Shown piece after piece: positions 1 through 64,000 of a DNA stretch of 64,000 nucleotides. Positions within the stretch are counted from its first letter, which is position 1. Every line of letters begins with the position of its first letter. Source of the stretch: Mayamaea pseudoterrestris. Taxonomy: Eukaryota. The stretch spans positions 682,001 through 746,000 of the forward strand of contig BROI01000015.1 of the NCBI GenBank assembly GCA_027923505.1, written 5' to 3'. The translations under genes were made by a program, and so were the position numbers. The notes under the pieces were generated by a model. The model worked only from the letters and a program-made list of their open reading frames with translations. It was not told where the DNA came from and made no database searches.

Positions 1-36
1 AGGATATCGCATAAGCTACTGCATAAACGAGCAACC

Positions 37-1378
37 ATGAAGATCACATTGAGCTTGGCATGCTTATCATCGGCTTTGGCCTTTTCTCCTGCCTTGATCG
101 CACATCAAAAGCGGTGAGTGATGATCATGGCATGCTGCTGCTGCTACTGCAGTTTTAACGTGCTAGAATAATTACTGACATTTCTGATTCTGTTTCAGAT
201 CTCATTTAAAGTCTGCCGTCATGGAAGACACAGCGACAGTCACCATGACTAGCAGCAGCAGCACCTCGGATGACGCTCCCGCCAAGACGAAGCTTCCAAC
301 GCGATTTGATACATTTCTAAAAAAGTACAAGGGCCGACGCCCTATTGTCGTTGAATCAGACGAGGTTTCCTTCACATACCAAGATTTTGCTACTGCCGTA
401 CAAAACACTGAATATTCGTTCCAACGAGACGCGATTGTGCCAGGCATGGCCATGGAATACTCTGGCAACGGTGCGCTCATTGACATTGGCGCCAAGGCGA
501 GTGCCTTTCTTCCGTTGCAGGAAGCTGCACTGACGCTGCTACCTGGCCAGACGATTGGTGACATTATTCCTTTAGAGCAAACCATGGACTTTCAAATCAT
601 TAGCGAAGAAAACGAGGAAGGACAGCTTAACGTTAGCATCCGACGCTTGCAGTACAAGAAGGCTTGGGAGGCTGTTGTCAAGCTTGCCGAGCAGGATGCC
701 ATTATCCAGGCTCCAGTCATTCAAGTAAATCGCGGTGGTGCCATTTGTTTGGTGGAAGGACTGCGAGCATTTCTGCCCGGATCGCACTTGTCCGGCCGAC
801 TGCCCGACGAAAATCTTGTTGGCGAAACACTTCCATTAAAGTTCCTTGAAGTCAATATTGAAACAAACAAGCTTGTAGTTTCCAACCGCAAGGCCGTGGT
901 CGAGTCGCAAATGGCTGACCTTAGTCGAGGAGACCTTGTTGAAGGTATCGTCAAGGCGCTCAAACCATACGGAGCTTTTATTGAGGTCGGCGGCATGTCG
1001 GGACTTTTGCACATTAGTCAGATTAGTTACGATCGTATCGACGATCTTGAAAAGGTCTTGCAGCCAAACATGCGCGTCAAGTGCATGATCATTGACCATG
1101 ATAAGGTAAATGGACGCATTGCGCTCAGCACCAAGACGCTCGAGCCGCAACCAGGTGACATGCTCAAGGATGCCAACATGGTCTTTGAGAAGGCTGAGGA
1201 AACCGCCAAGGCTTACCTTGAAAAGATGGAAAGGGAGAGACAACAACGAGAGGAAGCTGCTCGGGATGTTGTCTTGAGTCTGGGCGACTCTTTAGACGAT
1301 TTGACTGGTGGTGCGGATGGAGATTCGAGTGACCCGCTCCAAGATGTTTCGGATAGCCTCGACTCCCTCTTGTCGTAA
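37..1378 (+). CDS. rps1: Nucleus-encoded plastid 30S ribosomal protein S1; exons 37-113 and 199-1378
   Basis: Three S1 repeats (GALIDIGAKASAFLP, NRGGAICLVEGLRAFLPGSH, KPYGAFIEVGGMSGLLHISQIS). Exon 1 (MKITLSLACLSSALAFSPA) is a signal peptide with an ASAF-like motif. Intron 114-198 (GTGAGT...TACTGAC...TTTCAG) joins it in frame to ORF 221..1378. Confidence 0.92.
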
Positions 1379-1475
1379 GCATATTAATGAATTACAGTTA
1401 AACTAGCTCATTATTGTTACAAATGGATGGATTGCACAAACTGGTGATTCCTCATAGCGTCGCCTACGAAACGCA

Positions 1476-2773
1476 TCACACATTTGTGGCTTGAGTTGGA
1501 ACTTCACTGGGGCTGAGCGGATCCTGAGCTTGCGCTGACTGCGGCTGCAGTTCGGCTTGACTGGGCTGCCCAACTTGCGCATGTCCTTGATCCATTGAAT
1601 ATGGTGCGTGTCCCTGCTCACGACTTTGGAAGAACATTCCCTCGTCCATTTCCACGACACCCAGAGCACGACATCCATCCGCCCAATAGTGTTTACCGCC
1701 ACATGCATTATCCTTCCGCTCTCGCAATCGCTTGAGATCGTCGCGAATCGCAGCCGGAATGGTTTGGCAAGCCTGGATCAGGTGGCTTTCGACGGACGAT
1801 GATGTTAGTATGACACGCTGCCCTGGACGTCCCTTCATACACGGTCGACTACCTACCTGCTTGCCATGTTTTGCGCCGCTTGATAGACTCCCAGTAACTT
1901 ACTGGGATAATAGACAGCTCCACGTCCCCGACTGCGAAGAGGATATCCCGAGCAGTGACGGCATCGCAATCCGACCTGATTCGCACAGACGACACATTAC
2001 ATGAGAGGGACCTGATCTGAGGTATGTCCAACCACACATTTGCATGCACTTATACATACCTGACCCAAAACAACCGGCTTCTTCCGTCCCTGCGTATTGC
2101 ATTCAATATCTTCCGGCCCCGCTTGAAAGAGCTCCAACTGCTTGCGCAGCAACGATTGATAGTCGGATAGCTGCTCCACGTCGCACTGCATAAATAGCGG
2201 CGTCCCCTGCGCAGCTGGCGTGCGCCCATGGCTGTGCATCATCATCATGGCCATGAACATATTGTGCGGATTGTTTGCGCCGCCGGGCGGATAGGGCGGT
2301 GGAGGAATTGGCATGTGGGAAGGAGGGGATCGGCCGTATGGCATCAAGAATGGAGGCATGTTGCTAGGCGAAAAGCCAGGCGGAAATGGAAACGGTAATG
2401 GCTGAGGTCGGTTGACAGTGTTTGGAGTGGACATTACATTGGATTCCGCCGCAGCCGAAGCATCCTTCAGCTCATCCAATTCCTCGCCTGAAGCTTTCGT
2501 TTCTCCGTGATGGTCAGACTTGCTTGCAGAAGGAGGGCTACGAGAAGTCCCCTCAGACTTATTTGGCGTCGTCTGCAAGAAAGGCGGATGCCCAAACGGA
2601 GGAGGTGGATAATAATATCCGTACATTGGATATCCTGGGAAAGGAGGATGGATTGATCCAACTGGTGGGTGTTGCGGCGAAGGGGAAGAAACACCAGCGT
2701 CATCGTTTGGTGGACGGTGAGCTTGGATTGGTTCCGGGCTGAGTGCAATATGCTCCTCCGCGTCGATTTTCAA
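1476..2773 (-). CDS. Diatom-type hypothetical protein: Pro-rich N-terminus plus a conserved LSxYQxLLRKQ...VG(I/L)RCRHC...YYP...YQAAQN domain; at least 2 introns; start uncertain
   Basis: Intron 1976-2059 (GTATGT...ATCAG) joins ...KPVVLGQ to VGLRCRHCSGYPLRSRGRGAVYYPSKLLGVYQAAQNM. A second intron (~1786-1855) leads into HLIQACQTIP...GGKHYWADGCRALGV, with the stop at 1476. Confidence 0.75.
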
Positions 2774-3277
2774 GCGCTTGTTCTCGTCGGTTTCTGTGTA
2801 ATAAAGAAAACGCGCAAAAGATTAGGCTGACCATTCATGGCGAAGCCCTGTCCGTCTCAAGTTGCAGGTTGCAACCACATCGCTGCCCTCTTCGGGTGGG
2901 TGAACGTCTTGAACAAAAACACCTACCATCATCAAAATCCTCCTTTCGTTTCGGCGGTGAGGACGTTTCCTCTCCCTCTCCTCCTGTCATTGTTTATTGC
3001 AAAGGATGAATGAGCGATGCGTCGGGAGGACGTTTTAAACGACGGCCCTTCTTGTTTTGTGCCATGGTGGATCACGTTTCCAACGCCAGCCAGTCTTTCA
3101 AAGTCCCACCGGTACTGATAAAGCTACTTCAACCATGCTTCCCAAGTGACTGTTAGTACTATGTCATTCGCGCTGGTCTACTATTATTTGCAGGACATTG
3201 TCATGGCAAGTAAAGACGTTTCATATTGGAATTTAAAGGAACGAGTGAGGCTTGTAGGCGCAAGCCTAGCAGTCGCG

Positions 3278-6200
3278 TTACTTCTGCTTCTGCCTCAAAA
3301 ATTGCCAAAGCTCCGCCGCCTTCGAGTCTTTCGGTGTGTAGCCGTTCAAGCCCAGAATCGTTCCGCTGCTGATGCAGTCGAACAACCAATTGTACTCAAC
3401 AACAAGAACCTGTTCAGAATGTGCTCGAACTGCTTCTTCCAGAGGACGACTTATCTTTGTCGTGGCGTTACACAGGCAAACTAGGTTTTGTTTTAAGGAA
3501 AGCAGCTTCTTAGCCGCGCCGGCATTTGGAAGAATACTTGCTCCAGCAGCTTTGATAAGAATGCTCATGTCATGAGTTTGCTTATCAAAAGAGCCGCATA
3601 AAAGAAAAGCGACACCACTCAAAAGATGAGCTCCAATACCCTGCATCTTCGCAGCAGCTTGCTTGGCTACACCAAAGACGCATGATTTGTTGTTGATGTC
3701 TCCGCTCGGCAATGATCGAATGATGGTTGCCGCTGCTGGTACGACGATGCGGGTGCGGGTCAAGCATTCGGAAATCCAGGATTGTGTGACAATCTCAATG
3801 CCAGCGAGCGCCGCCTGCATCGCCTTCCGGCGGCGGGTCTTTGCAGTGAGATCGCCAGAACTGTTGGACACTTTTTGTTCGGCAGGAAGAATGAGAAGTG
3901 TTGTTTTGTTACTGTCAAAAGTGTCCGAAGCTTTGACGCGCGCTGTGGCATGTGAATGAAACTGTCAGGCACGGAGTCGACTTGGTGTCTTTAAAAGGAC
4001 GAGTACGTACCATTCCACTTGATGCTTTTCGAGCAAAGAGATTTGAGCTGTGCAGCGTCGTGCGCCGATAAGCTGGAAGTGACAACATGGATTGTCTTCT
4101 TTGCCAAAGCTGTTTCAAAACGCTGCATGTACCATTCATCCGCCTGACGACAAACATCGCTCGTCGACAACATTGACAAAATGCCTCGATTGATTCCAGA
4201 CTCACTATCTACCGAGGCGCTTCGTTTACTGTCTGCATTGGTATTCGTGATAGCCTTGCGTTTCAATCCGCGGGCAGGTGGAAGAGCTATTGCTGTTTCA
4301 TTTTCTTTCCCGACATCAAACCCGTCGTTTGCTAGTTTCTTTAGCAAGGCAGGTGGGAGATGACTTTCAATTGTTTTAGCGATACGACGCGAGGCACGTC
4401 GTAAACTCTTTCCACGAGGATTGTGACCTCCAGTTTCAGAGACAACTCGCGATGCTGCGTCGTTATTTGCATCGACAAGCGAGACAAAAACAGCGTCAAC
4501 CCTTGTCTCTCGTCCACCCAAGACGTATGCAACATCATATGACAAAACATGGTTTTCAATGTGAGCTTTAGTAACTCGTCCGACGCCGCCGTGTTTGTTT
4601 ATGCCTGGCCAGGTACGTGCCTTCACCATGACGACTTGTCCGACGCTAAAGACTGCCGGCGATTGCTCTGTAACTTCCGTTTGGACGATAGGAGCATAAC
4701 TATCATCATTAGCGCTGCTCATGGCAAAGGGTTCGCCAGTCGCCGCAAAAGTTGGTCGTTGCGCTTGATTAGCAACCACCTTGTCATTCGCTGTTCCTTC
4801 ATCGCTGGCTAACGCCGGAAGAGCGCTGACGCATTCGTTGCTAACTAAAGCGTCAACATTTACATCTGTTGTTGTTTGTACTTGCTCTTCGCAAGCGGAA
4901 TCGACGAACAATTCGCAGGTCTCGTCGTTCGTGGCGGAAACATTGCTAGACGTAGCGACATTAGTTGAAACAGTCGTTGCATCTTTGCCAGCCAGCTCTA
5001 TGCCTGCTTGGTTTTCATCAAAGATTGGATCCGCTATCAAAGCGTCCCTAGTGCTAGCCGCAACTGCATGAGAAATTAGGTCAAGCCCGTTGCCGCCGCC
5101 GCCATCGTCATCATCGGTATCCTCGTCCGTCAGCTGGCCCATGGGAGGAGGAAAGTTCGCCGCGGCGACGGCGGCAACTCTTTGCATCGAGGACTCGTCG
5201 CCCGATGTCGTGCTATCGTCGTCAAGCGATGAATCCATGTCGACCGCATCTGCAATGTCATCAGCTTCCTTGTCGTGCTTGTCATTATCTTCTTCCAAGT
5301 TGTAACGCGATGGAGCGTCCGACGTGCGATCCGAATCTTCAGCTTCAAGCTCGACTGAATCCTCTCCAAGCTGCTGCTGATGCTGTACTTCCCCCGTCGT
5401 TTTGTATGATCCATGCTGCGTGGGACTGTCATTCATGGTTGCTTCCAAGCGCCGCGTATCTGCCGCGGAGGACCGTCGCTTGCGAAAGATTGCCGCCGTG
5501 TCAGTGCTTGTCAAACAGGCTGGTATTTCATCACGTTCGGTCGAATCATCCTTGTAATTTGTAACAAGATTCATTCCAGCAGCATCTGTTTGACCAAAAT
5601 TTGTATTTCGAAAGCAAGGAGTTGTTGTTGGTAGCATTTTTGGATCAGTTGCATACGCAGCTTCCAATGGTCGCTTGTCCTCGTCGCCAGTCGCCTTGTA
5701 CCCATGTTCGTCTTCGTCTGCATCATATTTTACTGCTTCGTTCAAATTGGAGTCTTGTCGCGCCGAGTAGAAGGACTCCTGCGATGCTTCAATCTGGCGT
5801 TGGGCATCCAGTAGCGCCTTGTAATTGGCTTCGACGACGGCTACTTGGCGTTCCTTCCAATTCATTCCTGTTTCGTGCTTGATGCGAGGATCCCTTTGCT
5901 GTTGGTCTGGCATGAAGTAATGCTGGATCCGTGAAACGTTGAGATGCTCTTCAATTTCGTCAATCGAAAGAGAAGGATCATTCATTCGATCGACTTGCTG
6001 CGTCATGGCCGTGACAGTAGGATCGTAAACGACTGGTGCAAGCCCAAAGACGCGAAGCATCTTTTTCACGGCTCGGATTGTCTCCTCCACATAGTCATCG
6101 CATTCGCCAATGGACCGTCGGTTCGCATCTTTCTTGCAAATCGGACATTTTGGAGATACTCGAAGCCAATCCTGAATGCATCCGTGGCAAAATACGTGAA

Positions 6201-6345
6201 TACACGAGAGTTGCACTGGTTCAGTGGTGGAATAGTTGCAAATGGGGCATCGCAGGGCCCGACTCATATTATCGAGCGACGACTTTAGCGATGAGCTTAA
6301 GGTTCTCATTTCTGCCTCATTGATTGGATTATAGTTAGTCGCCAT
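3278..6345 (-). CDS. BRCA1/BARD1-like protein: N-terminal RING, acidic linker, SH3/Tudor-like module, C-terminal BRCT repeats; intron 3943-4010
   Basis: C3HC4 RING (CPIC...CIHVFCHGCI...CPIC). BRCT signatures KAMQAALAGIEIVTQSWISECL and VVEYNWLFDCIS. The GTACGT...CACAG intron restores the frame between ORFs 3991..6345 and 3278..3871. Confidence 0.8.
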
Positions 6346-6858
6346 TTTGCTTGATTACTGGGCCAGTTTTAGCGTATGCAAAGTAGTAACGATCGATGCT
6401 CCAAGCTCCAATGCGTCATGGTGACGCTGCTGATGTGCGCGCCATCATTCCAATGAGAAGATGTCGCACCGTTATCCCAACGGACATTCAACCTTTTTCC
6501 GAAACAGCTCCGTTTCTTCGGATTGTTTGGCTTTTGTCTCACGTCTCATGCCGAGATTAATGCACGAACCAAGCAAGCAGCAGAATGGGCAAGACGATGG
6601 ATAATTACAAGCTACTCAGTAATACTGTACGCAAGTAGTGATTCTGGAAGTCCGGTAAAGAAACTCCAGCAATCGTGTCAGGCAAACAAATCATGGAATC
6701 AATCTTTAGTGTCAAGAATCGAACAAGGTCACAGCGACAAGCCATTGACGAGGATATAGAAAGGCCTGAGAATGCCTTGTCTTCGACTCAAACATTGAAG
6801 TTAAGATATACGACTCATCAATCTTGCAGTTTGGACTTAACATTGGAATCCGAACACA

Positions 6859-7881
6859 ATGTATCTGTATCTGATGAACAACCGTCCTCCCACAATATCC
6901 ACTATTAGCCGAACATGCCTTCCACTCCACCAGGAACATGCTGATGGCAAGCCCTTTATTGCTACAAGGTTTACTGATGCTAATCGAGCTCGTTTGCTGC
7001 TGCTTGGTGCATCAGCTTTGTATGGAACAAACTTTTCTTTCGTCAAGCTCATTGGACGAGCAAACATACCCGTCGGCGCATCAAGTACCTTACGATTTGG
7101 AATGGCGGCGCTAACAACCTTTCCCTGTTTACTAAAATCAGAAGGTCTAAGCACGAAGGAACAATGGATGCCTATTCTACTCGGTTGCGAGATTGGTCTC
7201 TACAATGCCATGGGGTATGTTGCCCAAGCAATTGCCTTGAAAACGACTTCGGCAAGCAACGCGGCTTTTCTTTGCAGCTTGGTCGTAATCGTCGTTCCGT
7301 TTCTTGACTTTTGCAAGGGCAAGTGCCTTTCGCGACAACAACTCTTTGGAACATTCATGGCTATTGTCGGAGTTGGACTCTTGCAAATGGGTAACTTTTT
7401 GGCAACCGGTAATGCAACGTTTGCGTTATCATCGGGAGATTGGGCAAACATTTTGCAACCGATTTGTTTTGGAATGGGTTTCTGGAGAATGGAACATCTC
7501 ATGGCCAAATACCCAAGTCAAGCCAAGCGGTCGACAGCGGCGCAGCTTTTGATCGTGTTCCTTGTGTGCTGGGCCTTTAGTGCATTGGCCGAACCCGGGG
7601 CGTTGCAGATGGAACAAGTGTTGGTATGGCTATCCGACGCGCACATTCTCTTTGGAGTCTTTTGGACTGGATGTATTAGCACTGCCTTGACCGTCTTTAT
7701 GGAGACGGTTGCGCTTAAATCGCTGTCAGCGGCCGAAACAACACTCATCTTCTCGACAGAGCCTATTTGGGGAGCGGCATTTGCAGCTGCACTTATTGAC
7801 GAACACCTCGGCATTGATAGAACGATAGGTGCAGTTTTGATTCTGCTGGGTTGCGTATCCAGTAATCTTGGACGGCGATAA
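6859..7881 (+). CDS. EamA/DMT family drug-metabolite transporter
   Basis: About 10 hydrophobic helices; motifs LYGTNF, LRFGMAA, AFLCSLVVIVVP and ETTLIFSTEPIWG. Confidence 0.88.
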   Translation: MYLYLMNNRPPTISTISRTCLPLHQEHADGKPFIATRFTDANRARLLLLGASALYGTNFSFVKLIGRANIPVGASSTLRFGMAALTTFPCLLKSEGLSTKEQWMPILLGCEIGLYNAMGYVAQAIALKTTSASNAAFLCSLVVIVVPFLDFCKGKCLSRQQLFGTFMAIVGVGLLQMGNFLATGNATFALSSGDWANILQPICFGMGFWRMEHLMAKYPSQAKRSTAAQLLIVFLVCWAFSALAEPGALQMEQVLVWLSDAHILFGVFWTGCISTALTVFMETVALKSLSAAETTLIFSTEPIWGAAFAAALIDEHLGIDRTIGAVLILLGCVSSNLGRR

Positions 7882-8013
7882 GATAAATACAAGGAGGTGA
7901 CTCAACACGTCAAGCAATTGCGCTTTGGCGAAAGCAAGTAACGCAAATGCTTGAACTAGCAGTCAACTAACTATTGGTTTTCGGTTTTGTTTAACTGTAT
8001 ATAATCATCTCGA

Positions 8014-9042
8014 TTAGTCGTGAATTGACAGCTCCTTCTTTTGCTGCTCTAGACCCTCGGCAATATCAATAAGCGAATACGGAACGCCAGTCCTAGCGTT
8101 CCATATAGGCGGGTACCATACATGGTAGCCCAAAGTTGCAGCCAAACTTCCCAAGAGTAGTCCAGCCACAACGTCAGCGTGATGATGCCAGTGATCAACC
8201 AATCGCGAGGCAGCGACAAATATGCACCAGGACAGCAGCATTGTGCTTGCCGAGACACACAGGAAACGCTTCTGCGCCATGGATAGTTCATTGCTTGACC
8301 TTGATAGTATCAATCCGCAAACATACCATGTCAAGAACACGGAAGCACATGCCGACAATGATGAATGACCCGATGGAAAGCTAAAGTTGGCTTCGCGAAC
8401 AAGCAAAACGTCGGCCAAACATCGCTGAGTCGCCATCTCGAATCCGCACAGCGCATAGTAGTTTGGGCGAGGACGCTGAACATAGAGTTTCAGCAGTTGC
8501 GTTGGTCCTTCCGACAAGCCAAGTGCAGTGCCAAAGGCACAGAGCGACGCATGCACGTAATGGATTCGTTGCCAGGCAAATTTCAGCCGTAGATTCATCA
8601 GCCAAGCGCTCACAAGTATGAGAATAAAGGGCATCAATATTGAAGACAGAAGCAAAATCGATGTAGGTATAGTAGCTGGTTCAATTAATGGATGGCTGAG
8701 CTCCTGATTAAGTAAAACTTGTCCATCGTCCAATAGTTGGTATGGAGGAAGTTTCGTCGCCATGGTAGTTTCAATGGCAGTCATGTATCGAGGCACATGC
8801 CATGAAGCGAGCATAAAGAGTGTGACGGCCAGAGCATGCTGGAACAGCTGATGATGCTCTTTGGCTCTACTAATGGACGAAACATCGTTATACAAATCAT
8901 CGGCCGAGCCAGTTACGCTCGAATATTGCGACCCTCGAGCCATGCTATTGTTGCTTCGCGACGAGCTTCGTGACAACGATCGGAGAGGTGCAACCTCAAG
9001 ATCGTCCATCGTATCAGCTTTTTGATATTGCCTGCTAATCAT
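8014..9042 (-). CDS. PAP2-family lipid phosphate (phosphatidate) phosphatase
   Basis: Three PAP2 motifs (KLYVQRPRP, SFPSGHSS, SRLVDHWHHHADVVAG) plus transmembrane segments. Confidence 0.92.
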   Translation of the reverse strand: MISRQYQKADTMDDLEVAPLRSLSRSSSRSNNSMARGSQYSSVTGSADDLYNDVSSISRAKEHHQLFQHALAVTLFMLASWHVPRYMTAIETTMATKLPPYQLLDDGQVLLNQELSHPLIEPATIPTSILLLSSILMPFILILVSAWLMNLRLKFAWQRIHYVHASLCAFGTALGLSEGPTQLLKLYVQRPRPNYYALCGFEMATQRCLADVLLVREANFSFPSGHSSLSACASVFLTWYVCGLILSRSSNELSMAQKRFLCVSASTMLLSWCIFVAASRLVDHWHHHADVVAGLLLGSLAATLGYHVWYPPIWNARTGVPYSLIDIAEGLEQQKKELSIHD

Positions 9043-9289
9043 GGTTGACTACCTGGCAATGTACGAGTCACTATAATGGCGGCAAAGGTCTGCAAAATGA
9101 ATTGTAAGCGGATAATGCATTCGCGCGATGTCGCGGTCGCGCGTATCCTGTCGTACCGTTACAAAATCATGTCACTTTACACAACTTCATCTCACACAGT
9201 CAATGCTACGATGACTATACATATATTTTAAACTACTAGTATCTGTACTGTTCTATAATGAACGTAGCGCAAGTCTATAAGGACTACTT

Positions 9290-12200
9290 CTATGCTGCAA
9301 TTCCTTGTGACATGTATTGAAACAGATCGTACTGTCGCGTGCCGTAGGAGGTAGCTGCCTGGCTGATCAAGTCCAATGCAAAAGCCACCGTTTCTTCTTT
9401 GGACTTGTCTAGGCAAAAGCGTTCACGCAAGGAATCGACAATTTCATCAGGTGCACGTCCTTCAAAACACTTGAAAGTGCTGCCGCTGCACATGATTTCG
9501 ACAATAGTCAAAAATGTTTCGGCGTACGACTGAAGCGCCAAAAACCCGCAACAAAACAACGTGACGAACTCGGAGAACAGTGGTGATTTTAACCCACCCA
9601 TGACATCCAACATTTCCTCCGTTAACTTGAAGGGGGAGTACATTTCAAGGCTGAATGAGCCTCCAGGTGCCTTGCCAAAAACAAACCCGAAATCTATATG
9701 AATAACATGCCCAGCAGTGTCAAGTAAAAGATTGCCATTATGCCTGTCCTTCACCAAGAACAAGTACGATATGAGCGAGTACGCCGCCAGACTGCGAACA
9801 AAATTTAGCTGCGCCGCTTTCAGTGCCTCAATTGGATCGGCCGTGAATTCACACATCCTGCAGAGATGCTCGCGAAGTCCGCCCTTGCCGTATCCAGGCC
9901 TCTTCTTCAACGCGTCAAACGACATGGCATTGCGCACCATTTCAACGACACCAGTCGACCGACCAGTAGCAAGAATTCTATAGGGACTAATCCACAGCTC
10001 CAATCCAGCAAGCTCAAGTGCTTCCTGTGACAGCTCGATCAGTTGCATGATGAATTGTTCCTGACGCAAGTCATCGTTACTCTTAACAATAACACCTTGT
10101 AGGTCCCAACCAGGAATCATGCCGACTGGACTTACTGCTGCAAGTCGTGCTTTCTTCTCCGCCCATCGTTCGCCAAACGCAAAGCGGCCCCAGAAGTCAC
10201 TGTCCTCGACAAGTTTTTCGGCGTTCTCGGCATCATACAGAACGGAGTGCTTCACAAATAGAATATCTTTCTTTACGAGCTCCAGCAGTTCCGCGCTTGA
10301 CACCATTTCTCCCTTCCAGAGTGTGAGTGCTTGTAAAACTGCCGGAGGTAACGGTCCACAACCAACGAGGCGCCGATCAATGTCTCCTGCCTCCACCGTT
10401 GGACAATCGCTGCGGTCTAATGGAAGGCCTCTGGCTGCACGTTCCGATATACGGCTGTCCGATAACGTACGGCTAATTGATGTGTGTTGCAGGACTTTAG
10501 CGGCATCGGCAGGGCTGAGCTTTCCTTGTGCGACCCGATGCTGAATGAGAAGCAAACGGATTGACTCCATCACTTCGTCTTCTTCCGACCGACGCACTTT
10601 CACCTCATTGGCGGGCATCGTGGCAGTGATACCCATGGACACAAGCTTTTCGCGCGTTCCTTCAACGTCATTCGACTCTGATCCATCATCCTTTTCGATA
10701 TCACCCACCAAAAGCTCCATCGCTTGCCTTCGTTCTAACTCTTGTAAACTGCGCGTCACAGAATCTGCCGTGCCTGCAGCAATAGTGTTTCCTTCCATTC
10801 CTCGTATCATGATGGCATTTAATACCTCCCGTCTGATGTCTCCAGTAGGAGCAAGAGCATGGGATCCATCGTTACTTCGAGTACGCGCAAAACTCCTTTT
10901 GGCCTGCAGCTTCTCGCATACGATTCTCGCGACTGGTTGCTCGCTCTCTGCAACGTCCACCACGGCCTCTTTAACGCCGCGAAAAATGGTGGCACGTTCC
11001 ATTGCAATGCTTTCCTCATCCTTCGGTGGAGCAGGCGGAAGAGGGAGCTCTGGCAAATCCAAGGATGAAGCCCTCATATGTTGGGCCATAACAGTGGTTA
11101 GGAGCTCCTCGACATCCTTTTTTGGCGTTGGCGGAGCACCTCCTCGGTCGTTTCCGTCAAATCTTAGTAAAGCAGCGGCTTTGCAAACAACATAACGAAA
11201 GAGCGTAAGTAACAAAAGGGATCTCGAATATTTTGCGACATGACGATTAAACTCACCTTTCGGAGATCGAGGTGTAGGATCCGAATGCTGAAACGATCCT
11301 TGCAAAACGTCACATGCGGGCACGGTCGGTTTAAATTCCATAAACGCTTCTATGGAAGATGCCACGACACAACCAATCGATGTTTCGACCTTGTCGTTCT
11401 CTTCAAGGTCCGCTAATTCTTCTCCATGCTTCGCATCGGTGACCACTAAACCAGCAGACTCGTCGTCGGGTTGTTGCATCGCAAGTGCTTCATCGCTGGG
11501 TGTGGAATTCATTTCGTCTTGATCTTCTACAGCCTCATCCAGATTGTCGCTCACGATTTCCATGAGTAAGAGTACTGGCGTGCGCTCCTTGCTTCGAAAC
11601 ACATGCCCCTCGGTGCTTGGGACTCGAACGACACGGCAAAGATCTTTCTGGGCAGCGTTGAGTGGATCGCCTCCCATGGCACCAGATGAGTTGAGTAGAT
11701 GAAGCTCTTCAGCAAGCGCTGCCGAACGTTCCTCGACTTCCATGTGACGCAATCTGTCCGCAATGTCGCATATACGCTTCGTAAAATTTAAATGAGAAGA
11801 GTAATAATCAGCATTCCGTGCAATTCGCAGCTTCTCCTGCACCGCAAGCTCCGCTGGCATATCGTGACTCAGATTTGACAGTTTTTCATGTCGATAGGAC
11901 CGAGCCAAGCGGCAGCCACTTCTTTCCCTGGTATCCTGGATTTGAAACATAGCCTTTCTCATTCGCTCCATTTGGTCAACCGTGGGCGCAAACATTTTTC
12001 CAAGTGCAACCGTTCCGCTGCCAAATCTATCGACAGCGTCGAACAATAGTGATTCCAGCTCGCATAAGAAACGCATTATGGCAAAGCGACGACGCTTATA
12101 TGTTGAGGAAGGCAAAGTCGATGTGTTTGTACTCAGCGAGTCCTCCAAATCAGCCGTATGACTCCAGGTTAATTCGAGCGCCAAATGAACCGAGTATTTG

Positions 12201-13561
12201 CAGGCAACCGTCAACAAGAAATCTTCCATTAACTCAATCCGGACAAGGTCCGCAGCATTCTCCGCTGGCAACATGCGCAAATGAATCTGACATAGCTGTT
12301 GCCAAAAGAACGCAACACTTGACATTTCTTCGTCCTCGTTGAGATCGAGGAAAAAATCGAGAATACATGTCAACACTTCCGTGTTTTGGCTCTCGCGGTC
12401 TCGCGGAATAGCATGATCAACCAACATTTTCATGGCGGTGCCCATGTCTCCGGCCATTTTGAACGCTTCCTTCTTCAACGCAGCCATGCCACCGGACTCG
12501 TGTTGTCCGATTGCTTCGTCAATCTCCTCGTGAAAGTCTTTTGAGCCAATCTGCCCTTTTAAAATGTGCGTCGCTAACGTACTGAGAAAGGGCGATGATT
12601 TCGCCACCGCATTAAGCTCTGACGTTGGTTCGTTCAACAGATCCATCAAAGCCTTGCTTCCAGGCTCATTTTCAACCGACAGCCATGATACCTCCGGCGG
12701 TGATGGAGTGCCTCTACTGCTGCTCTCATTGTCGCTAGTATTTTGCGTTTCTGCAATGTGATCCCATGAGCCAGTGGACGATGAATGTTGCTCATCAGTT
12801 GCTTCGTGTAAATGTTCATTCTCCGCAACCAATTGAAGCGATACCGGCGCGGACTCTCTGACTTGACGACAAATCTGTTTAGCTTGCAGCAATGCCTTCC
12901 TCTCTTGTTGAGTGCTAGCGAGGCAATCTCTGACAAACTCAATATGGTCAAGCAAGCCTTGGGCAGTAAAACAATCAACGCATATTTCTACCCGCGCTTC
13001 CTTTCCATACTGCTGCAAAGGACAAGCCGGTCCCAAAAGCGTCTTGTCTCCACCTTCGACAGCTCCGCAGGAGAAGCAATGTCTCGGATTCAGCCTGGTG
13101 CGCTTCAACGTGTACTTTTGAGGTTGGGGACGAGGCAGTGTCGGCAGAATGGGTTCCTCCAAGGCCAGCTCCAAACCAGTGCGAAAAGCGTTCAACCAAA
13201 CATCTCGACATGACTTGGACGGCGCTTGGCAGTAAACATGCGTTCCTTGATCCGTCACGAGGCGAAACGAAGACGCCTGCGTGCCATCCGATGCCGGGTT
13301 CCAAGCCGAGACACCGACAATCTGCAGCGATGTGATCATCGCATCGCCTTTACTATACGCATTGTTACTTTCGTAACATCTCAAGTGTACACCGGTCAGG
13401 ATGCAGTAGTCGCATGTCGTCTTGTCGCTTGCTGATGCCGTAAGGAAGGATCGAGGCGTTGGCTTTCCTTTGAGTTGTTTCTGAAGCCATAACGTTCCGC
13501 GACAAACGCCGTGGCTTCGCTCGGCTAGACTATATGACGTTGACAGCGTTACAACGTTCAT
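9290..13561 (-). CDS. Phosphatidylinositol 4-kinase (type III beta-like) with an N-terminal PH domain; probable in-frame intron 11179-11256
   Basis: Kinase motifs VFRSKERTP, IVKSNDDLRQE, VKDRHNGNLLL, HIDFGF and PFKLT. PH-like N-terminus ending CRDVWLNAF. Confidence 0.92.
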   Translation of the reverse strand: MNVVTLSTSYSLAERSHGVCRGTLWLQKQLKGKPTPRSFLTASASDKTTCDYCILTGVHLRCYESNNAYSKGDAMITSLQIVGVSAWNPASDGTQASSFRLVTDQGTHVYCQAPSKSCRDVWLNAFRTGLELALEEPILPTLPRPQPQKYTLKRTRLNPRHCFSCGAVEGGDKTLLGPACPLQQYGKEARVEICVDCFTAQGLLDHIEFVRDCLASTQQERKALLQAKQICRQVRESAPVSLQLVAENEHLHEATDEQHSSSTGSWDHIAETQNTSDNESSSRGTPSPPEVSWLSVENEPGSKALMDLLNEPTSELNAVAKSSPFLSTLATHILKGQIGSKDFHEEIDEAIGQHESGGMAALKKEAFKMAGDMGTAMKMLVDHAIPRDRESQNTEVLTCILDFFLDLNEDEEMSSVAFFWQQLCQIHLRMLPAENAADLVRIELMEDFLLTVACKYSVHLALELTWSHTADLEDSLSTNTSTLPSSTYKRRRFAIMRFLCELESLLFDAVDRFGSGTVALGKMFAPTVDQMERMRKAMFQIQDTRERSGCRLARSYRHEKLSNLSHDMPAELAVQEKLRIARNADYYSSHLNFTKRICDIADRLRHMEVEERSAALAEELHLLNSSGAMGGDPLNAAQKDLCRVVRVPSTEGHVFRSKERTPVLLLMEIVSDNLDEAVEDQDEMNSTPSDEALAMQQPDDESAGLVVTDAKHGEELADLEENDKVETSIGCVVASSIEAFMEFKPTVPACDVLQGSFQHSDPTPRSPKGEFNRHVAKYSRSLLLLTLFRYVVCKAAALLRFDGNDRGGAPPTPKKDVEELLTTVMAQHMRASSLDLPELPLPPAPPKDEESIAMERATIFRGVKEAVVDVAESEQPVARIVCEKLQAKRSFARTRSNDGSHALAPTGDIRREVLNAIMIRGMEGNTIAAGTADSVTRSLQELERRQAMELLVGDIEKDDGSESNDVEGTREKLVSMGITATMPANEVKVRRSEEDEVMESIRLLLIQHRVAQGKLSPADAAKVLQHTSISRTLSDSRISERAARGLPLDRSDCPTVEAGDIDRRLVGCGPLPPAVLQALTLWKGEMVSSAELLELVKKDILFVKHSVLYDAENAEKLVEDSDFWGRFAFGERWAEKKARLAAVSPVGMIPGWDLQGVIVKSNDDLRQEQFIMQLIELSQEALELAGLELWISPYRILATGRSTGVVEMVRNAMSFDALKKRPGYGKGGLREHLCRMCEFTADPIEALKAAQLNFVRSLAAYSLISYLFLVKDRHNGNLLLDTAGHVIHIDFGFVFGKAPGGSFSLEMYSPFKLTEEMLDVMGGLKSPLFSEFVTLFCCGFLALQSYAETFLTIVEIMCSGSTFKCFEGRAPDEIVDSLRERFCLDKSKEETVAFALDLISQAATSYGTRQYDLFQYMSQGIAA

Positions 13562-14196
13562 TAGCAGCGTTTCCTTTACAAGACTTGCAATGGGTTCAAA
13601 GCTGGATCATTAGTTTTCGTGTGGCTGCAGCGGCGAAAATCGATTCGTCATGGTCATTTTCGCTGTGACGTCTTGAAGATGATGTCTCACCATGACTGAC
13701 TGACAGTCCCGTGAACTGTTACTCACGATTGCCAATCCGATTTCACGAATGCAACGCACGAAAGAAATGATGTCAGCGGCGGAAATGAAGCTTCACGGAA
13801 GAGTGAATTGCCTTTGATACTTGTTCGAGTATTGCCTTGAGTCATAGATGTGGATCCAAACGAATCTTCTTGCTCAGGTACGTCATTGCCAGCAGAACCG
13901 CGAATTCCTTTGAAGCAGATTGTTCCGAGTCTGCGGAAGCGCGGTGCAACGGTTGCCATGCAAGCTCAGTCACAATCTCAAGCAAGCTTACATTTCCATT
14001 CCAACTTCAGCAGCCAGGATCAACGAATCGTGGTGACAAAGGAAGGAACGAGCTAAAGAAGATCCGCGCAAGGAAGCTTATTCTTCTGTTGCTGTTAAGC
14101 GATAAGCGAGAAAGGGACGACTGACAACAACGAGTCATCCAGCATCCAGTCATCCAACATTCAAGTGTGGCAATACGTAAACCATCATTCAACATC

Positions 14197-14484
14197 ATGT
14201 CAAACCCCAAAGCTTCCCTTGAGAGATCGATTCAGAGACCTCCTTTGCCGCAGCTGAACATGCCTGTTTTGTTGCAGCATCTCTTGACTCCGTTGTCTGG
14301 TTCGTCGTTGGACCTCCAGTCCAGCAACAACCACTCCAGCGCCAGCTGTCAACAAACGAACTATCTGGAATGGATGGAACAAGTATTGGAAAGTGCTTTG
14401 GAGATTGCCGAGTCGACAAGGCAGGTTATGTTGGACGACGAGGAAGATGAAAACCAGCAACCAAACAGGCCATTGGACGCGTGA
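14197..14484 (+). CDS. Small hypothetical protein
   Basis: Open frame from ATG 14197 with an acidic C-terminus, followed by an AT-rich 3' region; no recognisable domain. Confidence 0.35.
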   Translation: MSNPKASLERSIQRPPLPQLNMPVLLQHLLTPLSGSSLDLQSSNNHSSASCQQTNYLEWMEQVLESALEIAESTRQVMLDDEEDENQQPNRPLDA

Positions 14485-14820
14485 CGCAAATACTTGCGTT
14501 GTCCATGCATCTGTCGTTCTCGTATGAAAACCTTTTTCACGCTGCGTTTTACTTTGGATAAATTTTTTTAATTTTGAGATTAGAGTCTTTGTTTAACACT
14601 CTGATAAGTCAACGTATTTGAGTTCCCTTGTGTCTGTAGTTCGTACAGAAACACATATTCTGCACGTATGTAAAGCATGAAGACCATGGTTCACTTGTGC
14701 CTAAAACCCACTCTTTTCTCGTAAACTGCATGTATTATCCTCGCTCGTTCGGAGTGCTGCACTGTACCACTAGAATTTGTGTCGCTAGCTCAGACAATGG
14801 TGACAAAGCGAAAGGGACTG

Positions 14821-17358
14821 CTATCTATACTGGCTTGCCAGCGCCAAAAGCTCCTCCGCTTCCATGATGCGGACGTTATGGGCTTTCGCTTCTTGAACTT
14901 TCTTAGGCCCTGCCTTTTCACCTCTCACCATTATGTCGGTCGACCTGCTAATGGAGGTAGGAGTCGAAGATGCTCCCATTGCTTTAACCAGTTTTTGCGC
15001 TTCAGATCGAGTCAAACCTGGCAGGGAGCCAGTGACAACAACACTCATGCCTTGCAAAGGACCACTGTCAGGTGAACTTATTGTCGTAGGCACACTCTTG
15101 TGTATGCGAATGCTCGCACTTAGCTTGGTTGCAGCGTCAAGTAAGGTTGGCTCACGAGCAAATTCTTCCAGCGCAGACAAGGCAGTCGGTCCAATTCCCT
15201 TGGTCATATTGTTCTCCTCTCGGAGTCTAGCAAATGTAGCGTAGTCTGATGAACCTTTCGCGGAATCAGCCGCACCTTTCAAGTCACGTATAAAATCTTC
15301 AGCGTCGCCATACACATCCGCAATCAATGACGAGACGTGAAGACCAATGCCTCGAATACCCAATGAGTAAACGAATCGATAAAGGTCAACACCGTCAAAA
15401 CTTACTTTCTTCGCTGCACTGGCTAACGCTTGTGCGGACTTTGCGCCCCAACCAGGCAGCTGTTCAACCTTTTCGAGTTTCTCCGTGTCGTCGACAAGGG
15501 TGAAGACATCGCTAGGCATTTGAAGAAGTGATTCATTCATAAGGTGTCGAATACGAGCTTCTGATAAACCTTGAATATTCAAGGCGTCTCGAGAATATGC
15601 GTGTTGGAGGGCTTGAACAGCTCGAGGCTCGCACAGCAGGGGTGGTCCGCTGCATCGCAAAGCTTGTCCGCTCGACATGGTCTCTTTGTCGAAAACCGCA
15701 ACTGTCTGGTTGTTGCTGGCGGCATCAAACACTGTCGCTGATCCACAAGCTGGACACTTTGCTGGAGGAGCCAGCGAAAGCAATTCATTCGACAACCCTT
15801 CCATTGATTCATCAGTAGGCACTCTGGAGACCACCTGCGGAATCACGTCACCCGCTCGCCTTACAAAAACCTTGGTGCCTCGCGGAACACTGTCACCGCC
15901 TCCAAGTGTCTGCCGCATGTGATGAAAATTATGTAACGTTGCTCGCTGTACAGACACTCCATTAAGTTGCACCTTGTCGAGTTGCGCCACAGGCGTCAAT
16001 ACTCCAGTCCTTCCGACTTGCACTTCGATTGATTGTAGGCTTGTAATGGCAGTTTGGGCAGGAAACTTGTGAGCAATGGCCCAGCGAGGGGCGCGGTTTG
16101 AGCTACCCAGCAAGTTTCGAAACGCCGAGCCAACGACCTTGTGTACGCAACCGTCCATGTCATAGTCATCAAACTGCATTGACGACTGTCCGCCAGAGCG
16201 ATGCACGTCCAGGGCGCTGTAGTAGTCTAATAAATCACTTAGCGCTGCCGCGTCCCAAGGCTGGTCTGGGTTCACTTCTAGTATAGTTTCCGTCACTGGT
16301 TGCGGTATGTCAAAACCAATCGACTGTAAAAGTGTTGGCACCGAAAGCAAGTTGTGTGTGTCCTTTAGCTCCGTAACTATGTCGTAGGCAACAAACCGCA
16401 GGAGTGATCGTAGATTGCCGCTTTCTTCATCGTCTTCCTTTCTTAACAAGATTCCTGAAGCTGCATTTCTGGCATTTGCAAACGTTAAATTTGTTTCGCG
16501 TGTCGCCAAGGACGCAAAAGCTGCGTTTGGCAAGATTACTTCGCCTCGCACTTCCAGTTTCGCGGCAGGTAGATTTGACGCCTTTAGCGAAAGTGGTAAG
16601 CTTGTTATTCTCTTCATTGCAGCAGTCACATCTTGCCCGTGTGTTCCGTCGCCTCGAGTGGCAGCCCATTGTAAGGTGTATGTGTCGTCACCTTCGCTTC
16701 GTTCGTAGCGCAGCGAACAAGAAAGGCCATCCAGTTTGGGTTCCGTTAATATTGATACAGTAGTTTGTTGAAGCGACTTTTTCCGTATTCTTTCCAGCCA
16801 TGCTAGAAGCTGCTTAGTGTCGTGTACGTTATCCAGTGATAGCATTTTTCGCAAATGCTTTCGCTTGATAAAGCGTGGCGTTGGTATCGCGATGGAATCA
16901 ATGTTTTCGTCTGCCACAGCGCTTCCCACTCTGCCTCCAAACCTCGTTGCTGTGATGCCTAAACCACTTTCGTTTTGAAGGCGTTCCAATAGTTGAGGAT
17001 TTTGTATACAAATTTGTGCTTCTCGTAGCGTCATTGCATCGTAGGACGCATCGTCCAGTTCAGGGGTTCCTTCATTGTAGTACAGAGCGTCGTGTCGCTT
17101 GATCTCGCTACTGATCCATTGAAGTTCCTTGTATGTATCTTCTTCTATATCAATTATGCTGCTGACGGAACTAAAACGCGCCTTTAAGTATGGCGTCTTT
17201 GCAGTCACAAACTGCGGTCGTGGCGTTTGTCGAGGGACGTTTCGCTGCACCACTCGATTCGCAAGTATCCATGCCAATGATCGCCCTTGAATCGCAGTCA
17301 ATTTCAAAATCATAATAAGATGGTTGCGATTGTATGATCTGTTCGCGGAGCAAGGCAT
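14821..17358 (-). CDS. ligA: NAD+-dependent DNA ligase (bacterial LigA type) with an N-terminal extension, probably organelle-targeted
   Basis: Domain Ia (HDALYY...DDASYD), MLSLDN, KxDG motif (EPKLDGLS), ATRGDG, EVRGEV, FANARNAASG, PRWAIAHKF, VQVGRTG, RRAGDVIP, Zn finger (CPAC...C...C), HhH, and C-terminal BRCT. Intronless. Confidence 0.95.
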   Translation of the reverse strand: MPCSANRSYNRNHLIMILKLTAIQGRSLAWILANRVVQRNVPRQTPRPQFVTAKTPYLKARFSSVSSIIDIEEDTYKELQWISSEIKRHDALYYNEGTPELDDASYDAMTLREAQICIQNPQLLERLQNESGLGITATRFGGRVGSAVADENIDSIAIPTPRFIKRKHLRKMLSLDNVHDTKQLLAWLERIRKKSLQQTTVSILTEPKLDGLSCSLRYERSEGDDTYTLQWAATRGDGTHGQDVTAAMKRITSLPLSLKASNLPAAKLEVRGEVILPNAAFASLATRETNLTFANARNAASGILLRKEDDEESGNLRSLLRFVAYDIVTELKDTHNLLSVPTLLQSIGFDIPQPVTETILEVNPDQPWDAAALSDLLDYYSALDVHRSGGQSSMQFDDYDMDGCVHKVVGSAFRNLLGSSNRAPRWAIAHKFPAQTAITSLQSIEVQVGRTGVLTPVAQLDKVQLNGVSVQRATLHNFHHMRQTLGGGDSVPRGTKVFVRRAGDVIPQVVSRVPTDESMEGLSNELLSLAPPAKCPACGSATVFDAASNNQTVAVFDKETMSSGQALRCSGPPLLCEPRAVQALQHAYSRDALNIQGLSEARIRHLMNESLLQMPSDVFTLVDDTEKLEKVEQLPGWGAKSAQALASAAKKVSFDGVDLYRFVYSLGIRGIGLHVSSLIADVYGDAEDFIRDLKGAADSAKGSSDYATFARLREENNMTKGIGPTALSALEEFAREPTLLDAATKLSASIRIHKSVPTTISSPDSGPLQGMSVVVTGSLPGLTRSEAQKLVKAMGASSTPTSISRSTDIMVRGEKAGPKKVQEAKAHNVRIMEAEELLALASQYR

Positions 17359-17592
17359 GGCGGCATGCAGCAGCCGTCCATCGCCATGGTGATTTTGCGG
17401 TGGGTTTTGATGCCGCGAATCGAGCTTGTCGTACCGTCATAGACAATTGCCTTTCGTGATGCGACATCGGAGAAACCGAAACAATCGGACGCCCATCGCG
17501 TGGCGAGACTTCATTTACTCGTCTCCCACGACGACAAGACTTACAAACTGAAGCACCGGGAACAGATATTACAAACGACAGTTGAAAAAAAT

Positions 17593-19527
17593 ATGAAGCG
17601 GCTACGTCGCCTGTCGCTGTCCATGACAATGAGGCGAAAAATGGCGCAGCAGGAAGATCATGATCATCGTGACAAGCTGCAGCACGAGCACGCAGCAGGA
17701 CCAGAATTTCTTGACGCCTGTGCATCAGAAATGATGCCGTCGACTCAGATATACAGCACTAGCGACGAAGTGATTGAGCAAGCCAAGCGTCCCATTATAT
17801 TGCGAAATTCATCGATGACAGACAGCGCCCATTCGTGCGGCGACACGACAACCGAAGGAACAAACACTACGAGATCGCATAGTGACGATGACGACGACAG
17901 CGATCAAGACGATAATGCGAGCGAGAAGGCTATGAAGCCAAAGAGCGAACTGTCGCTAATCGAGTCCATTCAGCAACTGGATGCCTTGCTTTCGAGCAAG
18001 TCGAGCCAAAAGTCACGCCAAAACAAAGACGTAAAGCAAGCAGACGACTCGAGGAGGAATGATGACGATGTAACCTTTTATACACAATTGACGAGACGAG
18101 CGAAAAGTAGTGGCGAAAAGATGGCTTTCGATGAGGAACCAAATCATGCTGCATCAAGAATGCAACGCATGACGCGACGCATGTCCGGTGGCGGACGTAT
18201 GCTTCGACGAATGTCTGGTAGCGAAAGTGTTTCGAAAAGCAAGCCTCAAAATGAAAGCACAAATGCGGCAATCACAGAAACTTGCTATGCTGCTGATGCC
18301 TCTACTACAAAGAGTAGGATCTCGCCGGCACGCATTTTATACAAGACGATGCGACAAAAGTCGTTTCGTGCGTTGCGCCGACGCTCAGTTAGTCGGCAGC
18401 CCCCCACAACGCAAGCTGGCAGTAAGGTCGATCTCAATGTGGTAGCAGATGTCAATCTACTGGCTGAACATGGCACGGAGGAGATACCGGCGCATGGCGA
18501 ATTCACGTGCAGTGATATTGAATTCGTTCAGTCGGAGCATGATGACTCATCCCATCCGTTTCCTAAAGGGTCTCAATCACATGATCAAGCATCAACTACG
18601 GACCAAGCAAGCTTGTTAGCTGATCAGAACAAACAGGCGAGTGATACAGATGATCTGCTTAGTAGCAGTCACGATTCTGAAAGCCATTCGGACGCCCAGT
18701 CGGATGAGGGTCATTACAACAGTGACGATGACGTTTATAATACGCGAAGGCAAGCTACATCGCCAAAACAAAAGCTAAAACCAAAGTTAGCAGCAGCGTA
18801 TGAACGCTTATCTTTGATGAACGTTCTACCAAGGCCAGGCTCTCCGGTGGGTCGTACTCGAAGCGTCTCAAGTTTACCGACTCCTCGAAATGAGCTCGAG
18901 GTTGATGACGAGTCTGACTATGATAACGACACCATTTCAACCGTTTCAGAAGCATCCGACACTTCCAAATATATTATCGAGTTTGATGATTTAGAGGCAA
19001 TCAACAATCAGCAATCAGTCTCTTTGTTTCATAATGGGACGCCGACGAGTACTTCCAGGCGACAGCGTAGAACGAGTCGACCACCGCTACACTTGAACAA
19101 CTCGTTCTGTACTGATGTATCATCCGAAGTTGATGATTCTTTGATTGATTCAGTCGTCGGCAGACACCAGAGCACTGGAGTTCAGGCTAGGCGAGTAACG
19201 GCTAGACGATCATCCATAGGAACAGCAACGAGTATTTCGTCGGAACTTGATGATTCTATTGTCGACTCGCTCGCGGATCACCAACCTCCACCACGAAGGG
19301 TTCGTCGTCCCTCAGCAGCACCTGCAAAATGTGCGACTGGATGGGAGCCAACATTTGTGTCACCAATCAAAGAGAATCGCCGACGTCGATTGTCGCTAAA
19401 CAACATCCCAAACGCCTTGAACGATGGAAGCCGAGGATTGCCGAAATTTGATTCACATGGGCTAATGCTGAGTGAGCAAAGCGAGGACACTTTCACGGTT
19501 GAACAAGATGATTCATCTGAGGCATGA
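17593..19527 (+). CDS. Ser/Asp/Arg-rich low-complexity hypothetical protein
   Basis: Long uninterrupted ORF (first ATG 17593) with many RRxS motifs; no domain recognised. Confidence 0.6.
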   Translation: MKRLRRLSLSMTMRRKMAQQEDHDHRDKLQHEHAAGPEFLDACASEMMPSTQIYSTSDEVIEQAKRPIILRNSSMTDSAHSCGDTTTEGTNTTRSHSDDDDDSDQDDNASEKAMKPKSELSLIESIQQLDALLSSKSSQKSRQNKDVKQADDSRRNDDDVTFYTQLTRRAKSSGEKMAFDEEPNHAASRMQRMTRRMSGGGRMLRRMSGSESVSKSKPQNESTNAAITETCYAADASTTKSRISPARILYKTMRQKSFRALRRRSVSRQPPTTQAGSKVDLNVVADVNLLAEHGTEEIPAHGEFTCSDIEFVQSEHDDSSHPFPKGSQSHDQASTTDQASLLADQNKQASDTDDLLSSSHDSESHSDAQSDEGHYNSDDDVYNTRRQATSPKQKLKPKLAAAYERLSLMNVLPRPGSPVGRTRSVSSLPTPRNELEVDDESDYDNDTISTVSEASDTSKYIIEFDDLEAINNQQSVSLFHNGTPTSTSRRQRRTSRPPLHLNNSFCTDVSSEVDDSLIDSVVGRHQSTGVQARRVTARRSSIGTATSISSELDDSIVDSLADHQPPPRRVRRPSAAPAKCATGWEPTFVSPIKENRRRRLSLNNIPNALNDGSRGLPKFDSHGLMLSEQSEDTFTVEQDDSSEA

Positions 19528-19836
19528 GCTGCTGCTGTGGTGAATATTGGAGTTTTAGACATGCGAGCGAACAATGCATACGTTACGACTCATCTTTCCT
19601 CGCAAGCTGCATCTTTTGTCTGTTTTCCATTGTTTGATGTTCTTGATTATATAGATATCATTTGAAAAAGCTACAAATCTGTGTTTCAGTCCTAGAAGGT
19701 ATTGGCAGACTTTTTGCACAAGTAAGTTTGGCAAAAGCGACAGCGGTTTATTATTATTACAGCAAGGCATACCGTTATGATCATTACCACATTCGTGTAA
19801 TGGTACATATAATTATAACACGACTACAGTATTCAT

Positions 19837-21024
19837 CTAATATACCTCAACGTGCCACTGATGGTTCGCCTTGAGCTCCTTCATCCTGGCCGACCAGTCA
19901 ATTCCTCGCTCCACCGCTACTTGCTCCAATGCTTCCAGAATACCCGGCATCATTCCCTTTAAACCACAAAAGTAAATGATTGCTCCAGCATCAAGGCGAT
20001 GCAGCAATTCATCTGCTCGCTGCGCCAGCACATCCTGCACATAGAGCTTGCCGCCATATTCTTTGTGCATTTCTCGACTAATCGCATACGTCACTTCAAG
20101 TCTGCCATGCGCATTCTCCTGCATGACTTTCAACTCATCCGAATATAAGAGCCCCGCCGTGACGGGTACTCCCAAGACCAACCAGGCCTTGGCGGAAAAC
20201 ATGTGGCGAGCCACTGTATTCTCCATGAATAGCCGATGCAAAAACGCTCGAAACGGAGCAATTCCAGTTCCAGTCGCCACCATGATAATATCCTTGGTCG
20301 AGTCTTCTGGAAGTAGCATAGTCTTGCCAACAGGACCAGCCACTTTGACTTGATCGCCTGGGTGAAGATCACACAAAAAGTTGCTGCAGACACCGGCTCG
20401 ATCCGGATCCGCCAAGCCAGTGACTGGATCAAAGTACTCGGCCCGACGAACGCACAAGCTCACCGTGGTTCCATCCAGCAAATCACCGTAGCGAGTCGAG
20501 GCAATCGAGTAGAGGCGCGGCTTGTGCGGCTTGCCGTCCATTGTCTTTCCAGGTGGAATGACACTCAACGATTGACCTTCAACGTAGTGCATGCCTTCTG
20601 GTAGCTGCAGTACGACATGCTGTATATCACCAGGCGCTTCATTTTCAATGAGCTTGACGCGCCCCAAAACAGTCGCTGTGACTGGCTGCGTCGGTTTGGC
20701 AAAGTTGGTTGGCACTCCAATGTCTTCGAGCCAGTGCTGGGCATCCTGCAGTTCAACTTTATCGGGAATGGAGACCGTTGCTTGCGCGGGTAAGTAGTTG
20801 CGTCCCTGCTGGATTCTGACAAAGGTATCGCCAACCTTGCCTTCTACGGATGGATCGAAAAAGAGTGATCCGCTATCAACGACTGGAATGCCGCCTCCGG
20901 CCTTTTTGATGCGAGAAGCTTCGACGGCAAGTAGAGCGGAGGAGGATGAGTGGAATCCTTGTCGCGGCTGGACAACAAAGGCGCTTGTCGCAGTGCAGAG
21001 AATGAAAAAGAGCGACATCCTCAT
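19837..21024 (-). CDS. petH: Plastid-targeted ferredoxin-NADP+ reductase (FNR)
   Basis: RLYSIAS, GVCSNFLC, MVATGTGIAPFR, YFCGLKGM and C-terminal WHVEVY. Presequence MRMSLFFILCTATSA-FVV. Confidence 0.95.
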   Translation of the reverse strand: MRMSLFFILCTATSAFVVQPRQGFHSSSSALLAVEASRIKKAGGGIPVVDSGSLFFDPSVEGKVGDTFVRIQQGRNYLPAQATVSIPDKVELQDAQHWLEDIGVPTNFAKPTQPVTATVLGRVKLIENEAPGDIQHVVLQLPEGMHYVEGQSLSVIPPGKTMDGKPHKPRLYSIASTRYGDLLDGTTVSLCVRRAEYFDPVTGLADPDRAGVCSNFLCDLHPGDQVKVAGPVGKTMLLPEDSTKDIIMVATGTGIAPFRAFLHRLFMENTVARHMFSAKAWLVLGVPVTAGLLYSDELKVMQENAHGRLEVTYAISREMHKEYGGKLYVQDVLAQRADELLHRLDAGAIIYFCGLKGMMPGILEALEQVAVERGIDWSARMKELKANHQWHVEVY

Positions 21025-21183
21025 ATTCTTTACGTTTCTAATGGATTTGAGCGGTCTCTTCTATAATGATGAAGGATCGGGCAGGAGAGATCGAGCAGTC
21101 GAAAAGGATTCGGTGGATGTGTGCGTCGGCGCGGCGCACCATCTGCTTTTCATTCCCGCTACGAATGTGATAATGAATAGATG

Positions 21184-21311
21184 TACACTTTGATTCACAG
21201 TGCCAAAAACTTTGATTTTCAAAAGTACACTTTGACTCACAGTGGCAAAAACTTTGATTTTCAAAGTTATTAGACTACACTCTGATCTATAGTGCCAAAA
21301 ACTTTGATTTT
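21184..21311. repeat. Three imperfect ~41-51 bp direct repeats in the FNR/NYN divergent intergenic region
   Basis: TACACT(T/C)TGA...AGTG(C/G)CAAAAACTTTGATTTT starts at 21184, 21225 and 21276. Confidence 0.85.
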
Positions 21312-21425
21312 TGGTTCGACTCTGTGACGCACAGTGATATCTTGTCGTACCGAGACACGTTTGTGAACCAAGCTGCACATCCAAGCACCGTCCATCAACC
21401 TTGAAACTCTGCAGTCTCTTCTGCC

Positions 21426-23510
21426 ATGGAGGATGCGATACCAGGGAGATCAAGCATTACAGTAGTAGTTGGAATGTCTCATGGTGGAGCTTCGATTCGA
21501 TGTCAGCGAAGAAGGCAGTCAAGTCACACGACAATAGCATTGTTTCGACTGATGAGCATGCTCGTGTCAACAATGATGCTAGTCGACTACGCATACGCAT
21601 GGAATGCGCCACAACATCCTCAATGTCGCGACCGAAAGTCAGTTAGACTACAGAATAGCAATCAAAGGTCTGATCAAGACGAAACGACGAGCGTTTTGGA
21701 AGATATACAACGAAAACTGGATCAGCAGCAGCGTCAAATCGAACAACTCTTGAACGTTGTCATTTCACAGCAGCAATCTACAGCAGCCTCCTTACATTCT
21801 ACAAATCAACAATCTCCAAGCTCTTCAGTCTCTTCTTCTCAGCATCAGCAATTACAACTTACGCCCATTAAGGCCATGCTCTTTATAGACGGCACTTGGC
21901 TCTACTACTCCATTTTTCAAAGACAAAGTGACAACACTTGCGCAATATCCTCGCGGTTTGGACCGCTTTGGCCGCTCACGCATCGGGTAGACTGGCAGGC
22001 ATTGACGCGCATTGTATCAAGATGTCTTATGGAGCAGCATCAGTCATCGGGTGTACAGTTCTTGTCAACGCCGTCTTCGTCGTCGTCACTATCTCAGCAC
22101 CAAGGCCGCGCCGTCGAAATCGTTCGATCCAGCGTCTTTACAAGCTACAAGGCCGACACACCAACCACATCGCTCCGATACAAAATGTTTGAGGAACTGC
22201 GTCACGCCAATTTTGACGTACACATGATGGAAACGGTCGGCAAGTCGGAAAAGTGCGTTGACATTCAACTGGCCGTGGAAATGTTGCACTTTGCCACGGT
22301 ACCGCACGCGTACGATGTTGCCGTCGTATTGACGGGCGACAAGGACTTTATGCCGGCCATGATTCGGACCCGACAAAAGGGACGGCAAGTGGCGCTTGTC
22401 TCTATGAAGCGAGGGTGCAATCAGGCGTTGGTCAAGACGGATATGCTCAAGGATTTTGACGTCATATGGTTGGACGACCATATTGAAGAGCTAATCGTTC
22501 CAAAGTCAATGGAAGAACTTCCTCATGGTCAAAGGTCACTGTCAGTTTTTACGTTTATGAAAGTGTTGAGAGACTACATTGAGCAATCGGGCGAGAAAAC
22601 AGTTTCTTCGCGCGAAGTTGGTCGGTACCTAAAGACGGTTATAATTGGTTCGACAGTCATGCTCGACGAGCTGAAGAACTCTTGTGGTGGCATTTACTTG
22701 TTTTTAAATCTCCAAGGCAAAGATGTATTTTCGGTGTCGTTCGATGACGACGCATCGGGAGACTCTTCCGTTCGTAGCTACAGGATTGGCTTGAAGCCAA
22801 AGACTGACACAATTTTGTTGGAGATGGCAGAAAGCGCCGACTTGTCGGCTGCCGAAAAGAGCTTTTTTGAAAGCTATACATTTGCGACTGAGGAGGAGCG
22901 GCCGACTTATACCAGCGCCCTCGGACTACAACAGCGAGCAACCGTGAGGCATCATTTGAGCAAGCTCCAAACGCCTGAATTGCACAAAGACGCGGCCCCA
23001 GATTACTCGGGGTACACCTTGCAGCAACTTCGAGATTTATGTCGGATGATGGGACTGCCAGTTTCTGGGTTGAAAGCAGCGGTAATTGAACGCTTAAATG
23101 CAACCAGGAAGGAAACGGTTGGGCAAACTAAAGAATGCGAAATGCGACTAGCGACGCAGCGGCGATTAGCGACTGGCGCAGAACAATCATCAACACAACA
23201 TATACCTGATACAACCACCCGCCATCTGATTAGTCTACTCAGAGAGTATATTCAGGCTAGTGGCGGTAAAGCAAGCTCGCGAGACGTCGGGCGATATCTT
23301 GCCGCTAATCGGTCATCGCCGGAGACGAAACGAAAGCATTTAGTGTCAGCCTTGCAAGAGCTCAAGGCATACTATGGGTCCCTAGCCAACTTCGTACAGG
23401 CCTATCCCGATATCTTGCTACGACTAGATGATGTGGACCGTGCCGGGGACGATGACAAGAATTTTGCTTTCTCAATTGGGTTGAACAAAAACGTGGGTGT
23501 GACGATGTAG
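21426..23510 (+). CDS. NYN (LabA/PIN-like) domain protein with a SAP domain and two OST-HTH/LOTUS-like repeats; possible plastid presequence
   Basis: NYN acidic motifs FIDGTWL, EKCVDIQLAVEM and VLTGDKDFMP. SAP-like TLQQLRDLCRMMGLPVSGLKAAVIERL. Repeated SSR(E/D)VGRYL motif. Confidence 0.8.
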   Translation: MEDAIPGRSSITVVVGMSHGGASIRCQRRRQSSHTTIALFRLMSMLVSTMMLVDYAYAWNAPQHPQCRDRKSVRLQNSNQRSDQDETTSVLEDIQRKLDQQQRQIEQLLNVVISQQQSTAASLHSTNQQSPSSSVSSSQHQQLQLTPIKAMLFIDGTWLYYSIFQRQSDNTCAISSRFGPLWPLTHRVDWQALTRIVSRCLMEQHQSSGVQFLSTPSSSSSLSQHQGRAVEIVRSSVFTSYKADTPTTSLRYKMFEELRHANFDVHMMETVGKSEKCVDIQLAVEMLHFATVPHAYDVAVVLTGDKDFMPAMIRTRQKGRQVALVSMKRGCNQALVKTDMLKDFDVIWLDDHIEELIVPKSMEELPHGQRSLSVFTFMKVLRDYIEQSGEKTVSSREVGRYLKTVIIGSTVMLDELKNSCGGIYLFLNLQGKDVFSVSFDDDASGDSSVRSYRIGLKPKTDTILLEMAESADLSAAEKSFFESYTFATEEERPTYTSALGLQQRATVRHHLSKLQTPELHKDAAPDYSGYTLQQLRDLCRMMGLPVSGLKAAVIERLNATRKETVGQTKECEMRLATQRRLATGAEQSSTQHIPDTTTRHLISLLREYIQASGGKASSRDVGRYLAANRSSPETKRKHLVSALQELKAYYGSLANFVQAYPDILLRLDDVDRAGDDDKNFAFSIGLNKNVGVTM

Positions 23511-24690
23511 TCCCTCATAGTCAGCATTCTACAAGATCTATCGTACACTATTATTTCTTTGTGCAGACCATCTCGACCTGTCGTTGCTGAGTCTGCACCT
23601 TGAGAAAATTCACGTGCTCGCTGAAGAATTGCCTTGACGTCTGACCATCGCTCGGTGAGCCTGCTTGTGAAAGCAGAGTAAGACCCAGCAAGTGAATCAT
23701 TACTTTCAGGTGAGCCCTCGAACGAGTCAACTGTTCGATTTCGTACAAGCATTGGAGATTCTCTTGCAGGTGCTTCGGTCTTGGCTTTTACAGTCAGATC
23801 AGCGCATTTGATGGGACTGGGGTTGGGGTTGGGGTTGGTGGTACTTTGTCCGCGACAGGCGGCCAGCTATCCCGCTTGCTCGTTCTTTTAAGATTGGCTG
23901 ATTTCTGACCAAGTAGACGCTTGGGTCGATTGTCGACAATTAGCTCCGGAATTTCCGAGATGAAACGACCTTGACATTCTTTGTCGGAGTCTGTATCTGT
24001 TTGCGTAAACAGTCGCTGACTTTGGTGGTTGCATCACGTCTTGGACTATACACTGCAAAGCTTGAATCATCTTTGCGGCTGAAGCCGTCATGATTTCCGT
24101 CGAGCAAAGGGCACTTTGTTCCATTGATAATGTCGATGTCACCGTGCCTTTGAAGCATTTTTTCAAGCTTGCGAGCCAATTTGATTAATGCACGGTCGCC
24201 TTCTTTTGCAACGTTCTTTAATGGGTACGCATGTATTGTGTCCTCGCACTGAAGCCCTACTCAGTATCAACGAGGTGTGGTGTGACTTGACCTTTGGGAT
24301 CATGTCATTAATTGCAAGTGGCAGCGCGGACAGCTTTCTCACGGTGGCATGGCACTGCTGTACCATATTAACTGTCACACTATTGTGGACCATACACGCT
24401 ACGGAGACGCTGCGCCCACGCGACTACCGTAACTAAGAGAGACCGATATCATAGACACGAAATTCTGTTGCTCCGTGAGTCTTGTTCCAAGCTAAAAATG
24501 TTCACGCTAATTATAAACTCATATGCCACATTGCGACTCAAGACATAGTACCATTTTTGTGGTCATAATCGATATTGTTGTGCTAAACGTATTCGTACAA
24601 GACCCAAGACGCTGAAGACAACTACCAGAATAGTTAGAGATTGCTATGTATGTCCTGGTCTAGTAGGTCAATTGTGACTAATTGCGTAGC

Positions 24691-24762
24691 GTCCGCTTGG
24701 TCTAGAGGCATGATACCTGCTTTGGGTGCAGGTGGTCCGGGGTTCGATTCCCCGAGCGGACC
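24691..24762 (+). tRNA. tRNA-Pro(TGG)
   Basis: Acceptor stem GTCCGCT/AGCGGAC; anticodon arm CCTGC-TTTGGGT-GCAGG; T-arm CGGGG-TTCGATT-CCCCG; A box TGGTCTAGAGG; TTTT terminator follows. Confidence 0.96.
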
Positions 24763-26472
24763 TTTTGCCCCCTAAAACGATACTAACAAGGGTAAAATCT
24801 TTTTTCTATGTGTAAAAAAGAACGGGAGGTCCCAAGGAACATTTTGCTGGCTGTCTAATGCATGTTGTTGCACCATGCTTGGCCCTACCGGTAGAAGTTA
24901 GAAAAGATTTGGGTACCTTTCACCATTCAGTGTTGCTTAACCTTACCGTTTTTGACCAGCAGCAGCGTGCCGCTTTGCAACTCTCTGCTTGGTTGTATCA
25001 ACGAGTTTTGGCAAGCCAGGTGCCGTAACCTTTGACAATTTCAAACCAGCAGAAGCATGTCAGATGTGCAGTGTGGGCCATGAAGCGCAAGCGGCGCATC
25101 ACTACCGATGGAATCTGCAAGTGAAAAGCCCAACTCAATCTGGATGGGTCCAAGCAGGTCAAGGGAGTCCACTAAAACCAGACCTATGCACCGGCCGCAT
25201 ACTGGGCCACTATCCATCTCATCATAGCCAAGGCACTCCAACTCAAATAGCATACAAGGCAGATTGACTTCGTGCAGGCCTACGGAGGCCAAGTCCAACA
25301 CTATACACGTGGAGAATCCCAAGGCATCGAGGTAACAGGCGAGCAGCCAGGGGACTCCATCCTACACGTCAAAAAACACGTACGGGATGCGACTCAGGCA
25401 GAACCTGGAACGTGACGCGCCCTAACATGTTCAGGAGTCGCGCCTCTCGGCAGCAACAACATGGCCCTTGTTGGTAGGGTCTCGCTGGACAATAGAGCAG
25501 ATAGCACGCATGGTACTGCGACGAGACAATGCCTTGTTCGTGTTGTTTATGTAGTAGCGGCAGCAATTCAAGGTGATTTTGTACCGCTGGCGTTCATGTA
25601 GTCCCCACCAATCATAGCGTCGTAACAGCGCCGAGCCTTGACGAAATTGTTAAGTGTCGCAACCGTATTGCCCATCATTTTTTCTTTTGCAGTCCGAAGA
25701 TCTTATACTCATTCAATCCAGTGAACATTCCATTCACTTCTTCCTCCATGCCATTATCGCCGCTTGACGCTGATGCTGACCGTGACGCCATGCCAGACGT
25801 ATCTTGCTTGAGAGATGCGCCAGCTTGCGCTACCAGCTATTTAAACCCCGCAAGCATTTGACTAAGCTTGACAGTTTTGTCATTTACTGGCTTCTGCGAC
25901 TTGCTGGCATCATCTGCTGCGAGCGCTTTAGCAGGCTCCTCGGGCGACTTGGATGCAACCAATGGAGGCTGCGAATTCATTTTTACCCTTGCTCAGCATC
26001 TTTCTTGGCCTCGTTTAAAATCGTCGTTGTCCGCAAGCCGTACATTCTCTTCCGAAAACTTGGGAGTTTCGGAACTCCAGCCTCGTCAAGTCCTGACTCC
26101 ATTGCAAACTTTTCAATAGGCGTTATTAGAAAAATTGCAAAGTAGAGTTGATGGCATTCCCATTCGCCCTCATGGTGGGCACAATGGTTCGCGACATGCA
26201 GAGCAGAGGAGCGGATATTAGCAGTGCCGATGTTGGACACGACAAAATGCCTTGGCTATCAAATGAACAATAATGAACAAATGTAAGCGCGCGTGAGAAT
26301 AGTAACGTTTATGAGTGTCAAGGCAATGCAGAACGATACTGCTACGAGCGATATGGATGCGTCGTTATGTGAGGGGTCGCATTTGATCGTCCGTCGTCAT
26401 GGTCGAATTCTCGATGGACGAAGCTGTGAGGGCAAACAATAGGTTTCGAAGCAGTACTGGTGAGAAATCACC

Positions 26473-26494
26473 GGTTCGATTCCCCGAGCGGACC
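26473..26494 (+). repeat. Exact 22-bp copy of the tRNA-Pro 3' end (attR-like direct repeat of 24741-24762)
   Basis: GGTTCGATTCCCCGAGCGGACC occurs at both positions; this copy is followed by CTTCTTTT. Confidence 0.9.
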
Positions 26495-26733
26495 CTTCTT
26501 TTCGTTTCGACCCATCTAGTTTGTCTATGTACTTTATTTTGCGAGCATTGGACAGAATAGTATATTTGATACAAACTACTATGTGAATGTTTTGGTATCT
26601 CATGGCATATTCATGGTTTGTTCTCAACAGTGATTTTGCAGTTAAGAATACGAGCAGTGCGTTCGCTATACATGAGACGGATCCCCAACGCTATATGAAG
26701 CCAATGGTCAGTCCGCCAGATTTACATTCGAGT

Positions 26734-26808
26734 GAGGATGTGGTATGCTCGAAGAGACGCAGAGTATGAGGCAGGATGTGGCATGCTCGAAGAGACGCAG
26801 AGTATGAG
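26734..26808. repeat. Local tandem duplication with a 39-bp period
   Basis: GGATGTGG(T/C)ATGCTCGAAGAGACGCAGAGTATGAG occurs twice. Confidence 0.85.
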
Positions 26809-27114
26809 ACAAGCCTGCCCCGGAGGAATTCATTTTCTCCGATCATCTACGGCTACATACGCGGTAATGTATGCAATCGTTCAGAGATAATGAAGCTATT
26901 GTGCATAAATTGCAGGTGCTTGAATGCAGAAGTTACATTGCCGTTCCTTGAGTAGATCGATGAGTACTGAAAGTTGCTGGAAGGACATGGCTACAAATCC
27001 TCAGCCAGCAAGCCCGTGTCTGCATAAATCAGCTCATTAGCGACGTGCTGCTTCATCTAAGACGACAGGGACTTTGAGAGCTGTGCGTCGGACTCCCAGA
27101 AAAGAGCACAGATG

Positions 27115-27603
27115 TCATGCGGCATCGGCTGCAAGACTGCGCCGCTGCGTCGGTAGCTGTCGAAAAGAATTCAATGACTCGTCATCTCCTTCGAAGATAG
27201 AAAGCTTGTCAAGCAACATAACAGTGATCTTTGATGTTTCGCAGGTTGAATTAAAGTCCTCAACACTTGATCGGCGTCTAGGCATTTGCGGCGGAGCTTG
27301 GCTTGATTCTGGATTGTCGATGCTGCCGCTGCAGCCTTTGGCGCGCAATGCTTGAAAAGGGAGCAGACACTTCACTTCAACGGACCTACGCCGTGAGGGC
27401 AAGCGTAAGCAATCCTTGGAGTGAATCGCATCAGGTGACCACCGATTTTCCTTCACTGCAACAATGTGCCTCTTGTTTTTGTAGCGCGGCAACGTTGGTT
27501 TTGAGAAGGCATGTGTATGCAAGCGAGCATTGTCAAACACAACGCTTATCCGGCGCGCGTCAATCCCTTTGCTAATCAGGAGTTCATTGACGAAGGAAGG
27601 CAT
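27115..27603 (-). CDS. Hypothetical protein with repeated P-x-RRxS motifs
   Basis: ATG-initiated 162-aa ORF with VVFDNAR, LPSRRRS, MPRRRSS and LPTQRRS motifs, a pattern I associate with diatom orphan proteins. Confidence 0.55.
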   Translation of the reverse strand: MPSFVNELLISKGIDARRISVVFDNARLHTHAFSKPTLPRYKNKRHIVAVKENRWSPDAIHSKDCLRLPSRRRSVEVKCLLPFQALRAKGCSGSIDNPESSQAPPQMPRRRSSVEDFNSTCETSKITVMLLDKLSIFEGDDESLNSFRQLPTQRRSLAADAA

Positions 27604-28128
27604 GTCTCGATAAAAATTTGATATCTATGTGTGCACCGCGTGAATTATGAGATTCGTACCTAGGCAGGTAGAATGATCAGATAAATCTATTGCACCATCG
27701 AACATGAATCATCAACTGCAATCGACTTGAATCGACTTCTTGCTTGCTCGTGAAACTCCAGTCATTGTGACTTGAAGGATAGTCCGGGACATTCTTCTTG
27801 GGCCTGTGGCTATAGCTTCTGACGCCCAAGAACTCATCCTCAATCTTCCTCGACGTTCGCAAAAGGTAGTGACGCACGATCAACTGCCTCATTGATTGCT
27901 TTTCTTTGGTTGTTTTTCCAGGGGCAATAGGATATTGGGAGGGACAATTGACACTATTTCGAAATGCGTTTGTCTCTTTCAAGTGTCTTGCCTTGCTTTG
28001 ATCGTGCGAGTATGTACTGATCGCCTCCGATGGAGTTATGGAGCGACGGAAGCTTTTAGTGCGGATAGTATAGTACCAGTATGATCTCTTTACGTGTTTA
28101 TGTTTATATGTAGGCAGTGCAATATTTA

Positions 28129-29103
28129 CTAGGAGTACAGTGTTAAACGATCGATTCTCGCCCCAACTCGTTGGGTTCCAAGTTCCCACCTGCGCAAGTC
28201 GCTAAATGTAAATCCAAGACCGACTCCGCCACCTCCTCCAAGAGCAGTCAGTTGTCCGCACGTGGGACAGAGTACATAATCCAGATTCTGAATGCTAGTC
28301 AGCTCAACCTTGCAAGCCTGGCAGGGTGACGCCTGGTAAAAGTCTCGCTGCAGGCAGCTCCACGTTTCCTGCGCACCTCGCACCTTGGCCATGACGCCGG
28401 GACGAATCTCGACGGTGCGCTGAAAGGGTAGCGAAAGGGTTGGTGCCTTGGAATCAGGTCCAAGCTTGTTTCTGCGCGGCACACTCAAGCTCATATTGTT
28501 CAGTTGCGTGTTGACACTCACTTGGCGATGGTAGCTAGGAGGCGTGTCAATGTGACTTGTCGAATCCCAAAAGGGATTGCTGTCGCCGCGCAGGTTGCGA
28601 GTAGGCAAAGGTGCGTTTCGGGAGGCAACCTCGGAAGTGAAAGCACTGAATCGAGCATTCTGGTGTTGCTGTTGGCTTATGGAAGTCGACAAAGGCGGAA
28701 CGCCAGTGTTTTCTACTGAACCTGAGCGTCGTGGGAGGGAAGGTGGAAGGTCTGTGCTGGGGATAGTTGGCGACTTTGATTGACCTCGAATCGGCGATGC
28801 AGGAGAGAGGTTGGACGGACGAAAGAAGCGGTATTGGGTTTCGTCCTGCTCGCGATTGTTGCAGGACTGGTCGACGAATCGAGGACTGAATGTTGCGTTC
28901 TTTGTATCGTCCACTTCATTATGGTGTCGCTCGAGGGCTATTCGGAGATCATCGAGCTTGCGCTTGCTCGTCGCTCTTGTAGTGAATCCGAGCGCCGCAT
29001 TGGACTTGCGGATCATAGACGAGTGATCGAAAGGACTGAGCTTGCTGGCACTCTGTCGCTTCGTGCAAGACAGGAGCTTGCTCATGGACGAAGTCTTCTT
29101 CAT
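28129..29103 (-). CDS. Hypothetical protein with a C-terminal 4-Cys module (RGAQETW...CQAC...YVLCPTC...GGVGLGF)
   Basis: Likely start MKKTSS at 29103; low-complexity N-terminus; two CxxC pairs in a conserved-looking C-terminal block. Confidence 0.65.
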   Translation of the reverse strand: MKKTSSMSKLLSCTKRQSASKLSPFDHSSMIRKSNAALGFTTRATSKRKLDDLRIALERHHNEVDDTKNATFSPRFVDQSCNNREQDETQYRFFRPSNLSPASPIRGQSKSPTIPSTDLPPSLPRRSGSVENTGVPPLSTSISQQQHQNARFSAFTSEVASRNAPLPTRNLRGDSNPFWDSTSHIDTPPSYHRQVSVNTQLNNMSLSVPRRNKLGPDSKAPTLSLPFQRTVEIRPGVMAKVRGAQETWSCLQRDFYQASPCQACKVELTSIQNLDYVLCPTCGQLTALGGGGGVGLGFTFSDLRRWELGTQRVGARIDRLTLYS

Positions 29104-29615
29104 GTTCAGCTTTTTCAATGCAATGGAAAATGTATGAATGCTCCGGAGGATTTGTGAGGCGCTATGGATCGGCAATTGTCCAAAATGAGACGCAAGGAAC
29201 TCGAACAGGAAGGCTCGAAGAAAAATGACAAAATGCACCCTTGGAGTTTAACATGACGTCCAAACCGAACCCAGCCGAGTCGAAGATAGTCTTCAACTTG
29301 AAGTAGGCGTCAACTGAAACAGGAAGCTGATGACAACCATCTGTTATTGTGTCGATTGGAGGAACCATTGGAAGCCAAATCTAATCCAAAAGCAACTTGG
29401 CGGGATCGTCAACCTATGCCCCCAGGCCATTGCGATGCCAGAGGCATTCTTTCAAATGGCATTGGAACAACCGGCCGTTCAGGAGGATCCTTTCCAAAAC
29501 TAACCTACTCCGCATAGTATATACGTACTCCGTCATTTGCTAACCTACGAGTCTACATCATACTCCTAGAAATGTTTCCAAAAGATACTAGCACGTGGTT
29601 GCTGAATTGAAGTCT

Positions 29616-32600
29616 TTACTGCTCTAACTGTGAGTTCTCCGATAATGGCAATGGATCGCAAGGGCCTTCCATTACTTCTCCGTCAAGAAATGGTCCCATG
29701 CCAAGCTTTGTTGATGCTTCCTCGTCCTTCCCATTCACCGCAGAAACTTCATTAACTAGTTCTTCCTCGCAAAATACGTCAGATACATCATTAGCAGCAT
29801 TGTCAGTATTCGACCGCCGTCGAGCGGCGAACCAGCGACGAGCACCGTTGACGATGAAGTATTCCCAGGCAGAAACTGCAATAGCGTTGGCAATCATAAT
29901 GCCCAGCAAACCTCGACGAAAGTCCGCGGGCATAACTGTCGTATTGAACGAGTTTTGGATTGGAACAGGCTCGATTGATGTGACCGCAGCAACTGCCCAA
30001 TCATTCATGCAATTGACGCGCCAAATGCAGCTGAAATGTCCCGGCACGAGCGTGATATAGAATTGCATGACAGTAAAAGCCGTCACAAAAGCCATAAACA
30101 CATAGTTGCGAAACCAATGTTGGCGCCATTCATAGCCAAAGTTAAAAGCAAAAGCGGAGCTAATATACTGGTATCCAGTGACTAGAAAGATAACTTCAGA
30201 CTCGTAGTTGTCACCAATTACCTGAACGTTCGACACGTCCTGCCCATCCCACTTGCGGCACTGCGTTCGGGAAGGAATGAAAAAAGTGTGTGAGGAAACT
30301 CTTGTACGAAAGAAAGTCTAAGGACAATGTACGTACTTGAAACCAATCCTGAGAAAACAGGTATGCGAGCGCACCGACGAGAAAGAGAAAGTTCAAACCT
30401 AGCACTCCCAGCACGCTAGTCATTGTGGCAGATCCAAACAAAGACGCAGTTGGCCGTGTTTTTGATAACTTCGACGCGCATCGAGCTAATGGGAGGGAGA
30501 AAGCCATGGTAATGACCCAAACACCATCCTGGAAGCACGAGAAAGAGGATGTTAGTTATAAACGGTTAGGTGATGGAGCATGGTGCGTCCAACGAATTGC
30601 CTTACAAAGAAAACCCAGCAATACTCTGTAAACGTTGTAGCAAAAAAGGCACTGATCAGTTGGTTGATAGTTTCAACGTTCCCGTATATCATCATGTATC
30701 TATACGCCGCCAAACTGTTCGTCAAGCTGCAGCGGCCTTCAAGAAGGACGTCAACCACTGATGTGATGGCCTTGTCGAGCGATGTGAACGGAGCTACCGT
30801 GCTGGCTTCCGCGTCACTTAAGGCAACCCCAACATGAGCGGTCTTTAGCGCTCCACAATCGTTACCTGTAAAGTAGTTTGCGAGTATGAATAAACGCAAC
30901 AACATCGCGGCAAAGGCAATCAAGAAAGCCGCAACTTACCGCCATCGCCGCACATTAGCGTAACGCGACCTAGCTCGTTGTAAGCGCTCACGATGGACAC
31001 TTTGTCGTACGGAGTGCAACGTCCATATACTCGTATGAAATCCATTAAGCGAGCTGCCTCCTTCGGATCTGCTGTCCTGAGTATGCCAAACGCCTGTCCA
31101 GATATGGCAAGTTCCGTTCCGGATTGTAAAAGTTCTTCAATGGGCGGACGAGTGCATTGCTCTCCTCGCAAGTTTGACCAATATAGTGATCCGGACTCGT
31201 CGCAGCTCCCGATAAGAATGCCGCAATCGGACCCCACAATTCCAGCTTCTCTGCCAATACAAATGCCTGTCAAGACACTGTCACCTGTGAGCATAACTGT
31301 CTTCACGCTACCGCTGTGCAAGTGACTAATCACGCCGGCTGTTTCAGGGCGTATAATGTTTTTGAAATCGACAGTCCCAATGAACGACAGAGAATTTTCA
31401 ATCTCGTCTCGAGTAACAGTAAGCGCGTCAATGGTAGCAGGTAGTTTCTTCATCGCCACAGAAATTTGATAGAGGCCAGCAATGGCAGCGTGTTGTAGAG
31501 CTTCGTCAAAATCGAATGGAAGGTTGTCCTCCATACACAGTTTCTTGATACTTTCTCCGCTACCCTTTACAAACGCAATGAGTGAATTATCTGAATCCTT
31601 TCGCACAAGAACAGATTGTGTCATGCGATGATGGTCGAAATCAAAATGGCGGACAATTGTAGCCGACTGCCCATTACAATCAGTCACTTTTCCAACCGCT
31701 CCGCTACTTGAGGTCACAATTGAACCGCTCTTCTCAAACATTACCTGATCGACGGGATTGCCCGCAAGTTTTCCGCCTTTTGTCATGCTCAACGTATGGC
31801 AGCTTCCCATCGCCAAGAAAAATTCAGATTCGACCCCGCTCCGAGCATTTGCAGCGACAAATTCTAACCCTTGTTTGGTCAACGTGCCCGTTTTGTCAAA
31901 ACAAGCAGTGTCGCACTTGCCGCACACAAGAATAGCTTCAGCATTGGTGCAGCTAATGCGCTTGCCAGCCAGTCTGTCGCTTGAGATGCCGACCGATACG
32001 GTAAACACAGTGGGAAGCAAGGGCGGCAACGCGGATGCGACGACAAACATTCCGTAGAACCAACTGTAGATGATCGTGTCCTTGATAAAGAAAACAACCA
32101 TCGCAAAGCCGAAAATGGCATAGAAACATAAGATTGAAATGACAATTGGCACTTCGACGTCAAACTTGAATTGATGCCGCTTGTAGGAGTAAATGTCGCG
32201 AATGAGCTCACCGCGAGCCGTGTAAGAAGCAGTTTGTGTGACGACAGCAACCGTTTTCTCTGTCTCGAGCACATTGGTGCCCGCCAAAATAGTGTGTCGC
32301 TTAAATTGGTTGGCACTGTAAACATTTTTACCATCTGCTTCATCGACAGGAGTCTTGAGCATTGGCGTTGCTTCGCCAGTCAGAGCACTCTCGTCCATTA
32401 GTATCGTTGAAGAGGCCACGACAACCATATCGCAATACGTCAAGCCTGGAGTGACTTCAACTACATCGCCTGGTACGAGTTCTTTCGGTGACACTTGGAT
32501 GACCTGGCCATCGCGGCGGATGCAGACTTCGCCGGTAATGTTGGTTATTTCGTACAATTTGCGCTCGTTGCGATATTGAAAGTAGCAAACTGTAAGTCCA

Positions 32601-33970
32601 CCCGTTGTGATGACAACTGTCCAAGTGAAAGCCATGTAATAGTAGTATAATGGGACCCAGGTCCAAACCATGAACAGCTGATATGTGTAAAAGGGCTTCA
32701 AAAATTCCTTGGTGATGATTTTGATGAGGTTTGGTTTGTCCATCTCGATCGCATTCGGGCCGACAATTTGACGCCGCGCGTCGGCTTCCTCATTCGTCAA
32801 ACCGCCTTGGACTTTACCAGCTGTCACAATGTCGGAAAGAGTCGTTCCAATCGAGTAGACTCCTGGTTTGAAGCGACCATCGTCCGAGTCAAAGTTGTAG
32901 TGCCGAAACCCAAAGACAAAGTAGCGCGAGCCTTCCGAGTTCGTCTGAATTACGCAAAAACGATAGGTGCCATTCCTTCCCTTCTTTTGACCAAAGTCAT
33001 CGACATCAGAAAAGATCAACGACATGATGCGCCCCATGGTGAGACGGACGTTAGCAAAGAGCAATCGCAGAAATGACATGTATCCGGAGTTAAACGTTTC
33101 CTCCGACTCTGCGGCTGCCTTGTGAATGCAAACGGCCACATGCGTTGCTCGATGCAGTTCACACCGTCGAAGGAACAAGCTCTTGATTGAGTAAGGCCAT
33201 TTGAGAGCGAACGAAAAGACAAAGAAAACCATCCACAATATCTCAAAGATTTTGAGCAAGTTTTCTTCATCCTCAAACTTTCCGCCAACGACTCCCGTCA
33301 GCAGCTCCTGCTGAATGTAGTATTGCACCGAGAGCCATCCGAGCAAAGCGTGCATGCCCAAGAGAGTCAAGCAGGTCCACCCATACAACAGGGATCCGAT
33401 TAAATGACGCCGGTATCCAGTTTGCCAGCTCGTTGCTTCTTCCTTGTCGACTTGCACATTGAGCGGCTGCACCGATCCCGATACAGGAGCAATTCGTTGA
33501 TTGTAGGCGCACCACGCAACAATACAAAGTGTCAAAAGGCTGATCCAAACGTAGAGAATGACAAAGACTGGTTCGCGCATGCTATACTTGTGCAGCAGCT
33601 CCTCCTCCGTCTCGCCGCATGTGGTTTCGTTATTGTACCATGGCCCGTACGTACTGAGACATGAATCATAGTATGAATCCACCTTGTGGCACGCCACGGG
33701 CGCACAATCGTACTGGCATGGACTCTCGAGCGAGGCATCGCAAGTGCTGCTGCAGCTTCCATCCTTGCAGAGCGTTTGATTCGCAGGGCAAAGCATTTCG
33801 TCTGGGCAATCTTGAGCCTTGGCGACGCAAACTTGCTTGCAGGTGGTGAAGGCTGGACAGTTAAAGGTTGGATCGACGGCATCTCCAAAATCTGCGTTGA
33901 CAACTGAGCGAGACGCTGTCAGCAGAATCAGCATCCAGCCGATCGACGGCTTGAGCGTTGAAAGGCACAT
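29616..33970 (-). CDS. P5-type (ATP13A-like) P-type ATPase with an N-terminal signal peptide and Cys-rich domain; introns 30866-30939, 30529-30605, 30261-30336
   Basis: ESALTGEATP, P5-type PPLLP, DKTGTLT phosphorylation site, VKGSGE, MLTGD, and MCGDGGND formed across an intron. Three GT-AG introns restore the frame (FF|DGVW, WFQ|CRKW). Confidence 0.92.
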
Positions 33971-34610
33971 GCTGGACGAGTCTCTTCTCTTGCGTCTCTT
34001 ACTCTCTGACTTTGACAAATCTGTCTCTTGCTCTTCAATCGCAAATCAACCAACGACTCAAGTTGTAGCTGCGTTATAGCAGCGTGAAGATGTGAAGGAT
34101 TGGAGCGACAAGATGCGACCGTTTTGCCCTGTCAACAAGCTTCAACTTCGCAGAATGACCTGAACCAATCTACGCCCCGACGAATGTATCCGAGCTTCAA
34201 CGGAAGTTTGTTGTCTGCATGGCGAAAGTCGTTCAACGAATGGCGGCATGCAAATGCTTTCGCGGTCGTGCCAAATCGGATTGGCCATAATTAAAATGTG
34301 AATGCCAGCTGCAGCCGGATTAAGCCTCATGACTCGATTCGCACATTCGCTGTCACACTTGCCGGTACTGTCACAAAAAGCAATGCATTGCTGCTTCACT
34401 GTACCACTTTAGCTCTATGCGAGTACGCTAACTCAAGCCATATCTCAAATCTACAATATGTAAAGCTAGATCTAAATTGTCAGTGACTTTTCTTTGTGCC
34501 TAGCATTGCTAGGTAGAATGCAAGAGAACATTGGAACAAATTTCGGGGACAAAATCTTGTCGATTCTGTGAATATTGCAACCTATAATTGGAAACTTCAG
34601 GTTAATTTAA

Positions 34611-37600
34611 AAGTATCACTTGCTACTTGAGGTGCACCACTAGCAGATCCAACAAGTTGTTGGATCTGCTCAGTCCTGTGGCATACATGGTGATGGATAC
34701 TGAGGTGCAACTGACCAACTTATGGCCCATCATGACAACAAACATGATATGAAAGATATGGGAGGGCTCACCAGGCAAGGCTGGTGATCCCTGCAGCCAA
34801 AATGGGAGCAGGGCTGGCACATTCAACCAGTTGTTGAATGTGCAGAGTCTCAGGGCATAGTGATGGCTTCCACATCCCAAAGAACAAGTCTATGAGTCCC
34901 ATGCACTGTTCAAGTCCATGTTTGTTGTATTACGGGGTCTGCAGGCCATTTTGGAGGTCTCACTTGCCACTTGAGGTGCATCGCTGGCAGATCCAACAAG
35001 TTGTTGAATCTGCTCAGTCTCACCATGGTGTACATGGTGATGGATACTATGGTGCAACTGACCCACTTATGGTCCATCATGACAACAAACATGATATGAA
35101 AGATATTGGAGGGCTCAGCAGGCAATGCTGGTGATCCCTGCAGCCAAAAAGGGAGCAGGGCTGGCACATTCAACCAGTTGTTAAATGTGCGGAATCTTAG
35201 GGCATAGTGATGGCTTCCACACCCCAAAGAACAAGTCTATGAGTCCCATTCACTGTTCCAGTCCAAGTTTGTTGTATTGTGGGTCTGCAGGCCATTTTGG
35301 AAGTCTCACTTGCCACTTGAGGTGCATTGCTGGCAGATCCAACAAGTTGTTGAATCTGCTCAGTCTCACCATGGCGTACATGGTGATGGATACTATGGTG
35401 CAACTGACCCACTTATGGCCTATCATGACAACAAACATGATATGAAAGATATTGGAGGGCTCAGCAGGCAATGCTGGTGATCTCTGCAGCCAAAAAGGGA
35501 GCAGGGCTGGCACATTCACCCAGTTGTTGAATGTGCGGAGTCTCAGGGCATAGTGATGGCTTCCACACCCCAAAGAGCAAGTCAATGAGTCCCATTCACT
35601 GTTCAAGTCCATGTTTGTTGTATTGTGGGTCTGCAGGCCATTTTGGAAGTCTCACTTGCCACTTGAGGTGCATTGCTGGCAGATTTAACAAGTTGTTGAA
35701 TCTGCTCAGTCTCACCATGGCGTACATGGTGATGGATACTATGGTGCAACTGACCCACTTATGGCCCATCATGACAACAAACATGATATGAAAGATATTG
35801 GAGGGCTCAGCAGGCAATGCTGGTGATCCCTGCAGCCAAAAAGGGAGCAGGGCTGGCACATTCAACCAGTTGTTGAATGTGCGGAGTCTCAGGGCATAGT
35901 GATGGCTTCCACACCCCAAAGAACAAGTCTATGAGTCCCATTCACTGTTCCAGTCCATGTTTGTTGTATTGTGGGTCTGCAGGCCATTTTGGAAGACTCA
36001 ATTGCCACTTGAGGTGCATTGCTGGCAGATCCAACAAGTTGTTGAATCTGCTCAGTCTCACCATGGCGTACATGGTGATGGATACTATGGTGCAACTGAC
36101 CCACTTATGGCCCATCATGACAACAAACATGATATGAAAGATATTAGAGGGCTCAGCAGGCAATGCTGATGATCTCTGCAGCCAAAAAGGGGGCAGGGCT
36201 GGCACATTCAAGCAGTTGTTGAATGTGCCGAGTTTCAGGGCATAGTGATGGCTTTCACACCCCAAAGAACATGTCTATGAGTCCCATTCACTGTTCAAGT
36301 CCATGTTTGTTGTATTGTGGGGTCTGCAGGCCATTTTGGAAGTCTCACTTGCCACTTGAGGTGCATCGCTGGCAGATCCAACAAGTTGTTGAATCTGCTC
36401 AGTCTCACCATTGCACAGGTGGCAATAGATACTGAGGTGCAACTGACCCACTTATGGCCCATCATGACAACAAACATGATATGAAAGATATGGGAGGGCT
36501 CAGCAGGCAATGCTGGTGATCCCTGCAGCCAAAAAGGGAGCTGTGCTGGCACATTCAACCAGTTGTTGAATGTGCGGAGTTTCAGGGGCATAGTGATGGC
36601 TTCCACACCTAATTGGACAAGTCTTTGAGTCCCATTCACTGTTCGAGTCCATGTTTGTTGTATTTTGGGGTCTGCAGGCCATTTTGGAAGTCTCACTTGC
36701 CACTTGAGGTGCATTGCTAGCAGATCCAACAAGTTGTTGAATCTGCTCAGTCTCACCATGGCGTACATGGTGATGGATACTATGGTGCAACTGACCCACT
36801 TATGACCCATCATGACAACAAACATGTTATGAAAGATATTGGAGGGCTCAGCAGGCAATGCTGGTGATCCCTGCAGCCAAAAAGGGAGCAGGGCTGGCAC
36901 ATTCAACCAGTTGTTGAATGTGCGGAGTTTTCAGGGCATAGTGATGGCTTCCACGCCCCAATGAACAAGTCTATGAGTCCCATTCACTGTTCCAGTCTAT
37001 GTTTGTTGTATTGTGGGGTCTGCAGGCCATTTTGGAAGTCTCACTTGCCACTTGAGGTGCATCGCTGGCAGATCCAACAAGTTGTTGAATCTGCTCAGTC
37101 TCACCATTGCACAGGTGGCGATAGATACTGAGGTGCAACTGACCCACTTATGGCCCATCATGACAACAAACATGATATGAAAGATATGGGAGGGCTCAGC
37201 AGGCAATGCTGGCGATCCCTGCAGCCAAAAAGGGAGCAGGGCTGGCACATTCAACCAGTTGTTGAATGTGCGGAGTTTCAGGGGCATAGTGATGGCTTCC
37301 ACACCTAAATGGACAAGTCTATGAGTCCTGTTCACTGTTCCAGTCCATGTTTGTTGTGTTGTGGGGTCTGCAGGCCATTTTGGAAGTCTCACTTGCCACT
37401 TGAGGTGCACCACTGGCAGATCCAACAAGTTGTTGAATCTGCTCAGTCTCACCATGGTGTACATGGTGATGGATACTATGGTGCAACTGACCCACTTATG
37501 GTATATCATGACAACAAACATGTTATGAAAGATATTGGAGGGCTCAGCAGGCAATGCTGGTGATCCCTGCAGCCAAATAGGGAGCAGGGCTGGCACATTC

Positions 37601-40600
37601 AACCAGTTGTTAAATGTGCGGAGTTTCAGGGGCATAGTGATGGCTTCCACACCTAAATGGACAAGTCTTTGAGTCCCATTCACTGTTCAAGTCCATGTTT
37701 GTTGTATTGTGGGGTCTGCAGGCCATTTTGGAAGTCTCACTTGCCACTTGAGGTGCATTGCTAGCAGATCCAACAAGTTGTTGAATCTGCTCAGTCTCAC
37801 CATGGCGTACATGGTGATGGATACTATGGTGCAACTGACCCACTTATGGTATATCATGACAACAAACATGTTATGAAAGATATTGGAGGGCTCAGCAGGC
37901 AATGCTGGTGATCCCTGCAGCCAAATAGGGAGCAGGGCTGGCACATTCAACCAGTTGTTGAATGTGCGGAGTTTTCAGGGCATAGTGATGGCTTCCACAC
38001 CCCAAAGAACATGTCTATGAGGCCCATTCACTGTTCCAGTCTATGTTTGTTGTATTGTGGGGTCTGCAGGCCATTTTGGAAGTCTCACTTGCCACTTGAG
38101 GTGCATTGCTAGCAGATCCAACAAGTTGTTGAATCTGCTCAGTCTCACCATTGCACAGGTGGCGATAGATACTGAGGTGCAACTGACCCACTTATGGTAT
38201 ATCATGACAACAAACATGTTATGAAAGATATGGGAGGGCTCAGCAGGCAAGGCTGGTGATCCCTGCAGCCAAAAAGGGAGCTGTGCTGGCACATTCAACC
38301 AGTTGTTGAATGTGCGGAGTTTCAGGGCATAGGATGGCTTCCACACTTAAATGGACAAGTCTATGAGTCCCATTCACTGTTCCAGTCCATGTTTGTTGTA
38401 TTGTGGAGTCTGCAGGCCATTTTGGAAGTCTCACTTGCCACTTGAGGTGCATTGCTAGCAGATCCAACAAGTTGTTGAATCTGCTCAGTCTCACCATGGT
38501 GTACATGGTGATGGATACTATGGTGCAACTGACCCACTTGTGGCCCATCATGACATGATATGAAAGATATTGGGAGGGCTTAGCAGGCAATGCTGATGAT
38601 TCCTGCAGCCAAAAAGGGAGCAGGGCTGGCACATTCAACCAGTTGTTGAATGTGCGGAGTTTCAGGGCATAGTGATGGCTTCCTCACCTAAATGGACAAG
38701 TCTTTGAGTCCCATTCACTGTTCAAGTCCATGTTTGTTGTATTGTGGGGTCTGCAGGCCATTTTGGAAGTCTCACTTGCCACTTGAGGTGCATTGCTAGC
38801 AGATCCAACAAGTTGTTGAATCTGCTCAGTCTCACCATGGCGTACATGGTGATGGATACTATGGTGCAACTGACCCACTTATGGTATATTATGACAACAA
38901 ACATGTTATGAAAGATATTGGAGGGCTCAGCAGGCAATGCTGGTGATCCCTGCAGCCAAATAGGGAGCAGGGCTGGCACATTCAACCAGTTGTTGAATGT
39001 GCGGAGTTTCAGGGGCATAGTGATGGCTTCCATACCTAAATAAACAAGTCTTTGAGTCCCATTCACTGTTCAAGTCCATGTTTGTTGTATTGTGGGGTCT
39101 GCAGGCCATTTTGGAAGTCTCACTTGCCACTTGAGGTGCATTGCTAGCAGATCCAACAAGTTGTTGAATCTGCTCAGTCTCACCATGGTGTACATGGTGA
39201 TGGATACTATGGTGCAACTGACCCACTTATGGCCCATCATGACAACAAACATGATATGAAAGATATTGGAGGGCTCAGCAGGCAATGCTGGTGATCCCTG
39301 CAGCCAAAAAGGGAGCAGGGCTGGCACATTCAACCAGTTGTTGAATGTGCGGAGTTTTCAGGGCATAGTGATGGCTTCCACACCCCAAAGAACAAGTCTA
39401 TGAGTCCCATTCACTGTTCCAGTCCATGTCTGTTGTATTGTGGGGTCTGCAGGCCATTTTGGAAGTCTCACTTGTCACTTGTGGTGCATTGCTAGCAGAT
39501 CCAACAAGTTGTTGAATCTGCTCAGTCTCACCATTGCACAGGTGACGATAGATACTGAGGTGCAACTGACCCACTTATGGCCCATCATGACAACAAACAT
39601 GTTATGAAAGATATTGGAGGGCTCAGCAGGCAATGCTGGTGATCCCTGCAGCCAAAAAGGGAGCTGTGCTGGCACATTCAACCAGTTGTTGTTTGTGCGG
39701 AGTTTCAGGGCATAGGATGGCTTCCACACGTAAATGGACAAGTCTATGAGTCCCATTCACTGTTCCAGTCCATGTTTGCTGTATTGTGGGGTCTGCAGGC
39801 CATTTTGGAAGTCTCACTTGCCACTTGAGGTGCATTGCTAGCAGATCCAACAAGTTGTTGAATCTGCTCAGTCTCACCAGCGACAGGTGATACTGGAGTG
39901 CAACTGACCAACTTATGGCCCATCATGACAACAAACATGATTATAAAAAATTTGTGAGGGCTCAGCAGGCAATGCTGATGATCCCTGCAGCCACAAAGGG
40001 AGCAGGGCTGGCACATTCAACCAGTTGTTGAATGTGCTGAGTCTCAGGGCATAGTGATGGCTTCCACACCAAAAAAAAACAAGTCTATGAGTCCCATGCA
40101 CTGTTAAAGTCCATGTTTATTGTATTATGGGGTCTGGAGGCCATTTTGGAAGTCTCACTTGCCACTTGAGGTGCACCGCTGGCAGATCCAACAAGTTGTA
40201 GGGTTGGCTCAGTCTCACCATTGCATACATGGTGATGGATACTGAGGTGCAACTGACCATCTTATGGCCCATCATGTCAACAAACATGATATGAAAGATA
40301 TTGGGAGGGCTCAGCAGGCAATGCTGATGATCCCTGCAGCCACAAAGGGAGCAGGGCTGGCACATTCAACCAGTTGTTGAATGTGCGGAGTGTCAGGGCA
40401 TAGTGATGGCTTCCACGCCCCAATGGACAAGTCTATGAGTCCCTTTCACTGTTACAGTCCATGTGCGTTGTATTATGGGTCTGCAGGCCATTTTGGAAGT
40501 CTCACTTGCCACTTGAGGTGCACTGCTGGCAGATCCAACAAGTTGTAGGGTCTGCTCAGTCTCACCATGGCTTTCAAGGTGATGGATACTGAGGTGCAAC

Positions 40601-42425
40601 TGACCATCTTATGGCCCGTCATGACAACAAATATGATATGAAAGATATTGGAGGGCTCAGCAGGCAATGCTGATGATCCCTGTAGCCACAAAGGGAGCAG
40701 GGCTGGCACATTCAACTAGTTGTTGAATGTGCGGAGTCTCAGGGCATAGTGATGGCCACTACACCCAAAAGAACAAGTCTATGAGTCCCATTCTCTGTTA
40801 CAGTCCATATTTGTTGTATTATGGGGTTTGCAGGCCATTTTGGAAGTCTCACTTGCCACTTGAGGTGCACTGCAGGCAGATCCAACAAGTCGTAGGGTCG
40901 GCTCAGTCTCACCATGGCTTTCAAGGTGATGGATACTGAGGTGCAACTGACCAACTTATGGCCTATCATGACAACAAACATGATATGAATGATATTGGAG
41001 GGCTCAGCAGGCAATGCTGATGATCCCTGCAGCCACAAAGGGAGCATGACTGGCACATTCAACCAGTTGTTGAATGTGCGGATTCTCAGGGCATAGTGAT
41101 GGCTTCCACACCCCAATGGACAAGTCTTTGAGTCCCAATCACTGTTAAAGTTTATGTTTATTGTATTATGGGGTCTGGAGACCATTTTGGAAGTCTCACT
41201 TGCCACTTGAGGTGCACTGCTGGCAGATCCAACAAGTTGTAGGATCTGCTCAGTCTCACCATAGCATACATGGTGAAGGATACTGAGGTGCAACTGACCA
41301 TTTCATGGCCCATCATGACAAAAAACATGATATGAAAGATATTGGAGGGCTCAGCAGGCAATGCTGATGATCCCTGCAGCCACAAAGGGAGCATGGCTGG
41401 CACATTCAACCAGTTGTTGATTGTGCGGAGTCTCAGGGCATAGTGATGGCTTCCACACCTACAAGAACAAGTCTATGAGTCACATTCACTGTTACAGTCC
41501 ATGTTTGTTGTATTATGGGGTCTGCAGGCCATTTTGGAAGTCTCACTTGAGGTGCACTGCTGGCAGATCCAACAAGTTGTAGGGCTGGCTGAGTCTCACC
41601 ATGGCATACACGGTGATGGATGCTGAGGTGCAATTGACCAACTTATGGCCCATCATGACAATAAACCTATTTGAAATATATTGGTGGGCTCAGCGAGCAA
41701 TGCTGATGATCCCTGCAGCCACAAAGGGAGCAGGGCTGGCACATTCAACCAGTTGTTGAATTTGCAGAGTCTCAGGGCATAGTGATGGCTTCCACACCCA
41801 ATTGGTCAAGTCTATGAGTCCCATTCACTGTTCAAATTTATGCTTGTTGTATTATGGGGTCTGCAGGCCATTTTGGAAGTCTCACTTGCCACTTGAGGTG
41901 CACTGCTGGTAGATCCAATAAAGTATTGGATCTTCTCAGTCTCACCATGGCATACATGGTGATGGATACTGAGGGGCAACCGACCAACTATGGCCCATCA
42001 TGACAACAAACATGATATGAAAGATATTGGAGGGCTCAGCTGGCAATGCTGATGATCCCTGCAGCGAAAAGTGGAGCAGGCTGGCACATTCAACCAGTTG
42101 TTGAATGTGCGGAGTCTCAGGGCATAGTAATGGCTTCCACACCCAATTGGAAAAGTCTTTGAGTCCCATTCACTGTTCAAGTTAAGGTTTGTTGAATCAT
42201 GGGGTCTGGAGGCCATTTTTAAAGTCTCACTTGCCACTTGAGGTGCACCGCTAGCAATTGTTGTATCTGCTCAGTCTCACCGTGGCATACATGGTGAAGG
42301 ATACTGAGGTGACCAATGATTGAATTGGGGCAATCAGCCGGGTGCTGATGTGCCCTGCAGCCAAAGGAGAGGCTGGCCATTCCGCAGTGGTTGCATGTGC
42401 GGAGTCTCAGGGCATGTGATGCTTC
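34611..42425. repeat. Tandem array of ~22.5 copies of a ~346-348 bp unit, each a diverged dimer of ~169+177 bp with several palindromes
   Basis: The anchor GGGCATAGTGATGGCTTCCAC (or close variants) recurs about 23 times, from ~34853, 35200, 35546, 35892 to ~42120 and 42410. Copies become more degenerate toward 42.4 kb. Confidence 0.97.
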
Positions 42426-43186
42426 ACTAAAGGAAATCACCCGGAAACTCCGGGTGCTGACCAGTCATCGATTCACTGTCTGCAGGTTGTTGATCAGGGG
42501 TGAACAGGTGGGACAAACAAACAAACAAGCTGGCTAGACAACAGGGTTGGCAAGCAAGCAAGCAAGAGGAATGAGAGGCAGATTGGCCAGGTTGTCTGCT
42601 CATTGATGTCTCCATGATGTCGTCCCGAACCATCGATGATGTGTGTATCACTCAGAGTGTACTCATAAGGTATCTTATGAGTGTCCCCAAGGCAGTCTCC
42701 TCTAAACATCCGCCCTGAGCCGAACAATCAGCACGGGTGCTGATTGCCCTCCGTCGCCCAGCTGTTTCTTTCCGCGGTGCATGGCTGTATCCAGTGCAGC
42801 TGCCCCTCAGGAGGCAGCGATGTCCATGTGGTTGGCAAGAAATCACCCGGAAATCCGGGTCCCTGAGCAACCACGTCATCGATGATGACTGGCAGCGAGT
42901 CCTGTCTTGACAGGAGTCGCCTCAACCCACACGACAACAGCTAGCTGGATGGACGTCCCGCCACACAACAACAAAGGCCGTGTGGTGAGAACCACGAAAA
43001 GAAACAAGGAAGAAAGAAAGAAGAACGAGAAGAGAAGGAAACCCAGTGGCTGAGATCCTCCCGCTCCCCACGTGATGGGGGAGTAGCTAAAGGCGAGGAG
43101 CGCACAAACCCGTCGCGCACACGTGCGCGCGAAAGATCCGGATGCAAATCTTTAGCTATGACCCGTAATTCTATAACTGAAATGTC

Positions 43187-44677
43187 TTATAATAAAATGG
43201 CGCCTTCAATGGCCTTTAAGGTCAGGCGTCCAACCTCGTGGGTACTTTCCCGTAGGTAGTGTTGTACCGACGGCGGAGACCAGCGTAATCGAAAGGCAAT
43301 CTCCTCAATGGAGAGGCCCGCATTTTGCAAGGCAACTGCAGCTGTGACTCGATTTGAATGAGCTACAATGCTGTTGATATTCTGGCGCAGGAAGTGTTTC
43401 GGGTCAGGGTATGCTCCAACAACCACTTGCCGCATGACTTTAATGATATCGCGCGACTGCAAGTACTCGTAAGCGCCAGTGGCATCTTTGCGAAAGACCC
43501 CAAGCGGCTCACGTATTGCTTTCTTGTGTAGTTGTTGGGCGCGGGAGAGGATGGAAAGACTCGCGGCAATAGGGCAAATGAAAGGATGGCCCGACCGACG
43601 ATACCGACGAATAGTGAAGTTGTTTTGGCTCTTATCGTATCGAAAACGTAGGCGCAACTCGTATGCCTGGCTGCCATCTTTCAGGAGTGCGCTATGGCTA
43701 ATGAGCACGTTGTGTTTAGAGTAGAAAGTAAAATCCAAGTCGACAAAGGCAAGTGGTTGGTGCGCCCATTCGCCCGCATCTTGGGTTGGCGGTACCTTGC
43801 TGAAGCAACCGCGTTTCGCTGTAGTCTGTGCGTACTCGTTTGCCCTGGAACCGGTAAAGGCCCCGAGGCAAGTCCAGTCAAAGACTGCTGCCTCCAAATC
43901 AAGCGCATGACGAACGTCTGTGTGGATGAGGCGCTTGAGTTTGGAGTAGAGGAACGCAAACATACTGTGGGTGTATGGCTCGCGCTTTTCCCGCGCCTGT
44001 TGCCATTTGCGGCGACTGGACAAGATATCATCTAAAACGGGATGAAGGCCACTGCCACGAGGGTCATTGATGGAGAAGCGCCGATTGAGTGCAGTTTCAA
44101 GTAGTGCATGCGCCGCTCTGAGGTATCCACTGAGCGTCTTCACCTTGAGGGGCTGTGGTTCATCAGTGCTCTGTCGGCGCAGCGCCCGTTTGTCCACTGC
44201 CAAGGATGTCTCGCCAGAGGAGACAGCATATAGATAGCTGGCTAGGACCGGGATTTCTTGCCCCGGTGCGATTGACGCGAAAAGACTGGTCGTTGAATCC
44301 TGCTTTAAGACTCCATTTTCCAAAATGCGAGGCGCGCTGGTCAAACGTGCGATCGTTGTGGGACCGAATGTCTCCTCGTTGGCGGTGTTGTTGATCACTG
44401 ACGAGATAACTGTAAGCAGCTTGGACTCGACCAGGAAGACCTTGCAATTGGCTAACACCTGCGTTTCCGGCGAGATAACGGATGCCCCCGCGAGAGTCGA
44501 CGCCGTGAAGCGAGACAGTCTGTCGGCCTCCACATTGTCCTTGCCTGAATGTGTGTTTGCCTGGATGCGGAGAGATAATGTACTGTAAGTGGCAATGTGC
44601 ATGAAAGAAATTGTGCCAGGCGGCGGAAGATGAGATCCTTGAGGAAACGCCTTTGGCTGAAACGTTCTAGCATGCAC
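43187..44677 (-). CDS. Tyrosine recombinase (DIRS-type) preceded by an RNase H C-terminal remnant
   Basis: Full catalytic set: R (FTGSRANEY), K (RYDKS), HxxR (AHSNR), W (RLRW), Y (QHYLR), plus CPIAA. The upstream HSGKDNVEADRLSR matches the retroelement RNase H ending. Confidence 0.88.
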   Translation of the reverse strand: MHARTFQPKAFPQGSHLPPPGTISFMHIATYSTLSLRIQANTHSGKDNVEADRLSRFTASTLAGASVISPETQVLANCKVFLVESKLLTVISSVINNTANEETFGPTTIARLTSAPRILENGVLKQDSTTSLFASIAPGQEIPVLASYLYAVSSGETSLAVDKRALRRQSTDEPQPLKVKTLSGYLRAAHALLETALNRRFSINDPRGSGLHPVLDDILSSRRKWQQAREKREPYTHSMFAFLYSKLKRLIHTDVRHALDLEAAVFDWTCLGAFTGSRANEYAQTTAKRGCFSKVPPTQDAGEWAHQPLAFVDLDFTFYSKHNVLISHSALLKDGSQAYELRLRFRYDKSQNNFTIRRYRRSGHPFICPIAASLSILSRAQQLHKKAIREPLGVFRKDATGAYEYLQSRDIIKVMRQVVVGAYPDPKHFLRQNINSIVAHSNRVTAAVALQNAGLSIEEIAFRLRWSPPSVQHYLRESTHEVGRLTLKAIEGAILL

Positions 44678-44928
44678 AGTCGTGCGGCGCTTGCAGGGTT
44701 TGTTTCGATGTCTTGCTCATCCTTCTTTATTTGCTCGATGGTGGTTTCGTAGCGCGCTCGAGAAACAACATGCTCAGGCGCTTGATTGCGGTGCTCCCAT
44801 GCTTGAAGAAAAGATTGATAGCCTTCGTAGGTGAATGAGTCTGATCCGTAACTTTGACTGCTTGGGTATGCATCTGAATCGTAAGTTGCGTCGTCTGAAT
44901 TGGTTTCTTCATCGCCAGGATTGCTCAT
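44452..44928 (-). pseudogene. In-frame continuation of the gag ORF past one TGA, then frameshifted relative to the RNase H/YR frame
   Basis: ATG at 44928 lies 30 nt past the 44959-44961 stop in the same frame; the ORF overlaps the YR ORF in a different frame. Confidence 0.5.
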
Positions 44929-44958
44929 GATGATTTCGACTCGCTCTGTATCCCAGAC

Positions 44959-47508
44959 TCAAAGACCAGTGTATTGGTAGTAGCGGTCTCGCGTTGAGTC
45001 AATTGCTTCTTGATGCGTAAAGGCGTGTGGCATGGCTATGTGCTCAAGAAAGAATTCTTGTAGATCTGCAAACATCACTTTTACGGCGTCTGATAGCTCG
45101 TACAGTGGAGGATTGATGAACAGGACGCTTTGCAAAACGTGGAATGGCGGTAGATCAGTCGAGTTGGCTTGTGACGGAATGTTGTTTGGAATTCTTGGAG
45201 CAAAGGTTGGATACAAGTGCTCGACTTCTTTTAGCTCGTCTGCTGTAAGGAAGTCTTTGGGTAGCCAGTCTCCTCGCCATTGCGCAAAGCTTGTCGCTAC
45301 AAGTTCTTCTACACTTTCTTCTTCTTTCAATTCAATTGGAGGACTTGTTGTTGGAGTTGAATCCTTGTCGGCGCTGCAAGTTGTGACGTTGTCGGTGCGC
45401 TCATGTGTGTCGCATTCGTTGGCGTTTGTGGTTGTTGGCTCAAGATTGGTGGCTTCAGTTGTGTCGCTGCTCGTTGTGACGTTATTGGTGCTTTGCGTAG
45501 CGTCGTAGCCGTGGTAGGAATCGTTAAGATTGTTTGCTTGCTCTTCAATTGATGAGTGCGCTTGTTGCTCTGATTTACTTGGCTCGTCTTGTTCGTGAAA
45601 TGGCAGACCCTTCCCGTCTTCTTGCTTCGTTTGCTCAAGTGTTTCAATGTTTTGAATTAAAGTGCTGAAGTGTTTCCGTTCTTGCTCGGTTGGAGTCTTG
45701 TTGTTGACAAATTCTTCTTCAAAGTCGCTTTCTTCTTCATCACTTGTGCTTGGGTCGCCGCATATGGATGCCCAACTGCGTCCATTGAGATTTGACGATG
45801 GAAGATTTGGCTTTGGCTTTGGTGACTCGCTCGTTGTGGACGACTTTGTTAAAGGCACCAATTCGACGGCTTGCTTCTTGTTGGTGGAGCTTGACGTTGT
45901 TCTTGCGCGTTTTGTTCGAGTTGTTGGTGGTGCTGGAGGCTGCTCGATTGATGAATCGTCTTCCGATGAATAGTCTTTAATCTGATGTGGCTGTAGACCG
46001 CGCCAATTGGTTTGTGGATATAAAGGCGACGGTGTTGGAGCTGCAGGAGTGCGAGTAGGGAGTGCTGGATAAGTTTCATCAACTAAGTCGGCATGTATGA
46101 AGGCAAATTCGCTCCTTGAGTTTGTAGAAGGATAACGGCGGCTTAAAGAGGAACGTTGCGAAGAGGAGCGATGCGATCGCTGAGTCAACTGAAGGGCTTC
46201 GTGTACTGCTGCAAGTCCTTGTTCAAGTAGTAATGGTGCTTGACGAGGCACTTGCTCGCGCATGATGGTTCGCGGGTGAGGCTCTTGACGATGGTTTTGA
46301 TGCTCAAGTTGACGCTGCGGTTGCTCTTGATGATCTCGACGATGATAATCATTGTCTCTTGGTTGGTCTCTTGTGCACTCGTTGTTGCGATTCTGGCGAT
46401 AACGACGGTCTTCTTGTTGATCATCTTGAGGAAGACGACGATCTGGCTGTCGATTTGAATTGCGAGGACGCTCTCTTGGTCGTTCTAAACCCCGCTCTTG
46501 TTGCTCTCGTGCTTCTTCATCTTCCAATTGACGACGAGCTTCAATTGACAGGCGAGTGTTCCATCCGCGAGGCCGACGATGGGCGTTTTCGACTCGTTCA
46601 AAGCAGTCGGCGCTTCGATGATACGGTTGATGGCAAAGGTAGCATTTGAATGATGGTGGATTTCGCGTGTTGTTATAGTTGGTTTGCGGGCGTTCATTGC
46701 GAGTTGGCGGCGCTTGATGCTGACGAGTGTTTTGTTGGCGTGAAGTTTCTTGTTGCGGCGGTTCTGGTTGTGCTGCATATAGAACAATCTCGTTGACTCC
46801 TTGTATTAAAGCTTCTTCATCTTCTGCTGCGTAAATCGTTTGGTAGATAGTCGACACGACGCCTTCCATTTCGGTCTTGGTCAGGGCGCGTTGCTTGGTC
46901 TTTTGCTCTTGCGCTAGAGCGAGGCAGTATTGAGGCGGCAGCTTGTTCATGAGTGTAGCCATCAGGTCTTCTGCAAGAAGCGTTTGGTTGAACTTGATGG
47001 CTTGCGATTGCATGAGATCAATGAGGTCTTGAGGATTTGCTGTTGGTCGTTCGAGCTTGAGATTTTGAATGCTTCGTCGGTAAAGTGTTGGCGCCATGAA
47101 CTTGTCTGGAGAAAATTTGATTTCCAATGCGTTGATAACTTTCCAAGCTTCGCCTCCTGGATACTCTGTTGATTCTGCTCCAACTAGATGGTCGTTCAGC
47201 TCGGGGAATGGCGACAATGCGATGGAAAGCATTTGCATGAGCGTTTCATTCTGCTTGCGTTCCGCTTGTTTGTTTCGAATGATTTGGATTTCATCTGCCG
47301 TTGCGTTAGCTGCAGGATCAGTAATGACTTCATTCTGAGTAGCTGGTAAGTGCTCGGGTCGACTGCCTCTTATAGGACGGCGGCAGCCTGCAATTCTTGC
47401 ATGATTCTTGAACTGGTTGAACCATGATGGAAAGGCTTCGATGGTGTTGGTTATCTTTGGCGTTTTGTAGAGTGCATTCATAGTGATGTCTTCTTGTTGG
47501 TCGGTCAT
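44959..47508 (-). CDS. Gag-like protein with a CCHC zinc knuckle and a long low-complexity tail
   Basis: CYLCHQPYHRSADC knuckle. The N-terminal FPSWFNQFKNHA...YPGGEAWKVINALEIKFSP resembles Copia-type gag. Confidence 0.75.
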   Translation of the reverse strand: MTDQQEDITMNALYKTPKITNTIEAFPSWFNQFKNHARIAGCRRPIRGSRPEHLPATQNEVITDPAANATADEIQIIRNKQAERKQNETLMQMLSIALSPFPELNDHLVGAESTEYPGGEAWKVINALEIKFSPDKFMAPTLYRRSIQNLKLERPTANPQDLIDLMQSQAIKFNQTLLAEDLMATLMNKLPPQYCLALAQEQKTKQRALTKTEMEGVVSTIYQTIYAAEDEEALIQGVNEIVLYAAQPEPPQQETSRQQNTRQHQAPPTRNERPQTNYNNTRNPPSFKCYLCHQPYHRSADCFERVENAHRRPRGWNTRLSIEARRQLEDEEAREQQERGLERPRERPRNSNRQPDRRLPQDDQQEDRRYRQNRNNECTRDQPRDNDYHRRDHQEQPQRQLEHQNHRQEPHPRTIMREQVPRQAPLLLEQGLAAVHEALQLTQRSHRSSSQRSSLSRRYPSTNSRSEFAFIHADLVDETYPALPTRTPAAPTPSPLYPQTNWRGLQPHQIKDYSSEDDSSIEQPPAPPTTRTKRARTTSSSTNKKQAVELVPLTKSSTTSESPKPKPNLPSSNLNGRSWASICGDPSTSDEEESDFEEEFVNNKTPTEQERKHFSTLIQNIETLEQTKQEDGKGLPFHEQDEPSKSEQQAHSSIEEQANNLNDSYHGYDATQSTNNVTTSSDTTEATNLEPTTTNANECDTHERTDNVTTCSADKDSTPTTSPPIELKEEESVEELVATSFAQWRGDWLPKDFLTADELKEVEHLYPTFAPRIPNNIPSQANSTDLPPFHVLQSVLFINPPLYELSDAVKVMFADLQEFFLEHIAMPHAFTHQEAIDSTRDRYYQYTGL

Positions 47509-47516
47509 GGTTGCGA

Positions 47517-49520
47517 TTAGAATGAGTAGTAAAAGTTTTGGCTATTGGTCGGACGTTGATAGCTAACGTTGTTGTCGGCAAATGGAGATTGACGGTTTGG
47601 GGTAGCTAAACGTTGCTGACGTGGCCAATTGAGTTGCTGATGTGACGGAGTTTGAAAACGTGAACGAGCGTGGAACTGCTGAGCGTGTTGATCGCGACGA
47701 TGGACACGTTGTTGATTTGTCACTTGTCGATTTCGTTGAGCTTGTAAGTGCAGCTGTCGTTGTTGTTGATTAAGAAGATGATTTAAACGAGTTACTTGAG
47801 CTTGAAGACTGTTTATATCGCGTGTATGATGAGTTGTAGTGTTGCGCGTGTCGTTGATGCGAGGCTGGACTCGAAGGGTTGGATTGGAGGTTCGGTTTTG
47901 CTGTCGGGTTGGCGTAACGATTCGATTCGCTTGTTGCTGTCTTAAACGTTGCTGGTAAGGACGATTGCTGTTCGTTTCGTTGCGTCGTTGATTGCGTCTT
48001 TGACTAACAGTGATTCGATTGCGTTGAAGATTGATCGAAGCTTGTTGCGTTGTTGATGCGCGCTCTTGACTTGCTTGTCGCTGTCTGTTTCGTTGTTGAA
48101 GAAGTGCTTGACGACGGTCTGCGACGCTTTGAACTGCTGCGATGCGAGATGCTTCTTGGTAAGTGCTTGAAACGTTCTGTGAGCGAAGAGTTTGTTGCGA
48201 TGGTCTCGTGTCTTGGCGATGCGCTTGTCTAACTGGCGCTCGATTTGCTTCTTGTTGGCGAATTGAATTGATTGATCGGCAAGTATGCGTCGTGCTTGTT
48301 GGCAATGTCTCTAATTGCTCGTTGACTGGCGATGAGTTGCTGCTTGGCGAAGGTACGTGTGTTTGCGTATTGGCGATGCACACAGAACAAGCGCACGTCG
48401 TCTCTGTGTTTATATCTGGTACTTCAGAAAGTCTTTGTAAGTCTTGACGTCTGTTTTCTTCGTCCTTTTGAAGCAGGAAACGGGTCTTCTTGAGGAAGTA
48501 AAGAGTTACTGGATGCGATAGGCCTTTTGCTTCGAATTCGTCTCGTTCGTTGCGCAAAGTGTCTTCTAGTAGAAGAATCTCCTTCTCTTCGGGCGTGAAA
48601 GGATTGTTCGGTCGGCAAAGATCAAGGCTCTTGTAAAAGTCTGCTCGCTTTTTGTCAAGGAAGATTAATGACTTTGGAGAAAAGATGAAGGCTTTGAGAA
48701 AGGGTACGTTACTGTCGATGTAACTTGTTTCGGCGTCTGATTGTGCGGTTGACTTGGCAACTTTTGCTAATCCTTCTTCTTTAAATTCTTCCGCAATGTG
48801 ACTGTAAAACACTTCGTTGTTGGCTAGGTCTTTAAACTGATTGAAGCGCTTCTCACAAGCTTGTTCTGGGTCGATTGGCTTTGATGAAGGCGGCGGTAGA
48901 ATACCTCGAAAGATCCAGGCGAAACGCTTGTCTTCTTCGTCCCAAGTCCAAGGGGTTGGAGGAGAGACGCGCGGGTCGTAACGATACCAGCCGTATCGAA
49001 CGTTCGGGTGGTTGTAGACTGCTTTCTCTTCGTCAGTGGCGGGTCGTCCAGTTAGATGCCAGTCTTCGGGGTTGTTTGGTGAAAGACGACGAAGGCTGTC
49101 GCGCGGGTTGGACTCGATTGGAAGGCGCTCTCGTTCTTGATTGCTTGCAATTTGGTCGGCGGCGGTAAGTCGGATTACTGGGCGGCCTTCTGGAGCGACC
49201 GATTGGAGACTTGAAGGGTTGAACTCGTGTAAAGTAATGTTGATGAAGAGGATGACGACTTGTAGAAGGCGTCGTGAAGAATTAAAGACTTGGCGGCTTG
49301 TGTTGAAGCGGCGAAGGAAACTGTAAAGAAGGCGCGTGACTGGTGGAGTGAGAGGCGACTTGGAAAGAGTGCTCGGCAGACTAGGTAAAGTAGTTCTGCT
49401 CAACTGATGGAGACTTGAAATCTGCTCGACGACGTTGGCCTTGATCAAACGCTTGATCCGACTCGAGGTAAACTGAAAGATAAAGGCAAAAGGGTCGCTT
49501 GTAGGCTTGCTCTTGCTCAC
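47517..49520 (-). CDS. ORF1 of the YR element; Q/R/N-rich C-terminal half; function unknown
   Basis: 667 open codons (GTG start in the ORF track) ending 8 nt before the gag ATG; same strand as gag. Confidence 0.55.
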   Translation of the reverse strand: MSKSKPTSDPFAFIFQFTSSRIKRLIKANVVEQISSLHQLSRTTLPSLPSTLSKSPLTPPVTRLLYSFLRRFNTSRQVFNSSRRLLQVVILFINITLHEFNPSSLQSVAPEGRPVIRLTAADQIASNQERERLPIESNPRDSLRRLSPNNPEDWHLTGRPATDEEKAVYNHPNVRYGWYRYDPRVSPPTPWTWDEEDKRFAWIFRGILPPPSSKPIDPEQACEKRFNQFKDLANNEVFYSHIAEEFKEEGLAKVAKSTAQSDAETSYIDSNVPFLKAFIFSPKSLIFLDKKRADFYKSLDLCRPNNPFTPEEKEILLLEDTLRNERDEFEAKGLSHPVTLYFLKKTRFLLQKDEENRRQDLQRLSEVPDINTETTCACSVCIANTQTHVPSPSSNSSPVNEQLETLPTSTTHTCRSINSIRQQEANRAPVRQAHRQDTRPSQQTLRSQNVSSTYQEASRIAAVQSVADRRQALLQQRNRQRQASQERASTTQQASINLQRNRITVSQRRNQRRNETNSNRPYQQRLRQQQANRIVTPTRQQNRTSNPTLRVQPRINDTRNTTTHHTRDINSLQAQVTRLNHLLNQQQRQLHLQAQRNRQVTNQQRVHRRDQHAQQFHARSRFQTPSHQQLNWPRQQRLATPNRQSPFADNNVSYQRPTNSQNFYYSF

Positions 49521-50201
49521 TCAATACTCCGCTTGTTGCTGCAGAGCTTTGGAAATTCGAGGTTGACAGAAAGGGCTTGAAGAAATCCGCGTCCGGTTTT
49601 GTTCAATGCTTTGGAAACTTGGTAAAAAGATCTTGGTTCAATCGGCAAGTAATTACTTTGCTTGAGATCCAAGATGAAGGTCCGTACGGAAGTAGGGAGA
49701 AAAGACGGTTTAAACGCTAAAAGACTGGGGAAACTTTGAATCTATTGTTAGTAGATCCTCTAGAATGAGACGAAAGTGAAGCGGTCGATTTCGCATCCAA
49801 GAGTGGCTTCTCATTCATACGTATGTATATTGTCTACCGGTCGTGTCATTTTGTACTGGCCATCCCGTAGGCGGGATGGCTCTCGTCCGTCTACAGAATT
49901 GGCAGTATAGTCTTCACTGCTGGTAGTGTTTGCACGGCTTCGCTCTGTAGAGGCCCAACATTCGCTGTGTACGCCGGTTCCAGTATTCGATGTACCTGCG
50001 GTAGTCTTTCTACGGTTGTCAGTCGTGAATTCTTCGGGTACGGTGAAGTGTGTAGGGTTTGGGCCAGTGGCTGACTTTCTACTCTCGCCGTCGTAGGAGT
50101 GTGGTCGTGAACGGGATGTTCCGTGTCTTGGTGCCGCTGAGACCGTGTCGATGTCCTTTTCAATGTTGCTTTGTTCGTCGGCCAAAACGGGGATCCCAGC
50201 A

Positions 50202-50390
50202 GTTTGCACTTAACCACGTAAGCTTGCAGACTGACGCAAGCTCTTCTTGCAATTCAAGTTGAATCGCACCTTGTTGCTTTCTTTGGACCGTTTTGGCTTC
50301 TTGCGGGTTACCTCAGTCCACTCATCGTTAGCTAACTCATCCTCATCCTTAAGTCGGTCCGAGCACCGTGAAGACTCGCTATTCACAACA
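50202..50390 (-). repeat. Truncated 3' LTR (189 bp)
   Basis: Matches 55624-55812 except 2 adjacent substitutions seen (TTTGGACC vs TTTTAACC); similarity ends abruptly at 50202. Confidence 0.9.
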
Positions 50391-53300
50391 CCCTCCTTGC
50401 TCGTATCGACGACCTTTCTGAAACCATTATAGATGAACGCAGCATGCCTCGTATGCGTCTCCTCCTTGCAATTCTTTGACGTTATATCAGCAGGATTCTC
50501 TTCCGACTTGATGTACTCAAACTTGATCCGTTTCTCCGCCGTCAACTCCGTCAGGAACCGATGCCTAATGTCAATGTGCTTCGTCCTTTGTCCCACTTGA
50601 TTATTATCTGCCAAGAATATCGCACCAGTGTTATCCGCATGGATGATAGCTGGACTTGGAGGATCCTTGCCGATGATTTCCTTTAGCAAGTTCGACTCGA
50701 AGATGATTTCTTTTGCTTCTTCCGCTTGACCAACGTACTCGGCTTCAGTACTTGAAAGGGCAACGCTTCCTTGCTTCTTCGACTGCCAACTAACCAAACA
50801 ATTACCGCCGACCGTTGTCAAGTTGCTATTGATGCTGCGCCGATCGTTCTTATCGGACGCCCAATCAGTGTCGGTGTATCCTTCCGGGCGCAAGTTCTCT
50901 GGCGTCCTCAACTTCAATGGCTTAGCGTTATGCTTTAGATAGCCCATCAAGCGTGCCAACACCTTCCAATGCTCCTTTCCAGGGTTCGCCAAGTGCGACG
51001 ACAAGTCTCTAACCGCGTTGCTGCAATCTGGATAGACCTTCCTCACAGCGAAGAGCACTTTGCCGATATGCTTTCGATACGCAGCCACGTTGATGATGCT
51101 TCCTTCGTTCTTCATCAAGACGCTCCCTCCTGCTGCTGGAGTTGGATAGAACTTGAGCTCCCTTCTGATATCTTTCTCGAACGCCGCTATCATCTCATCA
51201 GTATACTGCTTCATTGAGCACTCGAAGTACACGCCGTGCTCGTCCGATTTCAACTCGTAGTCCACGCCAAGGAATCGTTCCAACGGACCCAAGTCCTTGA
51301 TCTCAACGTGCTGCTTGATCCAAGCTTTCAACTTGTCTGTCTCGCTTGTGTAGCCCGAGTTGATAACGTCGTCAACGTAAACCGTCACGATCAAGACCAG
51401 TTCGCCGTCGACATGCTTTAGAAAGACGCACGGATCCGCCTTCGACTGCACCAAGTTCATGTGCTTCGCATCCTTGAGCAGCTTGATAAAGTACTGCTGC
51501 CACAGCCTCGACGCGTTCACTTGTCCATACTGGGTCATCGACAGACGAATGCAGTGTGTCGTGCGATTGAATGTCCTTCCTTGCGACTCGCAATAGTCTT
51601 CGTAAAGGACTGGCGCCTCAATGTACAGCTCCGTCTCCGCTGGCGCTTGCAAGAATGCCGCGCACACATCGAACACTTCCGCCACTTTCCACATCTCCGT
51701 TTGCTTTGCATTGACTCGCTTGCCTGCGTCCAACTGCTTCTTCTTGTATAGCGACACACCAAGATGAGTGCGGATTGATTGATCGACTGGCGTCGACGCA
51801 AAACTCTCTTCAAAATCAATTCCTGGCACCATTTCGTATCCAAGCACTGTATTCCTTACGCGCGCTTCAATCTCCTTTGTGATCGGATTCATCTTGTACG
51901 TAAAGACGTTCTTCGTTCCAAGTGTCTTTTGATTAGGAGGCCGAGGGACTTCAGTCCACGCTTTGCCATCAAACTTGCCATATTCAATGAACGTCGGCTG
52001 CTCCCAAGTGGCTCGATTCTGCTCATTGTACGCCTCCCTCCAGTTCTTTGGGACAGGCGGTGGAGATTTGCCTGAAACCACGGCAAAGACTAGATCTGCA
52101 AGGTTAACTGGATCCTCATGGTCACTTGTGATGGATCCTCCCTCCTCGATTGCAATCACGGGCGCGCCAGCCGGGCCCTCCTCGCCGCTAACGTCGCCAA
52201 CTCCGATAGGTGCGCCACCATGTGCAAGTTGTTCTCCAGCTTCAATCTCCTCGGTTAAATCAACAACTGCTCCACGATCAATTACCTCGTTGAGTACGCG
52301 ACCTTGCATCAACTGCTGTCCATGGTCAACTTCGATATCAGCAGCTGAATCCCTCCTCAAGGGAGCACCACGAGAACGAGTCATGATCGGCGAGCGTATC
52401 GGCACATTGCGCGGCGGGCGGGGGCCAGTGCGCGCCGGCGCAGTCGTGCCATCATCCTCCACTTTTCCATCCGGAGGCATTCCACCATGACCAAAGCTCC
52501 CCAACGATTCATCGTCAGATTCTTCAAAGAAACCGTCTTCATTGCCATCATCGTCGTCTCCTGTAGCCTTTTTAACAAAAGGATAGACCCAACGAACATC
52601 TTTTGTGGCAATCACTTTACGTGTGGATCGCTTGTAAACCAAGCACGTTCCTGCAGCGTGGCGTGGAGCGTGTCCCACATAAAAGCATTCCTCCGCCTTG
52701 GGGACAAAATGGCGTTGATTCACCATGGGGATCTTGTAATAACCACGCGCTCCAAAGGGAAGCAGATTCTTTGCTCGCACAGGCACAGTCTCTTTGAAAG
52801 GGGTGTAAGCGTCGGTATATCCAAGGCGCGGAATCAAATTGTCCTTCACCGTCGCCAGCTCGAGGCAATTTCCCCACAGCGCCATCGTTTCAGCGTGGGT
52901 CAACTGATTCTCCTCAGCCATCATGCTTGCGTGTCCCTTGTTGCGGATTGTTGGAAACGCTCTCTCCACATGACCGTTCTGCATTGGCGTGTGAGGCGCC
53001 GTCTGCTCCATCTTGATTCCTCGAACCAAGCACGGCTCGTCAAGCAGCTCCCATTCCGGCGCGTTGTCGCAATGAAGAAAACGACAACGGAAGTCCTTCG
53101 CCTTTAACCAATCAATCAACGCAACAATCTGCTCGGTAAACTTGTTCTTCTGAGCTCCGAAATAGCTCCACTTGCGACGAGTTGCATCATCGACGATCAA
53201 GCACCAGTAACGATTCTTGCCAAGAGACTCTTTATACGGACTGCTCAAGTCTAGAAACAAACGCTCTCCAGGATGCTTTGCCTCTATCTCCGTCTTCTTC

Positions 53301-53458
53301 TTCACGTTCTGCGACTTAGCTTTCGCCTTCTCGCATGCAACGCAAAAATCCAACGTGCCAACAAGCTTCCAACCAAATTGTTTCGCCATGAGCTTCAAGT
53401 GCGACATACCAACGTGTCCCAAGCGACAGTGCGCCTCGTTGATATCAATTCGACGCAT
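50210..53458 (-). CDS. Copia pol: GAG-pre-integrase, integrase, RT, RNase H
   Basis: HCRLGH...CVAC; DDE core (LDLS, CDNAPE, QNGHVER); RT (FDVCAAFL, YGQVNASRLW, VYVDD); RH (YTDTDWA, SSTEAEY, ADNTGA, TKHIDIR). Confidence 0.93.
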   Translation of the reverse strand: MRRIDINEAHCRLGHVGMSHLKLMAKQFGWKLVGTLDFCVACEKAKAKSQNVKKKTEIEAKHPGERLFLDLSSPYKESLGKNRYWCLIVDDATRRKWSYFGAQKNKFTEQIVALIDWLKAKDFRCRFLHCDNAPEWELLDEPCLVRGIKMEQTAPHTPMQNGHVERAFPTIRNKGHASMMAEENQLTHAETMALWGNCLELATVKDNLIPRLGYTDAYTPFKETVPVRAKNLLPFGARGYYKIPMVNQRHFVPKAEECFYVGHAPRHAAGTCLVYKRSTRKVIATKDVRWVYPFVKKATGDDDDGNEDGFFEESDDESLGSFGHGGMPPDGKVEDDGTTAPARTGPRPPRNVPIRSPIMTRSRGAPLRRDSAADIEVDHGQQLMQGRVLNEVIDRGAVVDLTEEIEAGEQLAHGGAPIGVGDVSGEEGPAGAPVIAIEEGGSITSDHEDPVNLADLVFAVVSGKSPPPVPKNWREAYNEQNRATWEQPTFIEYGKFDGKAWTEVPRPPNQKTLGTKNVFTYKMNPITKEIEARVRNTVLGYEMVPGIDFEESFASTPVDQSIRTHLGVSLYKKKQLDAGKRVNAKQTEMWKVAEVFDVCAAFLQAPAETELYIEAPVLYEDYCESQGRTFNRTTHCIRLSMTQYGQVNASRLWQQYFIKLLKDAKHMNLVQSKADPCVFLKHVDGELVLIVTVYVDDVINSGYTSETDKLKAWIKQHVEIKDLGPLERFLGVDYELKSDEHGVYFECSMKQYTDEMIAAFEKDIRRELKFYPTPAAGGSVLMKNEGSIINVAAYRKHIGKVLFAVRKVYPDCSNAVRDLSSHLANPGKEHWKVLARLMGYLKHNAKPLKLRTPENLRPEGYTDTDWASDKNDRRSINSNLTTVGGNCLVSWQSKKQGSVALSSTEAEYVGQAEEAKEIIFESNLLKEIIGKDPPSPAIIHADNTGAIFLADNNQVGQRTKHIDIRHRFLTELTAEKRIKFEYIKSEENPADITSKNCKEETHTRHAAFIYNGFRKVVDTSKEGVVNSESSRCSDRLKDEDELANDEWTEVTRKKPKRSKESNKVRFNLNCKKSLRQSASLRG

Positions 53459-54363
53459 GTGCGGCGCCGAAGAATCATCTTTCCCGCTATCGAGCGCTTC
53501 ACCAGCATCTTCTCCAAGAAAAGAGATAACGAGCGCTTCGTCTGCTCGTCTCGCGATGCTTCCAAGTAAAAGAGTTTGCCGTCGGGGTCACATTCAAAGT
53601 TGATTCCACGCTCCCTTCCCTTCGGTGTTGTCCAGGCAACTCGAATTTGCTCCTTGCTAACCGACTTGACGAAGCATCCTTTATCCAAGAGCTTGCTCAA
53701 ACTGATAATATTGCGAGGAAACTGCGCCATGATCGGTACCTCCGTCAAGACGAAACGAGTACCATCCTTCGTCACAAGCGGCAAGTCTCCCATCTGAGTT
53801 GCCACGCAGCGAGTTCCATCGGCAATGATCAAGGTACGGTTGCAAGCTCTCAAGTTCACCATCGCATCAGCGCAATGGACTCCGTGCGTTCCGCTGCCCG
53901 AGTCCAGCATGTACTTGTTGTCGTAAGCGTCGTCGCGATCCGAGACTGCAAAAACCAAGTGCTTCTCCTCTTTGTCGACCTGCGATCCATTGGTAAGTGA
54001 ATTGTTGTTATCGATGCTCTCGTTCGGGCGCAACAAGTCAGGCATCTCACTCGAATCATCGCTGTCATATCCACTCAGATTGCGAGGATTCAAACTCGGA
54101 ATTGATGATCCGCTTTCAGTGCTTTCGTCGTCCCAATTCGTGTCGCACGGGACCGAATCGCCATCTTCGCTATCATTGAAGAAAGACCAGTCATCATCGT
54201 CTTCCTCAATCTCCATGGTCGAGCGCTGGTTGCAAATCCATTCAAGCGCGCCCATTGGCTCTCCATACGGGGCTGACGTCAGGTGCACCTCCGTCGGCAA
54301 CTCACACGACTCCTCTGACGTCACTGGCACCTCCATTGACTGCTCCTTCATGACGGCCATCAA
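53395..54363 (-). pseudogene. Copia protease region, in frame with gag after a TAA and frameshifted relative to IN-RT-RH
   Basis: Aspartic protease motif YMLDSGSGTH, plus IADG and NIISLSKL. Frame switch near 53550. Confidence 0.8.
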
Positions 54364-54387
54364 CCAAGGATCCTCGTCCTCCGAGTC

Positions 54388-55389
54388 TTACGCATTAGAG
54401 CGACTGCCTTGACTGCTGTTGCTCTTCTTCTTCGGGCACTTGCTAGCGTAATGACCCTTCTCACCGCAAACGAAACAGGTAACTGTCTTCTTCTTGTCGC
54501 CGTTTCCTTTGCCGCCGCCGCCATTGTTCTTCGCGTTGCCGCCCTTCTCACCCTTGTCATCCTTCTTCTTGTCAGGACAATCGCGCTTGACATGACCAAA
54601 CTTGTTACACTTGAAGCAGCGTTTCAATGGTGGCTTGCCAGGCCAAGTAGCTAACGCCAAGTCGTCGCCTTTCTTGCCTCCCTTGCCGCCTGGGTTTCCG
54701 CTCACTTTCCACTCCTCGACAATCAACTCCTTAAAGTCCTTCAAGGTAAACGTTTCCTTCATAACGTTGCCACGATGAGCCGAGCAGAAAGGCGCCCAAG
54801 CTGTCGAGCGCTGGAGACACTGGAAGATGGTCGACTTCTTCTGGTTTTCATCGTTCATGTACTTGGGATCGACGTCACCCAAGCGAGTGTTGGCAAGCTC
54901 AAGATCCGCCAACCAATCATGCGCCATTGTATAATTCCCCGGGACACAGTCAGAGTACTCTTTCTGGAGCTGCGGGAGATCTGATATCATGTTGCCAGCC
55001 TTGAACTCTTCCTTCAGGAGCTCCCACATGGCAAACGCGGTAGGCTGCGCGCTAACTCGACGCATCAGGGCATGATTCTCAATGCTATTGACGATAGCAG
55101 CTTGAGCTTTGGCGTTCATATCATGGAGACGCAACTCTTGGGTAGTCGCTTCGCGAGTGGTTTTCGTCCCAGTGCTTCTCCCGTTCGAATCCTTCTCCTC
55201 CTCCTCAACTTCCATCATGAGGAACTCCTCAGGACTCAACAACTTGTGCTTTGCCAACTTAGACAAGTCCTTGTTCACCGCACCGAGCGCTCCCAACCCT
55301 TCAATCAACGCGAGGATCTGCGGCTTCCAGTCCTTCCGCGTCTCCTTCAACCCGTTCCACGGGACTTTGCGTAGGTTCTTGGCTTCCAT
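54388..55389 (-). CDS. Copia gag with two CCHC knuckles
   Basis: CFKCNKFGHVKRDC and CFVCGEKGHYASKC; TAFAMWELLKEEF is a Copia-gag-like motif. The start could be slightly upstream (MPST, 55401). Confidence 0.88.
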   Translation of the reverse strand: MEAKNLRKVPWNGLKETRKDWKPQILALIEGLGALGAVNKDLSKLAKHKLLSPEEFLMMEVEEEEKDSNGRSTGTKTTREATTQELRLHDMNAKAQAAIVNSIENHALMRRVSAQPTAFAMWELLKEEFKAGNMISDLPQLQKEYSDCVPGNYTMAHDWLADLELANTRLGDVDPKYMNDENQKKSTIFQCLQRSTAWAPFCSAHRGNVMKETFTLKDFKELIVEEWKVSGNPGGKGGKKGDDLALATWPGKPPLKRCFKCNKFGHVKRDCPDKKKDDKGEKGGNAKNNGGGGKGNGDKKKTVTCFVCGEKGHYASKCPKKKSNSSQGSRSNA

Positions 55390-55440
55390 GGTGCTTGGCA
55401 TCTTGTCTTGAATCCTTTCTAAGTCGAACGTTTTAAAACG

Positions 55441-55812
55441 TGTTAGAAAGTACGGTGTACAATACCAAATAAAGACTCTGCAATTGCTAACGATACTCGA
55501 TATTATGACCTTATTCTGTTGCAAACTACAATCGCTCCTCTCGCATCTTCAAGAGGTATCCTCTTCTGCAACTTGCCTCAAGTTGCGCTCAATATAGAGC
55601 ATAAAGTAGCCATTAAGGCTGACGTTTGCACTTAACCACGTAAGCTTGCAGACTGACGCAAGCTCTTCTTGCAATTCAAGTTGAATCGCACCTTGTTGCT
55701 TTCTTTTAACCGTTTTGGCTTCTTGCGGGTTACCTCAGTCCACTCATCGTTAGCTAACTCATCCTCATCCTTAAGTCGGTCCGAGCACCGTGAAGACTCG
55801 CTATTCACAACA
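55441..55812 (-). repeat. Probable full 5' LTR (~372 bp, TGTT...AACA)
   Basis: Outer end defined by the match to the 3' LTR. Inner end inferred from the terminal TGTT/AACA inverted repeat upstream of gag, so it is less certain. Confidence 0.6.
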
Positions 55813-58590
55813 GAAGTCAATGCTAGTCAGTGCATGCAAAACATGTCGGATGCAATCTTCCGCTACCTTTCAAACAGTTCACTGCATTCCCAAAGACAAT
55901 CTCTCCGACACCATGGTCAATGTACTACTCCATCAAGGAAAGCTATTAGGAGGTAAACCGGCGCCTCTGGAAGGTGAGTAAGGCTGCCTCGTCAAGGTTG
56001 AACTATGTCTCAATGGCTTGGTTTTCCTGCTCAAATGACCAGCAAATGCAATCAAGAATGCAGAGTTGCTGCAAGGGAGGTAACATCTTGTTTTGTTCTT
56101 GAATACAGTATGGATGAGCCAAAAAGTCTGGAGACAAGACATAAAAATCAGTCGGCGAAGCAACACCCCAAGCATTCATTCCTTCCTGGATCAAGCCATT
56201 ACAGAGCACTCCGTTCATGAGATTTGTCATGGCGGCGGCTTGTAGCTCCACTTCTTGGTCACCAATCCCATCAGTGACCAATGAAATGGTTGGCGCCGGC
56301 AAATCTAAATTTGAGCGATGAATGTCAGCAGTCACCGATGCAAGAGCAGTCTGCTCCCCAGGGTCGACGTTGACAGACAAAGTAGAAGGATTCTGATTGA
56401 GTGTTTCCAGCAAACCCAAGCTACCGCTAGCAGCAGCAACAGCAGCAGCAGCCACCAATGCAAAAGTAGTCTGCTCCACTTTGCTAGGGTTGACGTTGCC
56501 CGACAAAGTGAAAGGATTCTGATTGAATGTTTCCGGCAAACCCAAGCTACCACTAACAGTTGCCAATGCAACAGCAGTCTGCTCCCCAGGTTCAATGTTG
56601 CCTGACAAAGTAAATTGGTTCAGATTGAGCATTTCCGGCAAACCCAACTGCTCCGCTTTGCTAGAGTCAACGTTGCCCAACAAAGCAAAGGATTCTGATT
56701 GAGCGTTTCCGGCAAACCCAAGCTACCAATAGCAGTAGCCAATGCAAAAGCAATCTGCTCCGCTTCGATAAGGCCAAAGCTGCACGACAAAGGGAAAGAA
56801 TTCTGATTGCGCATTTCCAACAATGGCGGAGCCTTCTGCTTGAAACAAATGCCTAGCACTCTGAGTCGTCAAAATGGTTGCGTTGAAAGCACTTCCAATT
56901 CACCATTTTCACGGTGCGCATACAAGGCCTGCTGTGTTTTGCACCAGCATTGGAGAAACGATCCATTGACTAGCTCAAATGCCAAGGTTACAGTGTTTTG
57001 ATGCTCTTTTGGCTGCTGGTACATGTTGCTCCATGAATCATTGGCTTCGGTTTCTGCCCCCTCGTTAAAATTTCCTTGGCACTGCCTTTTTTGGGCATGC
57101 AAAGCTTTCTGCACGTTCTCCCCTTGTGTCTGGTGCGTCTCGATGCTACGTTTGCGAACGTCCATTGCCGGCTCAAGTGCAGCCATCTCACGTCGGTGTG
57201 CAGCATTACGCACTCCATCTCCATCATAATTTCCATGAACTGTGGCAGCCACATGGGCAACAACTGGGGCCATAAAAGGAGCAGCACTGGGAGCCAGAAG
57301 AGAAGCAGCAGCTGCAGCTCCACCAAAAGCAAAAAGTCCAGCCACAACAACTAAATCCGCGTCTTTAGCAGCAGCTCGCTGAGTCGGAGCTGCAACAGGA
57401 GCCGGAGTGGCAGCCATAGGAGCATACACTTCTAGATCCAACATGTGACATTCAAATTTGCCATCCCAAGCATTTGGAATCTGCGTATATAAGTCATGGC
57501 AGCTATTGTTGTTGGAGTCGCTTAATTCTTCCTTTACGTCATCGTTGGAGTCATTATTGTCATCTTCCTGCCGCATATCGTGGACACGCAAGGGATCGTT
57601 CCAGTTCCAAGCAATTTGAATGCCAAGACCATTCAACTTGTCCAAGACACTCTCCTCGAAAGTCTTGGCAATCTTTATGATACGCAACCATTCAAGCCAG
57701 AGCGCCAAGGCATTCCATCCCTTGTTAAATGATACGTTGCAATGCCCATCTCGGCAAAATAGGCGAGTAGCTGCTTGTGCATGACCTCCTGGTGTTTGAA
57801 GTCTTTCTAGCACTAGCCACTGGAAGTGAAAACAGATCTGCATCAATCATTGTTTTGAGTCACTCGCGACTCAAATTGCCGACGCAAAATAGAGAGCACT
57901 GTCGTATTTGCCAACAATTCAGCTTGTGGTTCAGTCCAGTCACTTTGTTTTCACGCTGAGCAATTGTAAGCAAACTCAGCGAATACTTCCGTTTGCGTCA
58001 GCTGTGATGAGATACATGATCAGGGTCATCAATGTTGTCTTGCTTCTTGGACTTTGTCTTCTTGTTTGCTGTCGCATTTGGTGCATTGCGTGTGACTTTG
58101 TGGGTGTTCTTGCAATCGCGGTCCACTCAAAATTTTCTGCGCCACCAACGCAGGGGAGCCAGCCGACAATGCTTTCGTGCCAGACTCCTTTCGCGTGGCT
58201 TGTCTACCGAGCATACGTTACAGACAGATGATTGTAATTTGCAAATTGTAGCATATCAAGCTGCTGCACTTGTGGCAGTGAAGGGTAAAAGAAGCTCAAT
58301 GAGCCAGTCATGGGTGATTTAAAGCAAAAATGATTGAACCTAATTTGGATTAATAAATGTTGCTTTCATTTGAAGCTATCCGGCATCCGATCCATTCTCT
58401 TCTGTAGTGCTCTCATTGTTGTATTCATTGTCTGATCCATCCCCATCAGCACTTTTGCTTTTGTCATGGTCTTCTTGCTCACCAGTCGCGGAGCAAAAAC
58501 ACTTCCACCAATTTCTCACGTGTAAATCCAACTTGATGATGTTTGCAAATGAATGCAGCTGCGGACTGGTCTATAAACTTTACTTCATTT
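55813..58590. repeat. Copy 1 of a >=2.75-kb near-identical duplication (offset 5435 bp)
   Basis: GAAGTCAATGCTA... at 55813 and 61248. Collinear to the window end, with scattered substitutions and one ~25-bp indel. Confidence 0.95.
56003..57846 (-). pseudogene. Fragmented ORFs of an unknown repeat-borne protein with LGLPETxNQNPxTL repeats (duplicated at 61438-63282)
   Basis: ORFs 56869..57846 and 56003..56683. Internal nucleotide repeats GGATTCTGATTGA...GCAAACCCAA. The two copies are disrupted at different positions. Confidence 0.45.
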
Positions 58591-59052
58591 GACGCCGTAG
58601 CCGCGCCAGGTGCCTTCTTCGTGCCGCTTGATGTCGTTCCCCTCGTTGCAGTCTTGTGCTTGCCTGCTTTCTTTTTGCCTGGCAATGTCGCTGCTGGAGC
58701 CGCTACATATGACTTATGTTTCTTCTTTTGAACAGGCTGGTTGGCAGCCAAACGCTTCTGTTTTGTACTGCTTGGCGTAGGCACAATTGGCCTTGCAAGG
58801 ACAAATGTGTATGGATACTGAATTGTAGCTCATCCATTCTTCACTGCAACAGTCTCATCAAGAGTCATTGATTCTTTCAGTTCCTCTGCAGTCAGCTTGA
58901 CCCAGATGTCACCCATCTTACTTCTCCCGTCAGTCATCCCTTTAGTCACCAAAACATATGCATGATGAGTTTCTGGTGATGGGCCAATATGTTCCTCTAC
59001 TCCAGAAGGCAAGTCTTCTATTGCACATGCTTGTATACTTGCATCAGTCATC

Positions 59053-59568
59053 TCATTGCAAACAATTTTTGGCCAAGTCATTTGCTGTCATGATTGCATA
59101 TTCGGCTTCGATCCATTGGAGCAGTTCGGCACCAGATTGATTTTCAAATCCAAATCGGCGGTCGCGGCAACGTTCAATGTAGATTGGTTCAATCCACGCA
59201 ATGATCCCTTGCTTGACACTTTTGAGGACTTCTTGATGAAGCGTATAACGAGCATGCGCTGCTTTCCAAGTGTTGGTAGCGTTGGTGATAGCCTGGTTGG
59301 TAGCGTTATTGGCAATGACAGGGCCATCACCAGGATTGGGTGGAACTTCGTAAGCCTCAGTACCTGGAAGGGCAAGATATTCGGCGGGTGGTAGAAAGGA
59401 GCCAAGATGACCATGGTTGCCTCCGCCAGCAGTAGTAGTGACAGTCATGAGGTTGGCATGGATCTTGGTGCAAAGGTTGGCACACGACCTGAAGTTGGGC
59501 CGGCCATTGATGGGTGTAAAACTATTGTGCGGCATTTGCTCGAGGAGGGAAAGGACGTTAGAGGACAT
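59053..59568 (-). pseudogene. Truncated diatom Copia-type gag fragment (second lineage)
   Basis: FTPINGRP...TTTAGGGNHGHLG...YEVPPNPG is a motif pattern I recognise from diatom Copia gags; no pol follows. Confidence 0.7.
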
Positions 59569-59886
59569 GATGGTAGACTCGTCAAACGAAAAGGTGGCGA
59601 GAGGGACAACAGCTCAAACGGTGATGGCATAGGCATGAAGCGTGCTGCAAGGCACTGAGACAGTTTGGTAGACTGAAGGCTTGCTGCAAGGGCAAATGGG
59701 AGAGTTTTTGACTAGCTCTGCTAAGAGGCTGGCTAGCAAATACGTGCTATAACTGATGAGCTAGTCAAATCAATGAGAAGGACCGTAAGGGTCGACTACA
59801 CTTGACCTTCCCTCCAGCTCATGGTGGCAGGAGGGAGGCTCGGATGGAAGCCCAAGATACCCATGATGGGGAATGGCGATTCCTAA

Positions 59887-60576
59887 GTGGGTAGCTGGCC
59901 AGGCTCACTAGCGGGAGCGGCTGGCGTGGGATCAATCCCTTTTGGCGGTGCTCCCGGGGGACGGGTCAGGTTGGTGGAATGTGCAGGAGCAGGGCGACGG
60001 AACAACACTTTCGATCCTGCATTTCGAATCCTCCCTGCTACGCTTTCTCTCAACCGCATGCTTCAGGAAACTGGTTTGGTTGACCATATCGTTGATGGAT
60101 TCTATATGGGCACTTTAGCAAAAGATGCTGCAAGACGAGTCGCAATCATCATGGAAGAGCTCTCCCAGGCCGCCGGACCGGTAAATGATCGCCTGGATGG
60201 TCTCATTCAAGAAATGTTCCAACTTGCGCACTACTACATCACTTGTAAATCCTTTGCCTTTCCCTTCATGTCTTATGTCATTTTTCATTGGCGTTCAATT
60301 AATTGGGCCATTGGTGAGAAAATACTTGCTACCACAATGGACCTCTTTATTCAAGCGGTGAATCTACATGGCCTTGAGAGTTTCGATTATTTCCTATATT
60401 TCCTGTTCATAAATCTGGTTGATGGAGCTGTTGTTTTGTTATTAATACCTGAAGTCCAAGATTTTAGCCCTTTCCAGGTTGGAAACTGGAATGCTTACTT
60501 TGCGGAACATCTGATTGATGCAACTGGAGGGATTGATGAGCTACTCTGCTCGGCCAGTGCAATGGAAATGGAGTGA
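59887..60576 (+). CDS. Hypothetical ORF inside the repeat region
   Basis: 229 open codons only; GTG start; no motif. Confidence 0.25.
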   Translation: MGSWPGSLAGAAGVGSIPFGGAPGGRVRLVECAGAGRRNNTFDPAFRILPATLSLNRMLQETGLVDHIVDGFYMGTLAKDAARRVAIIMEELSQAAGPVNDRLDGLIQEMFQLAHYYITCKSFAFPFMSYVIFHWRSINWAIGEKILATTMDLFIQAVNLHGLESFDYFLYFLFINLVDGAVVLLLIPEVQDFSPFQVGNWNAYFAEHLIDATGGIDELLCSASAMEME

Positions 60577-61247
60577 GAGGTATCACCACGGGACCTTATT
60601 TGATTTCTGCTAGTTGTTCTTATTACTCATTTGCGATGGACACCTTGTCATGACAAGCAGCAGCATGAATGACTGCGTGCGCTCATCGCTGCTTTAGTTT
60701 GGGTCAACCTGCCAAAAAATGGAAATGATGCAGCAAACGCGGATAGTGAGAATGGGATGAGTTGGACATGATCAGTTGGATTTACGCATTTGTTGATGAA
60801 GCAAATAAAAATTGATACAGTAGATTGCTTGTAAAATTACACTCTACCGTAGGTGAATTCGCATCGCGCTACAGATTGCACAAGTTAGTGTGAAGCTCAG
60901 GAGGCACGCGTACCAATGACATTCACATCCAACCTTCAATATCTGATATAAGGGAACTGTCACTAAGCCTGTGCTTGTCATGCTTTTATAAAGCAGACTG
61001 GCGCTCTAAAAGGTAACTGATAGTTGCAATGCTTCAACATTATCGATCCAGAGAATGCTTTAACAAAGCCCGTCTATCGTCGCTTTCACCAATCCGTCTA
61101 CCTAGCCATTACTCTACACGAAAAGGTGTGTTTATCCCAAGTGCTTGCATGGAATCACATTCGGCTGCACCTTGCCAATGACAACTCCATGACACAGACA
61201 AAACATGTAGATGACAAAGAGGTTCAATAGATTCAATTAGGAATAGT

Positions 61248-64000
61248 GAAGTCAATGCTAATCAGTGCATGCAAAACATGTCGGATGCAATCTTCCGCTA
61301 CCTTTCAAACAGTTCACTGCATTCCCAAAGACAATCTCTCCGACACCATGGTCAATGTACTACTCCATCAAGGAAAGCTATTAGGAGGTAAACCGGCGCC
61401 TCTGGAAGGTGAGTAAGGCTGCCTCGTCAAGGTTGAACTATGTCTCAATGGCTTGGTTTTCCTGCTCAAATGACCAGCAAATGCAATCATGAATGCAGAG
61501 TTGCTGCAAGGGAGGTAATGTCTTGTTTTGTTCTTGAATACAGTATGGATGAGCCAAAAAGTCTGGAGACAAGAAATAAAAATCAGTCGGCGAAGCAACA
61601 CCCCAAGCATTCATTGCTTCCTGGATCAAGCCATTACAGAGCACTCCGTTCATGAGATTTGTCATGGCGGCGGCTTGTAGCTCCACTTCTTGGTCACCAA
61701 TCCCATCAGTGACCAATGAAATGGTTGGCGCCGGCAAATCTAAATTTGAGCGATGATTGTCAGCAGTCACCGATGCAAGAGCAGTCTGCTCCCCAGGGTC
61801 GACGTTGACAGACAAAGTAGAAGGATTCTGATTGAGTGTTTCCAGCAAACCCAAGCTACCGCTAGCAGCAGCAACAGCAGCAGCAGCTGCCAATGCAAAA
61901 GTAGTCTGCTCCGCTTTGCTAGGGTTGCCGTTGCCCAACAAAGTGAAAGGATTCTGATTGAATGTTTCCGGCAAACCCAAGCTACCACTAACAGTTGCCG
62001 ATGCAACAGCAGTCTGCTCCCCAGGTTCAATGTTGCCTGACAAAGTAAATTGGTTCTGATTGAGCATTTCCGGCAAACCCAACTGCTCCGCTTTGCTAGA
62101 GTCAACGTTGCCCAACAAAGCAAAGGATTCTGATTGAGCGTTTCCGGCAAACCCAACCTACCAATAGCAGTAGCCAATGCAAAAGCAATCTGCTCCGCTT
62201 CGCTAGGGCCAAAGCTGCACGACAAAGGGAAAGAATTCTGATTGCGCATTTCCAACAATGGCGGAGCCTTCTGCTTGAAACAAATGCCTAGCACTCTGAG
62301 TCGTCAAAATGGTTGCGTCGAAAGCACTTCCAATTCACCATTTTCACGGTGCGCATACAAGGCCTGCTGTGTTTTGCACCAGCATTGGAGAAACGATCCA
62401 TTGACTAGCTCAAATGCCAAGGTTACATGTGTTTTGATGCTCTTTTGGCTGCTGGTACATGTCGCTCCATGAATCATTGGCTTCGGTTTCTGCCCCCTCG
62501 TTAAAATTTCCTTGGCACTGCCTTTTTCGGGCATGCAAAGCTTTCTGCACGTTCTCCCCTTGTGTCTGGTGCGTCTCGATGCTACGTTTGCGAACGTCCA
62601 TTGCCGGCTCGAGTGCAGCCATCTCACGTCGGTGTGCAGCATTACGCACTCCATCTCCGTCATAATTTCCATGAACTGTGGCAGCCACATGGGCAACAAC
62701 TGGGGCCATAAAAGGAGCAGCACTGGGAGCCAGAAGAGAAGCAGCAGCTGCAGCTCCACCAAAAGCAAAAAGTCCAGCCACAACAACTAAATCCGCGTCG
62801 TTAGCAGCAGCTCGCTGAGTCGGAGCTGCAACAGGAGCCGGAGCGGCAGCCATAGGAGCATACACTTCTAGATCCAACATGTGACATTCAAATTTGCCAT
62901 CCCAAGCATTTGGAATCTGCGTATATAAGTCATGGCAGCTATTGTTGTTGGAGTCGCTTAATTCTTCCTTTACGTCATCGTTGGAGTCATTATTGTCATC
63001 TTCCTGCCGCATATCGTGGACACGCAAGGGATCGTTCCAGTTCCAAGCAATTTGAATGCCAAGACCATTCAACTTGTCCAAGACACTCTCCTCGAAAGTC
63101 TTGGCAATCTTTATGATACGCAACCATTCAAGCCAGAGCGCCAAGGCATTCCATCCCTTGTTAAATGATACGTTGCAATGCCCATCTCGGCAAAATAGGT
63201 GAGTAGCTGCTTGTGCATGACCTCCTGGTGTTTGAAGTCTTTCTTGAACTAGCCACTGGAAGTGAAAACAGATCTGCATCAATCATTGCTTGACGCAAAA
63301 TAGAGAGCACTGTCGTATTTGCCAACGATTCAGCTTGTGGTTCAGTCCAGTCACTTTGTTTTCACGCTGAGCAATTGTAAGCAAACTCAGCGAATACTTC
63401 CATTTGCGTCAGCTGTGATGAGATACATGAGCAGGGTCATCAATGTTGTCTTGCTTCTTGGACTTTGTCTTCTTGTTTGCTGTCGCATTTGGTGCATTGC
63501 GTGTGACTTTGTGGGTGTTCTTGCAATCGCGGTCCACTCAAAATTTTCTGCGCCACCAACGCAGGGGAGCCAGCCGACAATGCTTTCGTGCCAGACTCCT
63601 TTCGCGTGGCTTGTCTACTGAGCATACGTTACAGACAGATGATTGTAATTTGCAAATTGTAGCATATCAAGCTGCTGCACTTGTGGCAGTGAAGGGTAAA
63701 AGAAGCTCAATGAGCCAGTCATGGGTGATTTAAAGCAAAAATGATTGAACCTAATTTAGATTAATAAATGTTGCTTTCATTTGAAGCTATCCGGCATCCG
63801 ATCCATTCTCTTCTGTAGTGCTCTCATTGTTGTATTCATTGTCTGATCCATCCCCATCAGCACATTTGCTTTTGTCATGGTCTTCTTGCTCACCAGTCGC
63901 GAGCAAAAACACTTCCACCAATTTCTCACGTGTAAATCCGACTTGATGATGTTTGCAAATGAATGCAGCTGCGGACTGGTCTATAAACTTTACTTCATTT
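61248..64000. repeat. Copy 2 of the duplication (runs off the window)
   Basis: Collinear with 55813-58590. Confidence 0.95.

Follow-up and report, generated by a model that had tools for sequence, protein, structure and literature searches.

Mobile Elements at tRNA Genes

It is the hallmark of prokaryotic islands and phages that they integrate into a tRNA gene at its 3′ end and restore the gene, and Williams (2002) reportedly described the T loop as a sublocation for integration within tRNA genes. In eukaryotic nuclei, mobile elements insert close to tRNA genes in yeast and Dictyostelium (PMC5006619), and Dada elements split them (PMC3706591). Dada elements are DDE DNA transposons whose targets are tRNA and snRNA genes in fish, in Daphnia, and in a protist, Perkinsus; their insertion produces duplications of 6–7 bp and leaves the gene in two parts (PMC3706591). 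Target-specific non-LTR retrotransposons of small RNA genes are also established, including Mutsu, Keno, Dewa, and Utopia (PMC3706591; see also PMC4640811), which together with R1/R2 belong to the non-LTR retrotransposons of multicopy RNA genes.

Eukaryotic elements mobilized by tyrosine recombinases (YRs) include Starships and Cryptons. Voyager, a giant Starship element of fungi, inserts into 5S rDNA by means of its “captain” tyrosine recombinase; its size is tens to hundreds of kb, its insertion lies 20 bp from the 5′ end of the gene, and the 5S gene is predicted to be inactivated (PMC9156397). Cryptons are YR DNA transposons that include CryptonS of oomycetes and a diatom, and they carry a YR gene and are bounded by direct repeats of 4–6 bp that are not derived from tRNA, a word that does not occur in the paper (PMC3212892). 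The literature searched yielded no eukaryotic nuclear element that carries a copy of a tRNA 3′ end and rebuilds the gene with it.

A tRNA-Pro Gene and a Repeat of Its 3′ End

The window analyzed here is a 64-kb stretch of DNA from the diatom Mayamaea pseudoterrestris, in which ARAGORN detects a sole tRNA gene, a tRNA-Pro(UGG) on the plus strand at 24691–24762. The gene scores 55.8 bits against Rfam RF00005 (gathering score 29) across model positions 1–71 of 71, and is thus intact. The interval that holds it and the insert is flanked by an NYN/SAP-domain gene (21405–23510) and a 372-aa ORF on the minus strand (28129–29247). Its last 22 bp, GGTTCGATTCCCCGAGCGGACC, form an exact repeat in a pattern search of the window, with copies on the plus strand at 24741–24762 and 26473–26494. 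No third site is present in the window at up to three mismatches, and two or more matches occurred in none of 100 shuffled controls (shuffle mean 0.00). The repeat begins two base pairs before the T loop, at tRNA position 52 in our own count, and ends on the discriminator base, such that copy 1 comprises T stem positions 52–53, the T loop, the 3′ T stem, the 3′ acceptor strand, and the discriminator. The interval is therefore bracketed, as the initial annotation had observed, by an intact tRNA-Pro gene and a repeat of its 3′ end: the gene, with its host 5′ part and the 22-bp repeat, forms an “attL-like” end, and copy 2 an “attR-like” end. The 22-mer contains a perfect B-box-like sequence, GGTTCGATTCC, and the exact B-box-like sequence GGTTCGANTCC is found at two sites only in the window, one in each copy.

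The base immediately following the 22-mer is T at copy 1 and C at copy 2. A T4 run directly follows copy 1 (24763–24766), and another at 26499–26502 corresponds to the terminator-like T run previously noted behind copy 2. The latter lies in a plus-strand trailer, CTTCTTTTCGTTTCG, at 26495–26509, which may represent the original trailer and native terminator of the tRNA gene. The TTTT with which the insert begins is itself a Pol III terminator-like run immediately 3′ of the tRNA.

The locus was compared with public assemblies of the same organism, comprising four runs from four samples in two studies and consulted as contigs only, with rare variants dropped; runs X4 and X5 are of low coverage and leave parts of the stretch uncovered. 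The insert is present in 4/4 runs. The empty allele envisaged in the initial annotation (joint 24762->26495) is not seen in the contigs of any of the four runs, nor is a circle junction (back-joint), in contigs that drop rare forms. The right flank at 26520–26720 is single-copy in X1 and X2 and is therefore not an LTR.

Copy 2 Is a Lone Fragment

The initial annotation had recognized that copy 2 might turn out to be a decayed full tRNA or a SINE, either of which would undo the proposed integration. There is no tRNA model match at copy 2 at E-values up to 10, and no RNA family; neither the 5′ 24 bases of the tRNA nor the next 26 bases recur in the window at up to three mismatches. Alignment of the 5′ 50 nt of the tRNA with the 80 bp that precede copy 2 gives a score of 6, against a shuffle mean of 7.06, and 1835 of 2000 shuffles score at least as well. 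A decayed full tRNA or a tRNA-derived SINE was rejected, as no remnant of the A box, D arm, or anticodon arm that make up the 5′ half lies upstream. Also rejected was the primer-binding site of an LTR retrotransposon: CCA is unmatched, with CTT after the fragment, the flank is single-copy, and the window contains no LTR pair. Copy 2 is a lone 3′ fragment, and not a decayed tRNA, a SINE, or a primer-binding site.

Tandem tRNA genes are common in eukaryotes, and the locus could on that basis be a relic of local duplication, in which the downstream of two tRNA-Pro genes 1.7 kb apart lost its 5′ 50 bp. This is very unlikely, since the 5′ part has left no trace yet 22/22 bases of the fragment are unmutated, and since the same arrangement appears between other flanks at the second locus described below. 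The same low probability attaches to a variant in which the fragment served as the primer-binding site of a truncated minus-strand LTR retrotransposon. LTR elements are present in the window, in the form of a Copia element at 50210–55548, but on the minus strand the complement of the tRNA end is preceded by AAG where a primer-binding site would have TGG, the match extends over 22 nt and across the whole T loop, the flank in the position of the LTR is single-copy, and the window has no second LTR.

Content of the 1,710-bp Insert

The insert (24763–26472) is without detectable coding or RNA content in searches of its frames, Pfam, RNA families, and homologs. Its longest stop-to-stop frame is 119 aa, in keeping with the earlier description of an interval holding broken ORFs only, and 0/12 of the longest frames reach a Pfam family. 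Protein searches with the frames at 25983–26255 (minus strand) and 24956–25267 (plus strand) returned no homologs, and the former has no match among 1.84 billion representatives scanned in full with HMMER. When 54 six-frame peptides of the insert were compared with the remainder of the window and with 79 loci of YR elements, the best E-values (0.006–0.012) belonged to short, chance-like matches. One piece of the insert gave two chance-level HEPN matches in Pfam (E 0.036 and 0.18). Frames near 25000–25420 were considered as Copia integrase or reverse transcriptase (RT) and dismissed: Pfam is empty there, and tblastn of eight window proteins against the insert, the window’s own Copia pol and gag among them, gave a best E of 0.13.

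Blastn of the insert against phage and plasmid collections found no match, a scan for bacterial-type promoters and terminators remained at chance level, and the 22-mer has 0 matches each in metagenome_contigs and viral_contigs, which thus offer no free or viral attP. Terminal inverted repeats at the insert ends are not convincing, and a sub-terminal inverted repeat is likewise absent. The small hairpin reported earlier, GGTGA-GAAA-TCACC, is indeed present at 26459–26472 and adjoins copy 2; its fold is no better than that of shuffled sequences (z = −1.47, with 13 of 200 shuffles folding equally well).

The sole codon-usage signal in the insert is weak and falls on the minus strand at 25640–26200, which would suit a minus-oriented retroelement of the non-LTR or SINE-like kind with a specific target, integrated through target-primed reverse transcription. 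Nicks at two fixed positions, in the T stem and, 22 bp away, at the tRNA 3′ end, would yield a constant 22-bp duplication, with the whole upstream gene as a by-product, and a retroelement with such a duplication would give an identical picture. Long fixed target duplications are known for non-LTR elements of this kind (SLACS, Tx1), and the minus-strand end of the insert, ...GGGGGCAAAA, lies directly against the tRNA end with a short A tail. The insert shares with R1/R2, Mutsu, Keno, Dewa, and Utopia strict targeting of a small RNA gene, the lack of inverted repeats, and possibly a fixed long duplication. Unlike target-specific non-LTR retrotransposons, it has no real tail (only A4), no RT or endonuclease remnant in the Pfam, six-frame peptide, or homology searches above, and both of its ends in common with the second locus. 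Retroelement copies are usually 5′-truncated at differing points, but at the second locus both ends of the element, the 5′ one included, are shared with the insert. The insert also contains no RNA family or internal Pol III promoter. A retroelement origin is judged rather unlikely.

A Probable Second tRNA-Pro Locus

The joint, depth, and loose-end tables of X1 and X2 reveal one extra contig in each, collinear with the window on 24691–24799, 25384–25410, and 26458–26494. By these tables it runs through the tRNA, the first 37 bp of the insert (24763–24799, starting with TTTT), 27 internal bp (25384–25410), and the last 15 bp of the insert (26458–26472, including the hairpin) followed by the 22-mer, all on the plus strand and connected by the joints 24799->25384 and 25410->26458 (side 27). 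Its depth of 37.5 in X1 and 114.5 in X2, against 37.9 and 115.8–139.5 at the main locus, indicates a single-copy sequence, and the surplus depth in four bins is accounted for by this one contig. Its loose ends differ from the window and begin exactly before 24691 and after 26494; the two probably belong to one and the same contig. The tables are the sole source for this locus. A collinear, single-copy contig with other flanks suggests that a second tRNA-Pro gene, between unrelated flanks, carries a related element that has both of these ends and a 22-mer of its own. T4 runs occur within 10 nt after the full gene, after copy 2, and after the 22-mer of the second locus (loose end GGTCGTTTTGCC...), as expected if the fragments behind which they lie keep native trailers.

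The second locus can also be accommodated without any mobile element. A host-kept module of tRNA-Pro, spacer, hairpin, and B-box-bearing 3′ fragment could have been duplicated along with tRNA-Pro genes, the fragment serving as an extra TFIIIC site or a boundary, for which the perfect B-box-like site would be suited. The spacer in the window would then have grown through two insertions, unrelated to each other, of 584 and 1,047 bp. Several observations agree with such a module. The second-locus contig may be compact, with just 37 + 27 + 15 bp of spacer shared; the insert appears fixed in 4/4 runs with no empty site among the contigs; and loose ends at 25011, 25014, and 25057, with an increased depth of the 24912–25112 bin, show that the genome holds diverged relatives of the part of the insert at about 24960–25057, which fits secondary insertions. 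A B-box role, on the other hand, leaves the identity of the 11 acceptor-strand bases unexplained, and the fragment has no RNA family or significant fold. The similarity between the two loci extends precisely from the tRNA’s first base to the fragment’s last, limits that are predicted by target-specific insertion and not by segmental duplication. The module is judged a rather unlikely explanation.

An att-Type Reading of the Insertion

The layout holds as that of an insertion into a tRNA gene in which the gene is kept whole and its 3′ fragment is displaced to the far end. Tentatively, and with somewhat less than even confidence, we assign the insert to a small family of mobile elements specific for tRNA-Pro(UGG) genes, as a member that is non-autonomous or has decayed completely and was placed most likely by att-type recombination. 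This interpretation gains support because the probable second tRNA-Pro locus has the same ends. DNA elements and derivatives of them that arose by deletion typically have their termini in common while the interior is lost or has diverged. One such derivative is Dada-U6N1, which occupies the same site as Dada-U6 (PMC3706591). The literature searched offers no precedent from a eukaryotic nucleus for tRNA gene restoration by att-type integration, and the prior for this reading is therefore low.

Under att-type insertion, the element would enter within the last 22 bp of the tRNA-Pro gene by conservative site-specific recombination. A circular form with an attP-like tRNA 3′ end of its own would recombine with the gene as the attB-like partner, crossing over in the T loop or to the right of it. 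The gene would then be complete, consisting of the host 5′ part, the 22 bp, and a TTTT supplied by the element, and the second 22-bp copy would lie at the far end, still joined to the original trailer. Catalysis would be provided in trans by a recombinase encoded elsewhere. The predicted empty site is a tRNA-Pro gene joined directly to the trailer CTTCTTTTCG, and the predicted circle junction is the right-end hairpin followed by the 22-mer and then TTTTGCCCCC. The repeat, the intact gene, the lone fragment, the missing coding content, and the second collinear contig with its other flanks are observed, whereas mobility, the circular intermediate, the type of enzyme, and the native trailers behind the fragments are what we infer.

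As in the bacterial and archaeal islands and prophages that tyrosine integrases place in tRNA genes, an intact tRNA stands at one end and a repeat of its 3′ segment, from the T arm to the gene end, at the other. The new trailer would likewise be supplied by the element, and this tRNA species has probably been a target more than once. The insert resembles CIME-type elements in being integrase-less. Unlike bacterial islands, it resides in a eukaryotic nuclear genome, has no integrase within or beside it, is 1.7 kb long and non-coding, and has no empty site or excision product among the contigs of the four runs.

Dada elements are similar in being eukaryotic, strictly specific for a small Pol III or snRNA gene, free of terminal inverted repeats, and accompanied by deleted derivatives at the same site (PMC3706591). 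An assignment to Dada was rejected: the insert has no DDE transposase or sub-terminal inverted repeat, its repeat is 22 bp rather than 6–7 bp, and the gene is whole rather than split. Voyager is comparable as a YR-type eukaryotic element whose target is a Pol III gene that is both conserved and multicopy, and its authors explicitly liken it to bacterial elements at tRNA genes (PMC9156397). Unlike Voyager, the insert is without a recombinase, lies at the 3′ end of the gene, and leaves the gene restored. The resemblance to Cryptons lies in their presence in diatoms, their lack of inverted repeats, the bounding direct repeats that are thought to be the recombination substrate, and the circular intermediate proposed for them (PMC3212892). 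A Crypton was nonetheless rejected, since no ORF of the insert belongs to any family, a YR included, and the repeat measures 22 bp instead of 4–6 bp.

It is conceivable, if rather doubtful, that diatoms harbor a family of integrase-mobilized DNA elements for which a copy of the tRNA-Pro 3′ end serves as attachment site and which restore the gene when they enter it. Such elements would be to eukaryotic nuclei what tRNA islands and their integrase-less hitch-hikers are to bacteria, with the recombinase coming from an autonomous partner or a virus. If confirmed, this would constitute a compact safe-harbor integration system in a diatom. Its attachment sequence (hairpin, 22-mer, TTTTGCC) could be used to trace the recombinase or virus that employs it, and it might become a tool for site-specific transgene insertion in diatoms. 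Should the locus instead reflect a retroelement duplication or a host module, it would be a minor curiosity.

The Tyrosine Recombinase Gene in the Window

A cognate integrase with the same att site is encoded neither within the insert nor elsewhere in the window. The initial annotation had proposed YR-mediated, tRNA-targeted integration; the tRNA-targeted architecture stands, and a YR as the agent is not demonstrated, with no recombinase encoded in the insert and no empty site in the contigs of 4/4 runs. The only YR gene of the window, real by its motifs, lies 17 kb from the insert on the minus strand at 43187–44716. A link between the two, which the initial annotation had called unproven, found no support: 22-mer and B-box searches detect no tRNA-like site at the YR gene, and tRNA genes are present in 0/79 loci of its relatives (379,902 nt, many of the loci being short). 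Relatives L052 and L069 have ORFs of ~950 aa upstream of their YR, in which Pfam identifies no RT or RNase H family, nor does it in P0001 and P0021, and the YR element is therefore classed as neither DIRS-like nor Crypton-like. An RNase-H-like motif in the YR element, to which Pfam assigns no RNase H family, is an impression only.

The repeated 3' end of the tRNA-Pro gene

The only tRNA gene of the window is a plus-strand tRNA-Pro(UGG) at 24691-24762, which scores 55.8 bits over its full length against Rfam. Its last 22 bp (GGTTCGATTCCCCGAGCGGACC; copy 1, 24741-24762) recur exactly and in the same orientation at 26473-26494 (copy 2), as the initial annotation had described, and only these two copies exist: no third match is found within 64 kb at up to 3 mismatches, and at least two matches arose in none of 100 shuffles. 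By our own parsing of the cloverleaf, the repeat takes in the final two pairs of the 5' T-stem strand, the whole T loop, both the 3' T-stem and 3' acceptor strands, and the discriminator base, at which the identity ends; the base directly after it differs between the copies. The T run reported behind copy 2 is a T4 at 26499-26502, and a T4 likewise follows copy 1 (24763-24766). The hairpin GGTGA-GAAA-TCACC reported beside copy 2 is also present (26459-26472), though its fold is no better than those of shuffles.

Copy 2 could have been the remnant of a decayed tRNA or of a tRNA-derived SINE including 5' sequence, a reading that the initial annotation had itself set against its proposal. This was examined and rejected, no 5' tRNA trace being present. 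No tRNA model matches within 26200-26700 at E values up to 10, the three matches listed there being chance-level miRNA or snoRNA, and neither the first 24 nor the next 26 bases of the tRNA recur in the window when up to 3 mismatches are allowed. Aligned to the 5' 50 nt of the tRNA, the 80 bp before copy 2 score 6, below the shuffle mean of 7.06, with 1835 of 2000 shuffles reaching at least the real score. A primer-binding site of a minus-strand LTR element was also rejected. Such sites normally end at the modified A58 and include CCA, which is unmatched at copy 2 because CTT comes directly after the fragment. The supposed LTR flank is single-copy in read-derived contigs, and no part of 24600-26700 has a second copy in the window. 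A local duplication with deletion and a primer-binding site are, even taken together, highly improbable.

The insert and a probable second locus

The 1,710 bp between the two copies (24763-26472, the insert) hold no stop-to-stop frame longer than 119 aa. The 12 longest frame pieces yielded no Pfam family, apart from two chance-level HEPN matches of one piece, and the frames at 25983-26255 (minus) and 24956-25267 (plus) have no homologues in protein searches, for the former among 1.84 billion representatives. Nothing in the rest of the window, or in 79 loci around relatives of the window's tyrosine recombinase (YR), matches the 54 six-frame peptides of the insert. There is no RNA family within it, no convincing terminal inverted repeat at its ends, and no match to it in phage and plasmid collections. 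Codon usage, scanned with the window's own genes as training set, gave only a weak minus-strand signal at 25640-26200.

Public sequencing runs of the same organism point to a related element elsewhere. One extra contig each in the runs X1 (depth 37.5) and X2 (depth 114.5) matches the window collinearly over three pieces: 24691-24799, the whole tRNA with the first 37 bp of the insert; 25384-25410 (27 bp); and 26458-26494, the last 15 bp of the insert, hairpin included, with the 22-mer. Loose ends unlike the window start exactly before 24691 and exactly behind 26494, and we infer that both belong to one contig; the excess depth in the four relevant bins equals the amount that this single contig would contribute. 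It probably represents a second tRNA-Pro locus with unrelated flanks, carrying a related element with both ends and its own displaced 22-mer. There too, the sequence after the 22-mer (GGTCGTTTTGCC...) contains a T4 run within 10 nt. Other places in the genome hold short, diverged sequences related to about 24960-25057 (loose ends at 25011, 25014 and 25057). An X4 contig of low depth matches the insert only from 24922 on, its 248 preceding unrelated letters ending in a T-arm-like GGGTTCGAATTCC motif, and may be another partial copy of the element interior in a different place.

The gene is intact, the isolated 3' fragment stops exactly where the gene does and is still followed by a trailer with a terminator, the ends of the element recur at the probable second tRNA-Pro locus, and the insert is devoid of genes. 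Such an anatomy fits a target-specific insertion in which the gene's final 22 bp were either duplicated or supplied by the element. Tentatively favoured as a real possibility is att-type conservative recombination, in which a circular, non-autonomous element would enter tRNA-Pro with catalysis in trans, because the repeat is delimited by the T arm on one side and the gene's end on the other, and because the loci have both termini in common but not the interior, which is missing or diverged, a pattern resembling that of DNA elements and their deletion derivatives. Target-primed reverse transcription from fixed nicks 22 bp apart is rather unlikely: target-specific non-LTR elements are well known, and the element, if read in the minus orientation, would terminate with CAAAA next to the tRNA, but there is neither an RT remnant nor a real tail, and the 5' end is common to both loci. 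The tRNA-targeted integration proposed initially is partly supported, in that the scar is of the insertion type and probably has a sister copy.

Occupancy in public sequencing runs

Five runs from two studies contain the stretch, and four of them (X1, X2, X4 and X5, from four samples) were compared over 22500-28500 at 85% likeness. The insert is present in all four. A single 2,890-nt contig of X1 spans 24044-26928, two contigs of X2 cover 24044-25717 and 25719-26928, and X4 and X5, at low depth, contribute pieces within the insert. Neither the empty allele that the initial annotation advised looking for nor a circle was seen: these contigs, which would miss rare forms, include no 24762-26495 junction and no back-joint. 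A 'tRNA plus B-box fragment' module kept by the host and swollen by later insertions would be consistent with the missing empty site; that origin is nevertheless rather unlikely, as neither the identical acceptor-strand half nor the abrupt boundaries of similarity fit it.

All 10 substitutions between the X1 contig and the window lie in two short flank clusters, 24564-24675 (6 in 112 nt) and 26784-26836 (4 in 53 nt), with none in the 2,108 nt of 24676-26783 (tRNA, insert and 290 nt beyond). X2 has 8 of these 10 flank variants, together with 5 substitutions and 2 insertions within the insert. Possible reasons for this pattern are recombination between haplotypes, gene conversion, and a recent shared origin of the insert region. 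The insert is also polymorphic for an indel at 26010, where X2 and X4 have an additional 40 letters showing internal dyad symmetry (CTCTTGA...TCAAGAG). The left flank at 23505-24425, which has minus-strand frames, shows about double contig depth in X1 and X2, and behind 24425 two contigs diverge from the window sequence, which suggests that the neighbouring region has a further copy, either paralogous or on the second haplotype.

Comparison with known systems

The closest functional analogues are the tRNA-integrating islands of prokaryotes and their integrase-less CIME-type relatives; membership among the islands fails on the integrase, none being present in the insert. Among eukaryotic elements, Dada transposons insert within tRNA genes, where they split the gene and leave 6-7-bp duplications (PMC3706591), in contrast to the 22-bp repeat and intact gene of the diatom insert. 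The Starship Voyager, moved by a tyrosine recombinase, targets and disrupts 5S rDNA (PMC9156397), whereas here the tRNA gene is left intact. Cryptons have been found in a diatom, with terminal repeats of 4-6 bp as against 22 bp here, and tRNA goes unmentioned in the paper that describes them (PMC3212892). No tRNA genes were seen around the insertions of YR-encoding Polinton-like viruses of cryptophytes (PMC12220804), retrotransposons of dictyostelids land close to tRNA genes (PMC5006619), and endogenous nimaviruses with a common YR family are telomere-associated (PMC10871703). Full-text searches of the literature outside subscription journals yielded no report of a nuclear element in a eukaryote that has a tRNA gene at one end and a duplicate of the gene's 3' end at the other.

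The neighbouring tyrosine recombinase and surroundings

The minus-strand YR frame 17 kb from the insert (43187-44716, 509 aa) matches a Pfam integrase family only weakly (E 0.11) and has no PDB relative. Its 94 homologues are mostly proteins of about 350 aa from metagenomes, plus Mayamaea proteins. Among 23 aligned homologues, R291, K362, H453, R456 and Y487 are among the invariant columns, and at least 90% of the rows have W479. The R, K, HxxR and Y columns, together with the W column, constitute the tyrosine-recombinase catalytic set and therefore mark a real YR family, which is common in diatom-like metagenome contigs. The link to the insert that had been raised earlier is not borne out. 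The window's YR element contains no tRNA-like sequence, the insert has nothing in common with the 79 loci around YR relatives, and ARAGORN, which recovered the window's own tRNA as positive control, found no tRNA gene in those loci (379,902 nt), which is evidence against a YR-tRNA link and not proof, because many loci are short. The YR is the third frame of a minus-strand element at 43187-49520, preceded by frames of 667 aa (47517-49520) and 860 aa (44959-47541, with one CCHC-like knuckle), neither matching a Pfam family; no RT was detected in this element or in the upstream ORFs, of about 950 aa, of two YR relatives.

The window is otherwise gene-dense eukaryotic nuclear DNA, with genes for an S1-domain protein, a RING protein, an EamA transporter, a PAP2 protein, a PI4-kinase, an NAD-ligase-like protein, an NYN/SAP protein and a P-type ATPase. 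Among named proteins, those of the diatom Mayamaea pseudoterrestris are the closest to one window protein (68% identity; 93% over a fifth of the query), which makes a diatom of this genus or one close to it the likely source. A Copia-type LTR retrotransposon, unrelated to the insert, occupies 50210-55548 (minus), with long open frames and gag (zinc knuckles), Pol beta-barrel, integrase and RVT_2 domains. A 7.7-kb satellite (34611-42311) separates the P-type ATPase gene from the YR element; it consists of 22.3 copies of a 348-bp unit with 91% matches and contains long repeated open frames on the minus strand.

Follow-up and report, generated by a model that had tools for sequence, protein, structure and literature searches.

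A probable Ngaro-like tyrosine recombinase remnant beside a dyad-bearing 348-bp satellite array in the diatom Mayamaea pseudoterrestris

Features of the locus

The window analyzed here, meaning the whole 64-kb stretch of Mayamaea pseudoterrestris DNA, contains a tandem array of 348-bp units separated by a spacer from a gene fragment encoding a tyrosine recombinase (YR). The array adjoins an island of transposable elements that comprises, besides this YR fragment, one copia-type ORF consisting of gag only, one full copia element, and two copies of a 2.8-kb repeat (Table 1). A preliminary description of this DNA had reported approximately 22.5 units of ~346 bp, two related dyads per unit, a gap of approximately 750 bp between the YR and the array, and a YR bearing the R-K-HxxR-W-Y set of residues, and these observations stand: Tandem Repeats Finder and blastn resolve 22 units of approximately 348 bp and one degenerate unit, the two dyad segments of the unit are ~80% alike over 48 bp and lie 177 bp apart, the distance from the YR stop to the last array base is 762 bp, and the residues of the set are conserved across 30 relatives of a protein whose predicted fold matches Cre.

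Table 1. Coordinates of the annotated features within the window.
Feature	Position	Strand	Remarks
YR, core-binding and catalytic part, 373 residues plus stop	43187..44308	-	79% identical to the C-terminus of a 1864-residue M. pseudoterrestris protein
YR, conserved N-terminal part, different frame	44280..44576	-	frame break caused by one surplus T within a T4 run, ~44280-44283
ORF2 remnant (likely reverse transcriptase/RNase H), 26 residues ending NVEADRLSR	44504..44581	-	hhalign to ORF2 profile positions 829-854 of 941, E = 6e-5; tblastn
Spacer, probable 3' non-coding region of the YR element	42426..43186	-	perfect dyad 42661-42682; AAG-rich low-complexity stretch near 43000
R1, putative older copy of R2, 394-416 bp nearer the YR	42725..42914	-	perfect 9-4-9 dyad 42725-42746
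R2, direct-repeat copy straddling the boundary between the last unit and the spacer	42331..42498	-	8-3-8 hairpin 42438-42456
Full satellite units (n = 22), non-coding	34613..42219		339-348 bp each
Degenerate last unit (unit positions 3-261), YR-side end of the array	42224..42425		68% identity; nhmmer with unit profile, E = 1.5e-34
Dyad A, example, GCACATTCAAC-CAGTT-GTTGAATGTGC	35856..35882		exact in 14 of 22 units
Dyad B, example, GCAGATCCAAC-AAGTT-GTTGAATCTGC	36025..36051		exact in 14 of 22 units
849-residue ORF, Ty1/copia-type gag at N-terminus and zinc knuckle, outside the YR element	44959..47508	-	
Complete-looking Ty1/copia retrotransposon	50202..55812	-	189-bp LTRs 98.9% alike

The recombinase fragment and its family

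Conservation and structure prediction identify the encoded protein as a genuine tyrosine recombinase. Specifically, residues R253, K324, H415, R418, and Y449 are invariant in all 30 aligned relatives and W441 is retained in at least 90% of them, while an AlphaFold2 model (pLDDT 76.3) finds Cre (3crx_A, E = 1.4e-5) as the best of 24 Foldseek matches at E ≤ 1e-3, with Cre/Tre followed by the Tn1549 integrase, XerA, and XerH among the matches listed. The family profile likewise matches Cre (E = 0.0015). The gathering score of Pfam PF00589 is missed (13.0 of the required 27.1 bits; E = 0.089), the match covering the C-terminal 48 residues only.

The gene had been described as intact, a claim that does not hold. 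The conserved N-terminal ~95 residues are placed out of frame by the extra T, and the ATG at 44602 lies in a frame that happens to be open. Contigs from public runs X1 and X2 omit one base at 44280, accounting for all of the depth there in X1 (two contigs) and 28 of 41.5 in X2, and in-frame versions of the YR exist among these contigs. In the window copy, moreover, ORF1 and nearly all of ORF2 are missing, no part of the YR element being present upstream of the 26-residue ORF2 tail. The window YR is best read as a truncated, frameshifted 3' piece of a retroelement, not as a stand-alone intact gene.

The comparison set for the parent element consisted of 78 metagenomic relatives of the YR. Full-length relatives measure 8-10 kb and carry ORF1, ORF2, and the YR; in L049, L079, L015, L044, L062, and L042, ORF1 encodes approximately 1060-1290 residues and ORF2 approximately 940-976, and in the first five of these the YR ORF overlaps the end of ORF2. 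Both the ORF1-ORF2-YR order and an overlap that leaves no room for a methyltransferase recall Ngaro elements as characterized in two sources (PMC8547959, PMC4157794), and Pfam finds no methyltransferase domain in the ORFs of the relatives. Because Pfam shows no reverse transcriptase or RNase H in ORF2 even at E = 10, the ORF2 profile retrieves nothing relevant from the PDB, and the predicted model is unusable (pLDDT 37), the label "retrotransposon" stands on the architecture, on the motifs FVDD, DAS, and NVEADALSR read by eye in alignment A2, and on a lead from the ESM Atlas, in which the named clusters nearest ORF2 carry RVT_1 or RT_RNaseH (scores 0.94-0.97). Together these data suggest that the window fragment is likely part of a Ngaro-like YR retrotransposon and that ORF2 is likely its reverse transcriptase.

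The link to DIRS-class elements drawn in the preliminary description is upheld insofar as the YR belongs to a family of YR retroelements, but the features of DIRS1-like elements are lacking and the resemblance is to Ngaro instead. DIRS-1 possesses inverted terminal repeats, an internal complementary region, and a methyltransferase-like domain, whereas no long inverted repeats were found in 42250-50400 or in self-comparisons of the relatives. A DIRS1-like element was rejected on the grounds that inverted terminal repeats and a methyltransferase match are both absent; a Crypton was rejected given the ORF2 tail directly upstream of the window YR and the three-ORF architecture of the relatives.

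Ngaro elements are organized as A1-[ORFs]-B1A2B2, and AB repeats also occur on their own (PMC8547959). Four Ngaro types have been described in Cafeteria burkhardae (PMC8547959), with features for their classification taken from PMC4157794. While those Cafeteria elements match PF00078, PF17919, and PF00589 (PMC8547959), all three ORFs of the present clade are invisible to Pfam, and the occurrence of its sequences in a diatom (Mayamaea) and in metagenomes reveals a widespread, Pfam-invisible clade of Ngaro-like elements. Two relatives, L042 and L077, carry two full repeat copies ahead of ORF1, an arrangement that fits B1-A2-B2-A1 in a tandem or circular assembly. The L015 contig displays a period of 9793 bp and the L042, L049, and L079 contigs have matching ends; these four contigs resemble head-to-tail multimers or circles of whole elements, and matching ends can be artefacts of assembly across terminal repeats. 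Neither the satellite unit nor the spacer matches the DNA of any relative, the closest relative with DNA sharing 54% protein identity.

The satellite units, their dyads, and the spacer

Tandem Repeats Finder delimits the array at 34611-42311, with a period of 348, 22.3 copies, and 91% matches. When searched by blastn with the unit consensus, the 22 full units (34613-42219) are 89.6-98.3% identical to that consensus and the degenerate last unit (42224-42425) is 68% identical over 261 columns, and no further copy lies outside the array within the 64-kb window. The 23 units are homologues of one another, each aligning to the consensus on one and the same strand. Unit-to-unit similarity climbs with distance from the YR: central units are 94-98% alike, while the first unit and those nearest the YR (39811-42219) are 85-93% alike. 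Subfamilies of units are interspersed, the best partner of a unit lying 2-4 or more units away in an irregular higher-order pattern, and comparison of the array with Rfam yields no matching family. In runs X1 and X2, single unit variants occur on 63-80 distinct contigs, more than the 22 units of the array could supply, so the unit must have additional copies beyond the array; in addition, a joint in the run contigs from 42724 to 41995 represents a piece of spacer between units elsewhere. With its head-to-tail homogenized non-coding units, subfamilies, diverged edges, and extra copies beyond the locus, all of them characteristics by which satellites are recognized, the array behaves as ordinary satellite DNA.

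The dyads of the array are not chance features. The folding of one unit gives z = -4.9, with 0 of 100 shuffles equally stable, and neither dyad is found outside the array in the window within 5 substitutions. In the 56 kb that remain when the array is removed, there are four perfect dyads with arms of at least 9, two of which fall in the 761-bp spacer (shuffles: mean 1.35). Dyad A varies less than any other 27-mer of the unit (mismatch rate 0.015, the lowest among 320 windows, whose median is 0.056), while the conservation of dyad B is no better than that of the average 27-mer, and its right arm is degraded in five of the six units closest to the YR (40152-41540). In the unit at 41879, a symmetric change from CAAC/GTTG to CAAT/ATTG retains the palindrome; all other dyad variants break the pairing. 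The 11-5-11 reading of the dyads is just one among several possible, and a perfect dyad B forms a 13-1-13 palindrome without an asymmetric spacer. Furthermore, the unit contains at least five hairpins, which is no less suggestive of single-strand structure than of a single protein site.

Between the array and the YR gene, the spacer contains R1, which starts 272 bp past the YR stop and aligns to R2 with a score of 82, a value reached by 0 of 300 shuffles (maximum 35). Because this match is significant and R2 in turn reaches into the degenerate last unit, the periodic structure extends to within 272 bp of the YR stop. The nhmmer unit profile finds only the last unit and does not detect R1, so homology between spacer and unit depends on R2 as a bridge. 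Judged against the YR ORF, R1 and R2 are much more diverged than would be expected of the B1 and B2 of this insertion, and an origin as old edge units of a pre-existing satellite would be just as possible. The spacer aligns locally to 49400-50201 and 55813-56600, where a 5' A1 copy was sought, no better than chance, the 5' part of the element being absent.

Origin of the array

Whether repeats accompany the YR elsewhere in its family was assessed in the 43 relatives whose downstream DNA extends for 1 kb or more, counting pairs of at least 80 bp within 2.5 kb 3' of the YR. A direct-repeat pair is present there in 15 of the 43, compared with 1 of 47 upstream regions, and the remaining 28 carry none; several of the 15 positives come from sister samples and nearly duplicate one another (L001/2, L007/8, L040/42, L073/77). 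Spacing within the pairs is 115-657 bp (349-657 bp in 12 of 15), and the first copy begins 42-1133 bp past the YR stop, ranges into which the window falls with its 348-bp period and a start 272-762 bp past the stop. Perfect dyads are 10 times denser in the 3' zone of the relatives than elsewhere (49 in 98.5 kb versus 14 in 298.9 kb), shuffled zones averaging 2.0, and a dyad of the form TACGAGCTC-NNN-GAGCTCGTA recurs in five relative loci with a varying spacer. On this comparative evidence the YR family is linked to dyad-bearing direct repeats just 3' of the YR and, because the relatives carry such repeats, the adjacency of YR and palindrome-rich repeat in the window is probably no coincidence.

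These observations lead us to prefer, tentatively and as something short of probable, an origin of the array in the 3' terminal-repeat module of the YR element, amplified into a satellite by ordinary recombination. In a full-length element, the YR would be followed by a few hundred non-coding bases and then by direct repeats with hairpin dyads, which correspond to the split direct-repeat block "B1-A2-B2"; its counterpart in the window would be R1 and R2, approximately 400 bp apart, continuing as the 23 units of 348 bp. The (A+B) module, duplicated in every element, may have been amplified by unequal crossing-over or replication slippage, then homogenized centrally and spread as a satellite. 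The dyads would be cis elements inherited from the repeats of the element, where they may serve as hairpins or protein-binding sites in its replication cycle, and the adjacent YR gene would be an element remnant, not an engine dedicated to the array.

A rather unlikely alternative holds that the 348-bp repeat is an abundant independent satellite without YR-element ancestry, at whose degenerate edge a fragment comprising the ORF2 tail, the YR, and ~270 bp came to lie through the pile-up of transposable elements at satellite borders or through target preference, R1 and R2 being old edge units. The array does border a transposable-element island, its most diverged units lie at its edges as expected of satellites, the runs hold many more unit variants than the array, the divergence of R1 and R2 is too high for a recent B1 and B2, and the YR fragment, being 5'-truncated, could be 3'-truncated as well. 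A preference for repeated targets has also been described for YR retroelements, TATE lying in telomeric repeats (PMC6681497) and DIRS-1 in centromeres (PMC7192593) in the accounts cited. Against this alternative, the element would have to lack the 3' repeats that 15 of 43 relatives possess at exactly this place and period, the richness of spacer and array in dyads mirrors the 3' zones of the relatives, and units flank the YR fragment on one side only. That the array instead encodes a repetitive protein is hardly credible: 348 bp is divisible by three (116 codons) and minus-strand ORFs of 103-212 residues run through the units, but substitutions among units show no codon periodicity (143/145/134 by position, p = 0.78), a trimer of the consensus has 10-14 stops in every frame, and unit lengths vary from 339 to 348 bp.

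The preliminary description proposed that the array may be built or shuffled by this very YR, in the manner of an integron or shufflon. No observation points to such a role for this YR, itself a truncated and frameshifted remnant; the version of the proposal in which intact YR copies acting in trans excise and re-integrate 348-bp (A+B) mini-circles through directly repeated dyads as putative core sites, so that arrays expand and contract, is improbable. It would accord with the dyads in 3' repeats as a family trait, with dyad A as the most conserved 27-mer, with the in-frame YR versions in run contigs, with the palindrome preserved at 41879, and with the multimer- or circle-like contigs of relatives L015, L042, L049, and L079, as expected from a circle integrating into a resident copy, although terminal repeats can also produce matching contig ends artefactually during assembly. 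Yet both array boundaries lie ~30 bp outside any dyad, the 22 units include no A-by-B hybrids and no length steps of 171/177 bp, dyad B is averagely conserved and decays in older units while other dyad variants break pairing, the hairpins argue at least as much for single-strand structure, and interspersed subfamilies are the expected product of unequal crossing-over; the surplus of variants in the runs is likewise satellite-like. In YR core sites the direction of recombination is set by an asymmetric spacer, and a perfect 13-1-13 dyad B would give recombination no direction. Catalysis on the array by a YR supplied in trans is conceivable; that the 3'-repeat dyads are the sites of Ngaro-type YRs, and that a YR excising and re-integrating 348-bp mini-circles made and still resizes the satellite, is likewise improbable. 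As in integrons and shufflons, a YR gene adjoins an array punctuated by imperfect palindromes. Integron cassettes, however, are unrelated genes each with its own attC site, and shufflons consist of invertible segments between inverted sites, whereas the 23 units of the window are homologous, non-coding, and in a single orientation; the integron analogy fails because the array has no distinct cassettes, and the shufflon analogy because it has neither inverted segments nor inverted sites.

The preferred origin in a terminal-repeat module finds its closest parallels among satellites derived from transposable elements, in which, as here, the array outnumbers its parent and displays subfamilies and diverged edges. 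In plants, satellites have arisen from 3' UTR tandem repeats of Ogre/Tat elements. Similarly, the maize tandem repeats described as derived from centromeric retrotransposons represent a retroelement repeat amplified head to tail and homogenized (PMC3648361). The parent in the present case would be a YR (Ngaro-like) element; within the titles and abstracts of the literature searched, no satellite from Ngaro or DIRS terminal repeats is reported. Direct repeats 3' of the YR with a period of a few hundred base pairs, together with solo or extra repeat modules, are also features of the Cafeteria Ngaro elements as portrayed in PMC8547959, but the window copy lacks ORF1 and ORF2, and its 3' module is present in ~23 copies instead of two. 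Among kinetoplastid YR retroelements with split direct repeats, TATE and VIPER, TATE forms tandem clusters inside a simple repeat, with "more complex patterns of repetitions" in some copies (PMC6681497); there, according to that source, whole elements stand in tandem within telomeric hexamers, while in the window a 348-bp module is repeated instead. A cis-acting internal repeat region has been reported as essential for retrotransposition of Dictyostelium DIRS-1, an element enriched in repeat-rich centromeres (PMC7192593).

With respect to annotation, the window YR is to be regarded as a transposon remnant at the edge of a satellite and not as a host recombination system. The dyad-rich direct repeats just 3' of the YR nevertheless provide concrete candidate cis sites. 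To our knowledge, DNA recognition and joining by YR retrotransposons (DIRS, Ngaro, PAT, VIPER) have largely been inferred, and we know of no defined recombination site. Were the mini-circle reading true, site-specific recombination, instead of unequal crossing-over, would drive the expansion of a satellite in a eukaryote, and the array would constitute a natural high-copy substrate for YR-retrotransposon chemistry. As it stands, the locus probably exemplifies a satellite that arose from the terminal-repeat module of a YR retroelement, a case that would add to the recognized ways in which transposable elements become satellites.

The recombinase and its relatives

The 471-residue open reading frame (ORF) at 43187-44602 on the minus strand is missed by Pfam, with PF00589 reaching only 13 bits (E = 0.089), and a phmmer search of its product against the PDB gave no match. 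Among 8000 scored candidates, 166 relatives were retrieved at E <= 0.001, and an alignment of 30 relatives bears out the catalytic set reported in the preliminary description: R253, K324, H415, R418 and Y449 show no variation, and W441 persists in at least 90% of the sequences. A profile of the family matches the catalytic C-terminus of Cre (E = 0.0015), and Foldseek with an AlphaFold2 model of the protein (mean pLDDT 76.3) ranks Cre best (E = 1.4e-5), followed by other tyrosine recombinases, with 24 matches at E <= 1e-3. Judging from these conserved residues and the predicted fold, the ORF encodes a tyrosine recombinase (YR).

The description of this gene as intact does not hold. Specifically, a conserved N-terminal part of approximately 95 residues lies at 44576-44280 and the catalytic part at 44308-43190 in a different frame (tblastn), the break is caused by a single additional T within a T4 run, and the ATG at 44602 opens a merely fortuitous frame. 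Four proteins of the diatom M. pseudoterrestris (P0121-P0124; YR identity 59-79%) were the only longer relatives found. The best comprises 1864 residues, with 79% identity across the final 373; by tblastn, nothing in the window matches its residues 1-1405. Upstream of the YR, no more than 26 residues, closing with NVEADRLSR, match the end of ORF2, an upstream ORF of related elements (profile positions 829-854 of 941, E = 6e-5). The local YR is a remnant of such an element. In contigs from public sequencing runs, the base at 44280 is missing from all of the depth in run X1 (2 contigs) and from 28 of 41.5 in run X2, so that either in-frame YR copies exist or the window contains a homopolymer error.

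Scanning metagenomes with the YR alignment gave 79 loci (L001-L079). Full-length relatives span 8-10 kb and contain an ORF1 of approximately 1060-1290 residues, an ORF2 of approximately 940-976 residues, and a YR ORF overlapping the end of ORF2. At E <= 0.01, Pfam yielded nothing useful for the YR ORF, for an 849-residue ORF in the window, or for any ORF1 or ORF2 of the relatives; the ORF2 profile met only chance-level matches in the PDB, and an AlphaFold2 model of ORF2 (pLDDT 37) was unusable. The named ESM Atlas clusters nearest ORF2 carry RVT_1 or RT_RNaseH (scores 0.94-0.97), and FVDD, DAS and NVEADALSR motifs were read by eye in the ORF2 alignment. Since there is no room for a methyltransferase domain, the family appears to match the definition of Ngaro/VIPER-type YR retroelements in PMC4157794. 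Ngaro elements are annotated in the genome of the diatom Chaetoceros muelleri (bioRxiv 10.64898/2026.04.27.720831), and Ectocarpus is reported to contain DIRS/Ngaro-like elements (PMC3145265). Across the 79 loci and the four Mayamaea proteins, none of the three ORFs reaches the Pfam threshold, and the clade is widespread; automated annotation therefore labels their products hypothetical and would overlook the elements.

The array, its dyads and its abundance

The large array described beside the YR is present. Tandem Repeats Finder reports a single array at 34611-42311 (period 348, 22.3 copies, 91% matches), and blastn with a consensus built from the units separates 22 complete units (34613-42219; 89.6-98.3% against that consensus). 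It also detects a degenerate unit closing the array at 42224-42425 (68% over 261 columns), in which stretches of 83-92 bp share approximately 80% identity with other units. The same search found no unit copies in the rest of the 64 kb, and a profile of the 22 units run against the array flanks recovered only the last unit (E = 1.5e-34); no significant continuation of the array was found past 34613 or into the adjoining spacer. Units at 39811-42219 are 85-93% alike and central units 94-98%, and the units fall into at least three interspersed subfamilies, whose members have their best partners 2-4 units away or further. Substitutions among units are spread over the three codon positions without periodicity (143/145/134, p = 0.78) and the unit consensus has stops in every frame, so a coding role was rejected; Rfam gave 0 matches at E <= 0.1 over 33900-45000. 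Interspersed subfamilies, diverged edge units and the non-coding character are typical of an ordinary satellite that evolves through unequal exchange. The proposed likeness to integrons and shufflons fails, since all units share homology and orientation and none is coding.

Each unit does carry the two related palindromes attributed to it, dyad A and dyad B, each in exact form in 14 of the 22 units. Neither occurs in the window outside the array at up to 5 substitutions, and dyad A has 0 matches in viral_contigs. The dyad-bearing 48-bp segments, 177 bp apart, are approximately 80% alike; the remainder of the two half-units shows no recognisable relation. Single-strand folding of the unit is far more stable than that of shuffles (DNA z = -4.85, RNA z = -4.94; none of 100 shuffles equally stable). 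Perfect dyads with arms of at least 9 number only 4 in the 56 kb outside the array, and 2 of these fall within the 761-bp spacer.

In runs X1 and X2, 63-80 distinct contigs contain single unit variants, for example at 42066, and outnumber what the 22 units of the array can supply; a contig joint from 42724 to 41995 (X1 and X5) places a spacer piece between units, another arrangement. Summed contig word depth, which is not a copy number, amounts to 317,348 (X1) and 13,063 (X2) over the unit, 4,773-10,657 (X1) and 341-717 (X2) over 42441-43002, and approximately 1,000-1,400 (X1) and 7-74 (X2) over the YR, a hint that the unit, and less so the spacer, outnumber the YR by this measure. Runs X4 and X5, which bear other organism labels within the study of X1, contain small shares at very low depth, with some pieces free of differences, reflecting carry-over or true presence. 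No RNA run is among those listed as containing the sequence, which is uninformative as to expression.

Neighbouring genes and elements

The array lies between ordinary genes and a transposable-element island, as the start of an ATPase ORF is approximately 640 bp from its distal end.

Features neighbouring the array and the recombinase
Feature	Position	Strand	Description
ATPase ORF	30920-33970	minus	1016 residues; P-type cation-transport ATPase (E1-E2_ATPase, Cation_ATPase_N)
849-residue ORF	44959-47508	minus	first ~320 residues Ty1/copia-type gag with zinc knuckle
Ty1/copia retrotransposon	50202-55812	minus	complete-looking; 189-bp LTRs 98.9% alike
copia ORF	50210-53458	minus	integrase and RVT_2
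copia ORF	53395-54360	minus	Pol_BBD
copia ORF	54388-55401	minus	gag with zinc knuckle

A word-based search with the 849-residue ORF gave nothing, and an exhaustive search then returned copia-type gag relatives; the ORF has 118 relatives, of which those scanned carry Retrotran_gag_2, zf-CCHC, Pol_BBD and RVT_2. As a copia-type gag without similarity to ORF1 of the YR elements, it was rejected as a part of such an element. It is preceded by a Q/N/R-rich, 667-residue stop-to-stop frame within 44959-49520 (minus strand). Neither frame showed similarity to the relatives' ORF1 in hhalign, or matched the 79 loci (tblastn) or the Mayamaea proteins (blastp). This interval, in which no pol or LTR pair was found, recalls the gag-only 'LGA' elements of Ectocarpus (PMC3145265).

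No clear 5-bp target-site duplication of the complete-looking copia element was found. A segment of approximately 2.8 kb occurs twice, at 55813-58590 and 61248-64000 (97.8% identity), with the first copy beginning exactly at the copia LTR end and the second running off the window; each copy contains paired ORFs (209 and 324/289 residues) without a Pfam match, and the segment may therefore be another repeat family. Just before the copia LTR, the interval 49747-50201 contains a perfect 9-4-9 dyad, GCCATCCCG-TAGG-CGGGATGGC, at 49859, and summed contig depth over it in the runs is higher than over the adjoining ORFs.

Downstream repeats and the origin of the array

Of the 43 metagenomic loci whose downstream DNA extends to 1 kb or more, 15 contain a direct-repeat pair of at least 80 bp within 2.5 kb 3' of the YR, or approximately 11 independent cases given that four pairs are near-duplicates, while a comparable pair occurs in only 1 of 47 upstream regions, which cover twice the bases. 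The first repeat copy starts 42-1133 bp after the YR stop, and spacing is 115-657 bp (349-657 bp in 12 of the 15). This block corresponds to the B1-A2-B2 split direct repeats that PMC8547959 describes for Ngaro. Perfect dyads are tenfold enriched in the relatives' 3' zone (49 in 98.5 kb vs 14 in 298.9 kb; shuffles average 2.0). In five loci (L001, L007, L011, L014 and L071), a dyad TACGAGCTC-NNN-GAGCTCGTA has its 9-bp arms 45-70 bp after the first repeat copy and a 3-nt spacer reading GCA, TGA, CCA, GCA and CTA, respectively; constant arms around a varying spacer are what a conserved hairpin or protein site should produce. In L073 and L077, each repeat has two 9-5-9 dyads. Additionally, element copies recur in L015 with a 9793-bp period, contig ends match in L042, L049 and L079, and two full 3'-repeat copies precede ORF1 in L042 and L077. 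The multimer-like contigs (L015, L042, L049 and L079), which resemble whole elements joined head to tail or in circles, may reflect tandem integration, circular DNA, or an assembly effect or collapse of terminal repeats.

In the window, the YR stop is followed, in element orientation, by 272 bp of non-coding DNA, a first repeat copy R1 (42914-42725), approximately 226 bp, a second copy R2 (42498-42331), and the array. R1 and R2 form a significant direct repeat (score 82; shuffles average 20, maximum 35; none of 300 reaches that score). R2 overlaps the degenerate last array unit, and the periodic structure therefore starts inside the 3' region of the element; its distance and period are typical of the relatives, and similarity rises away from the YR. 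Comparison of the unit or spacer with the relatives' DNA gave a low-complexity match only, and local alignments for a 5' A1 repeat or for array units beyond the transposable-element island stayed at chance level.

The most likely of three origins is amplification of a terminal-repeat module, ahead of an unrelated satellite and, in third place, YR catalysis in trans. Tentatively, the array may represent the (A+B) terminal-repeat module of a Ngaro-like YR retrotransposon, which would have been amplified into a satellite by general recombination, with the dyads inherited as cis elements of that module. That the array is instead an unrelated satellite, with a YR fragment lodged at its degenerate edge, seems unlikely, though the divergence of R1 and R2 exceeds what the well-kept YR ORF suggests and the unit profile search did not detect R1 directly.

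Putative amplification of the array in trans by the YR is more doubtful still. Dyads are a trait of the YR family, in-frame copies of the gene exist if the run contigs are followed, and the relatives' contigs are multimer-like; both array ends, however, lie approximately 30 bp outside a dyad, unit lengths (339-348 bp) include no 171/177-bp step of A-by-B exchange, and the local YR is a remnant. Dyad A varies less than any other 27-mer of the unit (mismatch rate 0.015, the lowest among 320 windows with a median of 0.056) and one unit has a symmetric change that preserves its palindrome, but all other dyad variants break pairing, dyad B shows only average conservation and has decayed in older units, and perfect dyad B is a 13-1-13 palindrome without an asymmetric spacer. 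Further hairpins beside the two dyads also give the unit several such structures, not one site.

Transposable-element-derived satellites are well known (PMC3648361, PMC9659126), and a literature search at title and abstract level found none derived from Ngaro or DIRS terminal repeats. The array and the relatives offer candidate cis sites for a poorly understood recombinase class.

Follow-up and report, generated by a model that had tools for sequence, protein, structure and literature searches.

The DNA analysed here (the window, a stretch of 64,000 nucleotides at C15:682001-746000, from a 30.6-Mb diatom assembly of 41 contigs) contains a tandem array of a dispersed, non-coding satellite, whose palindromes were probably perfected in founder units, amplified with them, and are now decaying. 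In present copies the symmetry is being lost through changes to single arms, and there is no sign of a folded RNA; they are thus best read as ordinary silenced satellite DNA, its palindrome being mildly conserved at most.

The array has a period of 348 bp (22.3 copies, 91% matches in tandem-repeat statistics) and spans positions 34611-42425 of the window. An initial annotation, made at 34643..36131, covered only a small part of it. Each unit is a dimer, consisting of a half A of 177 bp and a half B of 169-171 bp. The halves are homologous, with 65% identity overall (z 7.8) and 58% identity when the dyad is left out (81/139 positions). The unit therefore appears to have arisen long ago as a dimer of a ~174-bp monomer, each copy of which carries a single palindrome. 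Features of the array are, in window coordinates:

34611..42425, plus strand: the whole array of 348-bp dimeric units, about 22.3-22.5 in tandem, the last one degenerate; CpG observed/expected 0.12
34642..34670, no strand: dyad A, perfect, 14-1-14 here; family majority form and sole perfect A of the window array
34817..34843, no strand: dyad B, 11-5-11 form, as throughout the window array; 13-1-13 in other arrays
34987..35163, plus strand: example of half-unit A, 177 bp
34987..35013, no strand: dyad A with a derived one-arm G>A, found in 14/22 window units; the new base is that of the sister dyad
35164..35332, plus strand: example of half-unit B, 169-171 bp; 58% identical to A without the dyad
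35367..35385, no strand: minor dyad CACCATG-N5-CATGGTG, polymorphic, without covariation
35828..35852, no strand: 6-bp stem CCCTGC...GCAGGG, polymorphic, without covariation
35956..35967, plus strand: arm 1 of a long-range inverted repeat of 12 bp; few parts of the unit vary more
36120..36131, plus strand: arm 2 of the same repeat

The satellite is a genome-wide family of at least 489 units (489 matches to an 18-mer of the unit with one mismatch allowed; a control gave 0). Units were sampled from 43 ten-kb stretches around matches among those listed, yielding 273, and later 314, near-full units from 14 contigs; the 314-unit set is a sample of the family rather than all of its copies. Arrays of 0.5-14 kb occur on at least 14 contigs, several per contig and between ordinary genes; contigs C1 and C2, for example, have at least six and five distinct arrays. 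Their ends fall at scattered positions of the unit. Subfamily variants are common to the units within one array, the pattern of concerted evolution, and the head-to-tail, non-coding monomers exceed 100 bp and reach high copy number at many loci, as is typical of satellites. In DNA runs X1 and X2, depth over the first unit exceeds that of the flank by about three orders of magnitude; depth here does not equal copy number, yet it suggests that larger arrays may be collapsed. An allelic-looking copy of the window's array lies at C32:48099-54404, with the same left flank and ~18 units instead of 22. The right flank of that copy (54404 onward) does not recur within 30 kb of C15 beyond window position 42425. 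Since C32 shares the left flank and the array but not the right flank, the array is a break point between contigs, through either a misjoin or ectopic exchange.

The arrays have 48% GC and are strongly depleted in CpG, with an observed/expected ratio of 0.12 in the window array and 0.00-0.33 in other neighbouring monomers, against 1.06 in genes. Methylation of repeats is known in diatoms, as far as the accessible text of PMC9998398 goes, and the depletion, an indirect sign, fits it; the satellite is probably methylated. A protein-coding repeat was considered and rejected. A minus-strand frame is open across single window units, but in the family consensus each of the six frames is interrupted by stops (2-8 per frame), unit spacings are divisible by 3 in 81/244 cases, and variants lack codon phase. 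Exact searches with the dyad among metagenome contigs and viral contigs gave no match.

In most fetched regions, the arrays adjoin tandem repeats of other families, whose monomers measure 162-188 bp. These surroundings form mosaic islands, where satellites of 160-190 bp, at least seven of them and mutually unrelated, adjoin directly, with some junctions recurring across contigs (for example C12:806687-814148, C11:1011556-1027983, C13:443951-453878 and C1:2141000-2154686). Shared ancestry of all neighbouring satellites was rejected, as the 348-bp halves align significantly to no other family. Three of the island satellites (348, 352 and 371 bp) are ancient dimers, with 65-70% similarity between their halves. 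A 162-bp repeat at C1:2151000-2152193 is open for at least 398 codons in one frame per strand, with a 54-aa unit; its Pfam matches are weak and scattered, and the openness may reflect coding or chance.

The two palindromes of the family show a paired difference. Family dyad A reads GCAGATCCAACAA-G-TTGTTGGATCTGC, and family dyad B reads GCACATTCAACCA-T/A-TGGTTGAATGTGC in ~60% of units, with 248 exact copies of the 13-1-13 form of B genome-wide. Both are 13-1-13 palindromes, and they differ by three mirrored swaps among 13 pairs, with zero unpaired differences. The chance of six changes forming three complementary pairs is ~5e-5, for boundaries picked after inspection of the data. The initial annotation had described the sister dyads (A GCAG...CTGC, B GCAC...GTGC) as differing by a paired swap. 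They are indeed homologous, the sequences it quoted at 34643-34669, 35956-35967 and 36120-36131 are present there exactly, and the paired difference is real and even stronger than first described. It had also seen a second paired change in the leftmost copy of A. This is actually the majority form of the family, perfect in 137/314 units, and it is the window's common form that has changed: it leaves a G-T on the minus strand, as was noted at the time, and a C-A on the plus strand. This GAAT form of A, carried by 14/22 window units and by 30/314 family units, is a derived one-arm break.

Within the window, little of the symmetry is left intact. Dyad A is perfect in 1/22 units and dyad B, over 13 bp, in 0/22; the inner pair of B is broken in every unit, giving the 11-5-11 form in 15/22. 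Across 24 arrays (292 units), we counted 328 one-arm changes and 3 mirrored ones, which indicates that symmetry is decaying and not under repair. The earlier statement that symmetry is maintained thus holds for the founders of A and B and fails inside the arrays, where one-arm decay prevails. Contrary to the initial annotation, none of the lesser elements is present in each unit. CACCATG-N5-CATGGTG occurs in only 11/22 window and 61/314 family units, CCCTGC...GCAGGG in 12/22 and 160/314, and both arms of the 12-bp inverted repeat in 9/22 and 24/314. An inverted repeat of at least 12 bp also arises in 24/300 shuffles of the unit, and the long-range repeat is near chance.

Palindromes in a short tandem unit could alternatively belong to a retrozyme-like or otherwise structured RNA monomer that is transcribed, processed and re-inserted. 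The unit length and the short dispersed tandem arrays do resemble non-LTR retrozymes as presented in the accessible part of PMC7229834, and a single unit is somewhat more stable when folded than its shuffled versions (z -2.2 and -2.7). With the dyads excised, the same unit yields z -1.3/-0.6, and the consensus -1.6/-0.9, so the folding excess sits in the two dyads alone. Covariation is absent on both strands. Among 273 units, mirrored changes numbered 3 against 1.6 expected under independence in A, and 0 against 1.1 in B; the other stems gave 9 against 10.7 and 3 against 2.2, and the 12-bp repeat 19 against 27 expected. Wobble-compatible changes show no strand bias (plus versus minus, 63 and 62 in A, 40 and 38 in B). 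In an RNAalifold analysis of 55 units from many arrays, covariation terms were -1.16 (plus) and -0.21 (minus) kcal/mol, 3/45 (plus) and 1/33 (minus) of the pairs had ever changed on both sides, and the consensus fold retained neither dyad A nor the 12-bp repeat. A one-nucleotide centre, together with Watson-Crick-only symmetry lacking any wobble preference, fits DNA and not RNA.

Searches for known RNA motifs agree. Retrozymes are defined by a hammerhead in each monomer and by abundant self-paired circles (PMC7229834, in its accessible part). The hammerhead core CTGAnGA...GAAA is absent from both strands of the consensus, as the initial annotation had correctly observed; the plus strand does have one CTGATGA heptamer with a 6-bp stem after it, but the GAAA partner is missing. 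Rfam identified only a tRNA in the whole window, and for 34600-35400 one chance hairpin match (E 1.2), with none at the gathering threshold or at E<=1. Array ends at arbitrary unit positions also sit poorly with insertion of a processed monomer. Among the four sequencing runs covered, X7 lacks three intron-like segments of the ATPase gene nearby and therefore looks like RNA. Few of its contigs cover the first unit, at a depth of 1-2, one of them extending into the flank of another array; such contigs give no RNA level, strand or circles, and are weighed on neither side. With neither covariation nor a family match from RNAalifold and Rfam, no wobble bias and no hammerhead, the proposal of a structured RNA or ssDNA is not supported; its retrozyme-like RNA form is largely refuted by the comparative tests, and we regard an RNA monomer as extremely improbable.

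The founder reading accounts for these patterns as follows. A drifted arm would have been copied onto its partner by a polymerase template switch within the inverted repeat, a process that homogenises arms and inverts spacers in repeats of such arm length (PMC8604942, accessible part). As a switch perfects all mismatches together, one or two founder events would suffice for the three mirrored swaps. Unequal exchange and conversion may then have multiplied the founders to hundreds of units in many arrays. In the amplified units, symmetry is now decaying through one-arm changes, with no part played by RNA structure. Mirrored multi-site changes, as expected under template switching, are found as the three swaps between A and B and as one in a second, 169-bp family described below. 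Complementary centre bases are also present as subgroups in each dyad, in line with template switching: among 314 units, the centre of B is T in 149, A in 35, G in 125 and C in 0, and that of A is G in 298, A in 7, C in 6 and T in 2. Their counts nonetheless give little sign of ongoing arm copying. Of 11 parsimony changes at the centre of A, 2 yield the complementary base (background 0.15), and for B the 18 A/T exchanges at this position have counterparts in other polymorphic columns. Given that present mirrored events are very rare, the occurrence of perfected founders in all three cases, A, B and the 169-bp satellite, asks for some pro-palindrome bias. Sister-half conversion focused on the dyad was also examined and set aside: the sister base exceeds 8% at 5/22 near versus 10/108 far positions, which is suggestive only.

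One observation goes beyond copying and decay. Private variants of the 348-bp family are scarcer in the arms (161/15087) than elsewhere (1390/85253), a ratio of 0.65x (MWU p 2.6e-4). The effect is modest, as the arms rank 6/347 among rotations and 40/347 without homopolymer columns, and some non-palindromic window of the unit is equally conserved. Copying between arms would either remove a change or double it, leaving mean divergence unchanged. Unbiased copying cannot lower divergence, and the lower variation of the arms is thus not explained by neutral copying. Mild DNA-level constraint on the dyad, or a locally lower mutation rate, is a live possibility, and one or the other would have to be added to the founder reading.

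A neighbouring satellite of 169 bp provides a second case. It gives 7203 exact matches of a 20-mer, corresponding to ~1.2 Mb or ~4% of the assembly (example loci C7:317220-323046 and C1:638440-641329), and shows no significant alignment to halves A or B. Its dyad, TGGTGACAA-G-TTGTCACCA, has the same core as A, and a mirrored swap at one pair occurs in 12/539 units. In 484 units, partly drawn from 40 loci chosen for centre variants, the arms show 0.52x variation and are the least variable window of the unit (rank 0/168). The centre is C in 35 copies genome-wide, A in 31 and T in 11, and other G columns of the family change to A five times as often as to C. Centre changes to the complement looked enriched (22/54 hand-counted clusters), but many C copies belong to an older subfamily; in the young subfamily, a hand count gave ~9/40 centre changes to the complement (p 0.10). 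Five other neighbouring satellite families have no comparable dyad.

These data bear on a possible, though considerably less probable, alternative in which the dyad itself has a function at the DNA level: a cruciform or hairpin, or a putative dimeric-protein site of the kind that the initial annotation proposed, would favour amplification of, or chromatin assembly on, the units that carry it. Template switches would then supply symmetric variants, and selection or drive would retain them. Arms that vary less in two unrelated families, the shared core ACAA-G-TTGT with its own mirrored swap in the 169-bp palindrome, a 169-bp centre that is seldom A or T and is the symmetry-equivalent C in 35 copies, and a perfect A hairpin of -13.6 kcal/mol as DNA are all consistent with such a role. 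Against it, one-arm breaks have been freely amplified (14/22 window units), the form of B with a broken inner pair makes up 125/314 units, and the right arm of A shows multi-base decay in several arrays. Non-palindromic windows as conserved as the arms, array ends not enriched at dyads, and the five families lacking a dyad weigh in the same direction. Stronger still would be the claim that arm-N-arm with core ACAA-S-TTGT is a candidate selected cis-element, reached independently by two unrelated nucleosome-length families filling several percent of the genome, and that it drives amplification or, at numerous positions on each chromosome, nucleates specialised chromatin of a centromere-like or silencing type. 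We consider this unlikely. If true, such many-site, dyad-seeded chromatin would be an organisation that we did not find described in the parts of the diatom papers covered here.

The ends of the arrays were informative about several readings. Among 60 distinct ends, 13 lie inside dyads against 9.3 expected (p 0.13), and the dyad as a recombinase site or break site was rejected for this lack of enrichment. At two junctions, C2:464397 and C2:1880321, dyad A of the 348-bp satellite is joined directly to the 169-bp dyad; ends overall are not dyad-enriched. The arrays could also be the central repeats of non-autonomous Helentrons (HINE type) that carry them through the genome. Oyster HINEs carry short dispersed arrays of 140-180-bp monomers, sometimes with two families consecutively, according to the accessible part of PMC7492417, and here too different families adjoin directly at many loci, with some of the junctions recurring across contigs. 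Shared flanking modules (subTIR, IR, 3' hairpin) were sought, and none is common to the 60 ends; the left flank at 34150-34620 is found only in the window and in the allelic-looking copy. Carriage by Helentrons therefore seems very unlikely.

A further suggestion is that the arrays are repeat-based centromeres or kinetochore-seeding units of the non-B-DNA model, possibly many per chromosome. Monomers of 170-178 bp with a single strong dyad would suit this, dyad enrichment is described in centromeric satellites in the accessible part of PMC5889037, and the high depth of the DNA runs, which is not copy number, may mean that larger arrays are collapsed. The arrays are nevertheless short (0.5-14 kb), stand among ordinary genes, and number at least six on C1 and five on C2, so that several separate arrays per contig are seen where a monocentric chromosome would have one major array. 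Characterised diatom centromeres are small, repeat-free and below 33% GC, as far as the accessible text of 10.1101/096016 shows, whereas the 348-bp arrays have 48% GC. We regard a centromeric role as improbable, and return to founder perfection, amplification and decay as the preferred history.

The remainder of the window records other repeat activity. A tyrosine-recombinase retroelement at 42507-47541 on the minus strand, which we take to be DIRS/Ngaro-like, has a gag-like frame (44959-47541) and a recombinase-like frame (43187-44716) with an RNase H-like tail; its reverse transcriptase is apparently deleted. Pfam assigned the recombinase frame to no family. About a dozen relatives occur in the genome, and in several of them an upstream frame of close to 1000 aa is seen. 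The terminal repeat of the element lies 80 bp from the window array, and the same element end abuts two other 348-bp arrays, at C7:312235-312473 and C1:2360583-2360822. Its presence at three arrays suggests a possible preference for satellite islands. The satellite was rejected as a part of this element, copies of whose right flank and recombinase lie mostly away from arrays. Further along is a Copia element (50202-55812, minus strand) with 189-bp LTRs that are 98.9% identical, and after it a 5.4-kb tandem duplication (55813-59058 / 61248-64468, 98%). Degenerate 100-130-bp repeats at 56321-56823 and 61756-62258, part of that duplication, lie in an open minus-strand frame of 239 aa.

In the titles and abstract openings of those papers on diatom satellites and centromeres that were listed, a set in which subscription papers are thinly covered, no such family is described. 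Dispersed satellites with internal palindromes are known as a class, and the 348-bp family is a new instance. What is added is a family-wide test against RNA, the finding that the symmetry of the window array is decaying, and the argument that copying alone leaves the conservation of the arms unexplained. Most likely, the family is a clear case from nature of satellite palindromes that were perfected, then amplified, and are now in decay. Should the dyads vary less because they have a function, the hundreds of one-arm mutants already present, together with the independent 169-bp family, would serve as test material, and could show whether dyads aid the spread of satellites or recruit centromeric or silencing proteins.

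Several known systems share parts of this organisation; the likenesses and differences given here are limited to the accessible portions of the cited papers. Non-LTR retrozymes (PMC7229834) are likewise tandem repeats of 150-450 bp dispersed as short arrays, whereas the 348-bp satellite lacks the hammerhead, conserved fold, covariation and animal host. The central repeats of HINEs (PMC7492417) also form short dispersed arrays, occasionally of two families consecutively, unlike the present arrays in that no shared flanking modules were found for the latter. Dyad-rich centromeric satellites (PMC5889037) resemble the family in their nucleosome-length monomer and hairpin- or cruciform-capable dyad. 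Their dyads, however, are below 10 bp and sit in large arrays, while ours have 13-bp arms in many short intergenic arrays, and any centromere role is putative.

The clam satellite phBglII400 (PMC5139131) has an internally duplicated monomer with palindromes, abrupt junctions, and short dispersed arrays beside other satellites and transposons, much as seen here. Its junctions cluster at its 10-12-bp palindromes, 13/16 of them at the longer one, unlike those of the 348-bp satellite, whose ends show no enrichment at its dyads of 27 bp (13/60, p 0.13). Template-switched inverted repeats (PMC8604942) are cases from single-copy yeast genes, whereas in the 348-bp satellite present-day mirrored events are rare (3 versus 328) and variation is lower in the arms than around them, a contrast that template switching does not predict. 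The two nevertheless have in common perfect arms of more than 9 bp around a short spacer, several mirrored changes fixed together, and complementary variants at the centre.
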